54,548 nt of DNA from Ruminococcus sp. (lineage in GTDB: Bacteria > Bacillota > Clostridia > Oscillospirales > Ruminococcaceae). The stretch is from assembly GCA_012718885.1 (NCBI GenBank), contig JAAYBK010000357.1, positions 1 through 54,548 on the forward strand, given 5' to 3'. Both the position numbers and the translations under genes were made by a program. Positions 1 through 54,548 of the stretch are shown one piece after another. The notes beneath the pieces were generated by a model. It searched no databases, was not told the DNA's origin, and was given only the letters and a program-made list of their open reading frames with translations. How positions within the stretch are numbered: position 1 is the first letter of the stretch; each line of letters opens with the position of its first letter.

Positions 1-1
1 C

Positions 2-2224
2 CTTTCCGGCTGGCAGCTCCGTATCGCTTATGGTATTGTTCATCCATTCTGCAAGATAGGGGCCTGCCGGATACACATTCAGCACTCTGATATGCTCCTC
101 CTCGTTCCAGATAGAACGTGGCTCCCACTTCTCGCCGTTGGTTCTTCTGTTGAGCTGGTAGCTGTAGCTCTCGGCATCATTGCTGATATCGTTCCATGTG
201 ATATCTATCATGTTCTCCTGATCCGGATCCTCCGAGCTGTTCATTATAAGATCCTGAACAGGCTTATCAACTACCTGAAGCTTGCGCTGGCCTTCCTTCA
301 TGAGGTTGCCCTCGCTGTCATAAAGCTTGCCGGTAACTATATACTCTCCTGCATCCTTTACATGGAAAGTAAGCTGATCCTCGTTCTTGTATACAGGGAA
401 CTCAGCCTTGCCCTCGTAATATGTGAGAGTGCCCTTTTCAAGCTCAACGTCAAAGTTGGTATCTGTTATAAGCTCCTCGCCGCTATAGACTGCAAGCTCT
501 GCCTTGCCCTTGAAAGGGCCGTTGGAGTAGTAGTTGATCTCTGCTCCCGCAGTGATCTCCTTCTCGTTTCCGGCGTATACATAATACTCGCTGAGTATTG
601 GGCCGAACCAGGTCACTTCAAACTGAGTAGTCTCTCCGTCCTCAGGAGCATCCTCTATTACCGGTGCTTCGATGACATTGAACTCTGTCTCGCCCTTTAT
701 AACTTCTTTTCCGTCATGCAGGCATACTGCCTCGATAGTGTACTTGCCGGGCTTTGAGGTATCAGCCTTGAAGCTGAGAGGCTCCGGTGTTACCACTGTC
801 TTCTCAGGTACAAGCACTACCTTATCCGTCCTTGAAGCAACTTCCTTGCCGTCCTTCATGACTCTTGTCTTTATCTCCGCATTGTTCTCAACATTTGTAG
901 CGTAGAGAAGATCTGCTGTTACACTGACCTCCGCATCTGTACCGGTAAATGCTGAGTATTTGTCGGTATTTACTGCAAGGCAGCTTACCTCTGTTGAGTA
1001 AACTGTATCGTCCTCGCTTATCTGCATATCTATGCGCTGTGATTTTACGACCACATCACCCTTGAGGAGCTCTGCAACTGCATATACTTCCTTGCCTGGC
1101 TCGTTTATCCTGAACTCGCCGGCCTCTATCTCGGCTGAAGTACCGCTCTGAGGAAGAGAAGCCTTGCTGACGTTCTCGTATATGGGATTGCCGTCGCTGT
1201 ATACTGTGAACTTCAGGTCAAGCTCTGCGTCGTAATTGCTCTTATAGCCGATCTTTGTAACTGCCTTTACAGGCGCTGCACTTCCCGGCTTGCTCTCAGA
1301 TGTGCTGAGAGATGTGCTGAAAGTTGTAACATTCACTGAATTCTCAAGGTCAAGTCCTGTGAGGAGCTCTATTGCAAGGGCAGTTGTCCTGACGCTTCCT
1401 GCAAAGCTTCCGTCAGTTCTCTCCGCCTTGCTCAGATCGTTCACAACTGTAGCTGCATCGAACTTCTCTCCCGCTGCCAGGAATGCAAGGTACTTGCATA
1501 TAGTCTTATCTATACCGGAATCGGTATAGCTGTCGCTCACATTATCCTCAAGATAGCTGACAGGAGCTTCAAGTGCAGACATATCATAATTTCCTGCACT
1601 GAGGAACTTTCCGGCGTTATATACCACCATAGCTGTGAGCTCAGGGTCGCTGGCATTGTTATCCGCATAGGCAAATCCGCCGTCAGGAGCCTCTGTACTG
1701 AAAAGGTATGAGCATATAGCTGCTCCGGAGATATCTCCTCCGCTGTAGCCTGTCTCATTTATTGCTCCGAGCACAAGTGCTGAATCAAGCACATCGCTGG
1801 CATAATCCGGATAAAGGCCGAAGCCGCCGTCCTGATTCTGTTTTACCTCAAGCTTGCTCAGGTACTCCTGCTTTCCGGATGCAGCTGCAAGTCTTGCAGT
1901 CATATCCGTATTGCTGAATGATACCTTTTCCGAAAGCCACTGAAGGCTGTCATCATGTCCGCTCTTTTCAGCCTTACGGTAGGCCTTGAGGGCGTATGCA
2001 GTATCATTGACCGTTCTGCTGTCACCATAGCTGTTATCTGACGATTTCCTTGTGTCAAGATAAGCCGCAGCCTTATTTATCATGCCGCTGCGGATCTCCT
2101 TGGGATCCGGGGAGCCTGATCCATGGCTGCTTACCTTGATCATAGCACAGGTATTCACCCCAAGCACTGCGCTGAGGAATACAGAGATCGTCTTTCTGTT
2201 GATCTTCCTGCTCTTATGATCCAT
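2..2224 (-). CDS. Large secreted protein, N-terminal part only (runs off the left edge); prenyltransferase/squalene-cyclase-like repeats followed by probable beta-rich domains
   Basis: Absent from the ORF track because there is no stop in the window. Segments translated by hand from ATG 2224: MDHKSRKINRKTISVFLSAVLGVNTCAM (signal-like), QNQDGGFG and EAPDGGFAY motifs, and in the same frame at the edge HIRVLNVYPAGPYLAEWMNNTISDTELPAGK. GGAGG upstream. Middle not translated codon by codon. Confidence 0.8.
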   Translation of the reverse strand, partial: MDHKSRKINRKTISVFLSAVLGVNTCAMIKVSSHGSGSPDPKEIRSGMINKAAAYLDTRKSSDNSYGDSRTVNDTAYALKAYRKAEKSGHDDSLQWLSEKVSFSNTDMTARLAAASGKQEYLSKLEVKQNQDGGFGLYPDYASDVLDSALVLGAINETGYSGGDISGAAICSYLFSTEAPDGGFAYADNNASDPELTAMVVYNAGKFLSAGNYDMSALEAPVSYLEDNVSDSYTDSGIDKTICKYLAFLAAGEKFDAATVVNDLSKAERTDGSFAGSVRTTALAIELLTGLDLENSVNVTTFSTSLSTSESKPGSAAPVKAVTKIGYKSNYDAELDLKFTVYSDGNPIYENVSKASLPQSGTSAEIEAGEFRINEPGKEVYAVAELLKGDVVVKSQRIDMQISEDDTVYSTEVSCLAVNTDKYSAFTGTDAEVSVTADLLYATNVENNAEIKTRVMKDGKEVASRTDKVVLVPEKTVVTPEPLSFKADTSKPGKYTIEAVCLHDGKEVIKGETEFNVIEAPVIEDAPEDGETTQFEVTWFGPILSEYYVYAGNEKEITAGAEINYYSNGPFKGKAELAVYSGEELITDTNFDVELEKGTLTYYEGKAEFPVYKNEDQLTFHVKDAGEYIVTGKLYDSEGNLMKEGQRKLQVVDKPVQDLIMNSSEDPDQENMIDITWNDISNDAESYSYQLNRRTNGEKWEPRSIWNEEEHIRVLNVYPAGPYLAEWMNNTISDTELPAGK

Positions 2225-2281
2225 TTAACACCATCCTCCGTAAATATATTATAGATCGCCATAATATGGCAATTATATAAT

Positions 2282-2310
2282 ATTTTACCACTCCATTAAT
2301 GATAAGTCTA
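2282..2310 (-). promoter_or_regulatory. Putative sigma-A promoter for the large secreted protein
   Basis: TAGACT-17bp-TAAAAT with extended TG. Confidence 0.5.
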
Positions 2311-2441
2311 TCCATTTATTGTTATTTTCGCAAAATTATACGTATAGTATATAAATTTGTGCAAAAGGCTATAAATTGCTGTTCCGTAAACGCAAAAACG
2401 GATACACAGTAACGATACTGCATATCCGTTATGTTTATAAA

Positions 2442-3734
2442 TTATACACATACTGATGAAAGTACATCTGGTATGAGAACTTCTGTAGTAACTATCCCCT
2501 TGTCAAATTTGAGATCGAATTCTCCGTTAAGATTACGGACACATTCCTGAACGTTCCTTATACCGTAGCCGTGTCCCTCCTCAGCCTTGCCTGATATGAA
2601 CCTGTCACCCTCAGTAACGGGCGCAGTGGATGAAGAGTTCTTCACTATTATCAGAAGGTTGGTATTGTACGTCTTCACTATCGCTTCAACATTTTTCTTC
2701 TCGGAAGCTGAGGCTGCTTCATAGGCATTTTTCATAATGTTTGAAAATACCGTACATATATCGTATGAGGAGAGCGACAGTCCCTCCGGCATATGTCCTT
2801 TCCAGGTGAAATCCACCTTAGGATACTTGGCGGAAAGGTCATTTATAACGGCACTCACCAGATCGTTTCCGGTATCCACGCTTTTTTTCAGATCCTTTAT
2901 CCTGTCTGTCAGTTCTGAAAGATAGGAGCGGCATTCATCCGTTTTTCCCTCATCGAAAAGCGTGCTCATACAGTAGAGGTGGCTCTTCATATCGTGGCGG
3001 AAGGCCTTTGTCTCCTCCTCTTTCTTCAGCAGCATGAGGTAATACTCTTCAAGTATGGCAGTCATTCTGCTGGCTGCTTCATTCTCCTTTTTCAGGATCT
3101 CGTTCTGGGATTTGTTGGAGATGAGCAGGACGATTATGACAATAAAGATAAGCGAACATATACCCATTGCCAGCGCTATCATATCACGGTTTGCCATATC
3201 GGAATCCGAGAATGCAAAGAGCTGTATGGACGTAAGATAGAAGACTATAGCTGCGCCGCCAAGTGCGAACATAAGCGTATAGCTCTTTGAGAACTGATAT
3301 GTAATGCTCTTGCGCCGGCGGTACTTCGCCAGCATGAATATTCCCACAATTATGAACGTCGGCATATTCACGAGCTGATATGTAAGAGTTCCGCTGCGGA
3401 CATTTGCTGTGTTCATTCCGAAGCCGTACATGATAAAGCCGTTTATTATCATGTCAAGTATGCAGATGTAGATATATATAACAAAGACATATACGATCTG
3501 GAGCTTCTTTTTCAGGATGCACAATGCAGAAAGCATGAGCAGCACTGTAAGGAACAGGCTTCTCGGCATTGCAGTCCATTGAACTAAAACGCCGAACAGG
3601 ATAGTAGATACGACCGTAGTCCATATCATCCGCCTTTTCGACACATAGGCCAGGCCGAAAAACATGAATGCCACCGGCACAAGTTTCATATACTCCGTAA
3701 GATAGGAGAGCATCTCAAATAATAATTCCTTCAT
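2442..3734 (-). CDS. AgrC/VirS-like GHKL sensor histidine kinase with multi-TM N-terminus
   Basis: Hydrophobic N-terminal half; FRHDMKSH H-box; NIMKNAYEA N-box; GHGYG G-box. Confidence 0.92.
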   Translation of the reverse strand: MKELLFEMLSYLTEYMKLVPVAFMFFGLAYVSKRRMIWTTVVSTILFGVLVQWTAMPRSLFLTVLLMLSALCILKKKLQIVYVFVIYIYICILDMIINGFIMYGFGMNTANVRSGTLTYQLVNMPTFIIVGIFMLAKYRRRKSITYQFSKSYTLMFALGGAAIVFYLTSIQLFAFSDSDMANRDMIALAMGICSLIFIVIIVLLISNKSQNEILKKENEAASRMTAILEEYYLMLLKKEEETKAFRHDMKSHLYCMSTLFDEGKTDECRSYLSELTDRIKDLKKSVDTGNDLVSAVINDLSAKYPKVDFTWKGHMPEGLSLSSYDICTVFSNIMKNAYEAASASEKKNVEAIVKTYNTNLLIIVKNSSSTAPVTEGDRFISGKAEEGHGYGIRNVQECVRNLNGEFDLKFDKGIVTTEVLIPDVLSSVCV

Positions 3735-3743
3735 ACCGCTGCC

Positions 3744-4448
3744 TCACACATACTTCGCATTGCTGCGGATGAATTCAAAGTAACTTGTTTTAAGCTGGCT
3801 GTACTTTCTTCGTGAGACAGGTATCTCATCTTTAAGAAAGTCCATAGACACGCTGGTCTTATTCAGTGCACGTATGTGCCCGAAAGCAACAGCATATGAC
3901 TTATGCACCTGTATGAAGCTTCCGTCATCCAGGTCGGCAAGCAGGTTCTTGAGCTGCGCCTGAGCACAGATGACATCGTCTTTTGTATAGATATATGTAC
4001 CGTCGCCGAAGGCTTCGAGACTGATTATATCCTCGCAGTTGACTGTTACCATTTCTCCGGCACTCTTTACGACTATCTTTTTATCCTGTCTGAGTTCGGA
4101 GCAGGTCTCAGCAACAGCCTCCTCCAGCATTTTTCTGTCAACAGGCTTTTCAAGGAAACGGAACGCCCTTACCCTGAAGGCGGCCTGCATGAATTCGGTA
4201 TGGCTGGTAAGAAAGACTATATTGCTCTTGCAGCCCTTCTTTCTCAACTGCTCAGCGGTCTCCATTCCGTTGATACCGTTCATCTCGATATCAAGGAAGA
4301 TGAGATCGTATATCCCCTCTGAGCGGACGAGCTCCTCGCCTGAAGAATACTCCTTGACATCGAATTCTATGTCAAGGGTTCCGAGTGCACTTATCAGATC
4401 GCCCCTGACAAGCGCTTCATCATCACATATTGCAATTTTCAACACCAT
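3744..4448 (-). CDS. LytTR-family response regulator (AgrA-like)
   Basis: KIAICDDE, IFLDIEM, FLTSH, FLEKP receiver motifs; FIQVHKSY and IPVSRR LytTR motifs. Confidence 0.95.
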   Translation of the reverse strand: MVLKIAICDDEALVRGDLISALGTLDIEFDVKEYSSGEELVRSEGIYDLIFLDIEMNGINGMETAEQLRKKGCKSNIVFLTSHTEFMQAAFRVRAFRFLEKPVDRKMLEEAVAETCSELRQDKKIVVKSAGEMVTVNCEDIISLEAFGDGTYIYTKDDVICAQAQLKNLLADLDDGSFIQVHKSYAVAFGHIRALNKTSVSMDFLKDEIPVSRRKYSQLKTSYFEFIRSNAKYV

Positions 4449-4464
4449 TTAGATCACCTCCTTT

Positions 4465-4493
4465 ATTGTAACATATGTAATAGATTTTTTCAA
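4465..4493 (-). promoter_or_regulatory. Putative promoter of LytTR/HK operon 1
   Basis: TTGAAA-17-TACAAT with TG, immediately followed by SD AAAGGAGGTGA. Confidence 0.5.
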
Positions 4494-4541
4494 GAGTTTT
4501 TTAAAAAGTGTAAAACATTATACTTGAAAAAATTTATTCGT

Positions 4542-4572
4542 AAAAAAAATCGGACGGCATGAATCCGTCCGA
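4542..4572 (-). terminator. Intrinsic terminator closing the putative ncRNA
   Basis: tcggacgg/ccgtccga 8 bp stem followed by U8 on the minus strand. Confidence 0.75.
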
Positions 4573-5168
4573 CCACTACAGGGTGTGTTTTTTGTAACTT
4601 TCTTTTAATAATGGATTATCTTGCACAGAGTTTATCCTTATGCGCTTTATCAAGTTGTTGATATTAATCTGGGGATCATAAGTAGGTGATTAACAGAAGA
4701 TCTGGGGGTGAACAGATCTGAATGCTTGGACATTTACTGTATAGAGTGTGCATAACAGTATCAGGATCAGGAGTTATAAATCTCATGAAGCTGACCTTCT
4801 GAGCCGTGACTTATAATTCTTATGATAGAATATCGGTGGAGAGAACACCCGGATTGTATTACGATAATTGCTACGAGCCTTGCTACGTTTTATGGTGAGT
4901 TTGAGAAGTATTCAAAAATGACCGGAAGAATGCTTTGACATTCACAGCGGAGTGGGAAACATAGGGTGGAAGTTTCTCTGTTCAGGCCGTTTTTGAATAC
5001 CGTCCCATAGAACGATGTCTGCATGGTTTTTTTGGTGAATCTGATGGAGAGTCGTTGTTAGATCTTTAATACATCCGTAAGAGCTATAAATTGGCTGTTA
5101 ATATCAACAGCTTGATAAAACGCACATGATATTGAGTGTGACTCATTTTTGAGTTGTCCTCTGTGCTG
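4542..5168 (-). ncRNA. Putative ~625 nt structured regulatory RNA (RNAIII/VR-RNA-like context; family not recognised)
   Basis: No long ORF; bounded by a promoter (5174-5202) and a terminator; nested long-range helices 4623-4630/5159-5166, 4641-4667/5098-5124, 4851-4861/5067-5076, 4886-4895/5005-5014, 4908-4923/4985-5000. Confidence 0.65.
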
Positions 5169-5173
5169 ATTAT

Positions 5174-5241
5174 ATTCTATCACAGCTTCAGGCATATTTC
5201 AAGAGGTTTTCGGTCATCGGTATTTTTTGGACGGTGAACGG
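5174..5241 (-). promoter_or_regulatory. LytTR-type boxed promoter (leftward)
   Basis: Repeats CCGTTCACCG (5241-5232) and CCGATGACCG (5220-5211), 21 bp period; 8 bp; TTGAAA-17-TAGAAT with TG. Confidence 0.75.
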
Positions 5242-5273
5242 TAGAATATGGCGCAGATGCGTGATTTTAAGCA

Positions 5274-5341
5274 CCGTTCACCGCTGAAAAAACGCCGTTC
5301 ACCGGAGTGGGATTTACTTTTTCACATTTTTATTGTATTAT
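5274..5341 (+). promoter_or_regulatory. LytTR-type boxed promoter (rightward)
   Basis: CCGTTCACCG at 5274 and 5295 (21 bp period); 8 bp; TTTACT-17-TATTAT. Confidence 0.75.
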
Positions 5342-5386
5342 TAGTATAGCATTTTATTGCGAATAACTGTATGGAGGTGCTTCCAA

Positions 5387-5428
5387 ATGAAAAGTTTGGT
5401 AGATTGGTTCTGGTGGATCTTCGGATGA
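5387..5428 (+). CDS. 13-aa micropeptide MKSLVDWFWWIFG, putative signalling peptide
   Basis: GGAGGTG SD 7 nt before ATG; own boxed promoter and terminator; resembles MGGFWDFIFGR at 33.2/33.5 kb. Confidence 0.7.
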   Translation: MKSLVDWFWWIFG

Positions 5429-5472
5429 TATTCAATGGGGTGAGATCATTCGTATAATTCAAAAACGAATCA

Positions 5473-5515
5473 GAAAGAGCTCCTGCGGAAGCCTAATCCG
5501 CAGGAGCTCTTTTTC
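5473..5515. terminator. Bidirectional intrinsic terminator
   Basis: agagctcctgcgga/tccgcaggagctct stem with flanking A/T runs between convergent units. Confidence 0.8.
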
Positions 5516-5516
5516 T

Positions 5517-5987
5517 TTAATCTATCGGTATTACAGGAAGCTCTATCGCTCCGGACTCATCTCGTTCAAGAAGACCGTCCTCCGTGTTTGCTGTAGGCAA
5601 TTCCGGTGTCTCAGCCGGCGAATTATCGTCCGGTGTGAGCGCAGTTGCAGACTGACCTGCACTTGCTCCCTCAGTAACAGCCTGTACGGTGTCTGTTTTA
5701 CTTTCATTTGCAGGGATAGTTCCTTCATCCGTAGTCTGCTGCTTTGCAGCCTCTGTTGTTCCGGCAGCAGCTTCTGTAGAAGCCTGCTTTGCATCGGAGC
5801 CCGCTCCGCCTTTATCCTTTTCACCGGCAGCTCCGCCCTCGGATGCTGCTTCCTCAGCAGTTGTATCCTCGGTTGCGGCAGTTTCAGATGTTGTCTCGGA
5901 TGATGAAGATGATGAACTGTTTCCGCCGTTGCATGAAACGAGTGCGACTGACAGAAGCAGTGTTAAAACGATCAATGTTTTTTTCAT
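5517..5987 (-). CDS. Putative lipoprotein, Ser/Thr/Ala/Glu-rich low complexity, C-terminal IELPVIPID
   Basis: Start reassigned to MKKTLIVLTLLLSVALVSC (lipobox-like), GGAGG SD; the longer track ORF is antisense to the next gene. Confidence 0.75.
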   Translation of the reverse strand: MKKTLIVLTLLLSVALVSCNGGNSSSSSSSETTSETAATEDTTAEEAASEGGAAGEKDKGGAGSDAKQASTEAAAGTTEAAKQQTTDEGTIPANESKTDTVQAVTEGASAGQSATALTPDDNSPAETPELPTANTEDGLLERDESGAIELPVIPID

Positions 5988-6044
5988 ATTTCCTCCTGTT
6001 GATTTCCTTTTTTTACTGTGATATAATATCCATGAGGTGATATT

Positions 6045-6896
6045 ATGCGAATTGGTTTTATAGGTGCGGGAAAGGTCGGCTTTTCCCTTGGAAAATACCT
6101 TGCCGTCAACGGCGTTGAGATATCCGGCTATTTCAGCCGCAGCCGCAGCTCCGCAGAGGAAGCTGCCGGATTCACCGGCTCGGCAGTATTCGACGATCCG
6201 GGAACGCTTGCCGCACAGAGCGATACGATATTCATCACTGTCCCCGACGGAGCAATATCCTCCGTTTTCGATCAGCTCAGAGATCACAGCCTCTCCGGAA
6301 AGACGATATGCCATTGCAGCGGCGCTATGACCGCAGATGAAGCCTTCGGCGACCTTTCTGCATACGGCGCATACGGCTGTTCGATACATCCGCTTTTCCC
6401 GGTCAGCAGCAGATATGATTCCTACAAGGAACTGAAAAGTGCTTTCTTCTGTATGGAGGGCAGCAGCGCTGTCATAAATGACTGGAAGGAGCTGTTTTCC
6501 GGCTTCGGCAATCCTGTCCGTATCATCTCCGGTGATACCAAAAGAGAATACCACGCTGCCTGTGCCATATCCAGCAACCTTGTCTGCGCTCTTGTGGCAG
6601 AAAGCACTGAGCTTATGAATAAATGCGGCTTCTCCGGCGAGGAGGCTCTTGCCGCACTTGAGCCGCTTGCTATGGCAAATATAAAAAAGATATTCAGCGC
6701 CGGTCCTGTGGATGCTCTTACAGGCCCGGTCGAGCGCTGCGATATATCCACTGTAAAAAAGCATCTGGCCTGTCTGCCGGAAGGCTCCGGAAAAGAAATG
6801 TACCGGGCAGTATCCCTCAGGCTGACAGATACTGCTGCAAGGAAGCATCCTGACACCGATTACTCGGAAATGAGAGCTCTCCTCGGCAAGAAATAA
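6045..6896 (+). CDS. Rossmann-like + DUF2520 protein, probable PanG-type ketopantoate reductase
   Basis: GFIGAGKVG, HCSGA, SIHP, YHAAC, LTGPVER motifs; adjacent to panBCD. Confidence 0.8.
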   Translation: MRIGFIGAGKVGFSLGKYLAVNGVEISGYFSRSRSSAEEAAGFTGSAVFDDPGTLAAQSDTIFITVPDGAISSVFDQLRDHSLSGKTICHCSGAMTADEAFGDLSAYGAYGCSIHPLFPVSSRYDSYKELKSAFFCMEGSSAVINDWKELFSGFGNPVRIISGDTKREYHAACAISSNLVCALVAESTELMNKCGFSGEEALAALEPLAMANIKKIFSAGPVDALTGPVERCDISTVKKHLACLPEGSGKEMYRAVSLRLTDTAARKHPDTDYSEMRALLGKK

Positions 6897-6907
6897 ATAT
6901 ATATTTC

Positions 6908-6932
6908 AGGGAGGCTCAAAGCCTCCCTTTTT
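6908..6932 (+). terminator. Intrinsic terminator
   Basis: gggaggc/gcctccc stem plus T run. Confidence 0.7.
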
Positions 6933-7315
6933 TATCCTAATTCTCCGTGCTTTTCGTATTCAGCTACCCTGACTATCTCGTTTTCAGAGCCTACGAACAC
7001 CACCTTCGGACGATGCGCCTTTATTTCCTCCGGAGTCATTGCCGCATAGGACATGATTATTACAAGATCGCCCTTCTGGCCAGCTCTTGCAGCCGCTCCG
7101 TTAAGGCATATCACTCCGCTGCCACGCTCTCCGGCGATGACATAGGTCTCGATACGGCTGCCGCTGTTGACATTGACGATATGTACGTGCTCGTACTCAT
7201 AAAGTCCTGCTGCATCCATAAGATCCTCGTCTATAGTCACACTGCCCACGTAATTAAGCTCCGCCTGTGTTATAACAGCACGGTGGATCTTGCTCTTGAG
7301 CATAGATATCTGCAT
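6932..7315 (-). CDS. panD: Aspartate 1-decarboxylase
   Basis: [17 protein letters not shown] cleavage site, NGAAAR. Confidence 0.97.
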
Positions 7316-7327
7316 TGCACCGCCTCC

Positions 7328-8182
7328 TTATACGTCTTCTGTGAAGAAGTTATCGATAAGGCGTGTCTTGCCGATATATACTGCCATAGCGCAGAGCGCC
7401 GGGCGGTCAAGAGCCGTGATCTGCTGCATTGTAGCGCAGTCCACCATTTTTACATAGTCTATTTTTGCAAGAGGCTCTGCATTGATATGAGCCTTCATAG
7501 CGTCAAGTATAACAGCACAGTCCTTCTCGCCGCTCCTTACCATGTCCATACCCTTGAATATTGCCTGTGAAAGGACAAGTGCAGCCTTTCTCTCGTCAGC
7601 GTTGAGGTAGGTATTTCTTGAGCTCTTTGCAAGTCCGTCAGCCTCTCTTACGATAGGGCAGCCGATGATCTCGATATCCATGTTGAGATCGTCTACCATG
7701 TGGCGGATAACTGCAAGCTGCTGAGCGTCCTTCTTGCCGAAGTAAGCCCTGTCAGGCTTTACGATGTTGAAAAGCTTGGATACTACTGTGCAAACTCCTC
7801 TGAAGTGTACAGGTCTGCTGAGGCCGCAGAGCTCCTGTGTGAGAACTGTCATATCAACGAAGGAAGTAAATCCCTGGTGATACATCTCTGAGGGCTCAGG
7901 ATTGAAAATAAGATCGCCGCCGTGTTCCTCAACGACCTTTGCGTCACGCTCAAGGTCACGGGGATAGCTTTCAAGATCCTCTGTGGGGCCGAACTGGATA
8001 GGATTTACGAAATCGGACACAACAGTCCTGTCATTGTCCCTGTGAGAAGCCTCGATAAGGCTTGCGTGTCCCTCGTGGAGGTATCCCATTGTGGGGACAA
8101 GGCCTACTGTGAGCCCCTGCTTTCTCCACTCCTTCACCTGTGCTCTTACTTCATCTATAGTCTTTACTATCTTCATTTTCAT
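7328..8182 (-). CDS. panC: Pantoate-beta-alanine ligase
   Basis: [34 protein letters not shown]. Confidence 0.97.
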
Positions 8183-9018
8183 TCACACTCCTTCAAAAGC
8201 TGGCTGATGATCTCTTCGTCTACAGCATATGTATGCTCCTCTGCCGGGAAAGCGCCGGACTTTGTTTCGCTGATGTAGTCGTTGATGCCCTTACGCATGA
8301 GTTCTCCTGCCTCTGCGAAGCGCTTTACGAATTTAGCGGTATGGCCTGTGGTAAGTCCAAGCATATCCTGGTATACCAGTACCTGTCCGTCGCAGCCGTT
8401 TCCTGCGCCGATACCGATAGTCGGGATGAAGAGTTTCTTTGTGATGATCTCAGCAAGCTTTGCAGGTATGCCCTCCAGTACAACTGCACAGGCACCTGCC
8501 TCCTGGATGAGAAGTGCATCTTCTATCAGTTTCTTTGCCTTGTCATAGCTTTTGCCCTGTACCTTAAAGCCGCCGAATGCATTGACTGACTGAGGTGTGA
8601 GGCCAAGATGTGCGACTACCGGGATAGAAGCGTTGACTATCGCTTTTATCTGCTCGCAGACCTCTGCGCCGCCTTCAAGCTTTACGGCATTTGCTCCGCC
8701 CTCCTTTACGAGTCGTCCGGCATTTATAACTGCCTCCTGAACGCTCACCTGATAGGACATAAAGGGCATATCTGCCACGATGAAGGTATTGACTGCTCCT
8801 CTTGAGACAGCAGCTGTATGGTGGATCATATCCTCCATAGTAACAGGCAGGGTATTCTCATAGCCGAGCATTACCATACCAAGAGAATCACCGATAAGTA
8901 TTGCGTTCACTCCGCACTCATCCATGATCTTCGCTGTGGTGTAGTCGTATGCAGTAAGCATCGTGATCTTATCACCGGATTGCTTCTGCTTGAGAAGTGT
9001 TGAAACTGTGTTTTTCAT
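8179..9018 (-). CDS. panB: 3-methyl-2-oxobutanoate hydroxymethyltransferase
   Basis: [28 protein letters not shown]. Confidence 0.97.
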
Positions 9019-9182
9019 ATTTTTACTCCTTAAAAAGATGTTACCTTTCTGACTTGCAGATAAGATACAAGGGTATTATAATACGGTTATGTGATAGTTT
9101 TGTGAATTTTCTGCCAAACTAAGTAAAAAAATGCCGTTTCCGGCTTTACTATGGGGGTATAACTATGCTATAATAACATCAG

Positions 9183-9347
9183 AAAAACAAAACGCCGAAG
9201 GCGGACAAGCAATGGGAGTCCAGAGGGTTGTTAATCCTCTGGCAGGTGGGTGTAAGAGGGAGGGCAGCGCCCTTCCTAAGAAGCAGTCCGGACAGCGAAG
9301 CAAATCCGGACGGACGCTCTGCAATTGTATGCCTCGGCTTGACCGAC
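9183..9347 (+). repeat. Multi-hairpin dispersed repeat, copy A
   Basis: Homologous to 52695-52858 (+) and 52869-53090 (-); lies between TGcTATAAT (9166-9174) and the GNAT start. Confidence 0.8.
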
Positions 9348-9382
9348 ATATTTCCTTCCAATTATTCAAAGGAGGCTCCACT

Positions 9383-9850
9383 ATGAACATAATTCAAATA
9401 AACGACAGATCACAAAAGCAAACTATCGCAAGACAGATCCTCGAAGCACTTCACGAATGGTTCGAGATGCCCGAAGGCCGTGAACAGTATATCTCAGAAA
9501 GCGCAGATCAGCTTTTCTTTGCAGCATATGAGAATGATTCTCCCGTAGGCTTCATCGCTCTGAAAGCCACCAGTCCCCATACCGCAGAGATTGCTGTTAT
9601 GGGCGTACTGAAGGATCATCACCGCAGCGGCATAGGCGCTATGCTGTTCAATGCCGCTAAAAACGCAGCCGCCGAACAGGGATATAGCTTCATTCAGGTC
9701 AAGACCGTGAAAATGGGCGTATATGAGGACTACGACCGCACCAACCGCTTCTATCTCAGTCTCGGTTTCAGGGAACTGGAAGTGCTCCCTATATGGGACG
9801 AGGCCAATCCGTGCCAGATATACATAATGTACATTGGCAGCAAGGAGTGA
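9383..9850 (+). CDS. GNAT family N-acetyltransferase
   Basis: HHRSGIG acetyl-CoA motif, RFYLSLGF; start moved to MNIIQIND after GGAGG. Confidence 0.88.
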   Translation: MNIIQINDRSQKQTIARQILEALHEWFEMPEGREQYISESADQLFFAAYENDSPVGFIALKATSPHTAEIAVMGVLKDHHRSGIGAMLFNAAKNAAAEQGYSFIQVKTVKMGVYEDYDRTNRFYLSLGFRELEVLPIWDEANPCQIYIMYIGSKE

Positions 9851-9855
9851 AGAAA

Positions 9856-10368
9856 ATGCTGACTTTAAGGCCTGCAAACCTTGACGATATAGAACAGGAA
9901 TATCTCTTCGTAAAGGATATACCCGCCGACGAGAACGGCTACATAAACGAATGGCACGGGATATCCCGTAGAAAATTCGACAAAGCCCTTGCCGTGATGA
10001 TAGCACAGTCAGAGGGAAGAGAGCTGCCGGATGGTTATGTTCCGGCAACATATTATTTCCTGTGGGATAACGACACTATCGTGGGGCAGTTCCATTTCCG
10101 GCATTTCCTCTCACCGTCACTGGTAAGCGGTGCCGGACATATAGGCTACTACATCGCCCCCGGATACAGGGGAAAAGGCTTCGCCTCTGCCGGACTGAGA
10201 CTGCTTATGAAAGCTGTCAGAGATACCGTCCCCGAGAACGAGTTCTATCTCAGGGTAAACGCAGACAATCCGGCATCCCTCAGGGTGATGCTGAAAAACG
10301 GCGGATATATCCACCATAAGGGCTGCGATAAATACTACGTGCGGATACCAAAGGAGACCGTAAAATGA
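9856..10368 (+). CDS. GNAT family acetyltransferase
   Basis: GHIGYYIAPGYRGKGFA, NPASLRVMLKNGG; start MLTLRPA. Confidence 0.88.
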   Translation: MLTLRPANLDDIEQEYLFVKDIPADENGYINEWHGISRRKFDKALAVMIAQSEGRELPDGYVPATYYFLWDNDTIVGQFHFRHFLSPSLVSGAGHIGYYIAPGYRGKGFASAGLRLLMKAVRDTVPENEFYLRVNADNPASLRVMLKNGGYIHHKGCDKYYVRIPKETVK

Positions 10369-10889
10369 TATTGCTTATACTTGACGCACAAAAGCTCATC
10401 ACCAACGATAAGCTATATAACTTTCCCGTATTTGAGAGCCGGGTGCGGCAGCTCATCTCCTGTGCCCGTGAAAACGGGACTGAGGTCATCTTCGTCCGCC
10501 ATGATGACGGAGAAAACGGCCCTCTGAAAAAAGGGACAGAGGGATTTGAGATATACAACGGCTTCCGGCCGCTGGAAAATGAGCGGATATTCGACAAGAC
10601 CGTAAATAGTCCTTTCCGTGACACCGGACTGCTGGAATACCTCCGTGAAAAGGGCGAGGATACTATAATGCTCGCCGGCCTTCAGACCGATTACTGCATG
10701 GATGCCGCAGTGAAAGCCGGTTTCGAGCACCGTTTCCGCATGGTCATCCCGGAAGGTACGAACTCCACCTTCGACAACGGATTCATGTCAGCCGCCGATA
10801 CCTGCCGTTATTACAATGATTTTATGTGGAACAGGAGATATGCGGAATGTATCCCCTTCGACAAGGCTCTTGCCCTGCTTAAAGAATAA
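10365..10889 (+). CDS. Isochorismatase-family cysteine hydrolase
   Basis: LLILDAQ, KTVNSPF, GLQTDYCM. Confidence 0.9.
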   Translation: MILLILDAQKLITNDKLYNFPVFESRVRQLISCARENGTEVIFVRHDDGENGPLKKGTEGFEIYNGFRPLENERIFDKTVNSPFRDTGLLEYLREKGEDTIMLAGLQTDYCMDAAVKAGFEHRFRMVIPEGTNSTFDNGFMSAADTCRYYNDFMWNRRYAECIPFDKALALLKE

Positions 10890-10930
10890 AAAAAGTCCTT
10901 ATGGAGACTGTCTCCGTAAGGACTTTTTAT
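10889..10930 (+). terminator. Intrinsic terminator (possibly bidirectional)
   Basis: aaaaagtccttatggaga/tctccgtaaggacttttt. Confidence 0.75.
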
Positions 10931-10991
10931 TTTGGTCAGGCTTATAAAATCTGACATAAGTGCGATGCTTATATAGCAGTTATATGTGAGA

Positions 10992-11060
10992 TATTGAGGG
11001 AAACCCTTTTGGAAAGGGGGTCGGGGAAGAACCTTTCCTCAGAAAGGTTTTCCCCGAGTA
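10992..11060. repeat. REP/MITE-like palindromic element, internally deleted copy
   Basis: 11022-11060 is the exact 39 bp reverse complement of 36443-36481. Confidence 0.8.
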
Positions 11061-11104
11061 GCTGGCATATACTGCTATATGAGTATCACACATATCCGGT
11101 GTTT

Positions 11105-12589
11105 TTATATAACACGCTTTCTTACAATGCTCTGCACTGCGAATTTACCGCTGGTAGCTGCAAGCGGAAGTCCGCCTGTAGGCTGGAGCCACTGGCTGGC
11201 AAGAAACGCATTCTTTATACCGGGTACAGAGGATTTCAGGTATATGCTCTTCTTGCCCTCTACAGGGATGAAGCTCATGTATGAGCCCTTGAAGGCTCCG
11301 CAGTAGCGCTTGAAGGTGATCGGAGTACAGGCGCTGAGGAACACAAGCTTTCCGTTCAGTTCAGGATACTTCTCTGTAAGTCTGCGGAGCAGTTCCTCTG
11401 AAATGCGCTTCTTTTCCTCAACATAGGCGCTGCGGTCTGCATGGAGCTCACGCCAGTGATCGTAATCAGTCTCGTCCTGCATTATGGTACACTGTATAAC
11501 TCTCTTTCCATCGGGATAAAGCGACTTGTCATAGTCGTAAAGCCTTGTGGAAACGAAGTCGTACTCCTTTCCGGCTGCGGTATACGGCTCGCACGAGAAC
11601 AGCTCAGAACCGCTCTCCATGGAGATTTCATCTGTTCCCACGATACCGAAGGCTGCTATGAATGCAGAGGATACCGGATAGCCGCTGCGGTCCTTATAAA
11701 GCTTTTTCAGCTTCTTCGGAGTGTACTTCTTATCGAGTATGTGGTTGAAGGTAACTATCGGATCACAGGCAAAAAGAAATGCGTCGGCAGTGACAACATC
11801 GCCGTTTTCAAGAGTTACTGACACTATATTTCCCTTCTGGACATCGGATGAGGCAACAGGCGAATTCAGGAACACCTTTCCGCCAAGGGACTCAAAACGC
11901 TCACGCATCCTCTTTATAAGTCCCATTGAACCACCCTCGGGGATAGCAGCGCTGCCACTGGTGAAGAATCCGTATGAGGTGATGAGAGATACCGCACTGT
12001 GATGCGGCTCATAGTAGCTGCGGATCATCTTCTGTATCGCAGGATGCTTGAAGTGCTCTGCAAGCTGTACAACAGTTTCCTTGCCGTGCTTCATGAGCAC
12101 TCTTCCCATTTCAGCCATGCTCATGCTGAATTTTATGTTGGCTATGATACCCATGTCAGCCATTGACTGCTCGCTGGGTACTACCACACATTCCGCACGC
12201 TTTACGCTGTCAAAGAATTCATTGATCGCCGCTTCGTCCTCCGGAGATACCTCCAGGAATTCCTTCCTGGATCTTTCGATATCTCTCCAGAAGCAGAGCT
12301 TCACGCCGTCAAATTCCCCTCTGTAGAAGAAATCCTCTCTGTAGAGCTCTATATCCTCTCCGAGAACACCGATATTGTTCCAGAGACCTCTCAGCTTCTC
12401 GCCCGGGCGACAGCCTGTGAGCCAGTGCATACAGTTATCTACAAGATAACCGTCTCTGTACCAGCCTGTACACTCTCCGCCCAGAACATTGTTCTTTTCG
12501 TATATTTCTACCTCAAGATCCTGCTGCAAAGCATATATGCCTGCGCTCAGACCGGATATGCCTCCGCCTATAATAACAACTTTTTTCAT
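11105..12589 (-). CDS. Phytoene desaturase (CrtI)-family FAD oxidoreductase
   Basis: GGGISGL...EKNNVLGG, PEGGS, TPITFKRY, QWLQPTGGLP. Confidence 0.85.
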   Translation of the reverse strand: MKKVVIIGGGISGLSAGIYALQQDLEVEIYEKNNVLGGECTGWYRDGYLVDNCMHWLTGCRPGEKLRGLWNNIGVLGEDIELYREDFFYRGEFDGVKLCFWRDIERSRKEFLEVSPEDEAAINEFFDSVKRAECVVVPSEQSMADMGIIANIKFSMSMAEMGRVLMKHGKETVVQLAEHFKHPAIQKMIRSYYEPHHSAVSLITSYGFFTSGSAAIPEGGSMGLIKRMRERFESLGGKVFLNSPVASSDVQKGNIVSVTLENGDVVTADAFLFACDPIVTFNHILDKKYTPKKLKKLYKDRSGYPVSSAFIAAFGIVGTDEISMESGSELFSCEPYTAAGKEYDFVSTRLYDYDKSLYPDGKRVIQCTIMQDETDYDHWRELHADRSAYVEEKKRISEELLRRLTEKYPELNGKLVFLSACTPITFKRYCGAFKGSYMSFIPVEGKKSIYLKSSVPGIKNAFLASQWLQPTGGLPLAATSGKFAVQSIVRKRVI

Positions 12590-12610
12590 AATTTTACTCC
12601 TTAATAAAGC

Positions 12611-13348
12611 TTATGCAGATACCATATCCGCAATATCATCTGCTATCTCATCCAGTGCCGGAAGCATATCTGTTCTCTTTGGTATTACCATACCTATGGA
12701 TACTCCGTCACGGGATACGGCCTGGAACGAATACTGGCCGAAATATCTGAAAGTACCCGTTACAAGCTCTCCCTCACGGCGTATCTCCGTAAGCTCAAGC
12801 AGCTTCGGCGAGAAGAAAAGACTGAGCTTCAGACATTTTATCAGTGCTTCTCTCACTGTCCAGAATATAGTGGTATCCAGCCCCAGCTCATCTACCGCCC
12901 TGCTCTCCTCTTCTGAGAGGGTGAGGCTGTTCTTCATCTCCTGTGACAGCTCTTTTTCCATATCTATACCTATGATGAGCTCATCGGGATATGCCACCGC
13001 TGCGGCAGCTCCTCCGGTATGAGTAACTGTCACCTGGAAGCGTCCTCCGGGCTCGTTCAATGCAAGAGGCTGGCTGAACACTCCCTTGCTGATGCTTATA
13101 TCGCCGATATCAGTACCGGCCAGCTCGGCAACCGCCTTCTTGGCAGCATATCTCCCTACTATAACATCATCTCTGTGCGAGGGCTTTCTTATGGGGGATA
13201 TGTATTTCATATCCTCGGTATCAAGGAAGGAAAGATCTTTCAGCTCACATCCGCCGTTCTTTCCGGCATAGGTGAATACAGCCCTGTATTCACTGTCTGT
13301 TGCTCTGAATCCAAGTCCGCAGCTCCTGCTGTTTATTTTCTGTTCCAT
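12611..13348 (-). CDS. 4'-phosphopantetheinyl transferase
   Basis: GRYAAKKA, VTVTHT, IGIDME, FWTVREALIK; start MEQKINS after GGAGG. Confidence 0.85.
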   Translation of the reverse strand: MEQKINSRSCGLGFRATDSEYRAVFTYAGKNGGCELKDLSFLDTEDMKYISPIRKPSHRDDVIVGRYAAKKAVAELAGTDIGDISISKGVFSQPLALNEPGGRFQVTVTHTGGAAAAVAYPDELIIGIDMEKELSQEMKNSLTLSEEESRAVDELGLDTTIFWTVREALIKCLKLSLFFSPKLLELTEIRREGELVTGTFRYFGQYSFQAVSRDGVSIGMVIPKRTDMLPALDEIADDIADMVSA

Positions 13349-13358
13349 ACTGACCTCC

Positions 13359-14840
13359 TTACTGCACTCCCGAAAATGGAATGCCCTCATTTGCACATAT
13401 ACGCTGTATAGCTGACTTTCCGCTGACCAGTGCGTCCGGGAGACCTCCCATTACGCTGAACCACTGTCCGGCAGCGTAAAGTCCGCTCAGTCCTTTTATT
13501 ATACCGCTGTGATACATCTTTGATGTGGCCGGAGTGAGCATGAAGCCCATATATGCTCCATGATATGCTCCGCAGTAGCGCTCATATGTCAGCGGCGTGG
13601 TAACATCGCACATCACCACTTTGCCCTTCGTCTCAGGGAAGAAACGATACAGATACTCAAGATATGCCTCTTTGATCTCTTCCTTTTTGCGGAGGTATTC
13701 CTCACGGGACAGACCGTACCATTTGCTGTAGTCGTATACGGTAAGGCCGGTCTTAACGACGCTGCATCCCTCCGGAGCGAAGTTCTTTTCGCTGCAATAG
13801 TTTGTGAAGAGCACGCTCTCTATAGTCTCGCCGGCTATCTCACGCTCATCTATGGCATATATCATCTTTGAAGGATATGCCGAAAGATCACATTCAACTC
13901 CGAAGGCTACCTGAGCTATGCTGCTTGTCCGGAAGCCCTCGCCGGTGTAGAAGCTGTCCAGCACCGGATCGCTGTACCTGCTTTTCAGCAGCTTATGGAG
14001 AGTGATATCCAGATCGCAGGTGGGCACTATATAGTCGCCGCTCACCGCTGTTCCGTCCTCAAGGACTATCCCCTCTACCCTGCCGTCATTGACTGTTATC
14101 TCAGCCACGGCCTTTCCGCAGTTCAGGACGCCGCCAAGGCTCAGGAAGCAGGCCTTCATATTGTCAGTGATACGCTGTGAGCCTCCTGCCGGCCAGCCTG
14201 CATGGCAGCCTGCCAGTGCTCCGAGCGTTACCAGTACTCCCTGCACCAGATTATCCTTGAAGGAGAACGAGAGTATCGCCTTCCTTATAAGCTCCGAGCT
14301 GAAGCGCTCTGTGTACTCTTCTGTGGTAAGGCTGCTGACCTTGTTCAGTGCCTTGAAGAGCTGCATCATATGCTTTATATGATCCCGACGCTCAGCAGGA
14401 TCCATTATATCCATAGGCTTCCTTGCCGGTACCTCAAACGAGCTCAGGTCATTTATTATGGCGATAAGCTCATCTATTGCCTCCGAATCCTCCGGGGAAA
14501 GCTCCTTGAGATGGGCTGAAAGTTTATCGGTATCACGATACCAGTACAATCTTCTGCCTTCATGCTCGATAACGGAGAATACGTCTGCAAATGTTATATC
14601 CTCATTTCTGAATGCGCCTGTTTCCAGCCACACATCATTTATCGCTGTACCGGGCTTTACTCCGGTGAGCCAGCTTATTGAGCCGTCTATGGTATAGCCC
14701 TTTCTCTTCCAGGCTATACATTCACCGCCGGCATTTATGTTCTTTTCGTATATCTCGCAGCTGAATCCGTTCTTCAGGGCGTATATGCCAGCCGAAAGTC
14801 CGGATATACCTGCGCCGATGACAATTACCTTTTTCATCAT
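13359..14840 (-). CDS. Phytoene desaturase (CrtI)-family FAD oxidoreductase
   Basis: GAGISGL, PAGGS, TPLTYERY, GQWFSVMGGLP. Confidence 0.85.
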   Translation of the reverse strand: MMKKVIVIGAGISGLSAGIYALKNGFSCEIYEKNINAGGECIAWKRKGYTIDGSISWLTGVKPGTAINDVWLETGAFRNEDITFADVFSVIEHEGRRLYWYRDTDKLSAHLKELSPEDSEAIDELIAIINDLSSFEVPARKPMDIMDPAERRDHIKHMMQLFKALNKVSSLTTEEYTERFSSELIRKAILSFSFKDNLVQGVLVTLGALAGCHAGWPAGGSQRITDNMKACFLSLGGVLNCGKAVAEITVNDGRVEGIVLEDGTAVSGDYIVPTCDLDITLHKLLKSRYSDPVLDSFYTGEGFRTSSIAQVAFGVECDLSAYPSKMIYAIDEREIAGETIESVLFTNYCSEKNFAPEGCSVVKTGLTVYDYSKWYGLSREEYLRKKEEIKEAYLEYLYRFFPETKGKVVMCDVTTPLTYERYCGAYHGAYMGFMLTPATSKMYHSGIIKGLSGLYAAGQWFSVMGGLPDALVSGKSAIQRICANEGIPFSGVQ

Positions 14841-15592
14841 ACTGCCTGCCTGTCAAGAAAGACCGATCTGTCCATGAACTCGTCGCAGTCATGGCCGCAT
14901 ATGACCTGATCGCATTTTCCCGAGATAAGGTTAAGCCTTTCCAGCGAATCGGCTGCCTGCTGCTTCTTGAACGGATAGGGCGGCACTCTGTTGGACTTCA
15001 TATTGTCCCATGAGTATACTGCATCGCCTGTGAGGAGAAGTCTCTTTTCACGGCCTGTGAGTATCAGGGACTGATGTCCGGCGGAATGTCCCGGTGTCTG
15101 TATAAGCTTCATGCAGGGCATACCGTCTATGTTCATATCCTCAGATGTCCAAACAACATTGGATGCGTCCTTCAGAAAATCGTGATCCTGTACCTTGTAT
15201 TCAAAGCTGCGCTCCGAGCCCTGTGCGTATTCATACTCCCTGCGGTTCACATACAGCGGAACATCGGTGCCTTCAAACACTCTCAGGCCTCCGGCATGGT
15301 CGAAATGGAGATGAGAGCAGATAACGCCTTTCAGATCCCCGGGTTTGATCCCGTGCTCTGCAAGCTTGCTTCTGAGCATATGCTCAGGGTATACCTTAAC
15401 GTCCATGAACACCACCAGGTCTTCCATGATAGCCTTGATATCGCTTATAAACAGAGTGTTGAGACCTGTGTCGAAAAGGTATATGCCGTTTTCGGTATAT
15501 ATCAGATAAGAGTATACTTTAAGTGCCTCTTTTTTGTATTTGAATCCCACCTCGCCCATAAACATGGGGATCACATTGGAAACATGATTCAT
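14837..15592 (-). CDS. Metallo-beta-lactamase-fold hydrolase, N-acyl homoserine lactonase (AiiA)-like
   Basis: SHLHFDHAGG, TPGHSAGHQS, TGDAVY, GHD. Confidence 0.85.
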   Translation of the reverse strand: MNHVSNVIPMFMGEVGFKYKKEALKVYSYLIYTENGIYLFDTGLNTLFISDIKAIMEDLVVFMDVKVYPEHMLRSKLAEHGIKPGDLKGVICSHLHFDHAGGLRVFEGTDVPLYVNRREYEYAQGSERSFEYKVQDHDFLKDASNVVWTSEDMNIDGMPCMKLIQTPGHSAGHQSLILTGREKRLLLTGDAVYSWDNMKSNRVPPYPFKKQQAADSLERLNLISGKCDQVICGHDCDEFMDRSVFLDRQAV

Positions 15593-15594
15593 TG

Positions 15595-16932
15595 TTATGA
15601 CCTCCTGTCAGCTGTGAGTTTGCAGAAGAGCTTGTTGGCTGTATAAAGGCAGCCGAAGAATCCGAATGTAGCGCTCCAGTTGCCGGTGACATAAATGCCG
15701 GGCAGCTTTTTGTCTATACTGTAGATAAGGTTTGCATCAAGGTTGTTCCTTGCATTGCGCTTCCAGCCGAATACAGCTCCGTTTTCATTGAGGGTGCGGT
15801 TCTCTCTCTCAGAGGGAGAACATACACATACCGGATGGATAAGCTCCTTTCCGATACAAAGCGTATCGGATATCTCACTGATGAGCCTTTCGTTGTCCCA
15901 CTGAGGCTGGCTGCTGTCTGTAACGCAGGTCAGCATAACGCTGCACTCATCAGATTCAAGGGTGGACATTATGTAGCCGTCTGCTCCGAGGCGTATGTGC
16001 TCCATGCGGCTCAGCGGAACGTCTGTCCGGAAGTAGTAGCGGTATGCGGAAGGACCTGTCTCCATGCCGAATATCTTCCTGAAAGAAGTATCATTCATGC
16101 CGGTATGTTCGCAGTACTCTTCAAGTATCCTGCGGAAGCTGCCTGCGAATATGACCTTATCCGCCTCTGATACAGCACCGCTGCCATCATACACAGTATA
16201 TCTGCCGCTCTCATCGTCTCTTCTTATCCTTGAAGCCTGTATGCCGGTCATTATATTTACATTTTCCATACCGGCAGCCTTTTCCGCAAGCTTTTCCGTA
16301 AGGGCTCCGCAGTCCATATAGTATGCGCCTTTTCCGTAGGTGGCAGCAAGCGAAGCAAAAGTGAACGCTGAATCCGCATCGGTAACTCCGCCGTAGGACG
16401 GACCAAGGAATGAGAGAAGAGCTATCAGCTCCTCATTGCTGAAATACTTCTCCAGGAAGCTCCTGAAGGACTTTCCGGCAAGCTTTACAAAGTAGCCCTT
16501 GATCTGCCTGTCGTCGTCGGAATAAAGCGCCTCTGCGAAATCTGTCATAAAGCCGAAGTATGCTCTGAGTCCCTCTGCCTCCTCCGGGAATATCTCGCAG
16601 AGCTGACTGCACTGTTCATCCAGCCGCAGTGAAAGCTTATACTCCCTCTGTCCCGAAAGGATCCTCACTGTATCTGCACTCCGGAGCAGGCCTTCATCGG
16701 ATATGCCGAGGCCCCCGATGATTCCTGCCAGCAGTCCTCTGTCCGGAAGGCCGATGTGGTGTGCACCGTAGGGTGCGCCGCAGCCCAAATTCCGGAGATA
16801 TCCTCCGCAGTGCGTATTCTTTTCGATAAGATCTATCTGTTTTCCCTCAGCGGCAAGCAGGGCTGTTATGAGAAGGCCTGATATACCGCCGCCGATGACT
16901 GTGTATTTTTCTTTATCCATATCCATTTTCAT
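15595..16932 (-). CDS. Divergent CrtI-like FAD oxidoreductase
   Basis: VIGGGISGL...EKNTHCGGY, GAVFGW, GNWS; ATG overlaps the upstream TGA. Confidence 0.75.
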   Translation of the reverse strand: MKMDMDKEKYTVIGGGISGLLITALLAAEGKQIDLIEKNTHCGGYLRNLGCGAPYGAHHIGLPDRGLLAGIIGGLGISDEGLLRSADTVRILSGQREYKLSLRLDEQCSQLCEIFPEEAEGLRAYFGFMTDFAEALYSDDDRQIKGYFVKLAGKSFRSFLEKYFSNEELIALLSFLGPSYGGVTDADSAFTFASLAATYGKGAYYMDCGALTEKLAEKAAGMENVNIMTGIQASRIRRDDESGRYTVYDGSGAVSEADKVIFAGSFRRILEEYCEHTGMNDTSFRKIFGMETGPSAYRYYFRTDVPLSRMEHIRLGADGYIMSTLESDECSVMLTCVTDSSQPQWDNERLISEISDTLCIGKELIHPVCVCSPSERENRTLNENGAVFGWKRNARNNLDANLIYSIDKKLPGIYVTGNWSATFGFFGCLYTANKLFCKLTADRRS

Positions 16933-17312
16933 CCGAGATAATGTGTGCAGCTGCACCTGAATTCTGTTTTTTCCTCTTTCAGAACATCTATTTCTGTTTT
17001 GACATATTTACCAAAGCGCTTCTCAACAGCGGCGCAGTATCTGTACTTTGAAGCCTCATCAGCCTTTATAGCTGTGTACGGCACGCCCTCTATGTTTATC
17101 AGAAGTGCCTTTCCGGAAGCATCTTCGGTCTGGCGGAGACATATCTCGCCGGCCTGTCCGATGGATTCTATCCACATATGAAGGGGAACGCTGATCTCTC
17201 CTTCTATCCCCTTGAATCTGGGATGGCAGCTTACATTGCTGCCATTCAGCTCATATGTATCGATATAGACCATATTATTTCCCTGTGGAAGAAGTTTCTC
17301 ACCCGATAACAT
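16929..17312 (-). CDS. Hotdog-fold dehydratase-like protein (degenerate FabZ partner)
   Basis: LLPQ..M.YID and IESIGQA echo FabZ motifs; lacks GHFP. Confidence 0.55.
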   Translation of the reverse strand: MLSGEKLLPQGNNMVYIDTYELNGSNVSCHPRFKGIEGEISVPLHMWIESIGQAGEICLRQTEDASGKALLINIEGVPYTAIKADEASKYRYCAAVEKRFGKYVKTEIDVLKEEKTEFRCSCTHYLG

Positions 17313-17733
17313 AGGTCAGTTCCCCCTCCGCAGCACGCTTGCCGTCAACAGTGGCAGTTGCTCTTACCTTGACGAATTTTCCAAAGCGTGAAATAAGCTC
17401 GGTCTTTATGACAAGCTGATCACCGGGGTATACTGCCCTTACGAACTTAAAGCTGTCCACGCTGGCAAGCATACCGCCCTTTTTCCTGTCAGTCTCCTCC
17501 GGATCGTAGAACAGGAATCCGCCGGTCTGTGCAGAAGATTCTATAATGAGCGCTCCGGGATAGACCGGGTGCTCAGGGAAATGGCCTGATGCCCAGGGTT
17601 CATTCACGCTGACGTTCTTTACGCCTACCACATACTTTCCGTATTCGTATTCCTTTACACGATCGATCAGCAGAAAAGGATTTCTGTGCTGAAGCACCTG
17701 TATGATCTCTTCTATAGCTATCTCGTTGTTCAT
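17299..17733 (-). CDS. fabZ: 3-hydroxyacyl-ACP dehydratase
   Basis: HRNPFLLIDRV, GHFPEHPVYPGALIIESSAQ, VYPGDQL. Confidence 0.9.
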   Translation of the reverse strand: MNNEIAIEEIIQVLQHRNPFLLIDRVKEYEYGKYVVGVKNVSVNEPWASGHFPEHPVYPGALIIESSAQTGGFLFYDPEETDRKKGGMLASVDSFKFVRAVYPGDQLVIKTELISRFGKFVKVRATATVDGKRAAEGELTYVIG

Positions 17734-17762
17734 TACTATTTCTTCCTTTCGATTATTACTTT

Positions 17763-18767
17763 TCAGACCTCTGCAAGGGCATCCATGCCTGCTTTTTCAA
17801 GTTCTATGAGCTCATCTGTGAGCTTCAGCAGCGGCTCCTTGTCTATCTCTTCAGCCTCTGAGGCTGCATCCAGGAGCTTTGCAAATGTCCTCCATTTCCT
17901 GAAGCTCTGGGAGTATACTGATGACGCCCTGGCTATACAGGGGAGATCAAGTATCCTGTTGGCTTCGTCAAGGAACTGGCCGTACATACGTCTGAAATTG
18001 CCGCCGCCTGTTCCGACACGCTCGAAAAGCACACTCATCATGTAGCAGTTCTCACGGAGCAGGTCTGCGTCCATTTTGCCGAACCATCTTTCAAATTCCC
18101 TGCGGAATACCCTGAGGCCGTCATGTCCCATCTTGAATGCATACGGATGCATGATCTTGTGTACATTGCCTCTTATAGCTTCCCGCAGCATAGGCTCGTA
18201 GTCAATATTGCCGTCGTTGTTGAAGATAATGACCTTCCAGCGGTTAGACGGCTTTATAGGTGCGTCCTGGGAATCCCTTGCAGCTTCAAGCTGACTGAGC
18301 GGGACCTTTATGGGCTCCCACCACATATAGTCCAGAACATAGGCGTTTTCCTCGTCATAGCCTATCATTATCAGCGAATGCAGACCGAAGTGGAAAGGCC
18401 TTTTAAGGTTTAGCTTATCCTTTATGTAGTCAAGCTTCATCATGTCGACTTCGAGTATTACCGGAAGACCCATATCGATGAAGCTTTTGGCCGTCTCCAT
18501 TGCCTCTGCACTGTTGTCAGACGAGCCTTTAAGCAGCTTTCCGCCCAGCACATTGACGATCCCCTCTTCAAGGCACTCATTTCTGCCCGTAAAAAAGTGG
18601 TATCTGACAGAAGTGTATTTCTGATAGGTGAAACCAAGCCCGCCTGAAAGTCCGAAGCAGAATGCCTCGGAAAACGGATATCCGGCCGCATTTGTCAGTG
18701 TACGGAGGGCTGTTGTTGCACAATGAGAGCCGATACCGTGGTGTTTTGCTATATTTTCAAGTATCAT
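17763..18767 (-). CDS. BtrH N-terminal-domain protein (putative ACP-dependent acyltransferase)
   Basis: HCATTAL, FGLSGGLGF, HSLIMIGYD, GTGGGNFRRMY; start MILEN matches the paralog. Confidence 0.8.
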   Translation of the reverse strand: MILENIAKHHGIGSHCATTALRTLTNAAGYPFSEAFCFGLSGGLGFTYQKYTSVRYHFFTGRNECLEEGIVNVLGGKLLKGSSDNSAEAMETAKSFIDMGLPVILEVDMMKLDYIKDKLNLKRPFHFGLHSLIMIGYDEENAYVLDYMWWEPIKVPLSQLEAARDSQDAPIKPSNRWKVIIFNNDGNIDYEPMLREAIRGNVHKIMHPYAFKMGHDGLRVFRREFERWFGKMDADLLRENCYMMSVLFERVGTGGGNFRRMYGQFLDEANRILDLPCIARASSVYSQSFRKWRTFAKLLDAASEAEEIDKEPLLKLTDELIELEKAGMDALAEV

Positions 18768-19632
18768 TGCCTTTATCTCCGTTCCTGTAGTATTCATCCT
18801 GCCATACCGCCAGCGTTTCAGCTTCAGCATCAAATATCTTTGCGAGCAGTTCAGACTTCACCCCACCCGTATCAGATACTATCTCATCGTAAAGCTCTCT
18901 TATCCGTTCACCGCACTTATCAAGCGCTGCAATGTCCATATAGGAACGGAGAGCTCTTATCCAGTATGTCAGTTCTTCATACTCCGGTATGCCTTCGCCG
19001 GCTGCTGCAAGCTCCGCAAGCTTCACCGGATCATACCAGAAGCTGCTTCCGGCGGGAGCGGAACCCAGACGCCTGATATTGCGGAACATATGCCTGAGGC
19101 CGTTTTCCGCAAGTTCCTGTTTGTCCCTGAACACCGGAGCCATAAATCTGGGGCTGTTCATCATATACCAGGGCCTTGTACGGTTTATACGGTCGCTGCC
19201 CACTGTAATGACCTCTTTCTCCACCGGTGAGATTATATCGTAGGTATGGTCGTCATGCACCTTGCAGACGATAGCCAGATACTCCTTGTCCTCCCAGCGG
19301 ACGTATATCATCGGAGGAGCGATATTTATAGCGGAATTCCTCTTGATCTCGCTGTAAAAATTCTCCTCGTCGGTGTGGCAGTATTCCTCAAGATATATAC
19401 CTGTACAGCTGCACAGATCGCTGAGCCACTCCTCATTGAAAAGCCTTGGCTTTCCGAAGAGTATCCCTCTTTCATAGCAGCAGCCCATAATATACATCTG
19501 CTCCTCAGTAAGAACGAATCCGTCTGCACAGAGTTTTGTATGTGCCGCACTGAATTCCGGTCTTATGGCTGTATGCAGTATAAATTCCTTTTTCAGGCCG
19601 TTCTTGATCCTGATCTCCTTATCGTTCAGCAT
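18757..19632 (-). CDS. Hypothetical protein (possibly degenerate BtrH-like)
   Basis: Coupled to both neighbours; only weak resemblance. Confidence 0.6.
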   Translation of the reverse strand: MLNDKEIRIKNGLKKEFILHTAIRPEFSAAHTKLCADGFVLTEEQMYIMGCCYERGILFGKPRLFNEEWLSDLCSCTGIYLEEYCHTDEENFYSEIKRNSAINIAPPMIYVRWEDKEYLAIVCKVHDDHTYDIISPVEKEVITVGSDRINRTRPWYMMNSPRFMAPVFRDKQELAENGLRHMFRNIRRLGSAPAGSSFWYDPVKLAELAAAGEGIPEYEELTYWIRALRSYMDIAALDKCGERIRELYDEIVSDTGGVKSELLAKIFDAEAETLAVWQDEYYRNGDKGNDT

Positions 19633-20063
19633 AATATGATAAAGCCTTTCCCATACTCTTCTATCTTTTCCCTGATACGGCTGTCGATCTCTTCAGGCAT
19701 TTTAAGGAGCATCCTGTCTCCTCTCAGCACTGCATTCTCGGTCTCAGCCGTAAAGCATACCTTTCCGCTCTCGTTCCTTACCGTATAGGTGAACTCAAGT
19801 CTTGCGGCTCCGGTATACCTGAGATACACGCTTATCTCCACATTCTCGCCGGCAAATACAGACTGCTTATACTTTCCGTCCACATGGATCACAGGGAACC
19901 GCAGCGCGTGTTCCTCCATCCAGCTTACAGAATATCCGAGGATATCCTCCATGAGCTGTATCCTTGCCTCCTCGAGCCAGCGGAAATAATTACTGTGATG
20001 TACGACTCCGTAAAGGTCAGTATCGCTGAATCTTGCCTTTGTTCTGTAGATATATGCTTCCAT
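19626..20063 (-). CDS. Acyl-CoA/ACP thioesterase (4HBT/YbgC family)
   Basis: RFSDTDLYGVVHHSNYFRWLEEAR. Confidence 0.9.
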   Translation of the reverse strand: MEAYIYRTKARFSDTDLYGVVHHSNYFRWLEEARIQLMEDILGYSVSWMEEHALRFPVIHVDGKYKQSVFAGENVEISVYLRYTGAARLEFTYTVRNESGKVCFTAETENAVLRGDRMLLKMPEEIDSRIREKIEEYGKGFIILC

Positions 20064-20068
20064 GACAT

Positions 20069-20770
20069 TTACCTCGCCGTATATCCGCCGTCTATGACTA
20101 TGCACTGTCCGGTTATAGCCGGATTGTCTGCCAGCATCACTATGGCCTTCACTACCTCATCGGCATTGACCCTGCTCCTTGGCAGCATAGCCGTAACGGT
20201 CATCCACTCACGCTTCTTCTTTACCTGCTTCTCCACCTTCTTCAGGAAGTCGGATCCGAAAAATCCCGGGCACACACAGTTTGCAGTGATCTTTCTGCTG
20301 CCGTAGTCAAGAGCCACGGAACGCATGAGATTTATGACTGCTGCCTTTGAAGCACAGTATGAAGCGGATTCATAGGTACCTACGATACCGTACTGCGATG
20401 CAACTGCGATAAGGCTTGCGCCCTCTGCCGCAAATGGGATAAGATGATGCAGAGTTCTGTAAAGACCGGTAACATTTACGTCCATAGCCTGGGACCATGC
20501 CTCAGGAGATATATCTGTAACGCTGCCGTAATTGAAGATGCCTGCCGAATATACGAACACATCGAAGCTGATGCCGTTCTTTTCGAGATATGCGGCTACA
20601 CTCTGCACATCCTCCTCATTTGTTACATCACAGTGTATGTATTCACCGTTTGCCGGAAGCTCCTCCGGCTCCTTTATATCACAGAGCAGCAGTCTGTCAT
20701 CACGGAAGGAATCTGCTATGCTTCCGCCGAGAAGTCCTGATGCTCCGAACACGATCACATTCCTGCTCAC
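20069..20770 (-). CDS. SDR family oxidoreductase
   Basis: GASGLLG, YCASK, NCVCPG, IDGG. Confidence 0.88.
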   Translation of the reverse strand: MSRNVIVFGASGLLGGSIADSFRDDRLLLCDIKEPEELPANGEYIHCDVTNEEDVQSVAAYLEKNGISFDVFVYSAGIFNYGSVTDISPEAWSQAMDVNVTGLYRTLHHLIPFAAEGASLIAVASQYGIVGTYESASYCASKAAVINLMRSVALDYGSRKITANCVCPGFFGSDFLKKVEKQVKKKREWMTVTAMLPRSRVNADEVVKAIVMLADNPAITGQCIVIDGGYTAR

Positions 20771-21513
20771 GCTGTAAGACCTCCGTCAACTACAAGTACC
20801 TGTCCGTTTATATATCCGGAGCAGTCAGATGCAAGGAACATTGCTGCGTTGGCGATATCATCAACATCGCCTATCCTTGAAGCAGGGATGTCCTTTATGA
20901 TCTTCTCCTTCATCTTGTCCGGGATGGTATCCAGCATCTCTGTAAGGATATATCCGGGAGCAATGGCATTGACGTTGATATTCTTTCCGGCGACCTCCTT
21001 TGAAAGGCTCTTTGTGAATCCGATAAGGCCGGCCTTTGAAGCGGAGTAGTTGGTCTGTCCGGCCATACCGGCAATACCGCCTACAGATGTCATGTTTATG
21101 ATCTTGCCGCTGCGGTTTCCGATGAAATGAGTGAGGAACTGCTTTGTTACATTGAATGCGCCTGTGAGGTTCACTTCAATTACCTTTCCCCAGTTATCGC
21201 CTGACATGAGCATCATATATCCGTCCTTGGTGATACCGGCATTGTTTACCAGGATATCCACCTTGCCGAAATCGCTGAGGATCTGCTTTGCTGCTGCCTT
21301 TATGCTTTCGATATCAGATACATCGGCACAGTAGCCCTTTACCTGAACGCCGCTGCCGGCATATTTTACCTCAAGCTCCTCTGCTCTTCCCTTTGAAGAT
21401 CCGTAGATGAATGCTACATTTGCACCATGGGAAGCAAAATTCTCTGCGATAGCTCTTCCTATGCCACGGCTTCCGCCTGTTACTACAGCTGTTTTTCCAG
21501 TGAAATCAAACAT
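20767..21513 (-). CDS. fabG: 3-oxoacyl-ACP reductase
   Basis: TGGSRGIG, NNAGITKD, GQTNYSASK. Confidence 0.9.
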   Translation of the reverse strand: MFDFTGKTAVVTGGSRGIGRAIAENFASHGANVAFIYGSSKGRAEELEVKYAGSGVQVKGYCADVSDIESIKAAAKQILSDFGKVDILVNNAGITKDGYMMLMSGDNWGKVIEVNLTGAFNVTKQFLTHFIGNRSGKIINMTSVGGIAGMAGQTNYSASKAGLIGFTKSLSKEVAGKNINVNAIAPGYILTEMLDTIPDKMKEKIIKDIPASRIGDVDDIANAAMFLASDCSGYINGQVLVVDGGLTA

Positions 21514-21525
21514 AGTGTGTCTCCT

Positions 21526-22509
21526 TTATTCTCCGAGTACGAAGGCTTCTACTGTACCGGACATCTCTGTTCCAAGGACCAGCACCTTCTCATAGCGCTT
21601 ATTCTTTACAAGAACTGAGCCGAGGATAACGCTTGATACTGCACTTGCACCGAAGCTCTCGCCCAGCATATCCCTTGCGTTGATGACCTCACAGCCGCTG
21701 CCGAATATCTCCTCTACAGCTGTCTTCTCGTCCTCGCTTACTGATGACTGTGCAATATTTGAAAGAAGCACAAGATCGATGTCCTCAGCTTCCAGCTCAG
21801 CCTTTCTGAGAGCCTTCTTTATAACTCTTGTATATGCTGATACCACATCTCTGCCTGACTGATAGAGCGGTGAGAAACCGATACCTGTCTCTGCGTCTCC
21901 GAGAATACGTCCGTAGATCTCACGGGCTGAATCCTCGCTCTCAACTACTACTCCTGCAACGCCTTCTGATATAACATCGCCGCCGAATTTCTTTACTGCT
22001 GTTGAAGCAACAGGGCTGCAATACTCATCGCCGCCGCATACCACGATAGCGTTATCAGGCTTCTTCTCCACCTGTCTCATGGAATATGACAGAGCGTTGC
22101 TACCCATAAGAAGGGTGCTTGGTCCCTTGAGGCCGAAGTAGAGAGCCACGTTTCCGAGAGCTGCGTTTGATACTGTATTTGCGAAATCCATAGGACTTGC
22201 CAGCTCAGGTGTCGGGAGAAGTCTTCCGAACTCAATGTTGAGATTGATCGAGCCGTAGTCTGTATTCATGATTATACCTGTATTATCGCCCTTCTCACAG
22301 CCTGACATCTTAAGGCAGTTATCTGTTACAGCCGCACACATACGTCCGAAACGTCCCATACGTCTGATCTTTCTCGGATCCAGTGAATGGCTGAAATCGA
22401 GCTCGCCGCCTGTAGGCTTCTTTCTGCTGTCCCAGCTGTTGAGTATATCTGACTCTGTGCTGCCCATCTCTGAGATCATTCCCCAGCCGGTTATTGCTGT
22501 TTTGCACAT
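21526..22509 (-). CDS. Chain-length-factor-like non-catalytic ketosynthase
   Basis: RKIRRMGRF, SPMDFANTVSNAALG, LKGPSTLL with no catalytic Cys, LGESFGA with no His. Confidence 0.8.
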   Translation of the reverse strand: MCKTAITGWGMISEMGSTESDILNSWDSRKKPTGGELDFSHSLDPRKIRRMGRFGRMCAAVTDNCLKMSGCEKGDNTGIIMNTDYGSINLNIEFGRLLPTPELASPMDFANTVSNAALGNVALYFGLKGPSTLLMGSNALSYSMRQVEKKPDNAIVVCGGDEYCSPVASTAVKKFGGDVISEGVAGVVVESEDSAREIYGRILGDAETGIGFSPLYQSGRDVVSAYTRVIKKALRKAELEAEDIDLVLLSNIAQSSVSEDEKTAVEEIFGSGCEVINARDMLGESFGASAVSSVILGSVLVKNKRYEKVLVLGTEMSGTVEAFVLGE

Positions 22510-22515
22510 ACTTCA

Positions 22516-23673
22516 TTACATCCTTTCCATTACGCCTGACTTCTCAAGCTCCTTTATTCCCAGCAGGGCTGCTGTAAAATGTGCATTGCCCCAGCCGGCT
22601 ATCTTTATCCTGTCCTTCTTCATGCAGGACACAGGGTTTTTCATATTGTCACGGCAGCTGAATGCCCAACCGGCAAAATTTCCGCAGCCGTACTGTCTTA
22701 TAAGTTCATCGTAGCCTACCACCTCGGTGATCTTTGCACCGCCGAGAAGTTCTGAGGCGTTCCTTCTTATCATATCCTCATCTGCGCTCTCGTCGTAGTA
22801 GATATCGGCTCTCTGGAAGCCGCCGCTGCTCCATCTTATCATCTGGATGATACCGTACTCGTCAGCCTTGTCAGGAACTATGAACTCGAAATCCGTATCC
22901 AGTTCCTCATCCGACACATACATCGTCATAAGCCTTACTCTTGACTTGCTTGTATCAGAAGCCTCGATCAGCACATCGTATCCCAGTGTTTCGCCGCCGG
23001 CAGTCAAGGTCTTCTCAGCTTCATTGATGACTATATCGTCAAAGCTGCTTACCTTTATCACCTTTTCAGGATCCTCGCTCTTTATGAGCCATGCGGCCAT
23101 ATGCTCGAGGCTATCAGTATGGCAGCTGCTGTCAAAGACTTGTCCGGAAATGTAGCCTGCCGCTGTATTCAGGGAGATATCCTTTCTCGGCACGAATGCT
23201 CCGAGGACCTTATTCCACTCCTCTGAACCGGAGAGCTTCTCTGCAAAGCCGCTGTAATCCTTCATAAAGTTCTTTGCCATAACTGAAGAAGGAGAGGTAT
23301 TCACCTTGAAGCCGCTGTGTACGCTCAGCTTCCATTCAGCACCTATACTGCTCAAAGTATCCGAAAAAGCGGCTGCCGCTTCATTTCCGGCACCGGATAT
23401 ATCTGCAAGGCTGCGGATAAACTCATCTGCTCCTCTGTCTGCCTTGTACCTGTGAGCGGAGGTCCTTACCGAAAAGCCGTGACCGGGCTTCTGCTCAACA
23501 TCGTACCCCAGTTTCTCAGCGGCCAGCGCCATCATACCGTCTGCACTGTCGCAGCAGTAAAATGTGATGTCCTTGATATTACCGGTGCTTATGCGCCTGT
23601 GCTCAACGCCGTTCATTTCAAGGAATCGGCTGAGCGAAAGAGCGGTTATATTATTGCCTATGATAACGACCAT
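22516..23673 (-). CDS. Degenerate CrtI-like protein
   Basis: VVIIGNNITAL replaces GxGxxG; GNFAGW and AGWG echo the C-terminal family motifs. Confidence 0.55.
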   Translation of the reverse strand: MVVIIGNNITALSLSRFLEMNGVEHRRISTGNIKDITFYCCDSADGMMALAAEKLGYDVEQKPGHGFSVRTSAHRYKADRGADEFIRSLADISGAGNEAAAAFSDTLSSIGAEWKLSVHSGFKVNTSPSSVMAKNFMKDYSGFAEKLSGSEEWNKVLGAFVPRKDISLNTAAGYISGQVFDSSCHTDSLEHMAAWLIKSEDPEKVIKVSSFDDIVINEAEKTLTAGGETLGYDVLIEASDTSKSRVRLMTMYVSDEELDTDFEFIVPDKADEYGIIQMIRWSSGGFQRADIYYDESADEDMIRRNASELLGGAKITEVVGYDELIRQYGCGNFAGWAFSCRDNMKNPVSCMKKDRIKIAGWGNAHFTAALLGIKELEKSGVMERM

Positions 23674-23678
23674 AGTCC

Positions 23679-24869
23679 TTACCCCGCATATCTTCTGAGC
23701 ACTATGCTGGCTGTATTTCCTGCAAATGCAAAGGAATTGGATATTACATAATCAACAGGACGATGAACTGTCTCTGAACCGATGATATGGATACCGCCCT
23801 CTGTTTCAAGCGGCTTGTCCAGTCTGAATGTACCGGGCATGAACTGATGCTTGAGTGCCAGTGCGGATATAGCAAGCTCAATGCTTCCGGCAGCTCCCAG
23901 GCAGTGACCTGTGATAGCCTTTGTTGATGAAACATAGATATTCGGCTGATCCGGGAAGAGCTTCTCTATGCCCTTGATCTCCATGGTATCATTGGCCTTT
24001 GTGCCTGTACCATGAGCGTTGACATATACATTCTCATCTGTTATATTGATATCAGCATCCTCAAGAGCTTCCTTCATTGCGATATATGCGCCCTCACCGT
24101 CCGGTCTGGGTGAGGTGATGTGGTATGCCTCGTTCTTTGCAGCATATCCTGCTACCTCAGCGTATATATCTGCGCCTCTTGCAACTGCGTGATCCAGCTC
24201 CTCGAGAACTATGAATGCACTTGCCTCACCAAGATTGATACCGCTTCTGTCCTGATCAAAGGGACGGCACTTATCCTCGGCAATAGCCTTGAGTGCACTG
24301 AAGCCAACTGATGAGAAGAGTGTGAGGGCATCTGTACCGCCTACGATAGCGACCTCTGTCTCTCCGCTCTTTATTGCGTCGAAGGCGATGCCTGCTGCTG
24401 CCGTACCTGCTGCACAGGCTGACATTGTGGTATATACAGGGCCGTTTACGCCAAGCTTGCTGCTGATCTTGTTGATGAAATCCGGAACTATGTATACATA
24501 ATCCTCATCGTTCTCAGGAGTATCGCTGTTTACATAGCGCATCATATTCTGATTTCCTGACATCGATGTAGCAAATGAGAATACAACATCCTCGCTGTTC
24601 TCTGCGATCATATCCTTCAGAGCCTTGTCCTTGTAGAGATCATCGATAGCCTCGAAAGCCACTGCTGTAGTTCTCTCGTCGCACTCATCCTCATATCTGA
24701 GAGGCCTTTTGATCTCACAGCCAAGTCTTGATACAAGTCCGTCTGTACTGTAGAGATCTACCTCTGACTGGCCTTCCTTGAGTTCCTCAAGAGCTTCGAT
24801 GAGCTCGCTCTCATTGCCGGCATTTGATGATACTACACCGATACCGGTAACAACTATCCTCTTTTCCAT
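23679..24869 (-). CDS. Beta-ketoacyl-ACP synthase (FabF-like, type II KS)
   Basis: SACAAG, NAHGTGT, KAITGHCLGAAG, SNSFAFAG. Confidence 0.93.
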   Translation of the reverse strand: MEKRIVVTGIGVVSSNAGNESELIEALEELKEGQSEVDLYSTDGLVSRLGCEIKRPLRYEDECDERTTAVAFEAIDDLYKDKALKDMIAENSEDVVFSFATSMSGNQNMMRYVNSDTPENDEDYVYIVPDFINKISSKLGVNGPVYTTMSACAAGTAAAGIAFDAIKSGETEVAIVGGTDALTLFSSVGFSALKAIAEDKCRPFDQDRSGINLGEASAFIVLEELDHAVARGADIYAEVAGYAAKNEAYHITSPRPDGEGAYIAMKEALEDADINITDENVYVNAHGTGTKANDTMEIKGIEKLFPDQPNIYVSSTKAITGHCLGAAGSIELAISALALKHQFMPGTFRLDKPLETEGGIHIIGSETVHRPVDYVISNSFAFAGNTASIVLRRYAG

Positions 24870-24890
24870 GCGATCACCTCTTAGCGGTCA

Positions 24891-25175
24891 TTATTCCTGG
24901 CCGTTCTCACGAACATAGTCTGCGATAGATGAGATGCTCTGGAAGATACCCATTTCCTCATCGCTTACCTCGATGCCGTACTTCTCCTTGAGGCCTACTA
25001 CCAGCTCAAGAGCGTCAACTGAGTCAAGTCCGAGGCCATCGCCCTCTGAGTCGAATGAAGCGAAGATAGGTGCATCATAGTCAACATCGTCCTTGTTGAT
25101 GTAGTCGATTCTGAGTCTCTCAAAGATCATGTCTCTTACTTCTTCCTCGATGTTTCTGTTTGCAAAGTTAGCCAT
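24891..25175 (-). CDS. Acyl carrier protein
   Basis: LGLDSVDALELV; start MANFANR follows GGAGG. Confidence 0.92.
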   Translation of the reverse strand: MANFANRNIEEEVRDMIFERLRIDYINKDDVDYDAPIFASFDSEGDGLGLDSVDALELVVGLKEKYGIEVSDEEMGIFQSISSIADYVRENGQE

Positions 25176-25256
25176 TGTTAATTCCTCCATTAAATAAATA
25201 TAGTTTTATAAATTTTTCCCTTACGGGTATATTTACACGTCTTTCAGACGGTAAAA

Positions 25257-26792
25257 TCATGCTGAATGGTTTTTGCTGAAATCATATATCTCTTCGATAT
25301 GATCGCAGCGGAGTATCTTGTCTGCAACTCTCATTGCAACGTCTGTGGTGAATATCACACCGTCGCCTACTCCTCCCCAGTGTCCGGTGAGGAACAGGCC
25401 GTCTACCAGCTGGCGGCAGTCCAGGAGCGAGAAGTTCTCAACCAGCTCCGGAGTACATTTATATCCTCCGAAGGCGCCCTTGCTGTTGCCGGTATATCGC
25501 TGGAAGGTGACCGGAGAAGCTATCTCCATCACTTCGATATGCTCGCTGATGCCGGGGAAGAATCTCTCTGCCTTGCGGACAAGATTCATAGCTGCCGCTT
25601 TTTTCTTTTCACGGTAGAGCTTCCTGTCGGTATCACGGAGCTTGTACATATCCTCAAAGTCCCAGTTCACAAGCATTCCCAGCATCATCTGTCCCTTTCC
25701 CTCGGGGCAGGCTGTAGGATCGTTGTTTGCCGAAAGACTTATCAGCAGGAAATCATTTTCTCTCTGGACGCTGTGCTCTCCGATAAGCTTTGCCTTATCG
25801 TCAAGAACGCTCATTGCGTCCGGATAATAGGATATATTCACCGGCTCATAGCCAAGAGACTTTATATCCTTGTCAAGGCCTATCCATACCGAGAAGCAGG
25901 ACGGGCTCTCTGTAAACTTGGTATTTATCTTTTCAAGCACTCGCTGGGGAACATTTTCCTCTCCCACCAGCTCACGTATGGTGAAGCCCAGGTCACAGTT
26001 GGAAACTATGTAGTCTGCTTTGAGTATCTCTCCCTTGCAGACAACTCCCACTGCTCTGCCGTCCTCCATTATGATCCTTTCGGCAGGACTGTTCAGGAGA
26101 ACTCTTCCTCCCAGCTCCTCGATGCGCTTGCGGAGGAGCTCGATTATAGCTCCTGCACCGCCTACGGGCTGGTACGTCTCCTCACCGCAGTTTGCGAATG
26201 AGACCATTCTTATGAAGGCGAACAACGCTCCGCCTGGCATCGCATCGGATATTGCCACCAGCAGGCTGATTATCTTCTCATTGCTGAATATTCCTCTCAG
26301 GAACTGATCCACAGACATCTTTCTATATTTGTCCAGTATCTTCAGATCGGTCAGCGAGAACTTGCTTATTCCTGCATTGGCGCCCTTGTCGATTATATCC
26401 AGTATGGAATTGATCTTGTCCACCTCTGCTTCAAAGCGGTCTATATCCGCCCTGTCCTCCGGGAAAAGCTCCCTGAGGGAATCAGCGGCGCTGGAATTGC
26501 ACATATTGAAATTGATATCGCCCACCTGAACATTCTCATGGAAGGTGTACCATTCCGGCAGTTCCTTCACTCCAAGAGCACTCAGGATACCATCCACGCT
26601 GTTTCTGCCGTGGATACCGCCTATCCTGTGGACAGCCGCTGCGAACCTGAAGCCCTTTCTGGAAAAGCTCTGACAATAGCCGCCGGCAACGCTGTGCTTT
26701 TCAAGGACCGTCACATCGTATCCCTTATTCGCCAGCGCACAGCCGCAGGTCATGCCGGATATTCCGGAGCCTATAACGATTATCTTCTTCAT
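25257..26792 (-). CDS. Phytoene desaturase (CrtI)-family FAD oxidoreductase
   Basis: GSGISG...EKHSVAGGYCQSFSRKGFRF, SPVTFQRYTGNSKGA, GHW. Confidence 0.88.
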   Translation of the reverse strand: MKKIIVIGSGISGMTCGCALANKGYDVTVLEKHSVAGGYCQSFSRKGFRFAAAVHRIGGIHGRNSVDGILSALGVKELPEWYTFHENVQVGDINFNMCNSSAADSLRELFPEDRADIDRFEAEVDKINSILDIIDKGANAGISKFSLTDLKILDKYRKMSVDQFLRGIFSNEKIISLLVAISDAMPGGALFAFIRMVSFANCGEETYQPVGGAGAIIELLRKRIEELGGRVLLNSPAERIIMEDGRAVGVVCKGEILKADYIVSNCDLGFTIRELVGEENVPQRVLEKINTKFTESPSCFSVWIGLDKDIKSLGYEPVNISYYPDAMSVLDDKAKLIGEHSVQRENDFLLISLSANNDPTACPEGKGQMMLGMLVNWDFEDMYKLRDTDRKLYREKKKAAAMNLVRKAERFFPGISEHIEVMEIASPVTFQRYTGNSKGAFGGYKCTPELVENFSLLDCRQLVDGLFLTGHWGGVGDGVIFTTDVAMRVADKILRCDHIEEIYDFSKNHSA

Positions 26793-26810
26793 ACATCACT
26801 CTCCCTTTTG

Positions 26811-27575
26811 TCATTCAGTCTCAGCAAGGAGAGCCTCAAGCATCTTCTGCTCTTTTTTAAGGCTTCTGATGAACTCTGAGCCTGACATATACTTTTTCTT
26901 GTATAATTCTCTCCAGTCGCTTCCGAGACCAAGTATGTTCTCGAAGACCTCTCTGCGCTGCTCAGTGAAGGATTCGTCAATGCTTACTTTCACCGAGCCG
27001 TTGAGATGTCCTGCGAGCCTGCTGCTTATGAAGCATCTCAGGCCGGAGACCAGCTTTCTTATGTAGACCTTCCGGCAGCTTTCAGCCCTGCTGTGTATAC
27101 TTTCGGGATAGAAGTTGATATCCTCGTACACTGCCCAGTCCCTTGTATTGTCAAAGGCAGCTGAAGCTCTTTTCTCAAGGCTGCGGCCGGTATGCCACCT
27201 GCCGTCGGACAGCTTCCAGAGCCCAAGGCCTGCGATATTCTTCAGACTGCTGACTCTTTCATATGTGAAGCTGCACTTGTCTGAAGCATCCTTGTCGTAC
27301 TTCCTTACGAATACGCTGCTGCCGGCTGCCATTTTCTGCTTCAGTCTCCTGAGCTTCTTGCTGCCGAATTTCTGGACCACAGACTGTATTTCAAGCTGAT
27401 AATATTCCCTTATGATATCCAGCCGGTTCTCGGTAAATGCCTTTACGGAAAATCTGCTGTGGGAAGTCTGGCACAGATCAAAGGTCAGCTCTGAGCACAT
27501 AGCCGCTATCTCATCAGTCTCCCCGTTATCCGGGAGAGCCATTGCTATCGCTCTCATCTGAGTGTTCTTATTCAT
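26811..27575 (-). CDS. Hypothetical protein
   Basis: 254 aa in-operon ORF with ATGA coupling; no motif recognised. Confidence 0.7.
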   Translation of the reverse strand: MNKNTQMRAIAMALPDNGETDEIAAMCSELTFDLCQTSHSRFSVKAFTENRLDIIREYYQLEIQSVVQKFGSKKLRRLKQKMAAGSSVFVRKYDKDASDKCSFTYERVSSLKNIAGLGLWKLSDGRWHTGRSLEKRASAAFDNTRDWAVYEDINFYPESIHSRAESCRKVYIRKLVSGLRCFISSRLAGHLNGSVKVSIDESFTEQRREVFENILGLGSDWRELYKKKYMSGSEFIRSLKKEQKMLEALLAETE

Positions 27576-28612
27576 GCTGCAAACACCTCCCTGAGACCGT
27601 CTACGGCCTGTTCTTCCTTGGATCTGATCTTATCGAGGAGATCGATGGTAGCTTCGCCGTTCATACGCTCTTCCACGGACAGATCCTTTTTCATTATCCT
27701 TGCTGCAAATTTGTTCCAGAGATAATCTGCTCCGGAAAGGAGGCTGCTTATCTCTGAAAGTTCCTTCTCCCTGCCGATATACGGTACACACTCCATAAGG
27801 AACTTGCCGTACATCTTCCTGAACATTCCGGGAGAGACGAATTTTATAAGGCTGCCGGTTATTTCAAGCGATACCCGGCATATTGTCTTTCCGCAGCTGT
27901 CCGGCAGCTCCGGGAAGCGTTCCATGAATCTTGTGAAGGCTTTCATGCCCAGCCGCTCATTGCCGCCGTCCAGGTACTCCTTAAGGTTGCCTCTTACGGC
28001 TCTATAGATCATGCCTTCTACATCCGCCCGGCTCATATCTGCCGGAAGGACGATGTGGTGTATCCTGTGGTGCGGGTCAAGGTAGGAATCCGAACCGATA
28101 TCCCTCGCCCTGGCGAATACCTCTCTTGGTATGCTGTACACCTCACTGCTGTAATTCTCGCAGATGTACACGTTTTCCTGGTCTATGCCGATTATCTCGG
28201 TCACATGGCTGGCAACATGCAGATCCAGCTTGAAATCTTTCCAGAGGGAAGCCTTGCTGCCCAGGTAATCCGCATATACCTCCGGGCAGACCTCGCAGAT
28301 CACCGGATTGTCCTCCAGCCTGAGCATTGACTCCAGCTTTGAGAAGTCGTTGTCGGCCTCGGATACTATCCTGTAGTCCACTCCTGCATTCTGAGCAAAA
28401 TGCTCGAACTGCATAAGATTGGGAGCAAGCGCCTTGAAAAATTTGTTCTCGGAGAATATCCCGCCCGGATCCACATAGGCGAAGCTGAGACCGCCTGCAA
28501 GACCGAACACGAACTCCTCCCTTACCGTAAGTCCGCAGCGTTCAAGAGTATCCCTTATCGCAACGGTCCGGCATGATTTTCCCTGGGTGTGTTTAAAGTT
28601 CTCTAAAATCAT
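27572..28612 (-). CDS. BtrH N-terminal-domain protein
   Basis: SCRTVAIR, FGLAGGLSF, SHVTEIIGID, MFRKMY. Confidence 0.78.
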   Translation of the reverse strand: MILENFKHTQGKSCRTVAIRDTLERCGLTVREEFVFGLAGGLSFAYVDPGGIFSENKFFKALAPNLMQFEHFAQNAGVDYRIVSEADNDFSKLESMLRLEDNPVICEVCPEVYADYLGSKASLWKDFKLDLHVASHVTEIIGIDQENVYICENYSSEVYSIPREVFARARDIGSDSYLDPHHRIHHIVLPADMSRADVEGMIYRAVRGNLKEYLDGGNERLGMKAFTRFMERFPELPDSCGKTICRVSLEITGSLIKFVSPGMFRKMYGKFLMECVPYIGREKELSEISSLLSGADYLWNKFAARIMKKDLSVEERMNGEATIDLLDKIRSKEEQAVDGLREVFAA

Positions 28613-30815
28613 TGAGTATCTTCTCCATATTTCCGTTATGCCTGAAGCGGAGCACGAGCATTGTGCCGAAGTATACGATGAATGTCATAAGAACGGCAAA
28701 TCCAATGCCGACTGCGTCAGGATCGGAGGGATATCTCACTCCTGAAGCCTTTACTGCAATTGAGCAGATAAGGTTGAGGATGAAGAATGAATACGGTATG
28801 CTTATGAGGACGCCTATGAGAAGGAATCCGTTATATGAGCCGTATACCATGCGGTTCATTATCTTGTTCTTTATGCCGTTTGCCTTGAATACGTATATCT
28901 CCTTCTTGTTCTGGGATATGAGTACGGAAACGGTAACTGCTATCAGTATAACAGGGATGAGTATTCCAAGCACTCCGAGTATGATGGAGCCGTACTTCAT
29001 TACCTGCTGTGAACTCTCATAGCTTTCGAGTATGCTGCTTCTTGTGAGTACGGATGAGTAATTCTCGCTGCTGTCCACGGTTATGGAAGCGTCTGAGGTA
29101 AACATTCCGTTGTACTTGTTTTCAATGACATTCTCTCCTGCCAGCCATGCATGGTCGATGAATACTTCCTTGCCGGCAACACGGTCTGAAATGCCTGCCA
29201 CCTTGACCTCGATCTCCTTGTCATAGATCTCCAGCTTTATGCTGTCGCCCTTTTTAGCCTTGAGCACATCTGCTGAGGTCTTGTTGAGTATAGCCTCTCC
29301 GGCAGCGGGATGTCCGCCGATATCCAGCAGAGCACCGTCCTCCAGTGCGTTCACTGTTACGATAACGTCATCCTTCTTGCCCTTTCCCATAGCCTTGAGC
29401 TCGTAGAAATACTGATCGCCCTCAGTTGACTTTTCAGCCGGCTGACGGAAGTACACCTGAGACTCAAAATCCATTGATTCTTCCTGTGCGTCACATATAT
29501 TCTTCGGGAAGCGGTATATGGAATAGCTGAGGAAGAACTCTACTCCTGCTGCGAATACACTGAACAGCACCAGTACCAGGAGGAGCTTGCTTCTTATAGC
29601 GAAGGAGGTCTTTATCTTCTTCTCGATGCTGCTCTTTTTTGTGAGTTTCTTCACGAATCTCTCAAATCTGCTGATACCTGTGGCCTTTGCGTCACGGAGC
29701 ATATCCACAACGCTGAGTTTAAGTATGCTGCGTGTGCCGAAAACTGCTGCGATAATACCTACAAAGAGGACTATCCACATAAACATACCGAAGAAAAGCG
29801 GTTCAAAGCTGAACTTCATCTCCGGGAGGCTGAGGTCAGTCTCAAGTAGCTTATTGAATACCGGTGCAAACAGCGAACCGGTGATATAGCCTGCGATAGC
29901 TGCCGGGAGCATAAGTCCTGCAACAGCCTTGAGATAGCCGAAGAACACCTTTTTCCTTGGCAGTCCGTTGGCTACCAGTACGCCTACGTTCTTCTTATTC
30001 TCGCCAATGAGGATATAGATGAACATTATAAGCATAACTGCTATCATAACCGACATTATGCAGAGTGAGATAACTGTGAGCATAAAGTATATGCTGATCT
30101 TTCCGCCAAGACCGTTCATTGAGGAATTATCTGCCCTGAATGTAACGGAAGCAAGCTCCCTGCTCCTTACCAGTTCAGATGTATGATCGCTGATCTTTTC
30201 ATCGCTGATGTCCTTGAACTTCGCCTTGTACACTACTGAGAGCTTGCCGCCCTCTATAGCTGCGGTATCCTCTGCTGAAGCCATTATGAGCGCTTCATTT
30301 TCCGGATCATAGCTGAGTGAATCATTTCTTACGTGCATACGGATATAATCCGGAAGTGTCATTATACCTGCCACCTTATAGCTTTTGCCGCTGATAGTGA
30401 CAGTATCTGCTACTGCAACGTCATTCTTTTCTGCATATTCCTTGTTTATGAGGATCTCACCTGCTGCGGAAAGGCTGTTTCCGTCGGTGATATGCGGCTT
30501 GTCGATCTTTTCGGCAGCAGATATCACTCTGTAGCTCACGCCGTCCGCAGTAAACTCATTGATGTATCTTTCCTCATAGTCAAGATCGTATTTTGCCGCC
30601 AGAGCCTCAACATCAGTTCCCTCTGCCGGAACGAATTCCAGATCCTCCGCATTGGTCTCACTGAAATAGTCCTTCTGGAACTTGTTGTTTGCAGAATACA
30701 GATTCACAGACATTGACGCTACGAACATCCAGAGGAATGTCAGAAGGATGATACCTGCTGTCTGTATCTTTTTCTTCGAGAAGCTGCGGAATATCATTTT
30801 ATTCATAGGCTGCAC
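28593..30815 (-). CDS. FtsX/MacB-like ABC exporter permease
   Basis: Two TM clusters with ENKKNVGVLVANG and QNKKEIYVFKANG motifs. Confidence 0.88.
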   Translation of the reverse strand: MQPMNKMIFRSFSKKKIQTAGIILLTFLWMFVASMSVNLYSANNKFQKDYFSETNAEDLEFVPAEGTDVEALAAKYDLDYEERYINEFTADGVSYRVISAAEKIDKPHITDGNSLSAAGEILINKEYAEKNDVAVADTVTISGKSYKVAGIMTLPDYIRMHVRNDSLSYDPENEALIMASAEDTAAIEGGKLSVVYKAKFKDISDEKISDHTSELVRSRELASVTFRADNSSMNGLGGKISIYFMLTVISLCIMSVMIAVMLIMFIYILIGENKKNVGVLVANGLPRKKVFFGYLKAVAGLMLPAAIAGYITGSLFAPVFNKLLETDLSLPEMKFSFEPLFFGMFMWIVLFVGIIAAVFGTRSILKLSVVDMLRDAKATGISRFERFVKKLTKKSSIEKKIKTSFAIRSKLLLVLVLFSVFAAGVEFFLSYSIYRFPKNICDAQEESMDFESQVYFRQPAEKSTEGDQYFYELKAMGKGKKDDVIVTVNALEDGALLDIGGHPAAGEAILNKTSADVLKAKKGDSIKLEIYDKEIEVKVAGISDRVAGKEVFIDHAWLAGENVIENKYNGMFTSDASITVDSSENYSSVLTRSSILESYESSQQVMKYGSIILGVLGILIPVILIAVTVSVLISQNKKEIYVFKANGIKNKIMNRMVYGSYNGFLLIGVLISIPYSFFILNLICSIAVKASGVRYPSDPDAVGIGFAVLMTFIVYFGTMLVLRFRHNGNMEKILNDFREL

Positions 30816-30820
30816 CTCCG

Positions 30821-31525
30821 TCAGTTCCAGAGAACATCTTCAGCTTCGATAGTTTTTGTATTTCTTATGTCCTCTTTGATCTCGCCGTCGATCACACGGA
30901 TAACATGGTCTGCCATTTTCTGCATACCAAGAAGGTGTGTAACGACGATGACAGTTGTTCCACGGCGGTTAAGATCCTGGAGTATGCGGAGAACGTTCTT
31001 GCCGTTCTTCTCGTCAAGAGCTCCTGTAGGCTCATCGCAGAAGAGTATAGCCGGCTCCTTTGCAAGAGCTCTTGCTATAGCTACACGCTGCTTTTCGCCG
31101 CCTGAGAGCTGTCCCGGGAACTTATCTGCCTGTTTTTCCATACCAACAAGGCTCAGCGCCTTGTCTGCGTCACATTTTTTCTTTGTGACAACGCTCATGA
31201 CCTCGATATTCTCCTTTACGGTAAGGTTCTCGATAAGGGAGTAGTCCTGGAATACGAAGCCGATCTTTCTGCGGTAGTCATTGAGAGCCTTTTCACGGGA
31301 CTTGCTGAGCTTGAAGCCTGCACTCTCAACATCGCCGGATGTTGAGGAATCAAGTCCGCCGAGAATATTGAGCAGAGTGGATTTTCCGGCTCCGCTGGGA
31401 CCTACGATGACTACGAATTCGCCGTCTTCTATTTTAAGGTCGATATTCTTTAGAAGCTGCTGCGAAACCTCTCCGGTCTTCACAGTCTTGTTCAGCTTAC
31501 TTACATTACAGATCTTTTTCATCAT
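30821..31525 (-). CDS. ABC transporter ATP-binding protein (LolD/MacB type)
   Basis: GPSGAGKS, LSGGEKQR, CDEPTGALD. Confidence 0.95.
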   Translation of the reverse strand: MMKKICNVSKLNKTVKTGEVSQQLLKNIDLKIEDGEFVVIVGPSGAGKSTLLNILGGLDSSTSGDVESAGFKLSKSREKALNDYRRKIGFVFQDYSLIENLTVKENIEVMSVVTKKKCDADKALSLVGMEKQADKFPGQLSGGEKQRVAIARALAKEPAILFCDEPTGALDEKNGKNVLRILQDLNRRGTTVIVVTHLLGMQKMADHVIRVIDGEIKEDIRNTKTIEAEDVLWN

Positions 31526-32844
31526 TTATCTCTCCTTTTCACGCATTTCTCCAGCTTTCCGATACAGCTTTTGAGTATATCAGCGATATTGTCGCATTCC
31601 TTTCTGCTTATATTCAGCACCGGTGCAACTATCATCGTATCCGGGCCGTCCGGATATAGGAGAAGTCCGCTTCCGGCAGCAAAATTCGTGAGTATATCTG
31701 CTATGCCGAACTCCGGCATACCTATTATCTGATAGTCATTGAAGAGTATGGAAAGCATCAGGCCTTTTCCTCTGATCTCATCAACAAGGAAGCTTCCGCC
31801 CAGCTCATCCTTTAGCCTGCCGAGAAGGTATTCACCCATTTCTGCTGAGTTCTCCGACATATTCTCTCTTTCGAGTATCTCGATATTTTTAAGAGCCGCT
31901 GCACATCCTACCGGATGTCCGCCGGTTGTAAAGCCGTTTTCGAGGAGCTTTTCAGAGCCGCCTGCAAAGGCCTCATACACCTCTCTTATAGCAAGCACTC
32001 CGCCCATCGGGAAATATCCGGAGGTCACTCCCTTAGCAAACATCATAAGGTCTCCCCTGATGCCGTAATGCTCGGAGGCGAACATCTTTCCTGTTCTTCC
32101 GAAGCCTGTGGCCACCTCGTCAACGACTACCAGCACATCGTTTTTCTTACTGATATCGTACATTCCCTTTACGAAGCTCTCCGGGAGGATATTCACACCG
32201 TTTGAAAGCTGTATCAGCTCCATGAATACCGCTCCGATCTCCTTTGTACGGATGAGCTCTTCGTACTGAGCAAGGCACTTTCCGATCTCCTCGTCATCGC
32301 TTTCGTATGAAGGAACATCTATCTGATAGTAACCTGAACAGTCATTGAAATACTGCTCGTTTTCGTACTGACCCTGGCCAAGCTTCATGGCGGTGAGGTT
32401 GGAGCCGTGGTAAGCGCCCTTCAGGGAAACTATCCCGCACTCCTTCATGCCCTTCATATAAGCGTACTTCCTTACGATCTTTACTGCCGTATCGCAGGCC
32501 TCAGAGCCACTGTTTGTGAAAAAGCAGCTATAGTAATGATCTCCTGTAAGCTTACAGAGTTTTTCGGAGCATCTCAGTGCCGCATCATTTGTTGTAGTGA
32601 AGAGCGTTGTATTATCGAGACGGAAGAACTGTTCGTTCACTGCTTCGATAAGCTCCTTGTTGCAGTGTCCTATGTTCGCATTGAGGAGCGTTGAAACTCC
32701 GTCGTACATTTTCTTTCCCTTGCTGTCTGTGTAGTAGTTATCTGTATCAACATCTGTCAGAACACGGTAGCTCTTCTCAAGATATACCTTCATATCCTTG
32801 AAAGCTGCCCAGACCTTGTTTCCTGCTTCTTTTGAAAAGTCCAT
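31522..32844 (-). CDS. Class III PLP-dependent aminotransferase
   Basis: NSGSEA, AYHG, DEVATGFGRTG, FAKGVTSGY; start MDFSKE after GGAGG. Confidence 0.92.
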   Translation of the reverse strand: MDFSKEAGNKVWAAFKDMKVYLEKSYRVLTDVDTDNYYTDSKGKKMYDGVSTLLNANIGHCNKELIEAVNEQFFRLDNTTLFTTTNDAALRCSEKLCKLTGDHYYSCFFTNSGSEACDTAVKIVRKYAYMKGMKECGIVSLKGAYHGSNLTAMKLGQGQYENEQYFNDCSGYYQIDVPSYESDDEEIGKCLAQYEELIRTKEIGAVFMELIQLSNGVNILPESFVKGMYDISKKNDVLVVVDEVATGFGRTGKMFASEHYGIRGDLMMFAKGVTSGYFPMGGVLAIREVYEAFAGGSEKLLENGFTTGGHPVGCAAALKNIEILERENMSENSAEMGEYLLGRLKDELGGSFLVDEIRGKGLMLSILFNDYQIIGMPEFGIADILTNFAAGSGLLLYPDGPDTMIVAPVLNISRKECDNIADILKSCIGKLEKCVKRRDK

Positions 32845-32920
32845 CTGTAAGCCTCCTGATGAATCGTTTATGGAAAGCCGCCCGGCATCGCTGCACAGTG
32901 CTTTCCGTTTCTGTGATCTT

Positions 32921-32986
32921 ATTATAGCCCCTGCATCTGCTGTCAACAACAAAATGCGAGTGAGTAAAACTTTTTTTGGAGTAAAC
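32921..32986 (-). promoter_or_regulatory. LytTR-type boxed promoter of the biosynthetic operon
   Basis: GTTTACTC (32986-32979) plus degenerate ACTCACTC 21 bp downstream; 8 bp; TTGTTG-17-TATAAT. Confidence 0.7.
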
Positions 32987-33121
32987 GGTAATTTCATACT
33001 CTTCGCCATTGGCGATGATATCCGCTATATAGCGCAGATCCGGCAAGGATCAGCATTTCTGTTCCCGTTCGCACTCAGCTTGCCGTCATTGCCCCGGGCA
33101 CCTTTAAACTCCCATATGTCA

Positions 33122-33158
33122 GAAATAAAATCGGTTCCGCAGCTTCTGCGAAACCGAA
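33122..33158 (-). terminator. Terminator after micropeptide copy 1
   Basis: UCGGUUUCGCAG/CUGCGGAACCGA stem then UUUUAUUUC. Confidence 0.7.
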
Positions 33159-33193
33159 GGATCTTCTTACCCGGCATAGCTGCCGGCTCATTC

Positions 33194-33229
33194 TTATCTT
33201 CCGAAGATGAAATCCCAGAATCCGCCCAT
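33194..33229 (-). CDS. 11-aa micropeptide MGGFWDFIFGR, copy 1
   Basis: ATG GGC GGA TTC TGG GAT TTC ATC TTC GGA AGA TAA; SD GAAGGAAG; own promoter and terminator. Confidence 0.82.
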   Translation of the reverse strand: MGGFWDFIFGR

Positions 33230-33281
33230 TTTTAGCACTTCCTTCCGTATGTTTTTTCAACGTTTCCGTTTCGTTGCGCTT

Positions 33282-33347
33282 ATTATATTTCATATTTCCC
33301 GTTCCCTCAATCAATATGGAGTAAACGAGACGTTTTCCGGAGTAAAC
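33282..33347 (-). promoter_or_regulatory. LytTR-type boxed promoter of peptide copy 1
   Basis: GTTTACTCC twice (cores 33347-33340, 33326-33319); 8 bp; TTGAGG-17-TATAAT. Confidence 0.8.
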
Positions 33348-33369
33348 TAAAAATCCATCGTTAAAAGTA

Positions 33370-33408
33370 AAAAAATATCCGGATATTTCATTATCCGGAT
33401 AATTTTTT
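33370..33408. terminator. Terminator after micropeptide copy 2 (bidirectional form)
   Basis: tatccggata/tatccggata stem with A and T runs. Confidence 0.7.
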
Positions 33409-33429
33409 GTATGTTCCGCCAGCAGACTA

Positions 33430-33458
33430 TTGACAGGCAGTAGAAATTGTGGTAAAAT
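33430..33458 (+). promoter_or_regulatory. Sigma-A promoter, probably for LytTR/HK operon 2
   Basis: TTGACA-17-TAAAAT with extended TG. Confidence 0.7.
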
Positions 33459-33476
33459 TTAATGAGAGTTAATTTT

Positions 33477-33512
33477 TTATCTTCCAAAGATAAAATCCCA
33501 GAATCCGCCCAT
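33477..33512 (-). CDS. 11-aa micropeptide MGGFWDFIFGR, copy 2
   Basis: Same peptide as copy 1 with two synonymous TTC>TTT changes; SD AAAGGAG. Confidence 0.82.
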   Translation of the reverse strand: MGGFWDFIFGR

Positions 33513-33561
33513 TTTTCACAGCTCCTTTCGCAGTAATCAGATTTCTCAATTCGTTGACTCG

Positions 33562-33627
33562 ATTCTACCACTCTCTATAGTCCCCGGCAACTTAATCAGA
33601 GTAAACCGACATTTATTTGGAGTAAAC
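33562..33627 (-). promoter_or_regulatory. LytTR-type boxed promoter of peptide copy 2
   Basis: GTTTACTC twice (33627-33620, 33606-33599); 8 bp; TTGCCG-17-TAGAAT with TG. Confidence 0.8.
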
Positions 33628-33671
33628 AAAACAATCTACATTTTATCAACTGAAAGGACACCGGTAATACT

Positions 33672-34382
33672 ATGAAGATAGCAATTTGTGATGATAAGGC
33701 AACTATGCGCAGAGACCTGAAAAAACATCTTGAAGATTACGCAATAAAACGAAGGCTTGATCTTGTGTATGACGATTACAGCAATGGTTCAGACCTCCTT
33801 GCAAGCCCTATTGAATACGATGTAATATTTATGGACTATCAGATGGATGGCCTGGACGGCCTGGAAACCTCACGCAAGCTCAGGGACAAGAACATCAAAG
33901 CTGTTATAATATTCCTGACAAGCTTCCCGCATATAGTATTCGATGCATTTGAAGTGAACACATACCGCTTCCTGCTCAAGCCTATAGATGCAGAAAAGCT
34001 GGCCTCAGCTATGGATGACTACCTTAAAAGTCTCGATGACAGCCAATATATAGTAATAAAGACCGATGATGACAACCGGAGGATAAATATCGACGACATT
34101 ATATATGCCGAAGCCTCTGATAAATATTGCTATATCAGAACTGCTGACGAGAACATCCTATACAAGAATACCCTTTCAGAATTTGAAAAGCTTCTGCCGC
34201 AGGATTCCTTCTTCCGCAGCCACAGAACATATCTGGTAGGCTTCAAGCATATCGTTTCACATACTGCGGCAAATATACTCTTCGATAACAAGGAGCGTGC
34301 CCTTATCAGCAAGCTGAAGTATACTCCTTTCAAAAAGGCTTTTCTGGACTATGTAAAGCGCTACAACTTCTCAAAGGGCTGA
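33672..34382 (+). CDS. LytTR-family response regulator
   Basis: KIAICDD, IFMDYQM, FLLKP, FFRSHRTYLV. Confidence 0.95.
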   Translation: MKIAICDDKATMRRDLKKHLEDYAIKRRLDLVYDDYSNGSDLLASPIEYDVIFMDYQMDGLDGLETSRKLRDKNIKAVIIFLTSFPHIVFDAFEVNTYRFLLKPIDAEKLASAMDDYLKSLDDSQYIVIKTDDDNRRINIDDIIYAEASDKYCYIRTADENILYKNTLSEFEKLLPQDSFFRSHRTYLVGFKHIVSHTAANILFDNKERALISKLKYTPFKKAFLDYVKRYNFSKG

Positions 34383-34386
34383 GACC

Positions 34387-35676
34387 ATGGAATACATCAT
34401 ATACTTTATATCAAACTTCATACTATGCTCAGCAATATTCAGATCAATGTGCGTGTTCCTGAAGATGAAACCGGCTCACGGACAGATATTCAATAACGTA
34501 TGTCTGCTGATGTGCTCGCTCACATCCGTTTCAGTGCTTCTTCCGGCATCATCTATACCGCCGGTGCTAAGAGTATTCATAATACTGCTGGCCATATCAG
34601 GAAAAATGATATTCTTCTCGCTTATATTCGGCAAGCTCAACCTTAAAGTGATATATGTCTGCCTGCTGTCAATGGTAACGAGCTCAAATTACGACACTAT
34701 CCTGACTCTGCTGATCCAGGATAAGACCTGGCGCAGCATCGCAGCCTTTCTGCTGGAATCAGCCATACTGGGAGCTGTGCTCATGTACACCAAAAAGAAG
34801 GATCTACGGGATGTATTCTATGAATATATAAGAGTCCTGCCAAAGAAGCTCTATGCAGTCATACTCATATTCCTGTATGTTATGAATCTGGTGATATTCG
34901 CCTCCATAGACCCGAAATACGGAGATATCTCCAAGGTTATGCTGCTCCCGGCCTTTATATTCATGACGATCATCGTCTACTGGGTGCTCAAGGTCAGCAT
35001 ATCCGAGCACGAAAACAAGCAGGTATCATATATACTCTCTAAGCAGCTCGAAACACAGGTCAGCTACTATGAGAAAATAAACAGCATTTACAATGAATTC
35101 AGGAGCTTCCGCCACGACTTCAAAAACCACCTTCTCTGCCTCAGGAGCCTGCTTGCAGAAAACGAGGTGGAGAACGCTCTGGATTATATGAACGACATAG
35201 AAAATATGTCCTACACCGAAAAAAAGAACTTCGATACGGGAAATATCATCGCAGACGCACTTCTGAACGATAAGAACGAAAAAGCTGCCGCCTGCAATTC
35301 AAGGATTACATTCAGCGGATATGTCCCTACAAACGGAATAACCAACACAGACCTCTGCACCATTATGGCAAACGCCCTGGATAACGCTATCGAGGCTTGC
35401 GCCAAGGATACCGGAGACGAGTTAAAGGAGATAAAAGTAGAATCCGACTTCAAACAGGGCTATTTCTTCTTCAAGGCCACAAATCCGGTATTTGAAAAGG
35501 TGGACATCAAAAACGGCAACGAGCTGAAGACCTCAAAGGAGGATAAGTCCTGCCATGGATTCGGCGTGGCTAACATTGTTAAGACCGCTAAAAAATACGG
35601 TGGCTCTGCCCATGCCTCAATATCCGATAACAAATTCATCCTCGAAACAGAGCTCCTGCTCAACAGAGAGATATAA
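34387..35676 (+). CDS. AgrC/VirS-like GHKL sensor histidine kinase
   Basis: Multi-TM N-terminus; FRHDFKNH; NALDNAIEA; HGFG. Confidence 0.93.
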   Translation: MEYIIYFISNFILCSAIFRSMCVFLKMKPAHGQIFNNVCLLMCSLTSVSVLLPASSIPPVLRVFIILLAISGKMIFFSLIFGKLNLKVIYVCLLSMVTSSNYDTILTLLIQDKTWRSIAAFLLESAILGAVLMYTKKKDLRDVFYEYIRVLPKKLYAVILIFLYVMNLVIFASIDPKYGDISKVMLLPAFIFMTIIVYWVLKVSISEHENKQVSYILSKQLETQVSYYEKINSIYNEFRSFRHDFKNHLLCLRSLLAENEVENALDYMNDIENMSYTEKKNFDTGNIIADALLNDKNEKAAACNSRITFSGYVPTNGITNTDLCTIMANALDNAIEACAKDTGDELKEIKVESDFKQGYFFFKATNPVFEKVDIKNGNELKTSKEDKSCHGFGVANIVKTAKKYGGSAHASISDNKFILETELLLNREI

Positions 35677-35679
35677 AAA

Positions 35680-35720
35680 GCAAAAGGCGTGATAAAGCTT
35701 CTTTATCACGCCTTTTTTGC
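35680..35720. terminator. Bidirectional terminator
   Basis: aaaaggcgtgataaag/ctttatcacgcctttt between convergent genes. Confidence 0.8.
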
Positions 35721-35755
35721 TCTTTTTACTTTTATCAGCAGATCTTATCCGTTTA

Positions 35756-36202
35756 CTACAGCTTGTTGTAATTCGTTCCTATATAAATATCTACGATGCA
35801 GTCCGCCGGGTTTTCCGCCAGCCTTACGATATTATAATAGGGTCTTGTTATCATTTCATAGGATCTCTTCCGGATATAATCCTCAAGCTTTTTTTCAGTA
35901 GTATCGATATCAGCAAGGCTGCCCTCATGTCTTATGGTGACAGCGTTTATCAGCCGGAAAAGCTCTTTATGGCCGTATTCACTGTGATCTGTGATATCGC
36001 CGATGACCGGAACAAGTATCTCGATATCCCTCTTCTCATCTGTCGGATACGTAAAGCAGATCTTCTTTGTAGGTTCAACCCCTAATGCGGATACATTCCG
36101 GCAGATGTGATCCGCCAGCTTCGGAATATCCTCCTTAGGAAGATTCGTCCTGTATGAGATCATGTTTTCCATAAATAGGGAACGGTTTTCAAGTATCTGC
36201 AA
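35756..36202 (-). CDS. GyrI-like/DUF5085-like small-molecule-binding protein
   Basis: AVTIRHEGSLADIDTTEKKLEDYI pattern; TTG start after AAGGTGG. Confidence 0.6.
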   Translation of the reverse strand: MQILENRSLFMENMISYRTNLPKEDIPKLADHICRNVSALGVEPTKKICFTYPTDEKRDIEILVPVIGDITDHSEYGHKELFRLINAVTIRHEGSLADIDTTEKKLEDYIRKRSYEMITRPYYNIVRLAENPADCIVDIYIGTNYNKL

Positions 36203-36314
36203 TTGTATTCACCACCTTTTCCTTTCTGAACGCTTCGATCGGTCTCGTGACCACTTATTTCTGTTCTGCCTCCTTTCAGATAATTGTTTTCAGAGATTCT
36301 ATCCTCCTGATACC

Positions 36315-36380
36315 ATTTTACATATATATAGCCCCTCCGTCACCTTTTTTTCCGTGAATGGCCCCTTATTAAGAGTAAAC
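36315..36380 (-). promoter_or_regulatory. Fourth LytTR-type boxed promoter (weaker match)
   Basis: GTTTACTC (36380-36373) plus ATTCACGG 21 bp downstream; 8 bp; GTGACG-17-TAAAAT. Confidence 0.55.
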
Positions 36381-36442
36381 AGCTCTCCTTATCAAAAATC
36401 ATCCGTATATCCATAATACTTACATCAATGATACACGCTGAT

Positions 36443-36641
36443 TACTCGGGGAAAACCTTTCTGAGGAAAGGTTCTTCCCCGCCTCCTTTCCAAAGACTTT
36501 TAATCTTAATTTTCCCCAGATAGGGCGCATGATAACTAAAAAGCCCATGTAGTAATACATGGGTTGCGCCCTATCCGGGGAAAATTTAAAACTGAAAATT
36601 TGAGGGAGGAACCCTTTTTCAAAAGGGTTCCTCCCTCAATA
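36443..36641. repeat. REP/REPIN/MITE-like multi-hairpin element, long copy
   Basis: Palindromes ggggaaaacctttc/gaaaggttcttcccc, gatagggcgca/tgcgccctatc, gagggaggaaccctttt/aaaagggttcctccctc. Confidence 0.8.
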
Positions 36642-36688
36642 ATCTACGTATATCACCGATATAAGCATTATGCATATACGGATGATCT

Positions 36689-39600
36689 TTAATTAGAAAA
36701 CACGTTATCCTTATAGGCATTGCCGTCCAGCCATTTTTTATTAGTCATTGTCTGGGTAAAAGGTGCCTGAGCGATATCGTTCTCCGGAACTGTTACGTTC
36801 CTTGTTCTCTCTGCCGGAGTATATCTCCACGACCAGTTATTCTGTGTCACTTCGTAATCGCCTATCGGAAGTCCGCTTATGATGCGGCTGTCATTGCCGT
36901 TTATACATATCTTTAGCTCTATCCAGCTATTATGAGCATCCTTACCCTTGATGATGTACTCAAAGGACTGTGAAGGATCTGTACAGCCGCTGCTGCTTAC
37001 TTCAAGTGCTCCGCGTTTATATTCATAAAGCGCATAGTAGGACTTATCTACATTAGAGCCAAGCGGCTTAAGCTCGTTCTGCTCATCACCGGCAAGAACA
37101 TTGAAGCCTTCCATATCCTGAACTCTCTGTGTGCAGGCCTCATCGGTATACCAGCCAACGAACCTGTAAAGTGAGTCTTCTTCCTCAGCAATTACGTAAC
37201 TGCCGGGGCGGTCTCCCACCGTTACTATGACCTGATTGTAGGATAGCAGAGGATACTCATCCGGATCTGCTTCCGCAAGACCTGTTCCGTCCGGGATCAT
37301 AGCGTGATAGCTGAACATTATCTCTTCGACCTTGGTGTAAACGAAGCGTAGCTTATTTTTAGAGAATGTATTATCGTCATCCGTTACAACGAGGCTCTTT
37401 GTTTTTCCTCCTGTGATCCTGTATCCATCGACCTCCGGAGCGGTTGCTGAGAAAGTCTCATTATACTTGATCTCATCGGTTATCTTATAGAGCGTGCGGT
37501 AATAGGTATTGCCGTTATACTCAAATGCGTCCTCGCCCAGAAGCTCCGGATCATTTGCGAGCATACGTGTGTTCCACTCGGATACCGACTTATCGTCCGT
37601 ACCAGTATAGTTATATATCAGCTTTACCGGATACTTCTTCTTGAGGTAGTATATATGGATCTCCTTACTTACAACGTCCTCCTCCAGCAGCATTTCCAAG
37701 GTTGCCGGTCCGGGTTCAAGATCCTGTACGGGGCGTATCACTTTCTGCTCGACATCGTCTTCTTCAATATAAACGACCTCGTTATAGCCTTCGACCTCAT
37801 ATCCGCTGTAGCTGTTCAGAGGGATGTTCTTTACAGTGCCTCTCTGTCCAACAGCATCGATGAAGTTCGCCTCAGTGAACTTGTAGGTCTCGCCGTCCAC
37901 TTCCTTCTGGATCTTGCCGTTATCGTTCTCAAGCATATACTTTACATGGTAAGGCATATTTACGAGATCCTCGGTATAGTAGAAGGTTATGACGTTGGTT
38001 GCGGCCTCCTCCTCAGGATCGTCTGATACCATAAGGGTAAGGGATATGTAGTAGGAATCCGGAACATAATTTGCGATCGGTATATACTTTTCAGATACTA
38101 CTGAATAGATATTGTCTCCGACGTACTTTTCCTCGTGGAGTACCTCCTTTGTATACTTATCCAGATACCTTACAGTATACGGCACTTTGTCACGGTAAGT
38201 ATAATTGAAGGTCTTGACATTCTGCGTATAGTCGCTCTTCATAAGTATAGATGTACTTCTTCTGTCAGGGAAATAATGTGCCTGATAACCCTCGTTCAGT
38301 TCATCCTCTACCTTGGCCTTGAAGGTCCTTGTAAGTCCTACGAAGGAATATCCCACTGTATCCTCTGCGACCTTGGTCTCTGTTCCGGTTACATAATAAT
38401 GTACAACAAAGCTTGCCGGGACAGTGGATGACCACTTCATAAAGAGATCCATATCACCGGATACTGTCATAGTAGCCGGATCAAAGGCGTGAAGATTATG
38501 CTCCTCGTCATAGTAATACCAGCCGGCCTTTGCCGCCGGATAGCTGCCTGTAGAATTGGTTATGATCGGCGCACTAAGGTTGTTTTCGGCCTCTGTCGGA
38601 TCGATAAGTGTGCCATAATCATCTGATTCGGTATACTTATATGGATTTCCGCTTTCATAATCTGTCTCATCGTTATAGAAATTGATAGTGAATGACTTTG
38701 GTTTCCAACGAGCATATACCGTAACATCATTGTCCGGCATCGTACTGCTCCAGTCAAACAGCTCGTCGTATGTATCCGATGTATACCAGCCGGCAAACTC
38801 ATAGGATCCGGGCTTGAGGTCCTGCGGATACGGCGGCTGACCTGCCTCAAACTCGTCCATTGGCTGGCCGTACATTATCGATGAGGTATCAGTGCCGGTG
38901 GAATAATACTGATTGTAGTTATAGTAGAGCAGGCTGTGGCGGTTACGGATATAGTGGAAGTCTGTTGTCCATATGCCGTCAGGGTATTCATCATCATATT
39001 CCAGATGATGACCGTTTGCTTCACCGTGAGAAACACTATGTCCGCCTGCATCCTCAGGAATAACAGTGAAGCCCTTGTATACGAATGGATCGATTCTTGT
39101 ATTGCTGTTATGAGCCGCAACCAGTTCGATAACTCGGTCAAGATCATATCCGTCACCGTCAAGCTTCTCATAGTAGATATTGTAGCGATGCGGTCCAACG
39201 TAATCATCATGCTTGCCCCACCATGCCCAAAGAAGCTGAGCGACGCTTTCGCTGTTATTAGGATCATAGACATATGACGGGTCAACTATCATCTCATCTG
39301 ACATATAGGGATAAGGTCCAACTATATTTGCATGAGTAGTATTTCTCTCTCTGTATTTGGTTCCTGTCTGTGTACTCCATGAGCCGAAGGAATATTCTCC
39401 GGAATCACCTATCACAGCCGCCGGCCATATATCCTCTATATTTGCGTTATACTCGGCGACCAGCTCCACGTAATCGTAGATCTCATGGTTATAGGTATAT
39501 GAACCTGTTGTTATACCGGCAGATGTATCCACCTCCGGCAGATTGGGCAGTACATAAGTCATTTTGGCAGAAGTCGGGAAATTACCGTTTCCGGTACCGC

Positions 39601-41197
39601 TTGCTGCCTTTATATTGCTCTGAATCGTAGTAACAGTTGCGTCAGCATAATCGTAAAGCCGCCACCTGTTAGCAGTTTCAAGGCCGTTGCCGCTGGTAGG
39701 ATAGACCTGCACTCTTTCTCCGGCATTCCTCTTATCATTAAGGTAATATGTCGTATTATTGTATACCGTCGAAATGAGGAAGTAATCCTCAGCATTGTCA
39801 TAATGTGTGATATCAAATTTCAACGGCGTATCCGACATTACAGCCGGCTTTCCGACATCCGTGCCGTTGAAATTGACTGACAGATACTTTCCGTCGCTGA
39901 ACCGGATATAATAACCGCCGCCTTCTACCGGAACAAGTGTCCAGAGATAATCAAAATTGGTGTTATTATAATCTACCTGTGCTCGCATACCGTCTGCAGC
40001 TTCCAGATTAGAAAGCGCCTTAGAACGGTCTTTATTGGTATTTACCAGCACATACTGGTGGTTGTCCTGAACTGCCGTTACGGGATCGCCGCCTACTGCT
40101 GAGGTACTCTGCGTGTGCTTCAGGTACACAAACCTGAGCTTATACTTATTTCTCGAATAATACAGCCTGACAATGGTAGAGCCGTCGCCGTTTACCGTTA
40201 CTTGTGCGGGATTATCAGCCTTGGTGGCTGCCTCATCAAAGGTAAAATAGCCAAAATCATTAAGACTGTTGTTATCCTTGTTTGCAGCGATGATATCATC
40301 GATAGACAGTTCTGCATCCGGATCGGCATAAAGTGTTCTTGTACCCCAGAAGCTGTAGGTAGTATCGCCGCTGCCATCGCTCAGATCGGCGTTCTTATAA
40401 ATTATCGTATAAGGGACCTGTGCTTTTTTCTCCCAGAGAGCTGTATATGTCATGTTCTCAGTTACGATATCCGACAGCTCCGGCGACCAGCCTACGAAAT
40501 TGTAGCCGGCTCTGATAGGAGTTATAACGTTCAGCGAGGATTCGTAAGGCGCATATACAGGGTCTACACCGTAGCCGCCGTTTCCAAGGTCGAAATTTAT
40601 CAGGTAATAGTTTCTGTCGTAGTAGACCTCAAACTCTGTTGAACCATCGGCAGCAATGACCTCGGGCACATGATACATCAGTGTAAAGCCTTCAAAAGCA
40701 TTCTCAAGTGTACGGCCGCCGATTTCTTCGACAGGGAAATCTGCCTGGAATTCCTCCGGCTCAGTACCGGTTATACCGCTTCCGTTTATGTACTCTGCCA
40801 GCTCGTATCCTTCAAGGTCTGCCTTCTGTTTATACAATCTTATAATGTACGGTACCTCCGAGGGGAAATAGAATACATCCACCTCTGAATCAGCCTCAAA
40901 GTTAACGGTAACGCTCTCAAGGCTGTTCTTGTTGATATCGCATGGGCTGAAGCCCGGTACCATAGGGCATCGCTCAGTCATAGCTGCTGAGCCCTTAGGC
41001 ATATGAGCAACGAAGGGCGGGAAGGGCTCGGAGCCCTTATGGTCCGCTGCTGTCTCGTCATAATAGTAGTAGTTGATAGTAGCTGTTATCATTCCGGACG
41101 AGGTATCAGCATAAACTGATCCTGACATTGCGAATGCCAGCGCCATAAGCAATACGCCCAATACTACCAATACAGATTTTCTGAGGTTTCTTGTCAT
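36689..41197 (-). CDS. Large secreted adhesin-like protein with InlB B-repeat (Listeria-Bacteroides) domains
   Basis: Signal peptide; GYNFVGW...YTALW and YEFAGWY...VYARW repeats; possible beta-trefoil insert. Confidence 0.82.
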   Translation of the reverse strand: MTRNLRKSVLVVLGVLLMALAFAMSGSVYADTSSGMITATINYYYYDETAADHKGSEPFPPFVAHMPKGSAAMTERCPMVPGFSPCDINKNSLESVTVNFEADSEVDVFYFPSEVPYIIRLYKQKADLEGYELAEYINGSGITGTEPEEFQADFPVEEIGGRTLENAFEGFTLMYHVPEVIAADGSTEFEVYYDRNYYLINFDLGNGGYGVDPVYAPYESSLNVITPIRAGYNFVGWSPELSDIVTENMTYTALWEKKAQVPYTIIYKNADLSDGSGDTTYSFWGTRTLYADPDAELSIDDIIAANKDNNSLNDFGYFTFDEAATKADNPAQVTVNGDGSTIVRLYYSRNKYKLRFVYLKHTQSTSAVGGDPVTAVQDNHQYVLVNTNKDRSKALSNLEAADGMRAQVDYNNTNFDYLWTLVPVEGGGYYIRFSDGKYLSVNFNGTDVGKPAVMSDTPLKFDITHYDNAEDYFLISTVYNNTTYYLNDKRNAGERVQVYPTSGNGLETANRWRLYDYADATVTTIQSNIKAASGTGNGNFPTSAKMTYVLPNLPEVDTSAGITTGSYTYNHEIYDYVELVAEYNANIEDIWPAAVIGDSGEYSFGSWSTQTGTKYRERNTTHANIVGPYPYMSDEMIVDPSYVYDPNNSESVAQLLWAWWGKHDDYVGPHRYNIYYEKLDGDGYDLDRVIELVAAHNSNTRIDPFVYKGFTVIPEDAGGHSVSHGEANGHHLEYDDEYPDGIWTTDFHYIRNRHSLLYYNYNQYYSTGTDTSSIMYGQPMDEFEAGQPPYPQDLKPGSYEFAGWYTSDTYDELFDWSSTMPDNDVTVYARWKPKSFTINFYNDETDYESGNPYKYTESDDYGTLIDPTEAENNLSAPIITNSTGSYPAAKAGWYYYDEEHNLHAFDPATMTVSGDMDLFMKWSSTVPASFVVHYYVTGTETKVAEDTVGYSFVGLTRTFKAKVEDELNEGYQAHYFPDRRSTSILMKSDYTQNVKTFNYTYRDKVPYTVRYLDKYTKEVLHEEKYVGDNIYSVVSEKYIPIANYVPDSYYISLTLMVSDDPEEEAATNVITFYYTEDLVNMPYHVKYMLENDNGKIQKEVDGETYKFTEANFIDAVGQRGTVKNIPLNSYSGYEVEGYNEVVYIEEDDVEQKVIRPVQDLEPGPATLEMLLEEDVVSKEIHIYYLKKKYPVKLIYNYTGTDDKSVSEWNTRMLANDPELLGEDAFEYNGNTYYRTLYKITDEIKYNETFSATAPEVDGYRITGGKTKSLVVTDDDNTFSKNKLRFVYTKVEEIMFSYHAMIPDGTGLAEADPDEYPLLSYNQVIVTVGDRPGSYVIAEEEDSLYRFVGWYTDEACTQRVQDMEGFNVLAGDEQNELKPLGSNVDKSYYALYEYKRGALEVSSSGCTDPSQSFEYIIKGKDAHNSWIELKICINGNDSRIISGLPIGDYEVTQNNWSWRYTPAERTRNVTVPENDIAQAPFTQTMTNKKWLDGNAYKDNVFSN

Positions 41198-41799
41198 GGC
41201 TGTCCCCCCTCTGTCTGCTGATCGTCAGGCTGAGTGCCCCAGGCATCCATAACGGCAGTCTTTGAACCGTCATCGGTGCTGCCAAGAGCCTGTATTGTCT
41301 CAGTAATGACCTCAACGTGCATGGTACAGCCCTCCGGAGCGGCTTTGATCTGGCTCAGCTTCTGAGTCTGGCCGATCAGAGGAGCGGTAGTTCCTCCGCT
41401 CTGAACAGCTTCGGTATAATAAAACCAGCCATCATCACCCTTTGTCCAGTCATCTGTATTGTACTCAAGAGTATAATCCGTGCCCTCGACAGGCTGCTGG
41501 CCGTAGATATATCCTCCGGAAGTATGCCATGTAACGATAAGATCAGCTCTCACATATACCGGATAGCCCTCATCGCCCACAGTTACTGCAACATTGTTCT
41601 TGAAGAACATACCACCCTCCGAATCAACGTTGTCGCTGACCGAAGGAGCATCGTACTCGCCGGCTTTAAGGGTATTCTCCTGAGCAGGAGAGCCTTTTAT
41701 ATACTTAGCAATTATATTTGCGGAGACTGCTGTAAGAAGCAGAGCGGCAACTATTGCAAACACGATGACCGTTCTCTTTTTTGAACGCTCAGCTCCCAT
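41194..41799 (-). CDS. SipW-type signal peptide exported protein (minor fibre subunit candidate)
   Basis: IIAKYI, VYVRA, DGWFYY, ETIQA motifs. Confidence 0.7.
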   Translation of the reverse strand: MGAERSKKRTVIVFAIVAALLLTAVSANIIAKYIKGSPAQENTLKAGEYDAPSVSDNVDSEGGMFFKNNVAVTVGDEGYPVYVRADLIVTWHTSGGYIYGQQPVEGTDYTLEYNTDDWTKGDDGWFYYTEAVQSGGTTAPLIGQTQKLSQIKAAPEGCTMHVEVITETIQALGSTDDGSKTAVMDAWGTQPDDQQTEGGQP

Positions 41800-41830
41800 A
41801 TCAGCACCTCCTTTTAAGATATCGCCTCTG

Positions 41831-42451
41831 TCAGTCTGCCTGTACCAGATAGGCGTAGAAAACTATTGAAAATTCATTTGAATTGTCTGTAGGCTGGCTC
41901 TTGTCTTTAAGGCTGTCCTTTACGATAAGCCTGTTACCTGCAAGAATATCGGTTATCTCCGCTCCGGTATGAGCCGGGAGCGTGTCCTTGTATTTGTATA
42001 CAGTTCCGCCGTACCTCGGGGCAAAGTCCTCTGTTTCAAGCCAACTGCTGCCGTTTATCGTATATATTACATCTCTCGGCTTATCCACATTCACAGCTTC
42101 AAGATACACCTCACAGGCAGTCTCGCTGCTGTCGGTGACTATAATGAAGGGATCCTTTGGTATCATGGTTCCGGGGAGTATCACAGGATAATCGTTCCCC
42201 TCCACCACAGAATCCGTATCCAGCGTATACACGCCGTTTGTCAGAACAGCCTCATGCTCGTGGACACTTATCTGAGCAAATGCTGCAACGGATGTCACAT
42301 CATTTTTTTCGTCCAGATTTTTGTATTTCGCAAAAAGTCCGCAGACCCACCAGACAGAGAGCAGTGTTAGGACAACAAGTATCCCTGCGGCTTTGAACAT
42401 ATTCTGATGAGTAAAGAAACCGTCTTTTTTAATATCAGAAAACCTGTTCAC
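41831..42451 (-). CDS. SipW-type signal peptide exported protein
   Basis: GLFAKYK, ILPGTMIPKDP, C-terminal YAYLVQAD; GTG start after AAGGAGG. Confidence 0.72.
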   Translation of the reverse strand: MNRFSDIKKDGFFTHQNMFKAAGILVVLTLLSVWWVCGLFAKYKNLDEKNDVTSVAAFAQISVHEHEAVLTNGVYTLDTDSVVEGNDYPVILPGTMIPKDPFIIVTDSSETACEVYLEAVNVDKPRDVIYTINGSSWLETEDFAPRYGGTVYKYKDTLPAHTGAEITDILAGNRLIVKDSLKDKSQPTDNSNEFSIVFYAYLVQAD

Positions 42452-42471
42452 AGCACACCCTCCTTTTCCTG

Positions 42472-43014
42472 TCATTCATCCCTGAGTCTGCGGATCTCTT
42501 CTTTCAGTCTTTCCTGCTCGGACAAGACCTTTTTCCTTTCCATATAGTAAGGCAGTTCAAACATTGCTATCGCCGCTATCAGCAGCAATATGAAGCAGGC
42601 CGGAGTCCTTATGAATCTCACTATCCTTCCGGCACCTGATATATGCTTTGTCATCCTGCCTTTTACTGCATCCTTTTTTATGGGCTCATCAGCAGTATTA
42701 TTTGCATCGCCCTTGGTGATATAGCCTTCCTTTGTTACATCGATGATACGGTGTATCACAAGGGAGCGGCCGTCCTGATAAACGACAACATCTCCCACCT
42801 TATAGTCATCCTGTTCCTTTACTATGACCAGGTCGTCCACGCTGAGCACCGGCTCCATACTGCCTGAGAGCACTACCGAGGCTCCCACTCCAAAGGGCAT
42901 CGGCATCTCATTTCCCACCAGTGTCTTTGCGTTCCAGGTATACAATTTCAGGCCTATTATGATACTCAGCAGCACCAGTGCCGCTATCCTTACAACTGTA
43001 CCGGCTTTTTTCAC
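42472..43014 (-). CDS. sipW: SipW-type (ER/archaeal-type) signal peptidase I
   Basis: VLSGSMEP, VIHRI, TKGDANN (Ser-His). Confidence 0.9.
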   Translation of the reverse strand: MKKAGTVVRIAALVLLSIIIGLKLYTWNAKTLVGNEMPMPFGVGASVVLSGSMEPVLSVDDLVIVKEQDDYKVGDVVVYQDGRSLVIHRIIDVTKEGYITKGDANNTADEPIKKDAVKGRMTKHISGAGRIVRFIRTPACFILLLIAAIAMFELPYYMERKKVLSEQERLKEEIRRLRDE

Positions 43015-43931
43015 TGCTCTTCTTCCTCGTCCTTCCTGTTTCTCGGTCTGACAGCAAGCATAAGTATCAGCGCACCGGTCAGAACTGCCGGAACAGCGCC
43101 CATAGCCACGCCTGTCTTAGGAGAAGCCTCCGGATCATATGGATTTGCCAGCCCGTTCTCCTCCTTCGGAGCAGTCTCGTCATAGGCTGCAAAAGTATTG
43201 ATCTTTATAGTGAGGGCGATGTCACCATTCACCGCCATATTTCCAAGCATAGTATCGTATGTGTCATTATCCCACTCATAAGGCCATTCCCAGTCAAGGG
43301 TATAGACTGCGAACCTGCCTGCGCTGAGCTTTGAATGTTCTCTGACAGTATTCAGCTCGTCGGTATCCACCATTTCGCTGCTGCTTCCGACTATATATCT
43401 GTCTGTATGGTCGTGGACTCTTGCCTTTACGGGCAGCTTCAGATCAGTTCCTGTGATCCAGGACTCCATAGTCATATCATAATCCAGCGGCACATCTCCC
43501 GTATTCTCAAGAGTAAACACATACTCGTTTGAAGTTCCGGGAGCAATGAGCTTATCGCCGTTTTCGGAATTGACGGTTATGCCCTTTTCGCTGTCATAGC
43601 TCAGGTGGAATATCTCCAGCTTCGTATCCGACACCCATACTGTATCCTTATCATAGGTGCGGAAGCCGGGAGAAGCAAGCTGCACTATCTGGGGAGCATC
43701 GTCACCGTATCCGGCAGCAGTCTGCTCTGCGCCGTATATCTCCTGTCTTGTGGCGGCAGTCACCGTAGTAGCTCCTCTTGAAACTGTGAGCGGTATCACA
43801 TTCTTGAAGCTTTCCGGCGAATAGGCTGTAAGTCTTGAAAAGAGGACAGCCAGCGAAGCCAGATCGCATATGAACACAAGAGCGATAAGAATACTGAAAA
43901 CCGCCGTATTTTTTTGTCTTCCGGATCTCAA
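43011..43931 (-). CDS. Sortase-anchored protein sharing a motif with the TasA-like subunit
   Basis: KLIAPGT and LDWEW shared with 44144-44995; SPKTG + TM + charged tail. Confidence 0.75.
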   Translation of the reverse strand: MRSGRQKNTAVFSILIALVFICDLASLAVLFSRLTAYSPESFKNVIPLTVSRGATTVTAATRQEIYGAEQTAAGYGDDAPQIVQLASPGFRTYDKDTVWVSDTKLEIFHLSYDSEKGITVNSENGDKLIAPGTSNEYVFTLENTGDVPLDYDMTMESWITGTDLKLPVKARVHDHTDRYIVGSSSEMVDTDELNTVREHSKLSAGRFAVYTLDWEWPYEWDNDTYDTMLGNMAVNGDIALTIKINTFAAYDETAPKEENGLANPYDPEASPKTGVAMGAVPAVLTGALILMLAVRPRNRKDEEEEQ

Positions 43932-43995
43932 AGCTGTTCCCTCCCTTTTTTACAGTCTCTGTGCCGGATGTATAGCTAAAATGTAAAACGTTTAT

Positions 43996-44100
43996 ATTCG
44001 GCATTTGCGGCAGCCCGACATGACAAAATAGCCGGCCCGGACTGCCGCAAATACCGAAGCCCTGTGCGGCCGCTGCCACAACCGGCCGCACAGCTTCGGT
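43996..44100 (-). other. Tandem strong hairpins downstream of the major subunit gene (mRNA stabiliser or attenuator)
   Basis: ttcggcatttgcggcag/ctgccgcaaataccgaa and ctgtgcggcc/ggccgcacag. Confidence 0.6.
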
Positions 44101-44143
44101 TCAGTTATTCAATTACATATCGCATTGAAATTATTACCTGCTA

Positions 44144-44995
44144 TCAGTCTACCTGTGTTACAGTAATAGCGATCTTAACATCTGTGTTAAGATTGTAATC
44201 TGTACCAGCTGTAAGCGAAGTAGCAGGTGTGAGTGTTGTTCCGGCAGCAAGATCACCGAGGAGGGTATCCTGCTTGTCGTATGTACCTGCACCGTTAGCG
44301 TCGAAATCCCACTCCCATGTCAGCTTCAGTGTGCCTATACCGTCTGCACCTGCAAGATTTGTGTTAGCATCAACTGTTGCAGCAGAGAGTCCTTCCAGAG
44401 CTGTTTCGAGCTCGGAGAGCTTTACGCCATTGACCAGAGTAGTTTCTGTGCCGCCCTTGGTCTGGGTGAGGGTATACTTGATCGGGTAGTAATCAGCAGC
44501 GTTATCGAATGTATCTGTCTGATTTCCTGTAGTCATATCCGGCAGGCCTGTCTTTGCCTTAAGGAAGATATCCTTAGGAGCAGCATCGCTGGCATCTGTA
44601 ACAACAACCCCGATCCTTACAGCAACTTCAGGAGTTCCTGTAACTGTAAATGTAAGGCCATCATCATTCTTTGTACCCGGAGCAACGACCTTATCTGTGC
44701 CGTCAACACCGTCGTGATCTGTAGTTTCACCTGTTACAGCGCTGGATACAACGCTGAGTGTAGCGGCAGCAGTTGAATCTCCGCTTGCACCAGGTGTATT
44801 GGTTGTTGTCTTATATGTATCAGAGAACAGCTTACCATCTGCTGTAACAACAACTCCGAATTTAGCAACACGGGCTGTATCAGAACCACTGTCACTTGTA
44901 ACATACTTTGCATATGTTCCACTGATAATGCTTGTCGTGAGGAGGGTAGCAACTGTAAGGCCGCCCGCAGCTCTCATTGTCTTGTTCTTTTTCAT
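44144..44995 (-). CDS. TasA/camelysin-like SipW-processed major subunit
   Basis: SGTYAKY SipW-class cleavage motif, VVAPGT, C-terminal TVTQVD. Confidence 0.78.
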   Translation of the reverse strand: MKKNKTMRAAGGLTVATLLTTSIISGTYAKYVTSDSGSDTARVAKFGVVVTADGKLFSDTYKTTTNTPGASGDSTAAATLSVVSSAVTGETTDHDGVDGTDKVVAPGTKNDDGLTFTVTGTPEVAVRIGVVVTDASDAAPKDIFLKAKTGLPDMTTGNQTDTFDNAADYYPIKYTLTQTKGGTETTLVNGVKLSELETALEGLSAATVDANTNLAGADGIGTLKLTWEWDFDANGAGTYDKQDTLLGDLAAGTTLTPATSLTAGTDYNLNTDVKIAITVTQVD

Positions 44996-45132
44996 ACTAA
45001 TGCCCCTTTCGTAAATTATTACCTTTTGGCTGGTTTATTCCTCCCTGAAAGAAATTGATCTTATGGGAGATACATAATGTATATCCATCCCTGATGTGGC
45101 ATTCAAGGGAAGAATAACGTGACTTGCGAGGA

Positions 45133-45882
45133 TCATTCCTTATCCTCGTCTTTGTTCCGGGACTGTGTATCAGTCTCAGTCGTTGTTGTATCAGCAGCAG
45201 TTCCGGGATCATTTTCCCCGGCAGGAGCTGTATCCTCCTGAGAGGAGATCTCCTTTTCCTTCTTTTCAGCTTTAAGAGCCTCCAGCTCTGCAAGCAGAGC
45301 AACTGTATCCTGCTGATTCTGTTTATCGTAGCTGCGCCGGCGGATAACATCGTAGCCTATCAGCATGAGCAGCGGCAGCAGCACACAGATCACAAGACCT
45401 GCTGTAGTCTGCATGAACATAGCTGCGTGGCCGGCTTTCGGGATACGTTTCTTGTATCTGCCTACCAGCTTGTCTTCCGGGACTGATTTTTTATCCTCTG
45501 TATTATTGGCATCACCCTTTGTCCGGAAGGAGAGAATGCCGTTGTTTTCTTCGATACTTGTGACACGGTGAGTAAGGATACTCTTTCCGTTTCCGTCAGG
45601 GTCATAGAAAGCAATGATATCACCTACTGAAACATCCTTGCCGTCGATTTGCTTAACGATAATAAGGTCGCCGCTCTTGATAACCGGATCCATGGACTCA
45701 GTAAGCACTATCAGCGGACAAAAACCGCCGAGTTTAGGTACCTCGTCCTTATTGGTGTAGCTTTTGATTATAAGAGTGACGTTTATTACAAGTATTGGTA
45801 TTAATATTACGCAAAGTATTGCTCCGATTATCGTCAGAACCTTATGCCGGACAGAAGATATCTCTTCCTTCTTCTGAGCCAT
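45133..45882 (-). CDS. sipW: Second SipW-type signal peptidase I
   Basis: VLTESMDP, LTHRV, TKGDANN. Confidence 0.9.
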   Translation of the reverse strand: MAQKKEEISSVRHKVLTIIGAILCVILIPILVINVTLIIKSYTNKDEVPKLGGFCPLIVLTESMDPVIKSGDLIIVKQIDGKDVSVGDIIAFYDPDGNGKSILTHRVTSIEENNGILSFRTKGDANNTEDKKSVPEDKLVGRYKKRIPKAGHAAMFMQTTAGLVICVLLPLLMLIGYDVIRRRSYDKQNQQDTVALLAELEALKAEKKEKEISSQEDTAPAGENDPGTAADTTTTETDTQSRNKDEDKE

Positions 45883-45979
45883 TGTGGATCTCACGCTCCT
45901 TCATATGATACAACGCAGAACTTGATTCCTGTTATATCTTGCGAAAAATCTAATAAAACCGCTAATATATATTTTCTAT

Positions 45980-46008
45980 ATTATACCATATCTCCACTGA
46001 AATTACAA
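45980..46008 (-). promoter_or_regulatory. Promoter of the sipW operon
   Basis: TTGTAA-17-TATAAT with TG. Confidence 0.65.
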
Positions 46009-46439
46009 CTCGCAATATCCACAAAATTTACACAAATCATATAGCAAAAAGATATAAAAGGCTTACAATGCTAGCCGGAATATTGCTGAGAGTATTATAT
46101 ATTCACCATATTACAGCGCTTTTTTAATTCCTACAGCCAAACTATGATATCCATTCCTGCCCTGCTACCAAAACATCCGGCAAAGCGTGCAATGGTAAAC
46201 ATATTACTATCAATCCGAGCCGCACCATGCCTCCCGTTTCTGTTCACATATGAAGTCTTCACGACCGCAGAGCTGTTTTTCTCCGCAATAAATGGTCACC
46301 CAAAAGGCAGTGATGTTCCCGGTATCTCTATACATTTATAAATATAAAAGCGCCAATCTCATTTTTTCGGGCGCTACTCGGGTACTGTATAGGTGTTGCC
46401 TACCGCTTTTCAGCGTTTCCAGTACTTTCTCAGAAAAAC

Positions 46440-46468
46440 AAAAAACCTCGCAGGATAGCCCTGCGAGG
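46440..46468 (-). terminator. rplM-rpsI terminator
   Basis: cctcgcagg/cctgcgagg stem plus U run. Confidence 0.8.
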
Positions 46469-46500
46469 CGATTTTTCGTATAGTCCCAGTTGGGATAAAA

Positions 46501-46902
46501 TTATCTCTTTGAGAACTGAGGAGCACGACGAGCAGCCTTGAGACCGTACTTCTTTCTCTCCTTCATTCTTGGGTCACGAGTGAGGAATCCAGCCTTCTTG
46601 AGGGCAGGACGGAGCTCAGGATCGAATTCGAGAAGAGCTCTTGAAACACCGTGTCTGATAGCGCCAGCCTGACCTGTAACGCCGCCGCCTGTAACTGTGC
46701 AGATGATATCGAACTTCTCGAGGTTCTCTGTAACAGCGAGTGGCTGACGAACGATGAGCTTGAGTGTCTCGAGACCGAAATAGTCATCGATGCCTCTGCC
46801 ATTGATTGTAACGTTGCCAGAACCGGGATAGATTCTAACTCTTGCTACGGAGTGCTTTCTTCTGCCTGTTCCGTAATAGTATTTAACTTTTGACTCGTAC
46901 AT
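46501..46902 (-). CDS. rpsI: 30S ribosomal protein S9
   Basis: [36 protein letters not shown]. Confidence 0.99.
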
Positions 46903-46920
46903 TTAAAAGCACCTCCTGAA

Positions 46921-47349
46921 TTAAAGCTCGTAAGCAACAGGCTTCTGTGCAGCCTGGTTGTGGTTAGCGTCCTTGTAAGTTCTGAGTCTCTTGAGCTGAG
47001 CTCTGCCGAGGCTGTTGTTAGGGAGCATACCGTTTACAGCGATAGTCATAGCTCTGTCAGCCTGATTAGCCATCATGTCCTTGTAAGCGATGGACTTGAG
47101 GCCGCCGATCCAGCCTGTGTGCCAGTAGTACTTCTTCTGCTCAAGCTTCTTACCTGTAAGGATAGCCTTAGCGCAGTTGATAACGATAACGTGGTCACCG
47201 CAGTCAACGTTGGGTGTGTAAGTGGGCTTGTGCTTGCCTCTGAGAATATGAGCTGCCTTAGCTGCAACACGGCCGAGGGGCTTGCCCTCTGCGTCGAGGA
47301 TGTACCATGTACGTGTTACTTCAGCAGGTTTTGCCAGTGTAGTTGACAT
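46921..47349 (-). CDS. rplM: 50S ribosomal protein L13
   Basis: WYILDA, LRGKHKPTYTP, GMLP. Confidence 0.99.
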   Translation of the reverse strand: MSTTLAKPAEVTRTWYILDAEGKPLGRVAAKAAHILRGKHKPTYTPNVDCGDHVIVINCAKAILTGKKLEQKKYYWHTGWIGGLKSIAYKDMMANQADRAMTIAVNGMLPNNSLGRAQLKRLRTYKDANHNQAAQKPVAYEL

Positions 47350-47376
47350 AATTTATTCCTCCGTATATATATTTTC

Positions 47377-47445
47377 GTCGGGGGAAATTATCCGAATTCC
47401 CGACAGTGCATTGACTATTATACACGATGAAAGCCGGCTTGTCAA
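47377..47445 (-). promoter_or_regulatory. rplM promoter and leader hairpin
   Basis: Perfect TTGACA-17-TATAAT (47445-47417); gtcggg/cccgac leader stem. Confidence 0.85.
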
Positions 47446-47755
47446 GAGGTTTTTTCAGATTTTTTTAATATATACCCCATTTTCTCGCTGATTCTCTCGC
47501 ATATTCTCCGTTTCTCTCTCGTTCTCACGTTTCATTTCACTTTTTCTGCGTAGAAAAAAAGAGCCCTTTTGCGCGGGATTATGTGCAAAAGAGCCATAAA
47601 GCACATATTAGAATAGTAGACCGAGGACGGCCTCCTATTCATTTATTATGCGTTAGCCAATTGGTTCCTCAACATTATCTGATATGAGGCCTCCCCTGTA
47701 CGGAGGCCTTTTCGTTAAATCAGCAATAATTGAACAGTTGAAAGTTAAATAAATA

Positions 47756-47784
47756 TTGACTATATCACAAAACAGTGATATAAT
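47756..47784 (+). promoter_or_regulatory. glmM promoter with embedded inverted repeat
   Basis: TTGACT-17-TATAAT; TATATCAC-N6-GTGATATA. Confidence 0.75.
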
Positions 47785-47868
47785 ATCAATATGCGAAATA
47801 TATCTTATCAATATCCCACGACTTGCGTGGGATAACGCATCAATACTTTAAATAAGGAGAATCATAGT

Positions 47869-49254
47869 TTGGGAAAGTATTTTGGAACTGACGGCTTCAG
47901 GGGAACCGCCAACGAGAACCTCACAGCAGACCATGCGTTCAGAGTAGGCCGCTTTTTAGGCTGGTACTATGGCGAACTCAAAAAACAAAAGGGCGATGAT
48001 TCTGCCCCACGCATACTCATAGGAAAGGACACCCGCAGATCAAGCTATATGTTTGAATACTCCCTTGTAGGAGGCCTCACCGCTTCCGGTGCGGACGCTT
48101 ATCTGCTCCACGTTACAACTACACCTTCAGTTGCTTATATCTCAAGGGTAGACAGCTTCGACTGCGGAATTATGATCTCCGCAAGCCACAACCCTTATCA
48201 CGATAACGGTCTCAAGCTCATTAATTCCAACGGCGAGAAAATGGAAGATCAGGTCATCGAGCTGGTCGAGGCTTATCTCGACGGAAAACTCAACGCCTTC
48301 GGTCAGGAATGGACCGAGCTCCCATACGCTCACGGCGCTTCTATCGGCCGCACTGTTGACTACGTTTCGGGAAGGAACCGCTATATCGGCTACCTCATAT
48401 CCCTCGGAATGTACTCCTTCCGCGGCAAGAAGATAGGTCTTGACTGCGCCAACGGCTCCTCATGGAATGTAGCTAAGGCCGTTTTTGACGCTCTCGGCGC
48501 TGAAACTCACGTAATAAACGCTGACCCGGACGGAACAAATATCAACGACAATGCCGGCTCCACCCACATCGAAGGACTTCAGAAGTTCGTTGTGGAGAAC
48601 GGTCTGGACGCAGGCTTTGCCTACGACGGAGACGCTGACCGCTGTCTCTGTGTTGACGAAAAGGGCAACCTCATCGACGGTGACCAGATACTCTACATAT
48701 ACGGAAGATATATGAAGGAAAGAGGAAAGCTGGTCAATAACACAGTCGTTACAACAGTTATGTCCAACTTTGGCCTTTATAAAGCCTTTGATGAGCTGGG
48801 CATAGAATATGCGAAGACTGCTGTCGGCGACAAATACGTTTACGAATACATGAAGGAACACGACTGCTGTCTCGGCGGAGAGCAGTCCGGCCACATAATC
48901 TTCTCAAAATACGCCTCCACCGGCGACGGCATCCTCACCAGCCTCAAGATAATGCAGGTAATTATGGCCAAGGATAAGGCTCTCAGCGAGCTTGCTGCTC
49001 CGTTCACTGTCTATCCGCAGGTCCTTGAGAATGTAAGAGTAAAGGATAAAGCTGCTGCTCAGGCTGACCCGGATGTAAAGGCTGCCGTTGAGAAGGTAAC
49101 AGAAGCTCTCGGCTCAACAGGAAGGATACTCGTCCGCCAGAGCGGTACAGAGCCCCTCATCCGTGTTATGGTCGAGGCCGAGAACAAGGATATCTGCCGT
49201 AAATATGTAGATCAGGTAGTTGATATCCTCAGGAAGAACGGCCACACTGTCTGA
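47869..49254 (+). CDS. glmM: Phosphoglucosamine mutase
   Basis: KYFGTDG, ISASHNP, DGDADR, GGEQSGH, SGTEPLIRVM. Confidence 0.95.
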   Translation: MGKYFGTDGFRGTANENLTADHAFRVGRFLGWYYGELKKQKGDDSAPRILIGKDTRRSSYMFEYSLVGGLTASGADAYLLHVTTTPSVAYISRVDSFDCGIMISASHNPYHDNGLKLINSNGEKMEDQVIELVEAYLDGKLNAFGQEWTELPYAHGASIGRTVDYVSGRNRYIGYLISLGMYSFRGKKIGLDCANGSSWNVAKAVFDALGAETHVINADPDGTNINDNAGSTHIEGLQKFVVENGLDAGFAYDGDADRCLCVDEKGNLIDGDQILYIYGRYMKERGKLVNNTVVTTVMSNFGLYKAFDELGIEYAKTAVGDKYVYEYMKEHDCCLGGEQSGHIIFSKYASTGDGILTSLKIMQVIMAKDKALSELAAPFTVYPQVLENVRVKDKAAAQADPDVKAAVEKVTEALGSTGRILVRQSGTEPLIRVMVEAENKDICRKYVDQVVDILRKNGHTV

Positions 49255-49363
49255 AAGCTCAGCGGCATATCCACTGCCGCCAAATCAAAACGATACTTCA
49301 CTCCTCCTCTTTATCACACTCCGGGTATCGTTCTGACAATAGGTATAGAAAGAGGAATACAAC

Positions 49364-50851
49364 ATGAACAAACAGGTCTTCAACCCTTTTCTGCCTATCG
49401 GGGAGTATATCCCTGACGGCGAACCGCATATCTTCGGAGACAGAGTTTATCTCTACGGCTCACACGATAACGAGGGCGGCTGGACATTCTGTATGGGCGA
49501 CTATACAGTTTACTCTGCTCCCGTGAACGATCTTACAGACTGGCGCAAGGAAGGCGTTATATACCGTGCTGCACAGGATCCCGACAGCAGCACCGAACGC
49601 CGCTATATGTACGCACCTGACGTTGTTCAGGGAAATGACGGAAGATATTACCTCTACTACTGTATGTCGGGAGAATTCGGCTTCGGCGGCTACTACGGTC
49701 CCATACAGGTAGCTGTATGCGACAGCCCTGCCGGACAGTTTGAATATCTGGGATATGTCCGCTGGCCGGACGGCACCCCAATGAAGAAATACGTCTGTTT
49801 CGATCCCTGTGCCTTTAACGATAACGGAAAGATATACCTCTATTACGGCACACAGTACCCCGATGAATCCAACGAGATACTCGCCGGTGACAGCGAGCAG
49901 ATGGACGAGGTAATGGAACGCTATGACAAGACCGCTGAGGAGATACTCTCCACCCCGGAAAATGTCAACGGTGCTATCGTTGCCGAGCTGGAAGACGATA
50001 TGCTCACTGTAAAGGGCGAGCCGCACCATGTCATCCCATATGAAGCCGATTTCGGCGGCCACGAATTCTTCGAGGCAAGCTCCATGCGTAAGGTAAGGGA
50101 CAAATACTTCTTCGTGTATTCCTCCCAGTACAACCATGAGCTCTGCTATGCTGTAAGCGACTACCCCGACAAAGACTTCACCTTCGGCGGAACCATCGTC
50201 TCCAACGGCGATATAGGCGTGAACGGCGTTACCGAGGATTGCCGCATGAATATGACCGGCACCACCCACGGCAGTATTATCGAGATAAACGGCCAGTGGT
50301 ACGTTTTCTACCACCGCCTCACCCATAAATCCGACTACAGCCGCCAGGCCTGCGCCGAGCCTATCGAGATCACTCCCGATTACAGGATAAAACAGGCCGA
50401 GATCACATCCTGCGGTCTCAACGGAGGCCCACTTGCCGGAAAGGGTTCATACCCGGCAGTTATAGCCTGCTACATCACCAACGGAAATATGCCCCACGGC
50501 GCAAACAAGATATTCGATCACAGCTTCCCAAATGTCACACATGAGACCTTCCCCGGCAGAGACACTGAACGCTTCATTGCTGAAATATCCGACGGCACTC
50601 TCATCGGCTACAAATACTTCAGCTTTGACGGTCCGGGACGTATATCCCTCACTGTAAGAGGCGAAGGCAAGGGCAGATTCGTTGTCCTCACCGATCTCAA
50701 GGGCGAGGCTGCTGCCGAGCTGGAGGTAGCTCCCTCCGCAGACTGGAACACCGTTTCCGCCGATCTTTCAGTAAGTGCCGGAACACACCCCGTATACCTC
50801 ATCTACAAGGGTACAGGTATGGTCGCTCTTAAAGATATATCGTTTGAATAA
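49364..50851 (+). CDS. GH43 glycoside hydrolase with C-terminal CBM6-like domain
   Basis: YIPDGEPH, MYAPD, FDP, FFEASS, THGS. Confidence 0.85.
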   Translation: MNKQVFNPFLPIGEYIPDGEPHIFGDRVYLYGSHDNEGGWTFCMGDYTVYSAPVNDLTDWRKEGVIYRAAQDPDSSTERRYMYAPDVVQGNDGRYYLYYCMSGEFGFGGYYGPIQVAVCDSPAGQFEYLGYVRWPDGTPMKKYVCFDPCAFNDNGKIYLYYGTQYPDESNEILAGDSEQMDEVMERYDKTAEEILSTPENVNGAIVAELEDDMLTVKGEPHHVIPYEADFGGHEFFEASSMRKVRDKYFFVYSSQYNHELCYAVSDYPDKDFTFGGTIVSNGDIGVNGVTEDCRMNMTGTTHGSIIEINGQWYVFYHRLTHKSDYSRQACAEPIEITPDYRIKQAEITSCGLNGGPLAGKGSYPAVIACYITNGNMPHGANKIFDHSFPNVTHETFPGRDTERFIAEISDGTLIGYKYFSFDGPGRISLTVRGEGKGRFVVLTDLKGEAAAELEVAPSADWNTVSADLSVSAGTHPVYLIYKGTGMVALKDISFE

Positions 50852-50925
50852 GGCCTTTGGTGCATTATGGCGAATTGCCGCAGAGGTAAAATGTCATAAT
50901 ATGGATAAATACTGGAAAAATAATC

Positions 50926-50970
50926 AAAAAGCCCGAAATTCTTGACGTTCGGGCTTTTTTATGTTATAAT
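50926..50970 (+). promoter_or_regulatory. Terminator-like hairpin overlapping the next promoter
   Basis: aaaaagcccgaa/ttcgggcttttt enclosing the TTGACG of TTGACG-17-TATAAT. Confidence 0.65.
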
Positions 50971-51030
50971 GTGTATTCGGGGCATTGTACCCTTTTATAC
51001 TTATTCAGAAAAAGAAATATGGAGGTCAAA

Positions 51031-52635
51031 ATGGCAAAAAAATCAGAACGTAGCCTTAATGTTACTATACAGAACCAGGCCGATAGCAATGACGAGATCG
51101 TTGTTTCTGTCGGAGGTATCCTCAGAAAGCTGAAAAAATATTTCCTGCCCTGGGTAATAGTCTCAGTTATGATCGCAGTTATGGTCACAGGTGTAGCTAC
51201 CTTCAAGACCCTTCGTGATAAACCGCCTCTTACAGCTCTCATAAGCTTCAACTACAGCGGTATCGAAAACGGCAAGGATCCTGCCGGAAGAAATTTCGAC
51301 ATAAATATCGTAAAGAATTCACAGGTCATCGCAGATGCGCTCCACAAGGAAGATATCGACCTTGAAAAGGCTTCAGATATCCAGCAGAATATCACATTTG
51401 AAGGCGTTATCCCTCAGGATGCTATGGACAGGATCACTGTTTACAAGAGCGTTTATGAGACTGCCAACAGCGGAAACCTCTCTGCTGCTCAGGCTATGCT
51501 GGATGTTACATTCTACCCCACACAGTACAAGGTATACTTCGATTACGATGAATGCAACATGACTAAAAAGGAAGCTGTTCAGGTGTTTAACGACATCCTT
51601 GAGGGCTTCAACGACTACTTCTATGATCTCTATGGTTACAACAAGACTCTCGGAACCTCCGTTTCCACTATCGACTACAAGAGCTATGACTACTCAGAAG
51701 CCGTTGACCTTTTCAGATCAAACCTCAAGATCCTTTCCAAGTATGTAAAGGGACTTGCTGCAAACGACAACACACAGTTCCGTTCAAACAAAACAGGCCT
51801 TACATTCAACGACCTTGCTCAGTCAATAAGCACTGTCTCCAATCTTGACCTGGACAAGATCTCTTCCTACATCGACATAAATAACATCACTAAGGATAAG
51901 GAAGCAACTTCTGCTTACTACCAGTACAGGATAGATTCACTCAACCGTGAAAAGGACGCACTTACCGAAAGACTTGCAACTCTTACTGATACTATTGCAG
52001 GCTATCAGAAGGACAACATCCTTATCATGGCTACTGAAAACGGAGCAAATTCAGAACTCACAACAAACTCCGGCGAGTACGATAAGCTTATCGAGCGTAA
52101 GGACAGTGTTGCATCTGAACTGGCCGAGACAAAGCAGAGCATAAAGTACTACGAGCAGCGTAAGGAAGGCCTGGACAAGGCTACAACAAGCACTCCTGCT
52201 ATGATGGAAAAGGTCGAGGCTGATTTTGAAGTCCTCAACACAAGACTTCAGAAGCTCATCGAGGATACTCAGATAACTGCTGAGGAATATTACGAGATCG
52301 TTGAGTTCGCTCACGCTTATAACATCCTTGTTCCTCCTGTAAACTCACAGGTAGACATCGTTAAGTCTATCGTAGGTCACGCAAAGCTTCGTCTTGTTAT
52401 TTTCGAGGCACTTGCATTCCTGGTATATATGGCAATGGCATTCGTTACATCTATAAAGGATGAGAACGCAAAGCCTGTTGCAGTTGCAGAGGATGACGAT
52501 GATGATTATGATGACGATATCGATGACGAAGACGAGGATATCGAAGAGGAAACTGAAGAAGAGGAACCGGAAAAAGAAGAAAAGCCGGTAAAGAAGACTT
52601 CAGGTACAAACAAGAACAAGCGCAGAAAAAAGTAA
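51031..52635 (+). CDS. Wzz-like polysaccharide chain-length/coiled-coil membrane protein with acidic tail
   Basis: N- and C-terminal TM segments flanking a coiled coil; start MAKKSE after GGAGG. Confidence 0.6.
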   Translation: MAKKSERSLNVTIQNQADSNDEIVVSVGGILRKLKKYFLPWVIVSVMIAVMVTGVATFKTLRDKPPLTALISFNYSGIENGKDPAGRNFDINIVKNSQVIADALHKEDIDLEKASDIQQNITFEGVIPQDAMDRITVYKSVYETANSGNLSAAQAMLDVTFYPTQYKVYFDYDECNMTKKEAVQVFNDILEGFNDYFYDLYGYNKTLGTSVSTIDYKSYDYSEAVDLFRSNLKILSKYVKGLAANDNTQFRSNKTGLTFNDLAQSISTVSNLDLDKISSYIDINNITKDKEATSAYYQYRIDSLNREKDALTERLATLTDTIAGYQKDNILIMATENGANSELTTNSGEYDKLIERKDSVASELAETKQSIKYYEQRKEGLDKATTSTPAMMEKVEADFEVLNTRLQKLIEDTQITAEEYYEIVEFAHAYNILVPPVNSQVDIVKSIVGHAKLRLVIFEALAFLVYMAMAFVTSIKDENAKPVAVAEDDDDDYDDDIDDEDEDIEEETEEEEPEKEEKPVKKTSGTNKNKRRKK

Positions 52636-52651
52636 TATAAAGCAAACGCAA

Positions 52652-52689
52652 AGGCGGTAAAGGTCAAGTTCCTTTACCGCCGCTTTATT
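52652..52689 (+). terminator. Intrinsic terminator
   Basis: ggcggtaaagg/cctttaccgcc. Confidence 0.7.
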
Positions 52690-52694
52690 ATAAT

Positions 52695-52858
52695 AAAAAG
52701 AACGCCGAAGACGACAAAAAATGGGTTTCCAAAGGGGATGTACTCCCCTTTGGCGGGGAGGTGTACGAGGAGGGACAGAGTCCCTCCTAAAAAGAAGTAA
52801 AACGAGCGAAGCAATGTTTTACGGCTGTTTTACTTATGTGTGTCCCGGCTTGACCGGC
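52695..52858 (+). repeat. Multi-hairpin dispersed repeat, copy B (divergent)
   Basis: Same layout as copy A with compensatory stem changes. Confidence 0.75.
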
Positions 52859-52868
52859 AAGATAACAC

Positions 52869-53090
52869 GTCGGTAAAGCCGAGGGAAGAAAACTGCGCCG
52901 TCCGTCCGGATACGCTTCGCTGTCCGGACTACTGCTTAGGGAGGGCGCTGCCCTCCCTCGCACACCCTCCTGCCAGAGGATTAACTCCTAACCGGACCGT
53001 CCCCTTTGTCACTGCATGACATCTCCCCACCCAGTGGGGAGTCACCCTCTGGACTCCCATTTCTTGCCTCCTCCGGCGTTTTTATTTTTT
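52869..53090 (-). repeat. Multi-hairpin dispersed repeat, copy C, with ~58 bp insert
   Basis: Reverse complement closely matches 9183-9347. Confidence 0.8.
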
Positions 53091-53149
53091 GTCATATCCT
53101 CCACCGCTCCTGAATATCATTCTACTATATTACTACCGGAGGTACTATC

Positions 53150-53428
53150 ATGCAGGAAAAATCTTCAAAACAAAATCATAACCTGATCCTCGAAAACCGC
53201 CGCTCCCTTAACCTATCCGGCGTCACCGACGTCGACAGCTTCGATGAGAAAACTATCTCCCTCTATACCGAAATGGGCGAGCTCACTATCCAGGGCCGTG
53301 ACCTCCATATCGACGCCATTAGCGTTGAGACCGGAAATATGTCCATAACCGGCGATATCTGGGCTGTCGTCTACGGCGATAAGGACAGAAAAGGCCCACT
53401 CTCAGCTCTGGGCAAGCTGTTCAGATGA
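53150..53428 (+). CDS. yabP: Sporulation protein YabP
   Basis: LENRRSLNLSGVTDVDSFDE; gene order. Confidence 0.92.
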   Translation: MQEKSSKQNHNLILENRRSLNLSGVTDVDSFDEKTISLYTEMGELTIQGRDLHIDAISVETGNMSITGDIWAVVYGDKDRKGPLSALGKLFR

Positions 53429-53964
53429 GCGTTCCGGAAACCTTCTTCTCTGTCAATGAGGAGCTGAGACTGTTCTGGCTGTCATGCCTCTACGGAGCCG
53501 CTTTCGGCCTTGTTTTTGAGCTATTCCGCACCGCAAGACTTCTTTTCCGCCATAATGCCCTGCTGGTAATGATCGAGGATCTGGCCTTCTGTGCAATATA
53601 CTGCATTTTTCTCTCCTCCTTCGCCTCTGCTGCCGCAAGAGGAGAACTGCGGCTGTACTTCCCTATCGGCAATATTCTCGGATTTACGCTGTATCTCGCT
53701 ACTGTCGGCAGCCTTGTATCTGCCGCTATGAAAAAGCTGTTTTTCGCTGTTAAAAAGCTGCTTGATCTCCTTTTTTATCCGTTCCGGCACTGTTATGTAT
53801 TTTTAAGACGAAAAGCAGAGCCTAAATTTGTGGGATGTTCCAAAGTTATAGTTAGTTATTTTAAAAAAATGAAAATACTATTGCAGAAGTCACGCTGTTT
53901 GATGTATAATAAAAAGGTAAATAATAAAAGAAGGAACGTGACAAACGTTGGCAAAAAAAGCTAA
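53425..53964 (+). CDS. yabQ: Spore cortex protein YabQ
   Basis: Hydrophobic; IEDLAF, GELRLY; follows yabP. Confidence 0.85.
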   Translation: MSVPETFFSVNEELRLFWLSCLYGAAFGLVFELFRTARLLFRHNALLVMIEDLAFCAIYCIFLSSFASAAARGELRLYFPIGNILGFTLYLATVGSLVSAAMKKLFFAVKKLLDLLFYPFRHCYVFLRRKAEPKFVGCSKVIVSYFKKMKILLQKSRCLMYNKKVNNKRRNVTNVGKKS

Positions 53965-54253
53965 AACAGAGAAAAAAGGTCTGTTCAACAGATTCCTTGT
54001 AAAATTAGCAGCCGTCTTTGTTATCGCAGGGTGTATCATGCTCGTCTATACCATAGAAAAAGACTGCTCAGAAAAAGAGCGTGAGCTCACCGTTATTCAG
54101 GGTAAAATAGATTCCTATGAGGTCGAAAATGCCGATATTCAGCGTATTCTCGACAGCGATGATATGTCCGAATATATCGCAAGAGTCGCCGTTGAGGAAA
54201 GAGGCTACGCCTATTCCGATGAACGCAGATTCTACGACACTTCAAGGGATTAA
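53948..54253 (+). CDS. divIC: Septum formation initiator DivIC/FtsB family
   Basis: TM plus coiled coil, YIARVA...GY...ERRFYD. Confidence 0.8.
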   Translation: MAKKAKTEKKGLFNRFLVKLAAVFVIAGCIMLVYTIEKDCSEKERELTVIQGKIDSYEVENADIQRILDSDDMSEYIARVAVEERGYAYSDERRFYDTSRD

Positions 54254-54276
54254 TTTTAAAGGAGTTATATATACAT

Positions 54277-54548
54277 ATGCAGCTGGAAATTGGTAAGATC
54301 TATAACGGAAAGGTCAAAGGGATAACCCAGTACGGAGCTTTCGTCGATATCGACGGCGGCGGTTCAGGTATGGTGCATATTTCCGAGATCGCTAACACCT
54401 ATGTAAGTGAGATCCGTGACCACCTCACTGAAAATCAGGAAGTCAGGGTCAAGGTCATCGGTATCAACGAGGCAGGTAAGGTCAGCCTCTCCATTAAAAA
54501 AGCTGTGGAGAATCAGGACACCCAGCCCCAGCAGAAACAGAGAAGACA
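54277..54548 (+). CDS. S1 RNA-binding protein (YabR/YugI-like), truncated at the right edge
   Basis: MQLEIGKIYNGKVKGITQYGAFVD...GMVHISEIA...KVSLSIKKA. Confidence 0.9.
   Translation, partial: MQLEIGKIYNGKVKGITQYGAFVDIDGGGSGMVHISEIANTYVSEIRDHLTENQEVRVKVIGINEAGKVSLSIKKAVENQDTQPQQKQRR

Follow-up and report, generated by a model that had tools for sequence, protein, structure and literature searches.

Bacterial RNAs of more than 500 nt are rare, and the large effector RNAs driven by LytTR-type regulators (RNAIII, VR-RNA, SpoZ and FasX, the last of ~200 nt) have been studied in pathogens. In the agr system of Staphylococcus aureus, RNAIII is a large multi-hairpin RNA with C/U-rich loops; its promoter is one member of a divergent, LytTR-boxed pair, and a peptide gene, a membrane kinase and a LytTR regulator are encoded alongside (PMC3673130, PMC4691137). 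SpoZ of Clostridioides difficile (RgaSR) and VR-RNA of Clostridium perfringens (VirSR) are RNAs of 386–528 nt directly activated by clostridial LytTR/VirR-type regulators (PMC10602386, PMC4691137); SpoZ is part of a very small direct regulon and has as its target an antisense ORF next to it (PMC10602386). FasX of Streptococcus pyogenes is activated by an AgrA-like regulator and uses CU-rich motifs on target mRNAs (PMC4691137, PMC3673130). The ROOL, GOLLD and OLE RNAs are comparable in size (ROOL averages 581 nt), rumen origin and multi-junction fold, and ROOL has tRNA or phage genes nearby (PMC5737381).

The locus described here lies in a window of 54,548 nt, the whole stretch of DNA that was analysed, from a Ruminococcus sp. 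genome (G000; 86% complete). The minus strand of this window carries, at 4542–5167, a ~625-nt non-coding RNA gene that is almost certainly real and that forms a new, narrowly distributed family within a known kind of circuit. It shares with RNAIII the general build and neighbourhood given above, but has no sequence or Rfam similarity to it and no supported embedded ORF comparable to hld, and it is enclosed by a 28-bp helix. A clostridial LytTR/VirR-type regulator is common to this locus, SpoZ and VR-RNA, and the G at −51 and −72 and what appears to be a very small direct regulon are further likenesses to SpoZ; however, no antisense ORF of the kind on which SpoZ acts is conserved here, the host and peptide class differ from those of SpoZ and VR-RNA, there is no Rfam match, and the sequences were set apart by description rather than by alignment. 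FasX is much shorter, lacks a divergent peptide gene and has no sequence similarity. From ROOL, GOLLD and OLE the RNA is separated by the lack of a covariance-model match and of a tRNA or phage link, by its occurrence in three close genomes only and by its LytTR promoter. The best reading of these comparisons would be an independently evolved effector of the RNAIII/VR-RNA/SpoZ kind. If this is true, the unrelated RNA of a rumen commensal would show that such a circuit repeatedly arises independently, and would make signalling between cells, and control after transcription, open to experiment in rumen Ruminococcus. No description of the RNA or of the Trp-rich peptide class was found in the literature searched, whose scope stopped short of subscription papers and supplements (e.g. 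the motif tables of PMC5737381).

Layout and promoters of the locus

The RNA gene is flanked by a tiny peptide gene on one side and by a sensor-regulator pair on the other. The peptide transcript, on the plus strand, comprises a box pair of direct repeats (5273–5303), a promoter motif (5313–5341), a 13-codon Trp-rich ORF, MKSLVDWFWWIFG (5387–5428; homologues MKGLVDWFWWIFG and MNGPKAVIDWLWWLFH), with a strong GGAGGTG ribosome-binding site, and a predicted terminator (5472–5514). Downstream of the RNA, on its own minus strand, lie a response regulator with REC and LytTR domains (3744–4448; Pfam PF00072 and PF04397) and a membrane histidine kinase with a GHKL domain (2442–3734; PF14501) and an AgrC/VirS-like architecture, its N-terminal half holding at least five hydrophobic segments in a crude scan. 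This operon has a separate promoter (4465–4493), which is also conserved in the related genome G018. Judged from its sequence, the set of peptide gene, RNA, downstream LytTR regulator and GHKL kinase is an agr-like layout without AgrB, and it is more agr-like than the earlier note had it because the divergent peptide gene has a box pair of its own. In contrast to agr, no AgrB scored over the cut-off in the 86% complete genome, a leaderless 13-residue Trp-rich peptide replaces AgrD, and the RNA is followed, in its own orientation, by the regulator and kinase genes; the regulator scores 33 bits, far below the AgrA cut-off of 400. The peptide is likely to be a signal or a modulator of the kinase.

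A LytTR-boxed promoter had been claimed at 5174–5202 and was found there on the minus strand, as a sigma-70-type promoter with a −35 TTGAAA, a 17-nt spacer and an extended −10 (TG-A-TAGAAT) that places the predicted start at ~5167. Just 5' of the −35 stand two tandem repeats 21 nt apart, a distal box ACCGTTCAC (5232–5242) with 8/9 and a proximal box ACCGATGAC (5211–5221) with 7/9 matches to the LytTR consensus [TA][AC][CA]GTTN[AG][TG] (PMC5600425); the boxes of the locus score 8/9, 7/9 and 7/9. With +1 at 5167, the central G of the distal box falls at −72 and that of the proximal box at −51, and PMC10602386 describes G at −51 and −72 as critical in the RgaR-activated spoZ promoter. The tandem boxes are conserved and lie beside a LytTR two-component system, and the two box pairs face outwards, 5242–5211 serving the RNA and 5273–5303 the peptide transcript.

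Box pairs with no mismatch occur in G000, G036 and G018 only at the RNA and peptide promoters; with two mismatches allowed, two, three and one further pairs appear, against one, zero and one for reversed-pattern controls. As these two promoters carry the sole perfect pairs, the direct output of the regulator appears to be the peptide and the RNA. Activation of the RNA promoter through its LytTR boxes is very probable, and the pairing of box and regulator as cognate partners is inferred from the co-occurrence of the box with this regulator subfamily.

Conservation and predicted fold

The RNA is single-copy in G000. BLAST over 161 genomes of the genus returned full-length homologues in two of the 160 others (G036, 96% identical, and G018, 89%), each at the same locus and at a single site, together with scraps of 30–44 nt in eight more; among ~401 sampled genomes of the family BLAST did not find the RNA, only nine scraps. 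A covariance model of 4665–4800 run over 150 genus genomes recovered just the three training genomes, and a profile search 5' of 30 regulator homologues gave a promoter-only match in G034. Of 80 metagenome loci reached via the regulator, two were close relatives, both near-identical to the known homologues. Exact patterns matched 12 stretches in genome contigs, with both arms of the long helix in two records only, both of them MAGs (one Ruminococcus flavefaciens, one Clostridiales); neither exact patterns in viral contigs nor the phage and plasmid collections gave a match. Rfam returned no match at the gathering score in the window, and the 21 weak matches at E up to 10 were all far under cut-off and included none to RNAIII, ROOL, GOLLD or OLE.

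Conservation against G018 is confined to the boxes, the −35/−10, the RNA body and the terminator. The RNA is 89% identical there, compared with 32–43% for flanking spacers and 42–58% for four-fold sites of four neighbouring genes. The RNA box pair is conserved at 91–97% and the spacer between the two box pairs at 32% in G018; the −35 and −10 are retained in both homologues, with an intervening spacer 41% identical in G018. The terminator, which the earlier note had put at 4542–4572, is an intrinsic terminator (4542–4574) with a stem at 4574–4548 and a U-run to 4542. It is conserved at 91–97% (91% in G018), and the spacer downstream of it is 42% identical in G018.

The distribution is patchy, and the arms of the long helix form a 27-nt inverted repeat ~430 nt apart, as the terminal inverted repeats of a MITE or other mobile-element remnant might. 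Such an origin is next to negligible and is largely refuted: the RNA is present once in G000 and at one site each, at the same locus, in G036 and G018, it is more conserved than coding DNA, and its conservation reaches past the repeat to the promoter and terminator, whereas a true palindromic repeat of this genome was matched on 44 contigs, its two strands folding equally well. In a single-copy element without an Rfam match we saw no sign of the mobile remnant or known family against which the earlier note had cautioned. The palindromic repeat itself is MITE-like and ~240–310 nt long (contig C397, ~10700–11010, and contigs C444, C116, C148, C1 and others), with matches of >150 nt on the 44 contigs.

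The minus-strand RNA has a predicted folding energy of −170.9 kcal/mol, which gives a z of −9.5 relative to 20 shuffles. Corrected for composition it ranks fifth among 135 long-intergenic 626-nt windows of G000 (z −8.2), the four windows above it being two copies of the palindromic repeat; without this correction, 26 of 134 intergenic windows are more extreme. The plus strand also folds beyond chance (z −4.8), and the earlier caveat that some stems pair better on that strand through G-U pairs was borne out: the raw energy is lower there (−189.6 kcal/mol), and 13 of 125 confident pairs are G-U compared with 8 of 144 on the minus strand. Substitutions hit 46 of 246 positions predicted unpaired and 24 of 383 predicted paired on the minus strand (Fisher p 2e-6); on the plus-strand fold the same substitutions fall at 31 of 222 and 39 of 407. 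Covariation analysis of the three close species found two-sided changes in 0/179 and 0/36 pairs, and gave nothing because the homologues are too close. The fold is thus a prediction whose backing is the substitution pattern.

A closing helix joins GCACAGAG with CUCUGUGC (5166–5159/4630–4623, pair probability 1.0). It bears out the proposed end pairing as a helix but is not a pairing of the true 5' and 3' ends, because ~80 nt, made up of the tail and the terminator, come after it; in G018 it is re-registered rather than lost, with one pair gone and neighbouring pairs gained. The 27-position helix noted at 4641–4667/5098–5124 was recovered as an inverted repeat of 27 nt, 93% complementary with two non-Watson-Crick positions, which the minus-strand fold lengthens to 28 bp (5126–5098 with 4667–4639; pair probability 0.97–0.99). 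Both of its arms are identical at 29/29 positions across the three genomes. It encloses a multi-hairpin core (4668–5097), the portion recovered from RNA libraries, in which the nested helices described earlier are present in the minus-strand fold.

Two C-rich minus-strand loops had been pointed out, and both are predicted to be fully open and are the same in all three genomes: UUCCACCCUAU (4971–4961, open probability 0.99), with the first copy of CACCC, and UUCACCCC (4712–4705, 1.0), with the second. A third CACCC, kept in all three genomes, lies in the 3' tail (4581–4585; open probability 0.47), and a further invariant loop, UUCUCUC (4839–4845), is the complement of GGAGAGAA-type sites. The anti-SD-like AUCACCU (4690–4684), part of AUCACCUACUU (4679–4691), is present as claimed but is half-buried in a stem, its CACC open with probability 0.52. 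The unpaired share in the RNA is 50% for C and 14% for G, compared with 30% and 27% in the tmRNA of G000. Five C/U loops are free of substitutions in the three genomes, and a rigid scaffold with the 28-bp helix is predicted to keep these five pyrimidine loops open.

We weighed whether the transcript might be a small-protein mRNA, with a 20-codon ORF (5146–5084) in a dual role like that of delta-haemolysin, or a type I antitoxin silencing the divergent hydrophobic peptide. The ORF keeps its start and stop in three of three genomes and has AGAGGA upstream, but its ribosome-binding site and start lie within stems and all three of its codon changes in G018 alter the residue, none being synonymous; no ORF in the RNA shows signs of protein-level selection across the three genomes. 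For the antitoxin, a conserved GGGUGA in the 3' UTR of the peptide could pair with UUCACCCC (−13.9 to −20.2 kcal/mol before opening costs). This GGGUGA is, however, base-paired within the UTR itself (open probability ≤0.009), the complementarity spans just 6–8 nt, the 5' region of the peptide scores weakly (−0.5 kcal/mol), and related peptides occur at loci without the RNA. Either role appears highly improbable.

Recovery from RNA libraries

Twenty-four public runs from 15 studies match the RNA, mostly bovine gut and bioreactor metatranscriptomes, with 21 recorded as RNA. We examined eight of them, including six RNA runs from six studies; the runs had been picked by the sequence of this RNA. 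All six RNA runs carry a contig over the RNA, mostly just over the core within the helix (4668–5100), at 4667–5116, 4670–5103, 4668–5101, 4657–5085, 4601–5095 and 4670–5101. Among runs whose kind of library is unrecorded, X24 gave a contig at 4669–5101, and X22, with low and even cover across the region, one that starts at 4899, crosses the 5' arm and the promoter and ends at 5352. The core contig of run X1 had a word depth of 440.6 compared with 2.9–5.9 for four zero-difference regulator and kinase contigs; nothing in X1 covers 5182–6200. Contig depth cannot rank genes, and assembled contigs give neither strand, true ends nor level. As the runs were also picked by sequence, the contigs establish presence and only suggest that the core is abundant in rumen and bioreactor RNA.

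Contig ends coincide with the inner base of the long helix, four of the six RNA runs stopping at 4667–4670 and four at 5095–5103; the X5 contig reads through the 3' helix arm. A cut that put the 5' end at 5101 would leave this end base-paired to 4664, which is compatible with RNase III, and RNase III is encoded in G000. This is a weak hint that the long helix may be cut to release a core of ~440 nt, and we lean against it; library bias against double-stranded RNA explains the ends equally well. The absence of RNA contigs from the 5'-most 50 nt and from the terminator is uninformative, because short contigs were filtered and double-stranded parts may drop out.

One further X1 contig (3964–4571) bridges the terminator and the regulator gene, with one end inside each. 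It would suit a long cis-acting leader of an inducible read-through regulator-kinase transcript, giving positive feedback, with the core as a stable by-product; the RNA lies on the same strand as the operon and directly 5' of it, and G034 has a peptide and ~440 nt of non-coding sequence in the equivalent position. Yet the RNA ends in a strong conserved terminator and the operon has its separate conserved promoter, a leader would not need invariant open loops, contig depth differs ~75-fold or more, and the read-through contig could be DNA carry-over, which makes the leader decidedly improbable.

Candidate targets and related box-driven units

We consider it more probable than not that the RNA is a base-pairing effector, a preference that comes from the circuit logic, the loop invariance and precedent and in which predicted targets play no part. 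The fuller proposal, that this ~625-nt RNA is the main LytTR output and acts in trans through its C-rich loops on the ribosome-binding sites of mRNAs, we hold only slightly likelier than its opposite. The Trp-rich peptide, or another cue, would act on the kinase; from consensus and geometry, the phosphorylated regulator would bind the −72/−51 tandem boxes at the two divergent promoters, and the activated promoters would make more peptide as well as the RNA. The scaffold closed by 28 bp would then present five invariant pyrimidine loops, whose CACCC copies may initiate pairing with mRNAs that bear the variant GGGUG site, the UUCUCUC element with GGAGAG-type and the AUCACCU element with AGGUGAU-type sites. 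Pairing would block translation and invite RNase III cleavage in the manner of RNAIII. Of the independent RNAIII analogue proposed in the earlier note, the conserved LytTR-boxed non-coding unit without an Rfam match held up; the pairing mechanism drew no support from targets or covariation.

CACCC occurs three times in the RNA compared with 0.53 expected (p 0.011, for a motif picked after inspection), and ranks seventh among over-represented 5-mers, a place without significance once multiple testing is allowed for. Words of the generic anti-SD type are no commoner in the RNA than in shuffles (4-mers, 20 vs 19.9; 5-mers, 6 vs 4.6), and the best-exposed loops complement the variant GGGUG rather than the canonical GGAGG. 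Among 2670 predicted genes (crude gene calls), 62 have GGGTG in their ribosome-binding window, compared with 15 and 9 for control windows. Hfq is present in all three RNA-bearing genomes. The ribosome-binding site that serves the regulator itself (4453–4463) has a complement that AUCACCUACUU matches at 10 of 11 positions; at least 10 are reached by 38 of 3000 shuffles. Target prediction, put forward earlier as a check, went against the proposal: the best duplex energies with 5' regions lay within the shuffled range for all 10 segments, and seed patterns by start codons in the three genomes were near the reversed-pattern controls.

A SigI-like gene, followed by an anti-sigma-like ORF, tops the 2670 genes for the 10-mer around the loop at 4712–4705, a 10-mer picked after the list had been seen. 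It drops out of the first 30 when opening costs are included, and its site is predicted buried; this site occurs in 26 of the 30 orthologues from the genus, 23 of these in the 27 examined genomes without the RNA; sigI is only a lead as a target. Signal-peptide genes make up 12 of the top 30 predictions (p 0.025), an enrichment that is gone at 50 or more. The site of a pilin candidate is kept in G036 only, G018 having just a distant pilin, and a deacetylase candidate has no orthologue at threshold. A CAP-domain gene has GGGGTG in all three RNA-bearing genomes and a GGAGG-type site in G014, its start in G019 being uncertain, and these kin are not independent. An extended scheme, in which AgrB-independent signalling by Trp peptides of 11–16 residues and LytTR kinase-regulator pairs, with its own RNA, matured by RNase III to a core of ~440 nt, lets CACCC loops read the GGGUG of ~60 genes (sigI-rsgI, dockerin-type secreted proteins, pilin) and so retunes the surface and fibre-degrading machinery with cell density by way of the class of ribosome-binding site, seems to us quite unlikely. 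Apart from any role of the RNA, the SigI-like gene (L238 2019–2744, minus strand; L239–L268) has the unusual ribosome-binding site GGGGGTG in 26 of 30 orthologues. The prediction is that a conserved stretch of the coding sequence sequesters this site, which may thereby act as a conserved switch at the post-transcriptional level.

The failure of target prediction would fit a LytTR-induced structural RNA that binds or sequesters a protein (e.g. a C/U-binding factor) or self-assembles like ROOL or OLE, its loops serving as contacts. Size, the nested multi-junction fold, the invariant 29-nt helix arms and recovery in many metatranscriptomes agree with this, as does an internal repeated hairpin, AAUGU-CxAA-GCAUU, and the 28-bp helix with its nested architecture is more rigid than a simple hairpin array needs, which counts against a pairing effector. 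A structural role is nevertheless unlikely: there is no Rfam match to ROOL, GOLLD or OLE at E up to 10, the distribution is narrow, no tRNA or phage genes lie nearby as they do for ROOL (PMC5737381), no phage or plasmid sequence matches, and the loop of the repeated hairpin is altered in G018. The pairing effector stays the preferred reading.

The box pair also precedes related peptides, MQKMILIDWLWWLFQ (G019) and MLTKLNWLWRLFF (G034), mostly followed by a TTGAAA-like −35, and in G057 a related peptide adjoins the box. Elsewhere in the genus it stands ahead of an ORF resembling a bacteriocin, of a thioesterase cluster, of a surface protein and of other non-coding promoter-terminator units (G014, G019, G034). 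The signature of open C and paired G recurs in two of four such non-coding units, those of G014 (241 nt, z −7.7) and G034 (532 nt, z −4.6), the latter in the same position as the RNA, upstream of the regulator. Local alignment of the RNA to five other box-driven transcripts gave nothing significant, and an unfiltered covariance-model search of 10 loci reached 17.5 bits at best, on a terminator hairpin. Box-pattern matches in 21 other genomes among the 401 family genomes were treated as chance; among the matches listed, none of 21 sites has a TTGAAA-like −35, and two have TTGGTG at +9 in a coding-like context.

Three of these units merit separate description. The G014 unit (C24, L177 ~938–1178, plus strand) is a box-driven non-coding stretch of 241 nt with a long hairpin and C/U-rich loops, a candidate independent sRNA. 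In G034 (C62, L183 ~3521–4053, minus strand), a peptide ORF precedes a non-coding, C-rich stretch of ~440 nt that is closed by a terminator just 5' of the regulator, a candidate dual-function RNA. The G019 unit (C36, L180 ~1197–1581, minus strand) is a box-driven promoter-terminator unit of 385 nt, G/A-rich with several GGA motifs (z −3.2).

Short Trp-containing ORFs such as MGNFLEWLFNGR, MTWSTILDFLFGNK, MSKLVEWLNSLWY and MIGSLTNWLWRLFKR stand beside LytTR regulators across the genus, at eight loci (L025, L039, L041, L042, L047, L175, L176 and L183). They are likely, from their sequences, to form an undescribed peptide family, and the short Trp-rich peptides associated with the RNA circuit appear to be a class of signal that has not been described before. 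The window holds a second LytTR regulator-kinase pair (33672–35676, plus strand), with two identical 11-codon ORFs, MGGFWDFIFGR, on the minus strand (33194–33229 and 33477–33512), each with a ribosome-binding site; these copies support short aromatic peptides as cognate partners. Its repeats are of another type, GAGTAAAC-N13-GAGTAAAC, with boxes at 33319–33347 and 33599–33627 (plus strand), and, read from translations, an aminotransferase-like gene and an ABC transporter adjoin on the peptide strand. Also read from translations, the window encodes at 11105–15592 (minus strand) two tandem flavin-dependent oxidoreductases, a phosphopantetheinyl-transferase-like gene and a metallo-hydrolase like quorum-quenching lactonases, possibly a secondary-metabolite cluster.

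Follow-up and report, generated by a model that had tools for sequence, protein, structure and literature searches.

An agr-like locus without AgrB in Ruminococcus, with a candidate leaderless peptide signal and a conserved structured RNA

Related systems and the anatomy of the locus

The agr system of Staphylococcus aureus combines an AgrC-like kinase with a LytTR regulator and two divergent promoters that each contain direct repeats (PMC4227749), and its large RNA, RNAIII, carries C-rich loops of a type that binds Shine-Dalgarno (SD) sequences (PMC2790875). Another related system is RgaS-RgaR/SpoZ of C. difficile, grouped with VirSR/VR-RNA of C. perfringens; it has VirR-like repeats and activates a peptide gene together with an RNA of 528 nt, the target of which is a small ORF next to it (PMC10602386). 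AgrB1 makes the peptide of that system, AgrD1, which does not signal via RgaS, and the genes are unlinked (PMC10602386). This precedent indicates that such systems drive RNAs of ~500 nt and that the controlled peptide need not signal back. Leaderless communication peptides (LCPs) are ultra-short, hydrophobic, aliphatic or aromatic peptides without a secretion signal, often encoded beside biosynthetic clusters (PMC10518010; its main text has 0 occurrences of "histidine kinase"). They are sensed in the cytosol by RRNPP receptors of the RopB clan. In the ComCDE, PlnABCD and Blp systems, a linear peptide with a double-glycine leader and a C39-peptidase exporter is combined with an AgrC/ComD-type kinase, a LytTR regulator and box promoters for antimicrobial clusters. 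The genus Ruminococcus also has a canonical agrBAC-D locus, the regulator and kinase of which are related to those described here.

The stretch of DNA analysed (the window) comprises 54,548 nucleotides of a Ruminococcus sp. contig. On its minus strand lie a REC-LytTR response regulator (3744..4448; identified by Pfam and placed in clade A by the tree), of which ComE is a full-length solved relative, and an AgrC-like histidine kinase of 430 aa (2442..3734) with seven N-terminal helices and a GHKL domain (Pfam HATPase_c_5). The kinase scored far below the Staphylococcus equivalog cut-off; its structure model had a pLDDT of 77, and the top two fold matches were the cytoplasmic kinase of S. aureus AgrC. 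As modelled, the protein is an AgrC-type multi-helix membrane kinase. The two-component operon has a predicted sigma-A promoter (4465..4493, minus strand) without boxes, both hexamers of which are kept in G089 and in the sister species G032.

The original prediction described four LytTR-type boxes in two opposed pairs, each with a 21-bp period and 8 bp to a -35/17/-10 promoter, and a rightward unit holding a 13-codon ORF with a strong SD and a terminator; every one of these elements was found in place. The rightward unit (5274..5341, plus strand) faces the peptide gene and contains two identical boxes (5274-5283 and 5295-5304), 8 bp, a -35 hexamer (5313-5318), 17 bp and a -10 hexamer (5336-5341). 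The leftward unit (5174..5241, minus strand) faces a non-coding RNA and contains boxes at 5241-5232 and 5220-5211, the proximal one with 2 mismatches, followed by 8 bp, a -35 hexamer (5202-5197), 17 bp and an extended -10 ending at 5174. With its near-consensus promoter and weak proximal box, it could fire without the regulator. The leftward box spacing is kept in 3/3 species, and the spacer between the two pairs drops to 33% identity. Counted as 9-mers, the window boxes are arranged as 9-12-9 bp, 10 bp from the -35, and match the LytTR layout tabulated in PMC6193735 (9 bp-12 bp-9 bp, ~10 bp before the -35). Since the geometry equals the published layout and the box ending follows the regulator clade, the LytTR regulator very probably binds the box pairs, as judged from sequence.

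Among all period-21 pairs of the 3.06-Mb assembly, the two at this locus scored best, with 0 and 2 mismatches (the runners-up had 3 and 4, and control periods of 15-29 gave 0-6 pairs at ≤4 mismatches), a ranking that is partly circular because the box was defined here. The same box and promoter geometry recurred in 8/12 clade-A and 22/25 clade-B relatives and at 0/19 canonical agr loci. An independent promoter-pattern scan returned 75 stretches, 13 of which adjoin such a regulator-kinase pair; 12 of these 13 lead to a short aromatic ORF. Most of the remaining matches come from unrelated phyla and appear to be chance matches. Among named records, these promoters occurred mainly in Ruminococcus and Oscillospiraceae, with one in Lachnospiraceae. 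Clade-A-type box promoters without a sensor pair nearby were also observed at L234, L248, L214, L219, L215, L252, L270 and L278, where they face stretches without an obvious SD-ORF; at L234 and L248, a terminator-like hairpin follows after 300-390 nt.

The locus differs from the known systems in several respects. An agr P2/P3-like layout had been proposed and did not hold: the kinase operon lies beyond a terminator (4574-4548) and is preceded by a promoter of its own (4493-4465), neither of the two box promoters points directly at it, and it is therefore not placed behind a regulator-box promoter as at P2, although read-through is conceivable. Unlike S. aureus agr, the locus has 17-bp promoter spacers, and the 13-aa peptide stands alone in its unit, without AgrB or AgrD. 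No AgrB was detected at the window locus or above the cut-off in the genome that contains it (G000, 86% complete), where a weak match was a 173-aa ORF that looks unrelated by inspection; G032 had none and G089 one borderline match, and AgrB of the genus used as a query matched nothing in G000, G089 or G032. An AgrD precursor with a leader, ring-forming residue and charged tail was absent, the 13-aa peptide itself being too short for a profile scan. Neither a double-glycine leader nor a linked C39-peptidase exporter was present at the two window loci (one C39 match in G000 lies on another contig), and no RopB-clan RRNPP receptor stands beside the peptide, the neighbours of which are REC-LytTR and GHKL proteins. 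In contrast to the window, the canonical locus of the genus encodes AgrB and a TIGR04223 AgrD and lacks such boxes. In summary, the circuit would work like agr/RNAIII and the peptide resembles LCPs, but the locus belongs to none of agr (no AgrB or AgrD), the LCPs (no RopB) or ComCDE (no leader).

The reading that we favour, in which our confidence is evenly balanced, is an agr-like circuit without AgrB that uses a leaderless linear signal and an RNAIII-like RNA output. The 13-residue peptide would leave the cell unprocessed or barely trimmed and activate the neighbouring seven-helix kinase, and the phosphorylated LytTR regulator would bind both box pairs and switch on both promoters. Positive feedback would run via the peptide only. 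The ~630-nt RNA would carry the output by pairing with mRNAs and, on the ribosome-binding site of the peptide, would provide a delayed negative feedback that acts as a brake. At other loci, the output would be a biosynthetic cluster or a GyrI-like gene.

Short aromatic peptides beside AgrB-less sensor pairs

The micro-ORF MKSLVDWFWWIFG (5387..5428, plus strand; SD at 5373-5379) encodes 13 residues without Cys and with an aromatic core at the end, and its orthologues are MKGLVDWFWWIFG and MNGPKAVIDWLWWLFH. Its mRNA leader (5346..5380, plus strand), which includes the SD, has 31/35 columns conserved relative to G032 (89%, compared with 54% for the peptide ORF) and is predicted to fold into a 5' hairpin over its own SD. 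The unit is closed by an intrinsic terminator with an 18-pair stem (5472..5514, plus strand).

Close regulators were carried by 57/161 genomes of the genus. We fetched 80 regions, covering 80/82 non-self regulator matches plus one from another search, and assigned clades from a quick tree, leaving one broken row (L076) out of all counts. In the tree, the regulators fell into the AgrB-less groups A, A2, B and C and a canonical agr clade, with 9 outside these. A short Trp/Phe SD-ORF, defined by a fixed rule that was written post hoc after the peptides had been seen and that 82/692 small SD-ORFs in G000 satisfy, was present at 41/56 AgrB-less loci (A 9/13, A2 4/7, B 21/26, C 7/10), 2/19 canonical agr loci and 0/9 others. 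Both window loci are among the 41/56, as are a duplicated locus, a peptide entered twice and a small number of spurious matches, and the rule misses real-looking peptides at L037, L067, L074, L078 and L084. An AgrB-family neighbour was found at 16/19 canonical loci (a true AgrD was confirmed at one, by TIGR04223) and at 0/54 AgrB-less relatives, and the peptide thus occupies the place of AgrB/AgrD.

The window peptide had been described as a second family member; it is one of dozens. Across 36 hand-picked loci, the peptides are 7-32 aa long (median 13) with a variable N-terminus, and W, L, F and I make up 51% of their residues. Examples include MNGPKAVIDWLWWLFH, MQKMILIDWLWWLFQ, MGDFLDWLFGGRK (from R. 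flavefaciens ND2009, L220), MWDWLFG and MFWDIFKKIFG. Strain ND2009 is in culture, as is another carrier, Ruminococcus sp. XPD3002 (L264). The 7-residue members MWDWLFG and MWEWWFK have no leader. Because the N-terminus varies and such 7-mers exist, the active core would need no leader. As in the LCPs, the ORFs are ultra-short and hydrophobic and lack a secretion signal; unlike the LCPs, family members contain internal D/E/N and often have basic tails, and beside them stand a membrane kinase and a LytTR regulator instead of a cytosolic receptor. No family of dedicated exporters or peptidases was found repeatedly at the loci, and ABC-type genes are present in every clade. Genes of PKS, RiPP, lantibiotic and bacteriocin-export type are usual quorum outputs, and PKS, radical-SAM RiPP, LanM and bacteriocin-export genes were found among the sampled neighbours. 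Repeated Cys/Gly-rich or acidic precursor-like ORFs were also observed at L045 (6415-6717, minus strand), L056 (near 6605, minus strand) and L044 (near 12728, minus strand), adjoining C39 exporters or radical-SAM genes and in some cases behind box promoters.

From its position and family, the peptide is somewhat more probably the ligand of the kinase than not. Co-folding of a clade-A sensor with its 32-residue peptide (L037), the window 13-mer being under the size advised for the tool, scored 0.00, a value that carries no weight for or against binding. The first alternative is that the peptide stays in the membrane of the producer and tunes its own kinase, as inhibitor or activator, so that no signal passes between cells. 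MgrB is a small membrane peptide that tunes PhoQ from within in this manner, and the W/L/F/I-rich composition, the lack of a signal sequence or recurrent exporter, and transcription from regulator-type boxes would all be expected of such a modulator. However, MWDWLFG and MWEWWFK are too short for a membrane span, the peptides and AgrB/AgrD are mutually exclusive, and locus 2 of the window carries two identical peptide copies, which together make this explanation unlikely.

It is less likely still that the peptide is itself the output, an amphipathic surfactant or antimicrobial, and that the kinase senses something else, as in RgaS-RgaR. Several members, such as MWNDIMRAIGNLFK and MFWDIFKKIFG, resemble short amphipathic helices by inspection, and antimicrobial clusters adjoin the loci. 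Delta-toxin and the PSMs are amphipathic products of this type, but the family members are much shorter than PSMs. Uncoupling of peptide and sensor has a precedent in C. difficile, where the product of a peptide gene switched on by a similar LytTR system does not feed back into that system (PMC10602386), but here there is usually one tiny gene directly at the sensor pair, whatever the output cluster, and its sequence differs by clade.

For many AgrC/AgrA-like pairs of gut Clostridia, no signal is annotated. If the ligands are encoded by micro-ORFs too short for gene callers, as in the favoured circuit, an inexpensive synthetic peptide would suffice to test each pair, and the neighbouring PKS, RiPP and bacteriocin clusters of fibre-degrading bacteria would become testable as well. 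The circuit, if true, would also join two separate modes of signalling, leaderless peptides and membrane kinases. In a review of rumen signalling, the evidence for peptides is described as limited (PMC10838665), and the accessible text of a small-protein survey contains AgrB-linked peptides only (10.1101/494179). No description of the peptide family or of the RNA was found in the main texts of the openly accessible literature, and supplementary small-ORF or RNA catalogues may contain them.

A conserved RNA of ~630 nt

The leftward promoter faces a non-coding stretch of ~630 nt that was absent from the original prediction. Placed by its promoter and terminator, this structured RNA would span 4542..5168 on the minus strand. 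The intrinsic terminator (4548..4574, minus strand) has a stem that is invariant in three species, and a 27-bp long-range stem is predicted between 5098..5124 (5' arm, minus strand) and 4641..4667 (3' arm, minus strand), which are 93% complementary. DNA identity with G032 was 89.6% for the RNA, compared with 81.6% for the LytTR gene, 73.6% for the kinase gene and 89.9% for panC; the corresponding values for G089 were 96.2% (RNA), 94.2% (LytTR) and 86.5% (kinase). The RNA had a fold z of -10.5 (-9.3 without the terminator, -4.4 for the opposite strand), and 17/327 paired columns were variable compared with 42/206 unpaired ones. In the predicted structure, C accounts for 33% of the unpaired bases and G for 4%, and seven loops with a C content of 28-62% are invariant, in contrast to most A-rich loops (four sequences from three species). 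Conserved, unpaired C-rich loops like those of RNAIII are therefore present in the model. No compensatory pairs were found in the RNA alignment (0/179) because the sequences are too close.

Indels relative to G032 are 1-2 nt long and non-triplet. A coding reading was tried and rejected: among 10 ORF starts of at least 12 codons, five carry a frameshift in G032, another is scrambled, in two all changes are non-synonymous and the remaining two are invariant, and conservation of the coding type was not seen. Like the window RNA's lack of a conserved coding frame, the lack of any Rfam match near a gathering score sets it apart from RNAIII. Full-length homologues occur in 3/161 genomes of the genus. 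No further full-length match was found in 400 family genomes, the fetched loci (by profile), phages or plasmids, and a metagenome scan added two close copies and nothing else. A retron or MITE origin found no support: the RNA is single-copy, the sole RT trace was a sub-threshold fragment of 88 aa on a different contig, and phages and plasmids gave no match.

Two other non-coding stretches were noted beside peptide genes. At L038 (5000-5463, minus strand), the unit of the G087 peptide MLTKLNWLWRLFF continues for ~460 non-coding nt to a terminator that precedes the regulator; this tail is folded (z -4) and showed no detectable homology to the RNA (score 32, shuffles 27 +/- 3). At the canonical agr loci L060 (5057-6230), L079 (9546-10688), L092 (9323-10507) and 12 more, ~700 nt of partly conserved non-coding DNA lie behind agrD, with conserved blocks, a terminator, a G-poor composition like that of the window RNA and a fold z of -1 to -10. 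These tails, which had no Rfam match at the two loci scanned and no detectable homology to the window RNA, are a possible RNAIII analogue of the canonical agr locus of the genus.

Parts of 3700-5600 were contained in 22 RNA runs, chosen by the presence of this stretch; seven from seven studies and one run of unknown kind (X23) were examined, with contigs giving rough depth and neither strand nor ends. In 6/7 RNA runs, a single contig within ~4657-5116 was deeper than any other listed piece. Its depth was 441 in X1 and 451 in X2, compared with 2-8 for neighbouring genes, and the listed pieces of these two runs, which contain the strain, differed from the window by 0-1 letters. Depths in four other runs were 64, 23, 15 and 11. 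Run X4 showed no excess (3 compared with 2.7), and depth in X23 was flat. The ~630-nt RNA is thus present in RNA libraries and apparently abundant in rumen and digester metatranscriptomes. Among the listed pieces, the peptide ORF was covered in X23 alone, and its missing cover elsewhere carries no evidential weight. RNA contigs end near 4660 and 5100, but no cleavage at the long stem is claimed, since a contig of X23 ends there as well.

An invariant hairpin-loop segment of the RNA (4736..4751, minus strand) is predicted to pair with the ribosome-binding site of the peptide mRNA. The predicted duplex joins 4751-4736 to 5366-5380 over 15 bp, covers the SD, and is kept in 3/3 species at 15-17 bp and -18 to -20 kcal/mol; in G032 and G089, the sole leader change preserves the pairing as a G-U and lengthens the duplex to 17 bp. 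Its statistics are modest: for the whole RNA it ranked 59-65 of 2370 start regions and 6-10 of 437 with a strong SD, and its rank of 7/2370 was obtained for an RNA domain picked afterwards (~64 when the full leader was used). Pairing with the SD of the LytTR gene was unremarkable (ranks 532-1898), and no outstanding mRNA target emerged among the 2370 start regions. The conservation of the leader may also have another cause because its hairpin covers its own SD. The RNA is somewhat more probably a base-pairing regulator than not, and repression of the peptide by it is a tentative proposal.

The RNA could alternatively be abundant and largely constitutive, act through proteins or as a sponge, and be merely inserted here, in which case the leftward boxes would matter little. 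The near-consensus extended -10 promoter with its degenerate proximal box, the occurrence in three species only and the lack of an outstanding mRNA target are in keeping with this. It is nevertheless very unlikely, since the leftward box spacing is kept in three species across a diverged inter-pair spacer, the G-poor RNA with its C-rich invariant loops fits SD pairing, and other clade-A box promoters likewise face non-coding stretches. A type I toxin-antitoxin pair, in which a hydrophobic toxin with a masked SD is held by a divergent antisense RNA, would account for the SD inside a 5' hairpin, the 15-17 bp predicted duplex and the divergent layout, but is highly improbable given that most family members have no such RNA nearby, that both genes lie behind boxes of one regulator and that 630 nt of conserved structure far exceed the need of one duplex. 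As the RNAIII-like output of the favoured circuit, this large uncatalogued transcript would, if the reading is true, add another agr-type system that acts through a long RNA.

A second module in the window

Locus 2 comprises a LytTR regulator of clade B (33672-34382) and an AgrC-like kinase (34387-35676), which together span 33672..35676 on the plus strand, and two copies of the peptide MGGFWDFIFGR on the minus strand (copy a, 33477..33512; copy b, 33194..33229), each with its own box promoter and terminator. The prediction of two paralogous peptide/kinase/box modules in one genome was borne out by their different LytTR clades, box endings and predicted DNA-reading loops and by sensor domains that are only 12% identical. 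The boxes of the two loci had been called different sequences; their last two bases do differ, but the boxes are related and share the same core. With a box consensus drawn from the window's two loci, one ending was found at 8/12 clade-A, another at 22/25 clade-B and a third at 3/10 clade-C loci, and none at the 19 canonical loci. The clade-diagnostic residues of the LytTR domain are 149-150, 180 and 211-213, which we take, from the AgrA structure, to be DNA-reading positions. The published account in PMC4227749 bears out those AgrA positions only in part. The case for box discrimination is drawn from the clade-specific endings and the clade-diagnostic residues, and insulation of the two channels is plausible on this sequence evidence.

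Co-variation of peptide and kinase across genomes had been proposed as a check and gave no specific signal. The correlation between peptide and sensor (rho 0.31) was no stronger than that between peptide and kinase core (0.31) and is therefore explained by ancestry; within clade B, 113/2000 permutations reached the observed peptide-sensor value. The most far-reaching form of the reading is widespread quorum sensing in Ruminococcus and its kin, with leaderless, linear, Trp-rich peptides of 7-17 residues read directly by AgrC-type membrane kinases, several insulated channels per genome and, in this lineage, an abundant ~630-nt RNA as output, an independent RNAIII invention that also silences the peptide at its ribosome-binding site. 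Taken as a whole, it is a rather doubtful proposition.

Elsewhere in G000, a short stand-alone LytTR protein is encoded at C449 2856-3143, and a LytTR regulator-kinase pair at C451 1-1950 is cut by the contig start, where a third peptide module is possible. Within the window, a further clade-B box pair (32958-32988) faces a 22-kb type II PKS-like cluster (11105-33009, minus strand) with ketosynthases, an ACP, BtrH-like proteins, four FAD oxidoreductases, an aminotransferase and an ABC transporter. A GyrI-like gene of ~150 aa (35756-36202, minus strand) has its own box promoter, with the pair near 36343-36373; this family occurs at 19/25 clade-B loci, and its product could bind or quench the signal. 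Further along, 36689-45894 (minus strand) encodes a 1502-aa repeat surface protein, two signal-peptidase-like proteins and several unassigned ORFs, and is possibly a surface-structure cluster.

What the first reader, a model, noticed from the sequence alone, without database searches (positions are those of the whole stretch)
33122..33627. Twin unannotated 11-aa peptide genes (MGGFWDFIFGR), each with its own LytTR-boxed promoter and terminator
Seen: 33194-33229 and 33477-33512 encode an identical peptide and differ only by two synonymous Phe codons, while their flanks have diverged. Each has an SD, a GTTTACTC direct-repeat promoter and a terminator. They lie divergent from an AgrA/AgrC-type pair. 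Known: LytTR regulators bind direct repeats about two helical turns apart just upstream of -35 and often autoinduce their signal peptide. Inference: an ultra-short, leaderless, Cys-free, AgrB-independent autoinducer that fits none of AgrD thiolactone, double-glycine-leader or SHP/ComS-RRNPP systems.
Basis: partly seen in the sequence, partly recalled or inferred. Interest (0 to 1): 0.93.

Follow-up and report, generated by a model that had tools for sequence, protein, structure and literature searches.

The report
Ultra-short peptide signals for sensor kinases
Ruminococcus-type bacteria carry tiny overlooked genes for tryptophan-rich peptides, most only 7 to 24 amino acids long, beside a membrane sensor kinase and its regulator, and these peptides are likely a self-made cell-to-cell signal that would need no leader sequence or processing enzyme.

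Summary
Observation confirmed. Both ORFs encode the same 11-mer, each with a ribosome-binding site, a 21-nt-spaced repeat promoter and a terminator. They belong to a family: 42 distinct W/F-rich peptides of 7-24 aa at AgrA/AgrC-type pairs in Oscillospirales-level relatives, including a second system in this window (5387-5428). A fixed rule hit 9 of 13 dereplicated hold-out loci against 26 of 1767 background genes. New parts: a co-regulated GyrI-like protein (24 of 41 regions), the same repeat before a 22-kb biosynthetic cluster, and a conserved promoter that would transcribe the regulator-kinase operon antisense through the proximal peptide gene (20 of 24 loci). No AgrB, leader or shared exporter lies at the loci. 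The kinase sensor domain is hypervariable. Best reading (0.6, untested): a leaderless autoinducer read by an AgrC-type kinase. Rivals: in-membrane feedback modulator, antimicrobial with immunity protein, lipopeptide precursor. Translation, export and binding are not shown. The scan's earlier notes held no match on other DNA.

The parts
33477..33512 (-). Proximal 11-aa peptide ORF
   Evidence: homologues at the same position in related loci
33194..33229 (-). Distal 11-aa peptide ORF, identical peptide
33522..33528 (-). Shine-Dalgarno site of the proximal copy (7-nt match)
33240..33244 (-). Shine-Dalgarno site of the distal copy (5-nt match, weaker)
33598..33629 (-). Direct-repeat pair, lag 21, predicted LytTR site of the proximal copy; weak -35 at 33585-33590, extended -10 at 33562-33567
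33318..33349 (-). Direct-repeat pair, lag 21, predicted LytTR site of the distal copy; -35/-10 at 33282-33310
33368..33408 (.). Bidirectional terminator-like hairpin behind the proximal copy
   Evidence: z -4.3
33122..33157 (-). Terminator-like hairpin and U tract behind the distal copy
   Evidence: z -4.6
33430..33458 (+). Near-consensus sigma-70 promoter (11 of 12) predicted to transcribe the regulator-kinase operon antisense through the proximal peptide gene
   Evidence: at least 10 of 12 in 20 of 24 loci of the subclade, opposite strand 3 of 24, shuffles 6.4%
33672..34382 (+). REC + LytTR response regulator (AgrA type)
   Evidence: PF00072, PF04397
34387..35676 (+). AgrC-type histidine kinase; all-helical N-terminal membrane sensor without a large outer loop in the model
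35756..36202 (-). GyrI-like / DUF5085-like protein, conserved fourth gene of the module
36351..36382 (-). Direct-repeat pair before the GyrI-like gene
   Evidence: score 18.2, site not in the training set
32957..32988 (-). Direct-repeat pair before the first gene of the biosynthetic cluster
   Evidence: score 23.0, site not in the training set
11105..32844 (-). Likely output: type II fatty-acid/polyketide-like cluster (class III aminotransferase, ABC/FtsX, two BtrH_N+DUF4872, four FAD oxidoreductases with Pfam hits, ACP, two ketosynthase-like, two SDR, thioesterase, FabA-like, metallo-hydrolase, PPTase); not part of the core module
   Evidence: BtrH-like gene in 3 of 161 genomes of the genus
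5387..5428 (+). 13-aa W/F-rich peptide ORF of a second system in the window
5274..5305 (+). Direct-repeat pair (10 nt, lag 21) of the second system
5474..5512 (+). Perfect 16-bp terminator-like hairpin of the second system
   Evidence: z -5.2
2442..4448 (-). Second LytTR regulator (3744-4448) and GHKL kinase (2442-3734), divergent from the 13-aa ORF; no biosynthetic cluster under it

Best explanation
The two ORFs encode one member of a conserved family of ultra-short W/F-rich peptides that are likely translated without a leader, likely leave the cell, and are predicted to switch on the neighbouring AgrC-type kinase, whose LytTR regulator would then drive more peptide, the GyrI-like protein and the adjacent biosynthetic cluster. 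Shown: the ORFs, their SD sites, repeats and terminators, their conservation and linkage to two regulator clades, the same repeat before the GyrI-like gene and cargo genes, and the absence of AgrB, leader and shared exporter at the loci. Inferred: the repeats are the regulator's sites; the peptide partitions into the membrane as a short helix and docks in the membrane sensor domain from outside; sequence differences give strain-specific channels; the GyrI-like protein binds the hydrophobic peptide (or the cargo product) in the cytoplasm as a sink; and the regulator-kinase transcript, running antisense through the proximal copy, keeps the loop tightly off and is damped once the loop is on, while the distal copy lies outside that overlap.
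For: Family: a rule for a divergent SD-led W-containing hydrophobic ORF within 600 nt hit 29 of 36 loci with regulator identity of 40% or more and 26 of 1767 background genes (rule written after seeing these peptides); on hold-out metagenome loci 9 of 13 dereplicated, 0 of 24 below 40%, and the 4 misses carry a peptide just under a threshold. Second regulator clade: 14 of 20 by a relaxed rule against 32 of 797. Best repeat lag is 21 in 34 of 49 promoters against 5.6% in shuffles. pN/pS 0.23 over 13 pairs (pairs picked for peptide likeness, so biased low). Hydrophobic moment peaks at 100 degrees; 34 of 42 peptides beat their shuffle mean. Kinase: best structural match is AgrC (E 2.9e-8); sensor domain averages 16% identity against 35% for the cytoplasmic part, and peptide likeness follows the sensor after removing the cytoplasmic part (partial r 0.37, against 0.02 the other way; 31 loci). 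Two regulators that have lost the kinase have also lost peptide and GyrI-like gene (G155, G107). Cargo is varied and typical of density-controlled output: LanB, LanM, radical-SAM, adenylation domain; in two loci the repeat precedes a separate RiPP precursor. Precedents: leaderless hydrophobic 8-10-mers are secreted signals that control adjacent clusters (PMC10518010); CSP1 binds ComD through the hydrophobic face of a helix (PMC8905529); agr is hypervariable across AgrD and the 5' part of agrC (PMC3673130).
Against: No direct evidence of transcription, translation, export or binding. No export route was found: EcsB/PptB over cut-off in 0 of 5 genomes, no shared transporter among 48 neighbours scanned. 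The window's own 11-mer is not amphipathic by the moment test (z -0.9). Raw rank correlations of peptide with sensor and with cytoplasmic part are alike (0.19, 0.21), peptide likeness also follows the regulator (partial r 0.37 on 16 loci), and kin are not independent. G090 has lost the start of its proximal copy and G055's only copy runs on to 20 codons; G068 has regulator and kinase but no peptide in 900 nt. Longer members (24-35 aa) in the second clade have N-terminal extensions and may be processed. A GyrI-like relative in G968 heads a double-glycine bacteriocin-type operon, which suits an immunity role.
Confidence: 0.6

Rival explanations
1. The peptide stays in the producing cell's membrane and acts as a feedback modulator of its own kinase (MgrB/PhoQ-like, recalled; Sda/KinA-like), with the kinase sensing something else.
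For: No leader and no exporter; regulator-driven expression and co-divergence with the sensor fit equally; small proteins that bind kinases are known in Gram-positives (PMC10730256 passages).
Against: 7-11 residues cannot span a membrane; sister kinases can carry unalignable peptides, which suits strain-specific signalling better than a housekeeping brake; gene duplication to 2-3 separately promoted copies suits a demand for amount.
Confidence: 0.17
2. The peptide is an output, a membrane-active antimicrobial or surfactant (PSM-like or leaderless-bacteriocin-like, both recalled), and the GyrI-like protein is its immunity factor.
For: Amphipathic W/F-rich helices; GyrI-like gene often directly behind the peptide; GyrI-like folds bind albicidin and closthioamide (PMC9545259 passages); relative in a bacteriocin-type operon; G051 has three such ORFs in a row before the GyrI-like gene.
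Against: Net side-chain charge is 0 in 22 of 42 and negative in 7; many are 7-13 aa, short for pore formers; peptide likeness follows the sensor (partial r 0.32) and not the GyrI-like protein (0.07) on 16 loci; GyrI-like gene is missing from 17 of 41 regions.
Confidence: 0.13
3. The 11-mer is the substrate of the adjacent cluster: Met is removed and the BtrH-like acyltransferases put a cluster-made acyl chain on Gly2, giving a ribosomal lipopeptide (which might itself be the signal).
For: The cluster holds two BtrH_N/DUF4872 proteins and is found in just the three genomes with two or three copies of this ORF, one copy decayed in G090; G055 lost the cluster and its peptide changed; RiPP/fatty-acid hybrids exist (listing only).
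Against: Most family loci have no such cluster; Gly2 in only 7 of 42 peptides; twin copies also occur without the cluster (L159); the second system in this window has none. Homologous clusters in other genera could not be fetched, so this is not excluded for this one locus.
Confidence: 0.05
4. The short transcript matters as RNA (antisense control of the regulator-kinase leader) and the peptide is incidental.
For: A strong promoter fires through the proximal ORF on the other strand in 20 of 24 loci.
Against: Composition, helical periodicity and synonymous excess are protein-level constraints; the distal copy and the second clade lie outside such an overlap; Rfam gave only one weak match (E 0.025, 21 bits against a threshold of 97).
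Confidence: 0.05

Closest known systems
Leaderless communication peptides (LCP; SIP/RopB), PMC10518010
   Same: Ultrasmall SD-led ORF, no leader, hydrophobic and aromatic, usually divergent from the regulator, own code per lineage, adjacent biosynthetic clusters as targets, unknown export.
   Different: LCPs are read by the cytosolic RRNPP regulator RopB and are listed for Bacilli families; the paper's main text has 0 hits for histidine kinase, two-component, Clostridi or Ruminococcus. Here the partner is a membrane kinase plus LytTR regulator, the peptides carry D/E/K/R in a helical pattern, and a GyrI-like gene is co-regulated.
Agr / Fsr / Lam systems (AgrBDCA)
   Same: AgrC-type kinase with hypervariable membrane sensor, LytTR regulator with direct-repeat sites, peptide gene under the repeat. 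The core of several peptides recalls the hydrophobic end of S. aureus AIPs listed in PMC3673130 (a lead only).
   Different: No AgrB at the loci, no AgrD-type propeptide, no ring-forming Cys in 38 of 42 peptides; kinase scores 31 bits against the AgrC equivalog cut-off of 500.
ComCDE / Blp / Pln double-glycine pheromone systems
   Same: Linear unmodified peptide, likely helical with a hydrophobic face, read by the same kinase and regulator type.
   Different: No leader and no C39-peptidase exporter at the window's loci; mature-size peptide is encoded directly.
GyrI-like ligand binders (CtaZ, CTR107, STM3175, EcmrR domain)
   Same: Fold of the fourth gene (Foldseek E 1.6e-6 to 4.5e-5, TM about 0.7).
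   Different: Under 20% identity; ligand unknown; tied to a signalling module rather than to one antibiotic cluster.

Membership tests
LCP/RopB | Ultrasmall SD-led ORF encoding a mature-size peptide without secretion signal or cleavage site | tested here: met
LCP/RopB | Hydrophobic, aliphatic/aromatic, mostly 8-10 aa | tested here: inconclusive
   W 14%, F 14%, L 13%, I 12%; lengths 7-24, most 11-15, with charged residues
LCP/RopB | Adjacent RopB-clan RRNPP receptor | tested here: not met
   neighbours are REC+LytTR and GHKL kinase
LCP/RopB | Secreted and acts between cells | not testable with these tools
   needs supernatant and reporter assays
Agr (AgrBDCA) | AgrC-type kinase and LytTR regulator | tested here: met
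   family type only, far below equivalog cut-offs
Agr (AgrBDCA) | AgrB linked to the locus or at least in the genome | tested here: not met
   none at the loci; G000 20.7 bits partial (86% complete), G072 22.6 and G051 20.3 bits partial, against 102-139 bits for real AgrB elsewhere in G049, G060, G166
Agr (AgrBDCA) | AgrD propeptide with ring-forming Cys/Ser and acidic tail | tested here: not met
   11 aa, no Cys; Cys in 4 of 42 family members, none 4-5 residues from the end. The TIGR04223 search is uninformative, no control rang
Double-glycine pheromone (ComC/BlpC type) | N-terminal leader ending in GG plus C39 ABC exporter | tested here: not met
   in-frame stops 2 and 10 codons upstream; the GG after Met is not shared by the family; C39 exporters lie elsewhere in 4 of 5 genomes
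SHP/ComS with Rgg/ComR | RRNPP receptor, propeptide, PptAB export | tested here: not met
   no RRNPP neighbour; EcsB over cut-off in 0 of 5 genomes while 2 of 14 controls ring
Ribosomal lipopeptide precursor | Peptide co-occurs with the acylating cluster | tested here: not met
   cluster gene in 3 of 161 genomes, regulator homologue in 41 of 161; not excluded for this single locus

The most novel reading that the evidence does not exclude
A new class of quorum sensing: leaderless, unprocessed 7-15-residue W/F helices, made with no dedicated maturation or export gene, that cross the membrane and activate AgrC-type kinases, gated by an antisense regulator-kinase transcript and a GyrI-like peptide sink. 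It would supply the missing ligands for AgrB-less AgrC/AgrA pairs in Ruminococcus and relatives and a simple switch for their silent antimicrobial clusters.
Probability: 0.5. Interest if true: 0.92.

Novelty: new variant of a known kind. Interest (0 to 1): 0.82.

Why it matters
It pairs the simplest known kind of peptide signal (leaderless, 7-15 aa) with a receptor type so far tied to processed peptides, in anaerobes whose signalling is little studied. It names candidate ligands for dozens of AgrB-less AgrC-type kinases, each cheap to synthesise and test. If the reading holds, adding a short peptide could wake lanthipeptide, radical-SAM and fatty-acid-type clusters in these bacteria, the cognate pairs would form a natural set for studying how AgrC-type sensors read peptides, and the open question of leaderless peptide export would gain a second model. 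These ORFs are below normal gene-calling limits, so the family is easy to miss.

Tried and rejected
RNA evidence: two metatranscriptome runs held only small shares (0.21, 0.12) and only contigs at depth 2-14; two contigs cover 33485-33701, none covers the distal copy; this shows neither transcription nor its absence. Rfam: one weak match only. AgrD model search uninformative. Hidden upstream leader: rejected. GG as a double-glycine site: rejected, not shared by the family. Reach beyond the order: 401 class-level genomes gave no regulator above 37% identity outside G000 and none of the six new loci had a divergent peptide; the GyrI-like profile hit 1 of 250 other phylum-level genomes; these are samples, not proof of absence. 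Phage contigs: 1 of 80 loci had the module. Homologous biosynthetic clusters in other genera could not be fetched; the one class-level hit (G748) is an unrelated context; plasmid hits were all under 60%. One origin for the two regulator clades is neither shown nor rejected (p-AU 0.48). The careful sensor tree did not finish; a quick tree was used. Ten literature searches listed no paper on this family; the library lacks most subscription papers and no supplements were read.

Full report
1. Observation. Both stretches translate to the same 11-mer and differ at two Phe codons only, while 60-nt flanks are 45-53% alike. Stops lie 2 and 10 codons upstream in frame, so no leader is hidden. Each copy has an SD (7-nt and 5-nt match), a repeat pair at lag 21, a weak -35, a -10 and a hairpin that beats 200 of 200 shuffles. 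Such an octamer pair occurs only at these two places in 3.06 Mb. The divergent genes are a REC+LytTR regulator and a GHKL kinase. The closest genomes carry record titles Ruminococcus flavefaciens, Ruminococcus sp. and Clostridiales bacterium.

2. A second system in the same window. A genome-wide scan of 7206 SD-led short ORFs turned up a 13-aa W/F-rich ORF at 5387-5428. It has its own 10-nt repeat at lag 21 and a perfect terminator, lies divergent from a second LytTR-GHKL pair and has no biosynthetic cluster under it. These are the two complete pairs found in the 86%-complete genome.

3. The family. The regulator matched 41 of 161 genomes of the genus at 1e-40 and 13 of 401 of the order at 1e-36; loci were cut for the best 30 of each search plus chosen regions. 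I collected 51 ORFs by hand-guided patterns, dropped two (a spurious match and a decayed copy), leaving 49 ORFs and 42 distinct peptides of 7-24 aa; 40 hold Trp, 4 hold Cys. A fixed rule (ATG, SD of 5 or more, 7-24 codons, Trp, 40% hydrophobic, divergent within 600 nt) hit 29 of 36 loci with regulator identity of 40% or more, 4 of 14 at 34-40%, 0 of 38 below (1 left out for short flank), and 26 of 1767 background genes, one of them this locus. The rule was written after seeing those peptides, and the lowest bin includes second-clade loci whose peptide sits elsewhere, so the zero concerns this position only. On 80 metagenome loci fetched afterwards it hit 21 of 27 raw or 9 of 13 dereplicated loci at 40% or more and 0 of 24 dereplicated below (6 left out for short flank); three of the nine repeat peptides already seen; the four misses hold a peptide just under a threshold. 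In the second regulator clade the ORF mostly lies just behind the kinase: 14 of 20 loci by a relaxed rule, against 32 of 797 background, with lengths up to 35 aa. On a regulator tree the peptides fall in two clades; a single origin is neither shown nor rejected. Of the seven misses, three have a peptide that fails a threshold, two are regulators without kinase, peptide or GyrI-like gene, one has a shortened regulator match, and one (G068) is unexplained.

4. Protein-level constraint. Over 13 close pairs pN/pS is 0.23 (pairs chosen for peptide likeness, so biased low; one paralogue pair is mostly non-synonymous). The hydrophobic moment peaks at 100 degrees and 34 of 42 peptides exceed their shuffle mean, though the window's own peptide does not. 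Net charge is zero in 22 of 42 and Gly2 occurs in 7 of 42. Decay is seen: G090's proximal copy has lost its start while the distal one is intact, and G055's only copy runs on to 20 codons next to a cluster reduced to its transporter.

5. The regulon. The best repeat pair lies at lag 21 in 34 of 49 promoters against 5.6% in shuffles (consensus read from the same set). A matrix trained on 26 pairs without the window's first group (the second system's site was in training) gave 8 genome sites of 18 bits or more against 3 in a shuffled genome; five are in this window: both peptide promoters, the second system, the head of the 22-kb cluster (32957-32988) and the GyrI-like gene (36351-36382). The GyrI-like/DUF5085-like gene is in 24 of 41 regions; it follows the peptide directly in many loci and, by my count, has its own repeat pair in 9 of 12 loci where it is detached. 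Its model (pLDDT 88) matches CTR107, STM3175, CtaZ and EcmrR. Cargo varies: the fatty-acid/polyketide-like cluster is in 3 of 161 genomes; other loci hold LanB, LanM, radical-SAM, adenylation or unrelated genes (48 of the listed neighbours scanned), and in two the repeat precedes a separate RiPP precursor.

6. Face-to-face promoters. A near-consensus sigma-70 promoter at 33430-33458 (+) points through the proximal ORF into the regulator. A match of 10 of 12 or better lies within 140 nt behind the proximal ORF on the regulator strand in 20 of 24 loci of the subclade with 55% or more identity, against 3 of 24 on the other strand and 6.4% of shuffles. In the 40-50% subclade the best match lies between the genes instead. 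Inference: regulator-kinase mRNA and peptide mRNA overlap antisense, which would sharpen the switch (the pCF10 prgQ/prgX parallel is recalled, not checked).

7. The kinase. The model shows six N-terminal helices and a seventh running into the kinase core, with no large outer loop; the best structural match is the AgrC cytoplasmic part, and the sequence is far below the AgrC equivalog cut-off. Sensors average 16% identity, cytoplasmic parts 35%; peptide likeness follows the sensor after removing the cytoplasmic part (0.37) but not the reverse (0.02), though raw rank correlations are equal and kin are not independent. On 16 loci the partial link is 0.32 to the sensor, 0.07 to the GyrI-like protein and 0.37 to the regulator under a smaller set of controls. 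This fits a ligand-receptor pair but does not prove one.

8. What is missing. No AgrB at the loci, only weak partial matches in G000, G072 and G051, with strong matches elsewhere in three other genomes as positive control. No EcsB/PptB over cut-off in 5 genomes. C39 exporters lie elsewhere.

9. Mechanism and rivals. Most likely (0.6) the peptide is a leaderless autoinducer read by the kinase from outside. An in-membrane feedback modulator (0.17) explains the lack of an exporter. An antimicrobial with GyrI-like immunity (0.13) is helped by a relative in a bacteriocin-type operon and hurt by neutral charge and short length. A lipopeptide precursor (0.05) is possible only for this locus. An RNA-only role (0.05) conflicts with the protein-level constraint.

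10. Comparison with what is known. PMC10518010 (abstract, introduction and first results read, parts 1-2 of 7, plus term search) defines LCPs as 8-10-aa leaderless hydrophobic signals read by cytosolic RopB and has no mention of histidine kinases or Clostridia in its main text. PMC8905529 (passages): CSP1 binds ComD by a helical hydrophobic patch. PMC3673130 (passages): agr parts and hypervariable region. PMC9545259 (passages): GyrI-like self-resistance. PMC10730256, PMC10301443, PMC11848300, PMC13289728 and 10.1101/494179 (passages) showed nothing on this family. Lipopeptide papers were seen as listings only. MgrB, PSMs and leaderless bacteriocins are recalled. Ten searches listed no description of this module; subscription papers and all supplements were not seen. 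It works like Agr/Com on the receptor side and like LCP on the peptide side, and fails a defining test for each family.

11. Verdict. The feature is real and is one case of a conserved four-part module. As peptide-plus-kinase signalling it is a new variant of a known kind; if the leaderless-ligand reading holds it is a new class. Interest 0.82.

Noticed in passing
window 11105-32844 (-): Unusual type II fatty-acid/polyketide-like cluster with class III aminotransferase, two BtrH_N+DUF4872 proteins, several desaturase-like FAD enzymes and an AHL-lactonase-like hydrolase; close BtrH-like homologues are named from Butyrivibrio and Lysinibacillus. Product unknown.
   Followed up: partly
L331:8464-9900 (G051): Second-clade pair followed by a repeat promoter, twin 35-aa ORFs with a W/F tail, a 23-aa ORF, the GyrI-like gene, a 75-aa ORF and bacteriocin-like ORFs near a C39 exporter; may link the ultra-short peptides to longer precursors.
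   Followed up: partly
L330:7376-7537 (G024): 53-aa ORF before a second-clade regulator with a signal-peptide-like N-terminus, a glycine/acidic linker and a W-rich tail; a possible exported or anchored form.
   Followed up: no
L324:9971-16786 (G968): A distant GyrI-like relative heads an operon with two double-glycine bacteriocin-like ORFs, an ABC exporter and an accessory protein.
   Followed up: partly
L158, L159, L160 (metagenome contigs); L242 (viral contig set): The module lies next to genes that look like plasmid Rep/ParA by eye, and once in a viral-set contig, suggesting mobility; L160 has both kinase clades side by side.
   Followed up: no
L096:11706 and 12960 (G049); G000 C414:636 and C102:13363: High-scoring repeat pairs without a short ORF behind them; possible further regulon members (C102 precedes a secreted-looking gene).
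   Followed up: no
window 4641-5304: Long gap between the second regulator and its peptide holds long inverted repeats (27 nt, 430 nt apart; 32 nt overlapping the repeat pair).
   Followed up: no
window 36460-36620: Several inverted-repeat hairpins between the GyrI-like promoter and the large surface-protein gene; RNA-run contigs break off here with loose ends, as for a dispersed repeat.
   Followed up: no
window 36689-45894 (-): Operon of a 1502-aa repeat-rich surface protein, several pilin-like proteins and two signal-peptidase-like genes, judged by eye from the translations.
   Followed up: no
G000 C87:3276 (+): SD-led 8-codon ORF with two Trp, next best scorer to the peptide in the genome scan; context not checked.
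   Followed up: no
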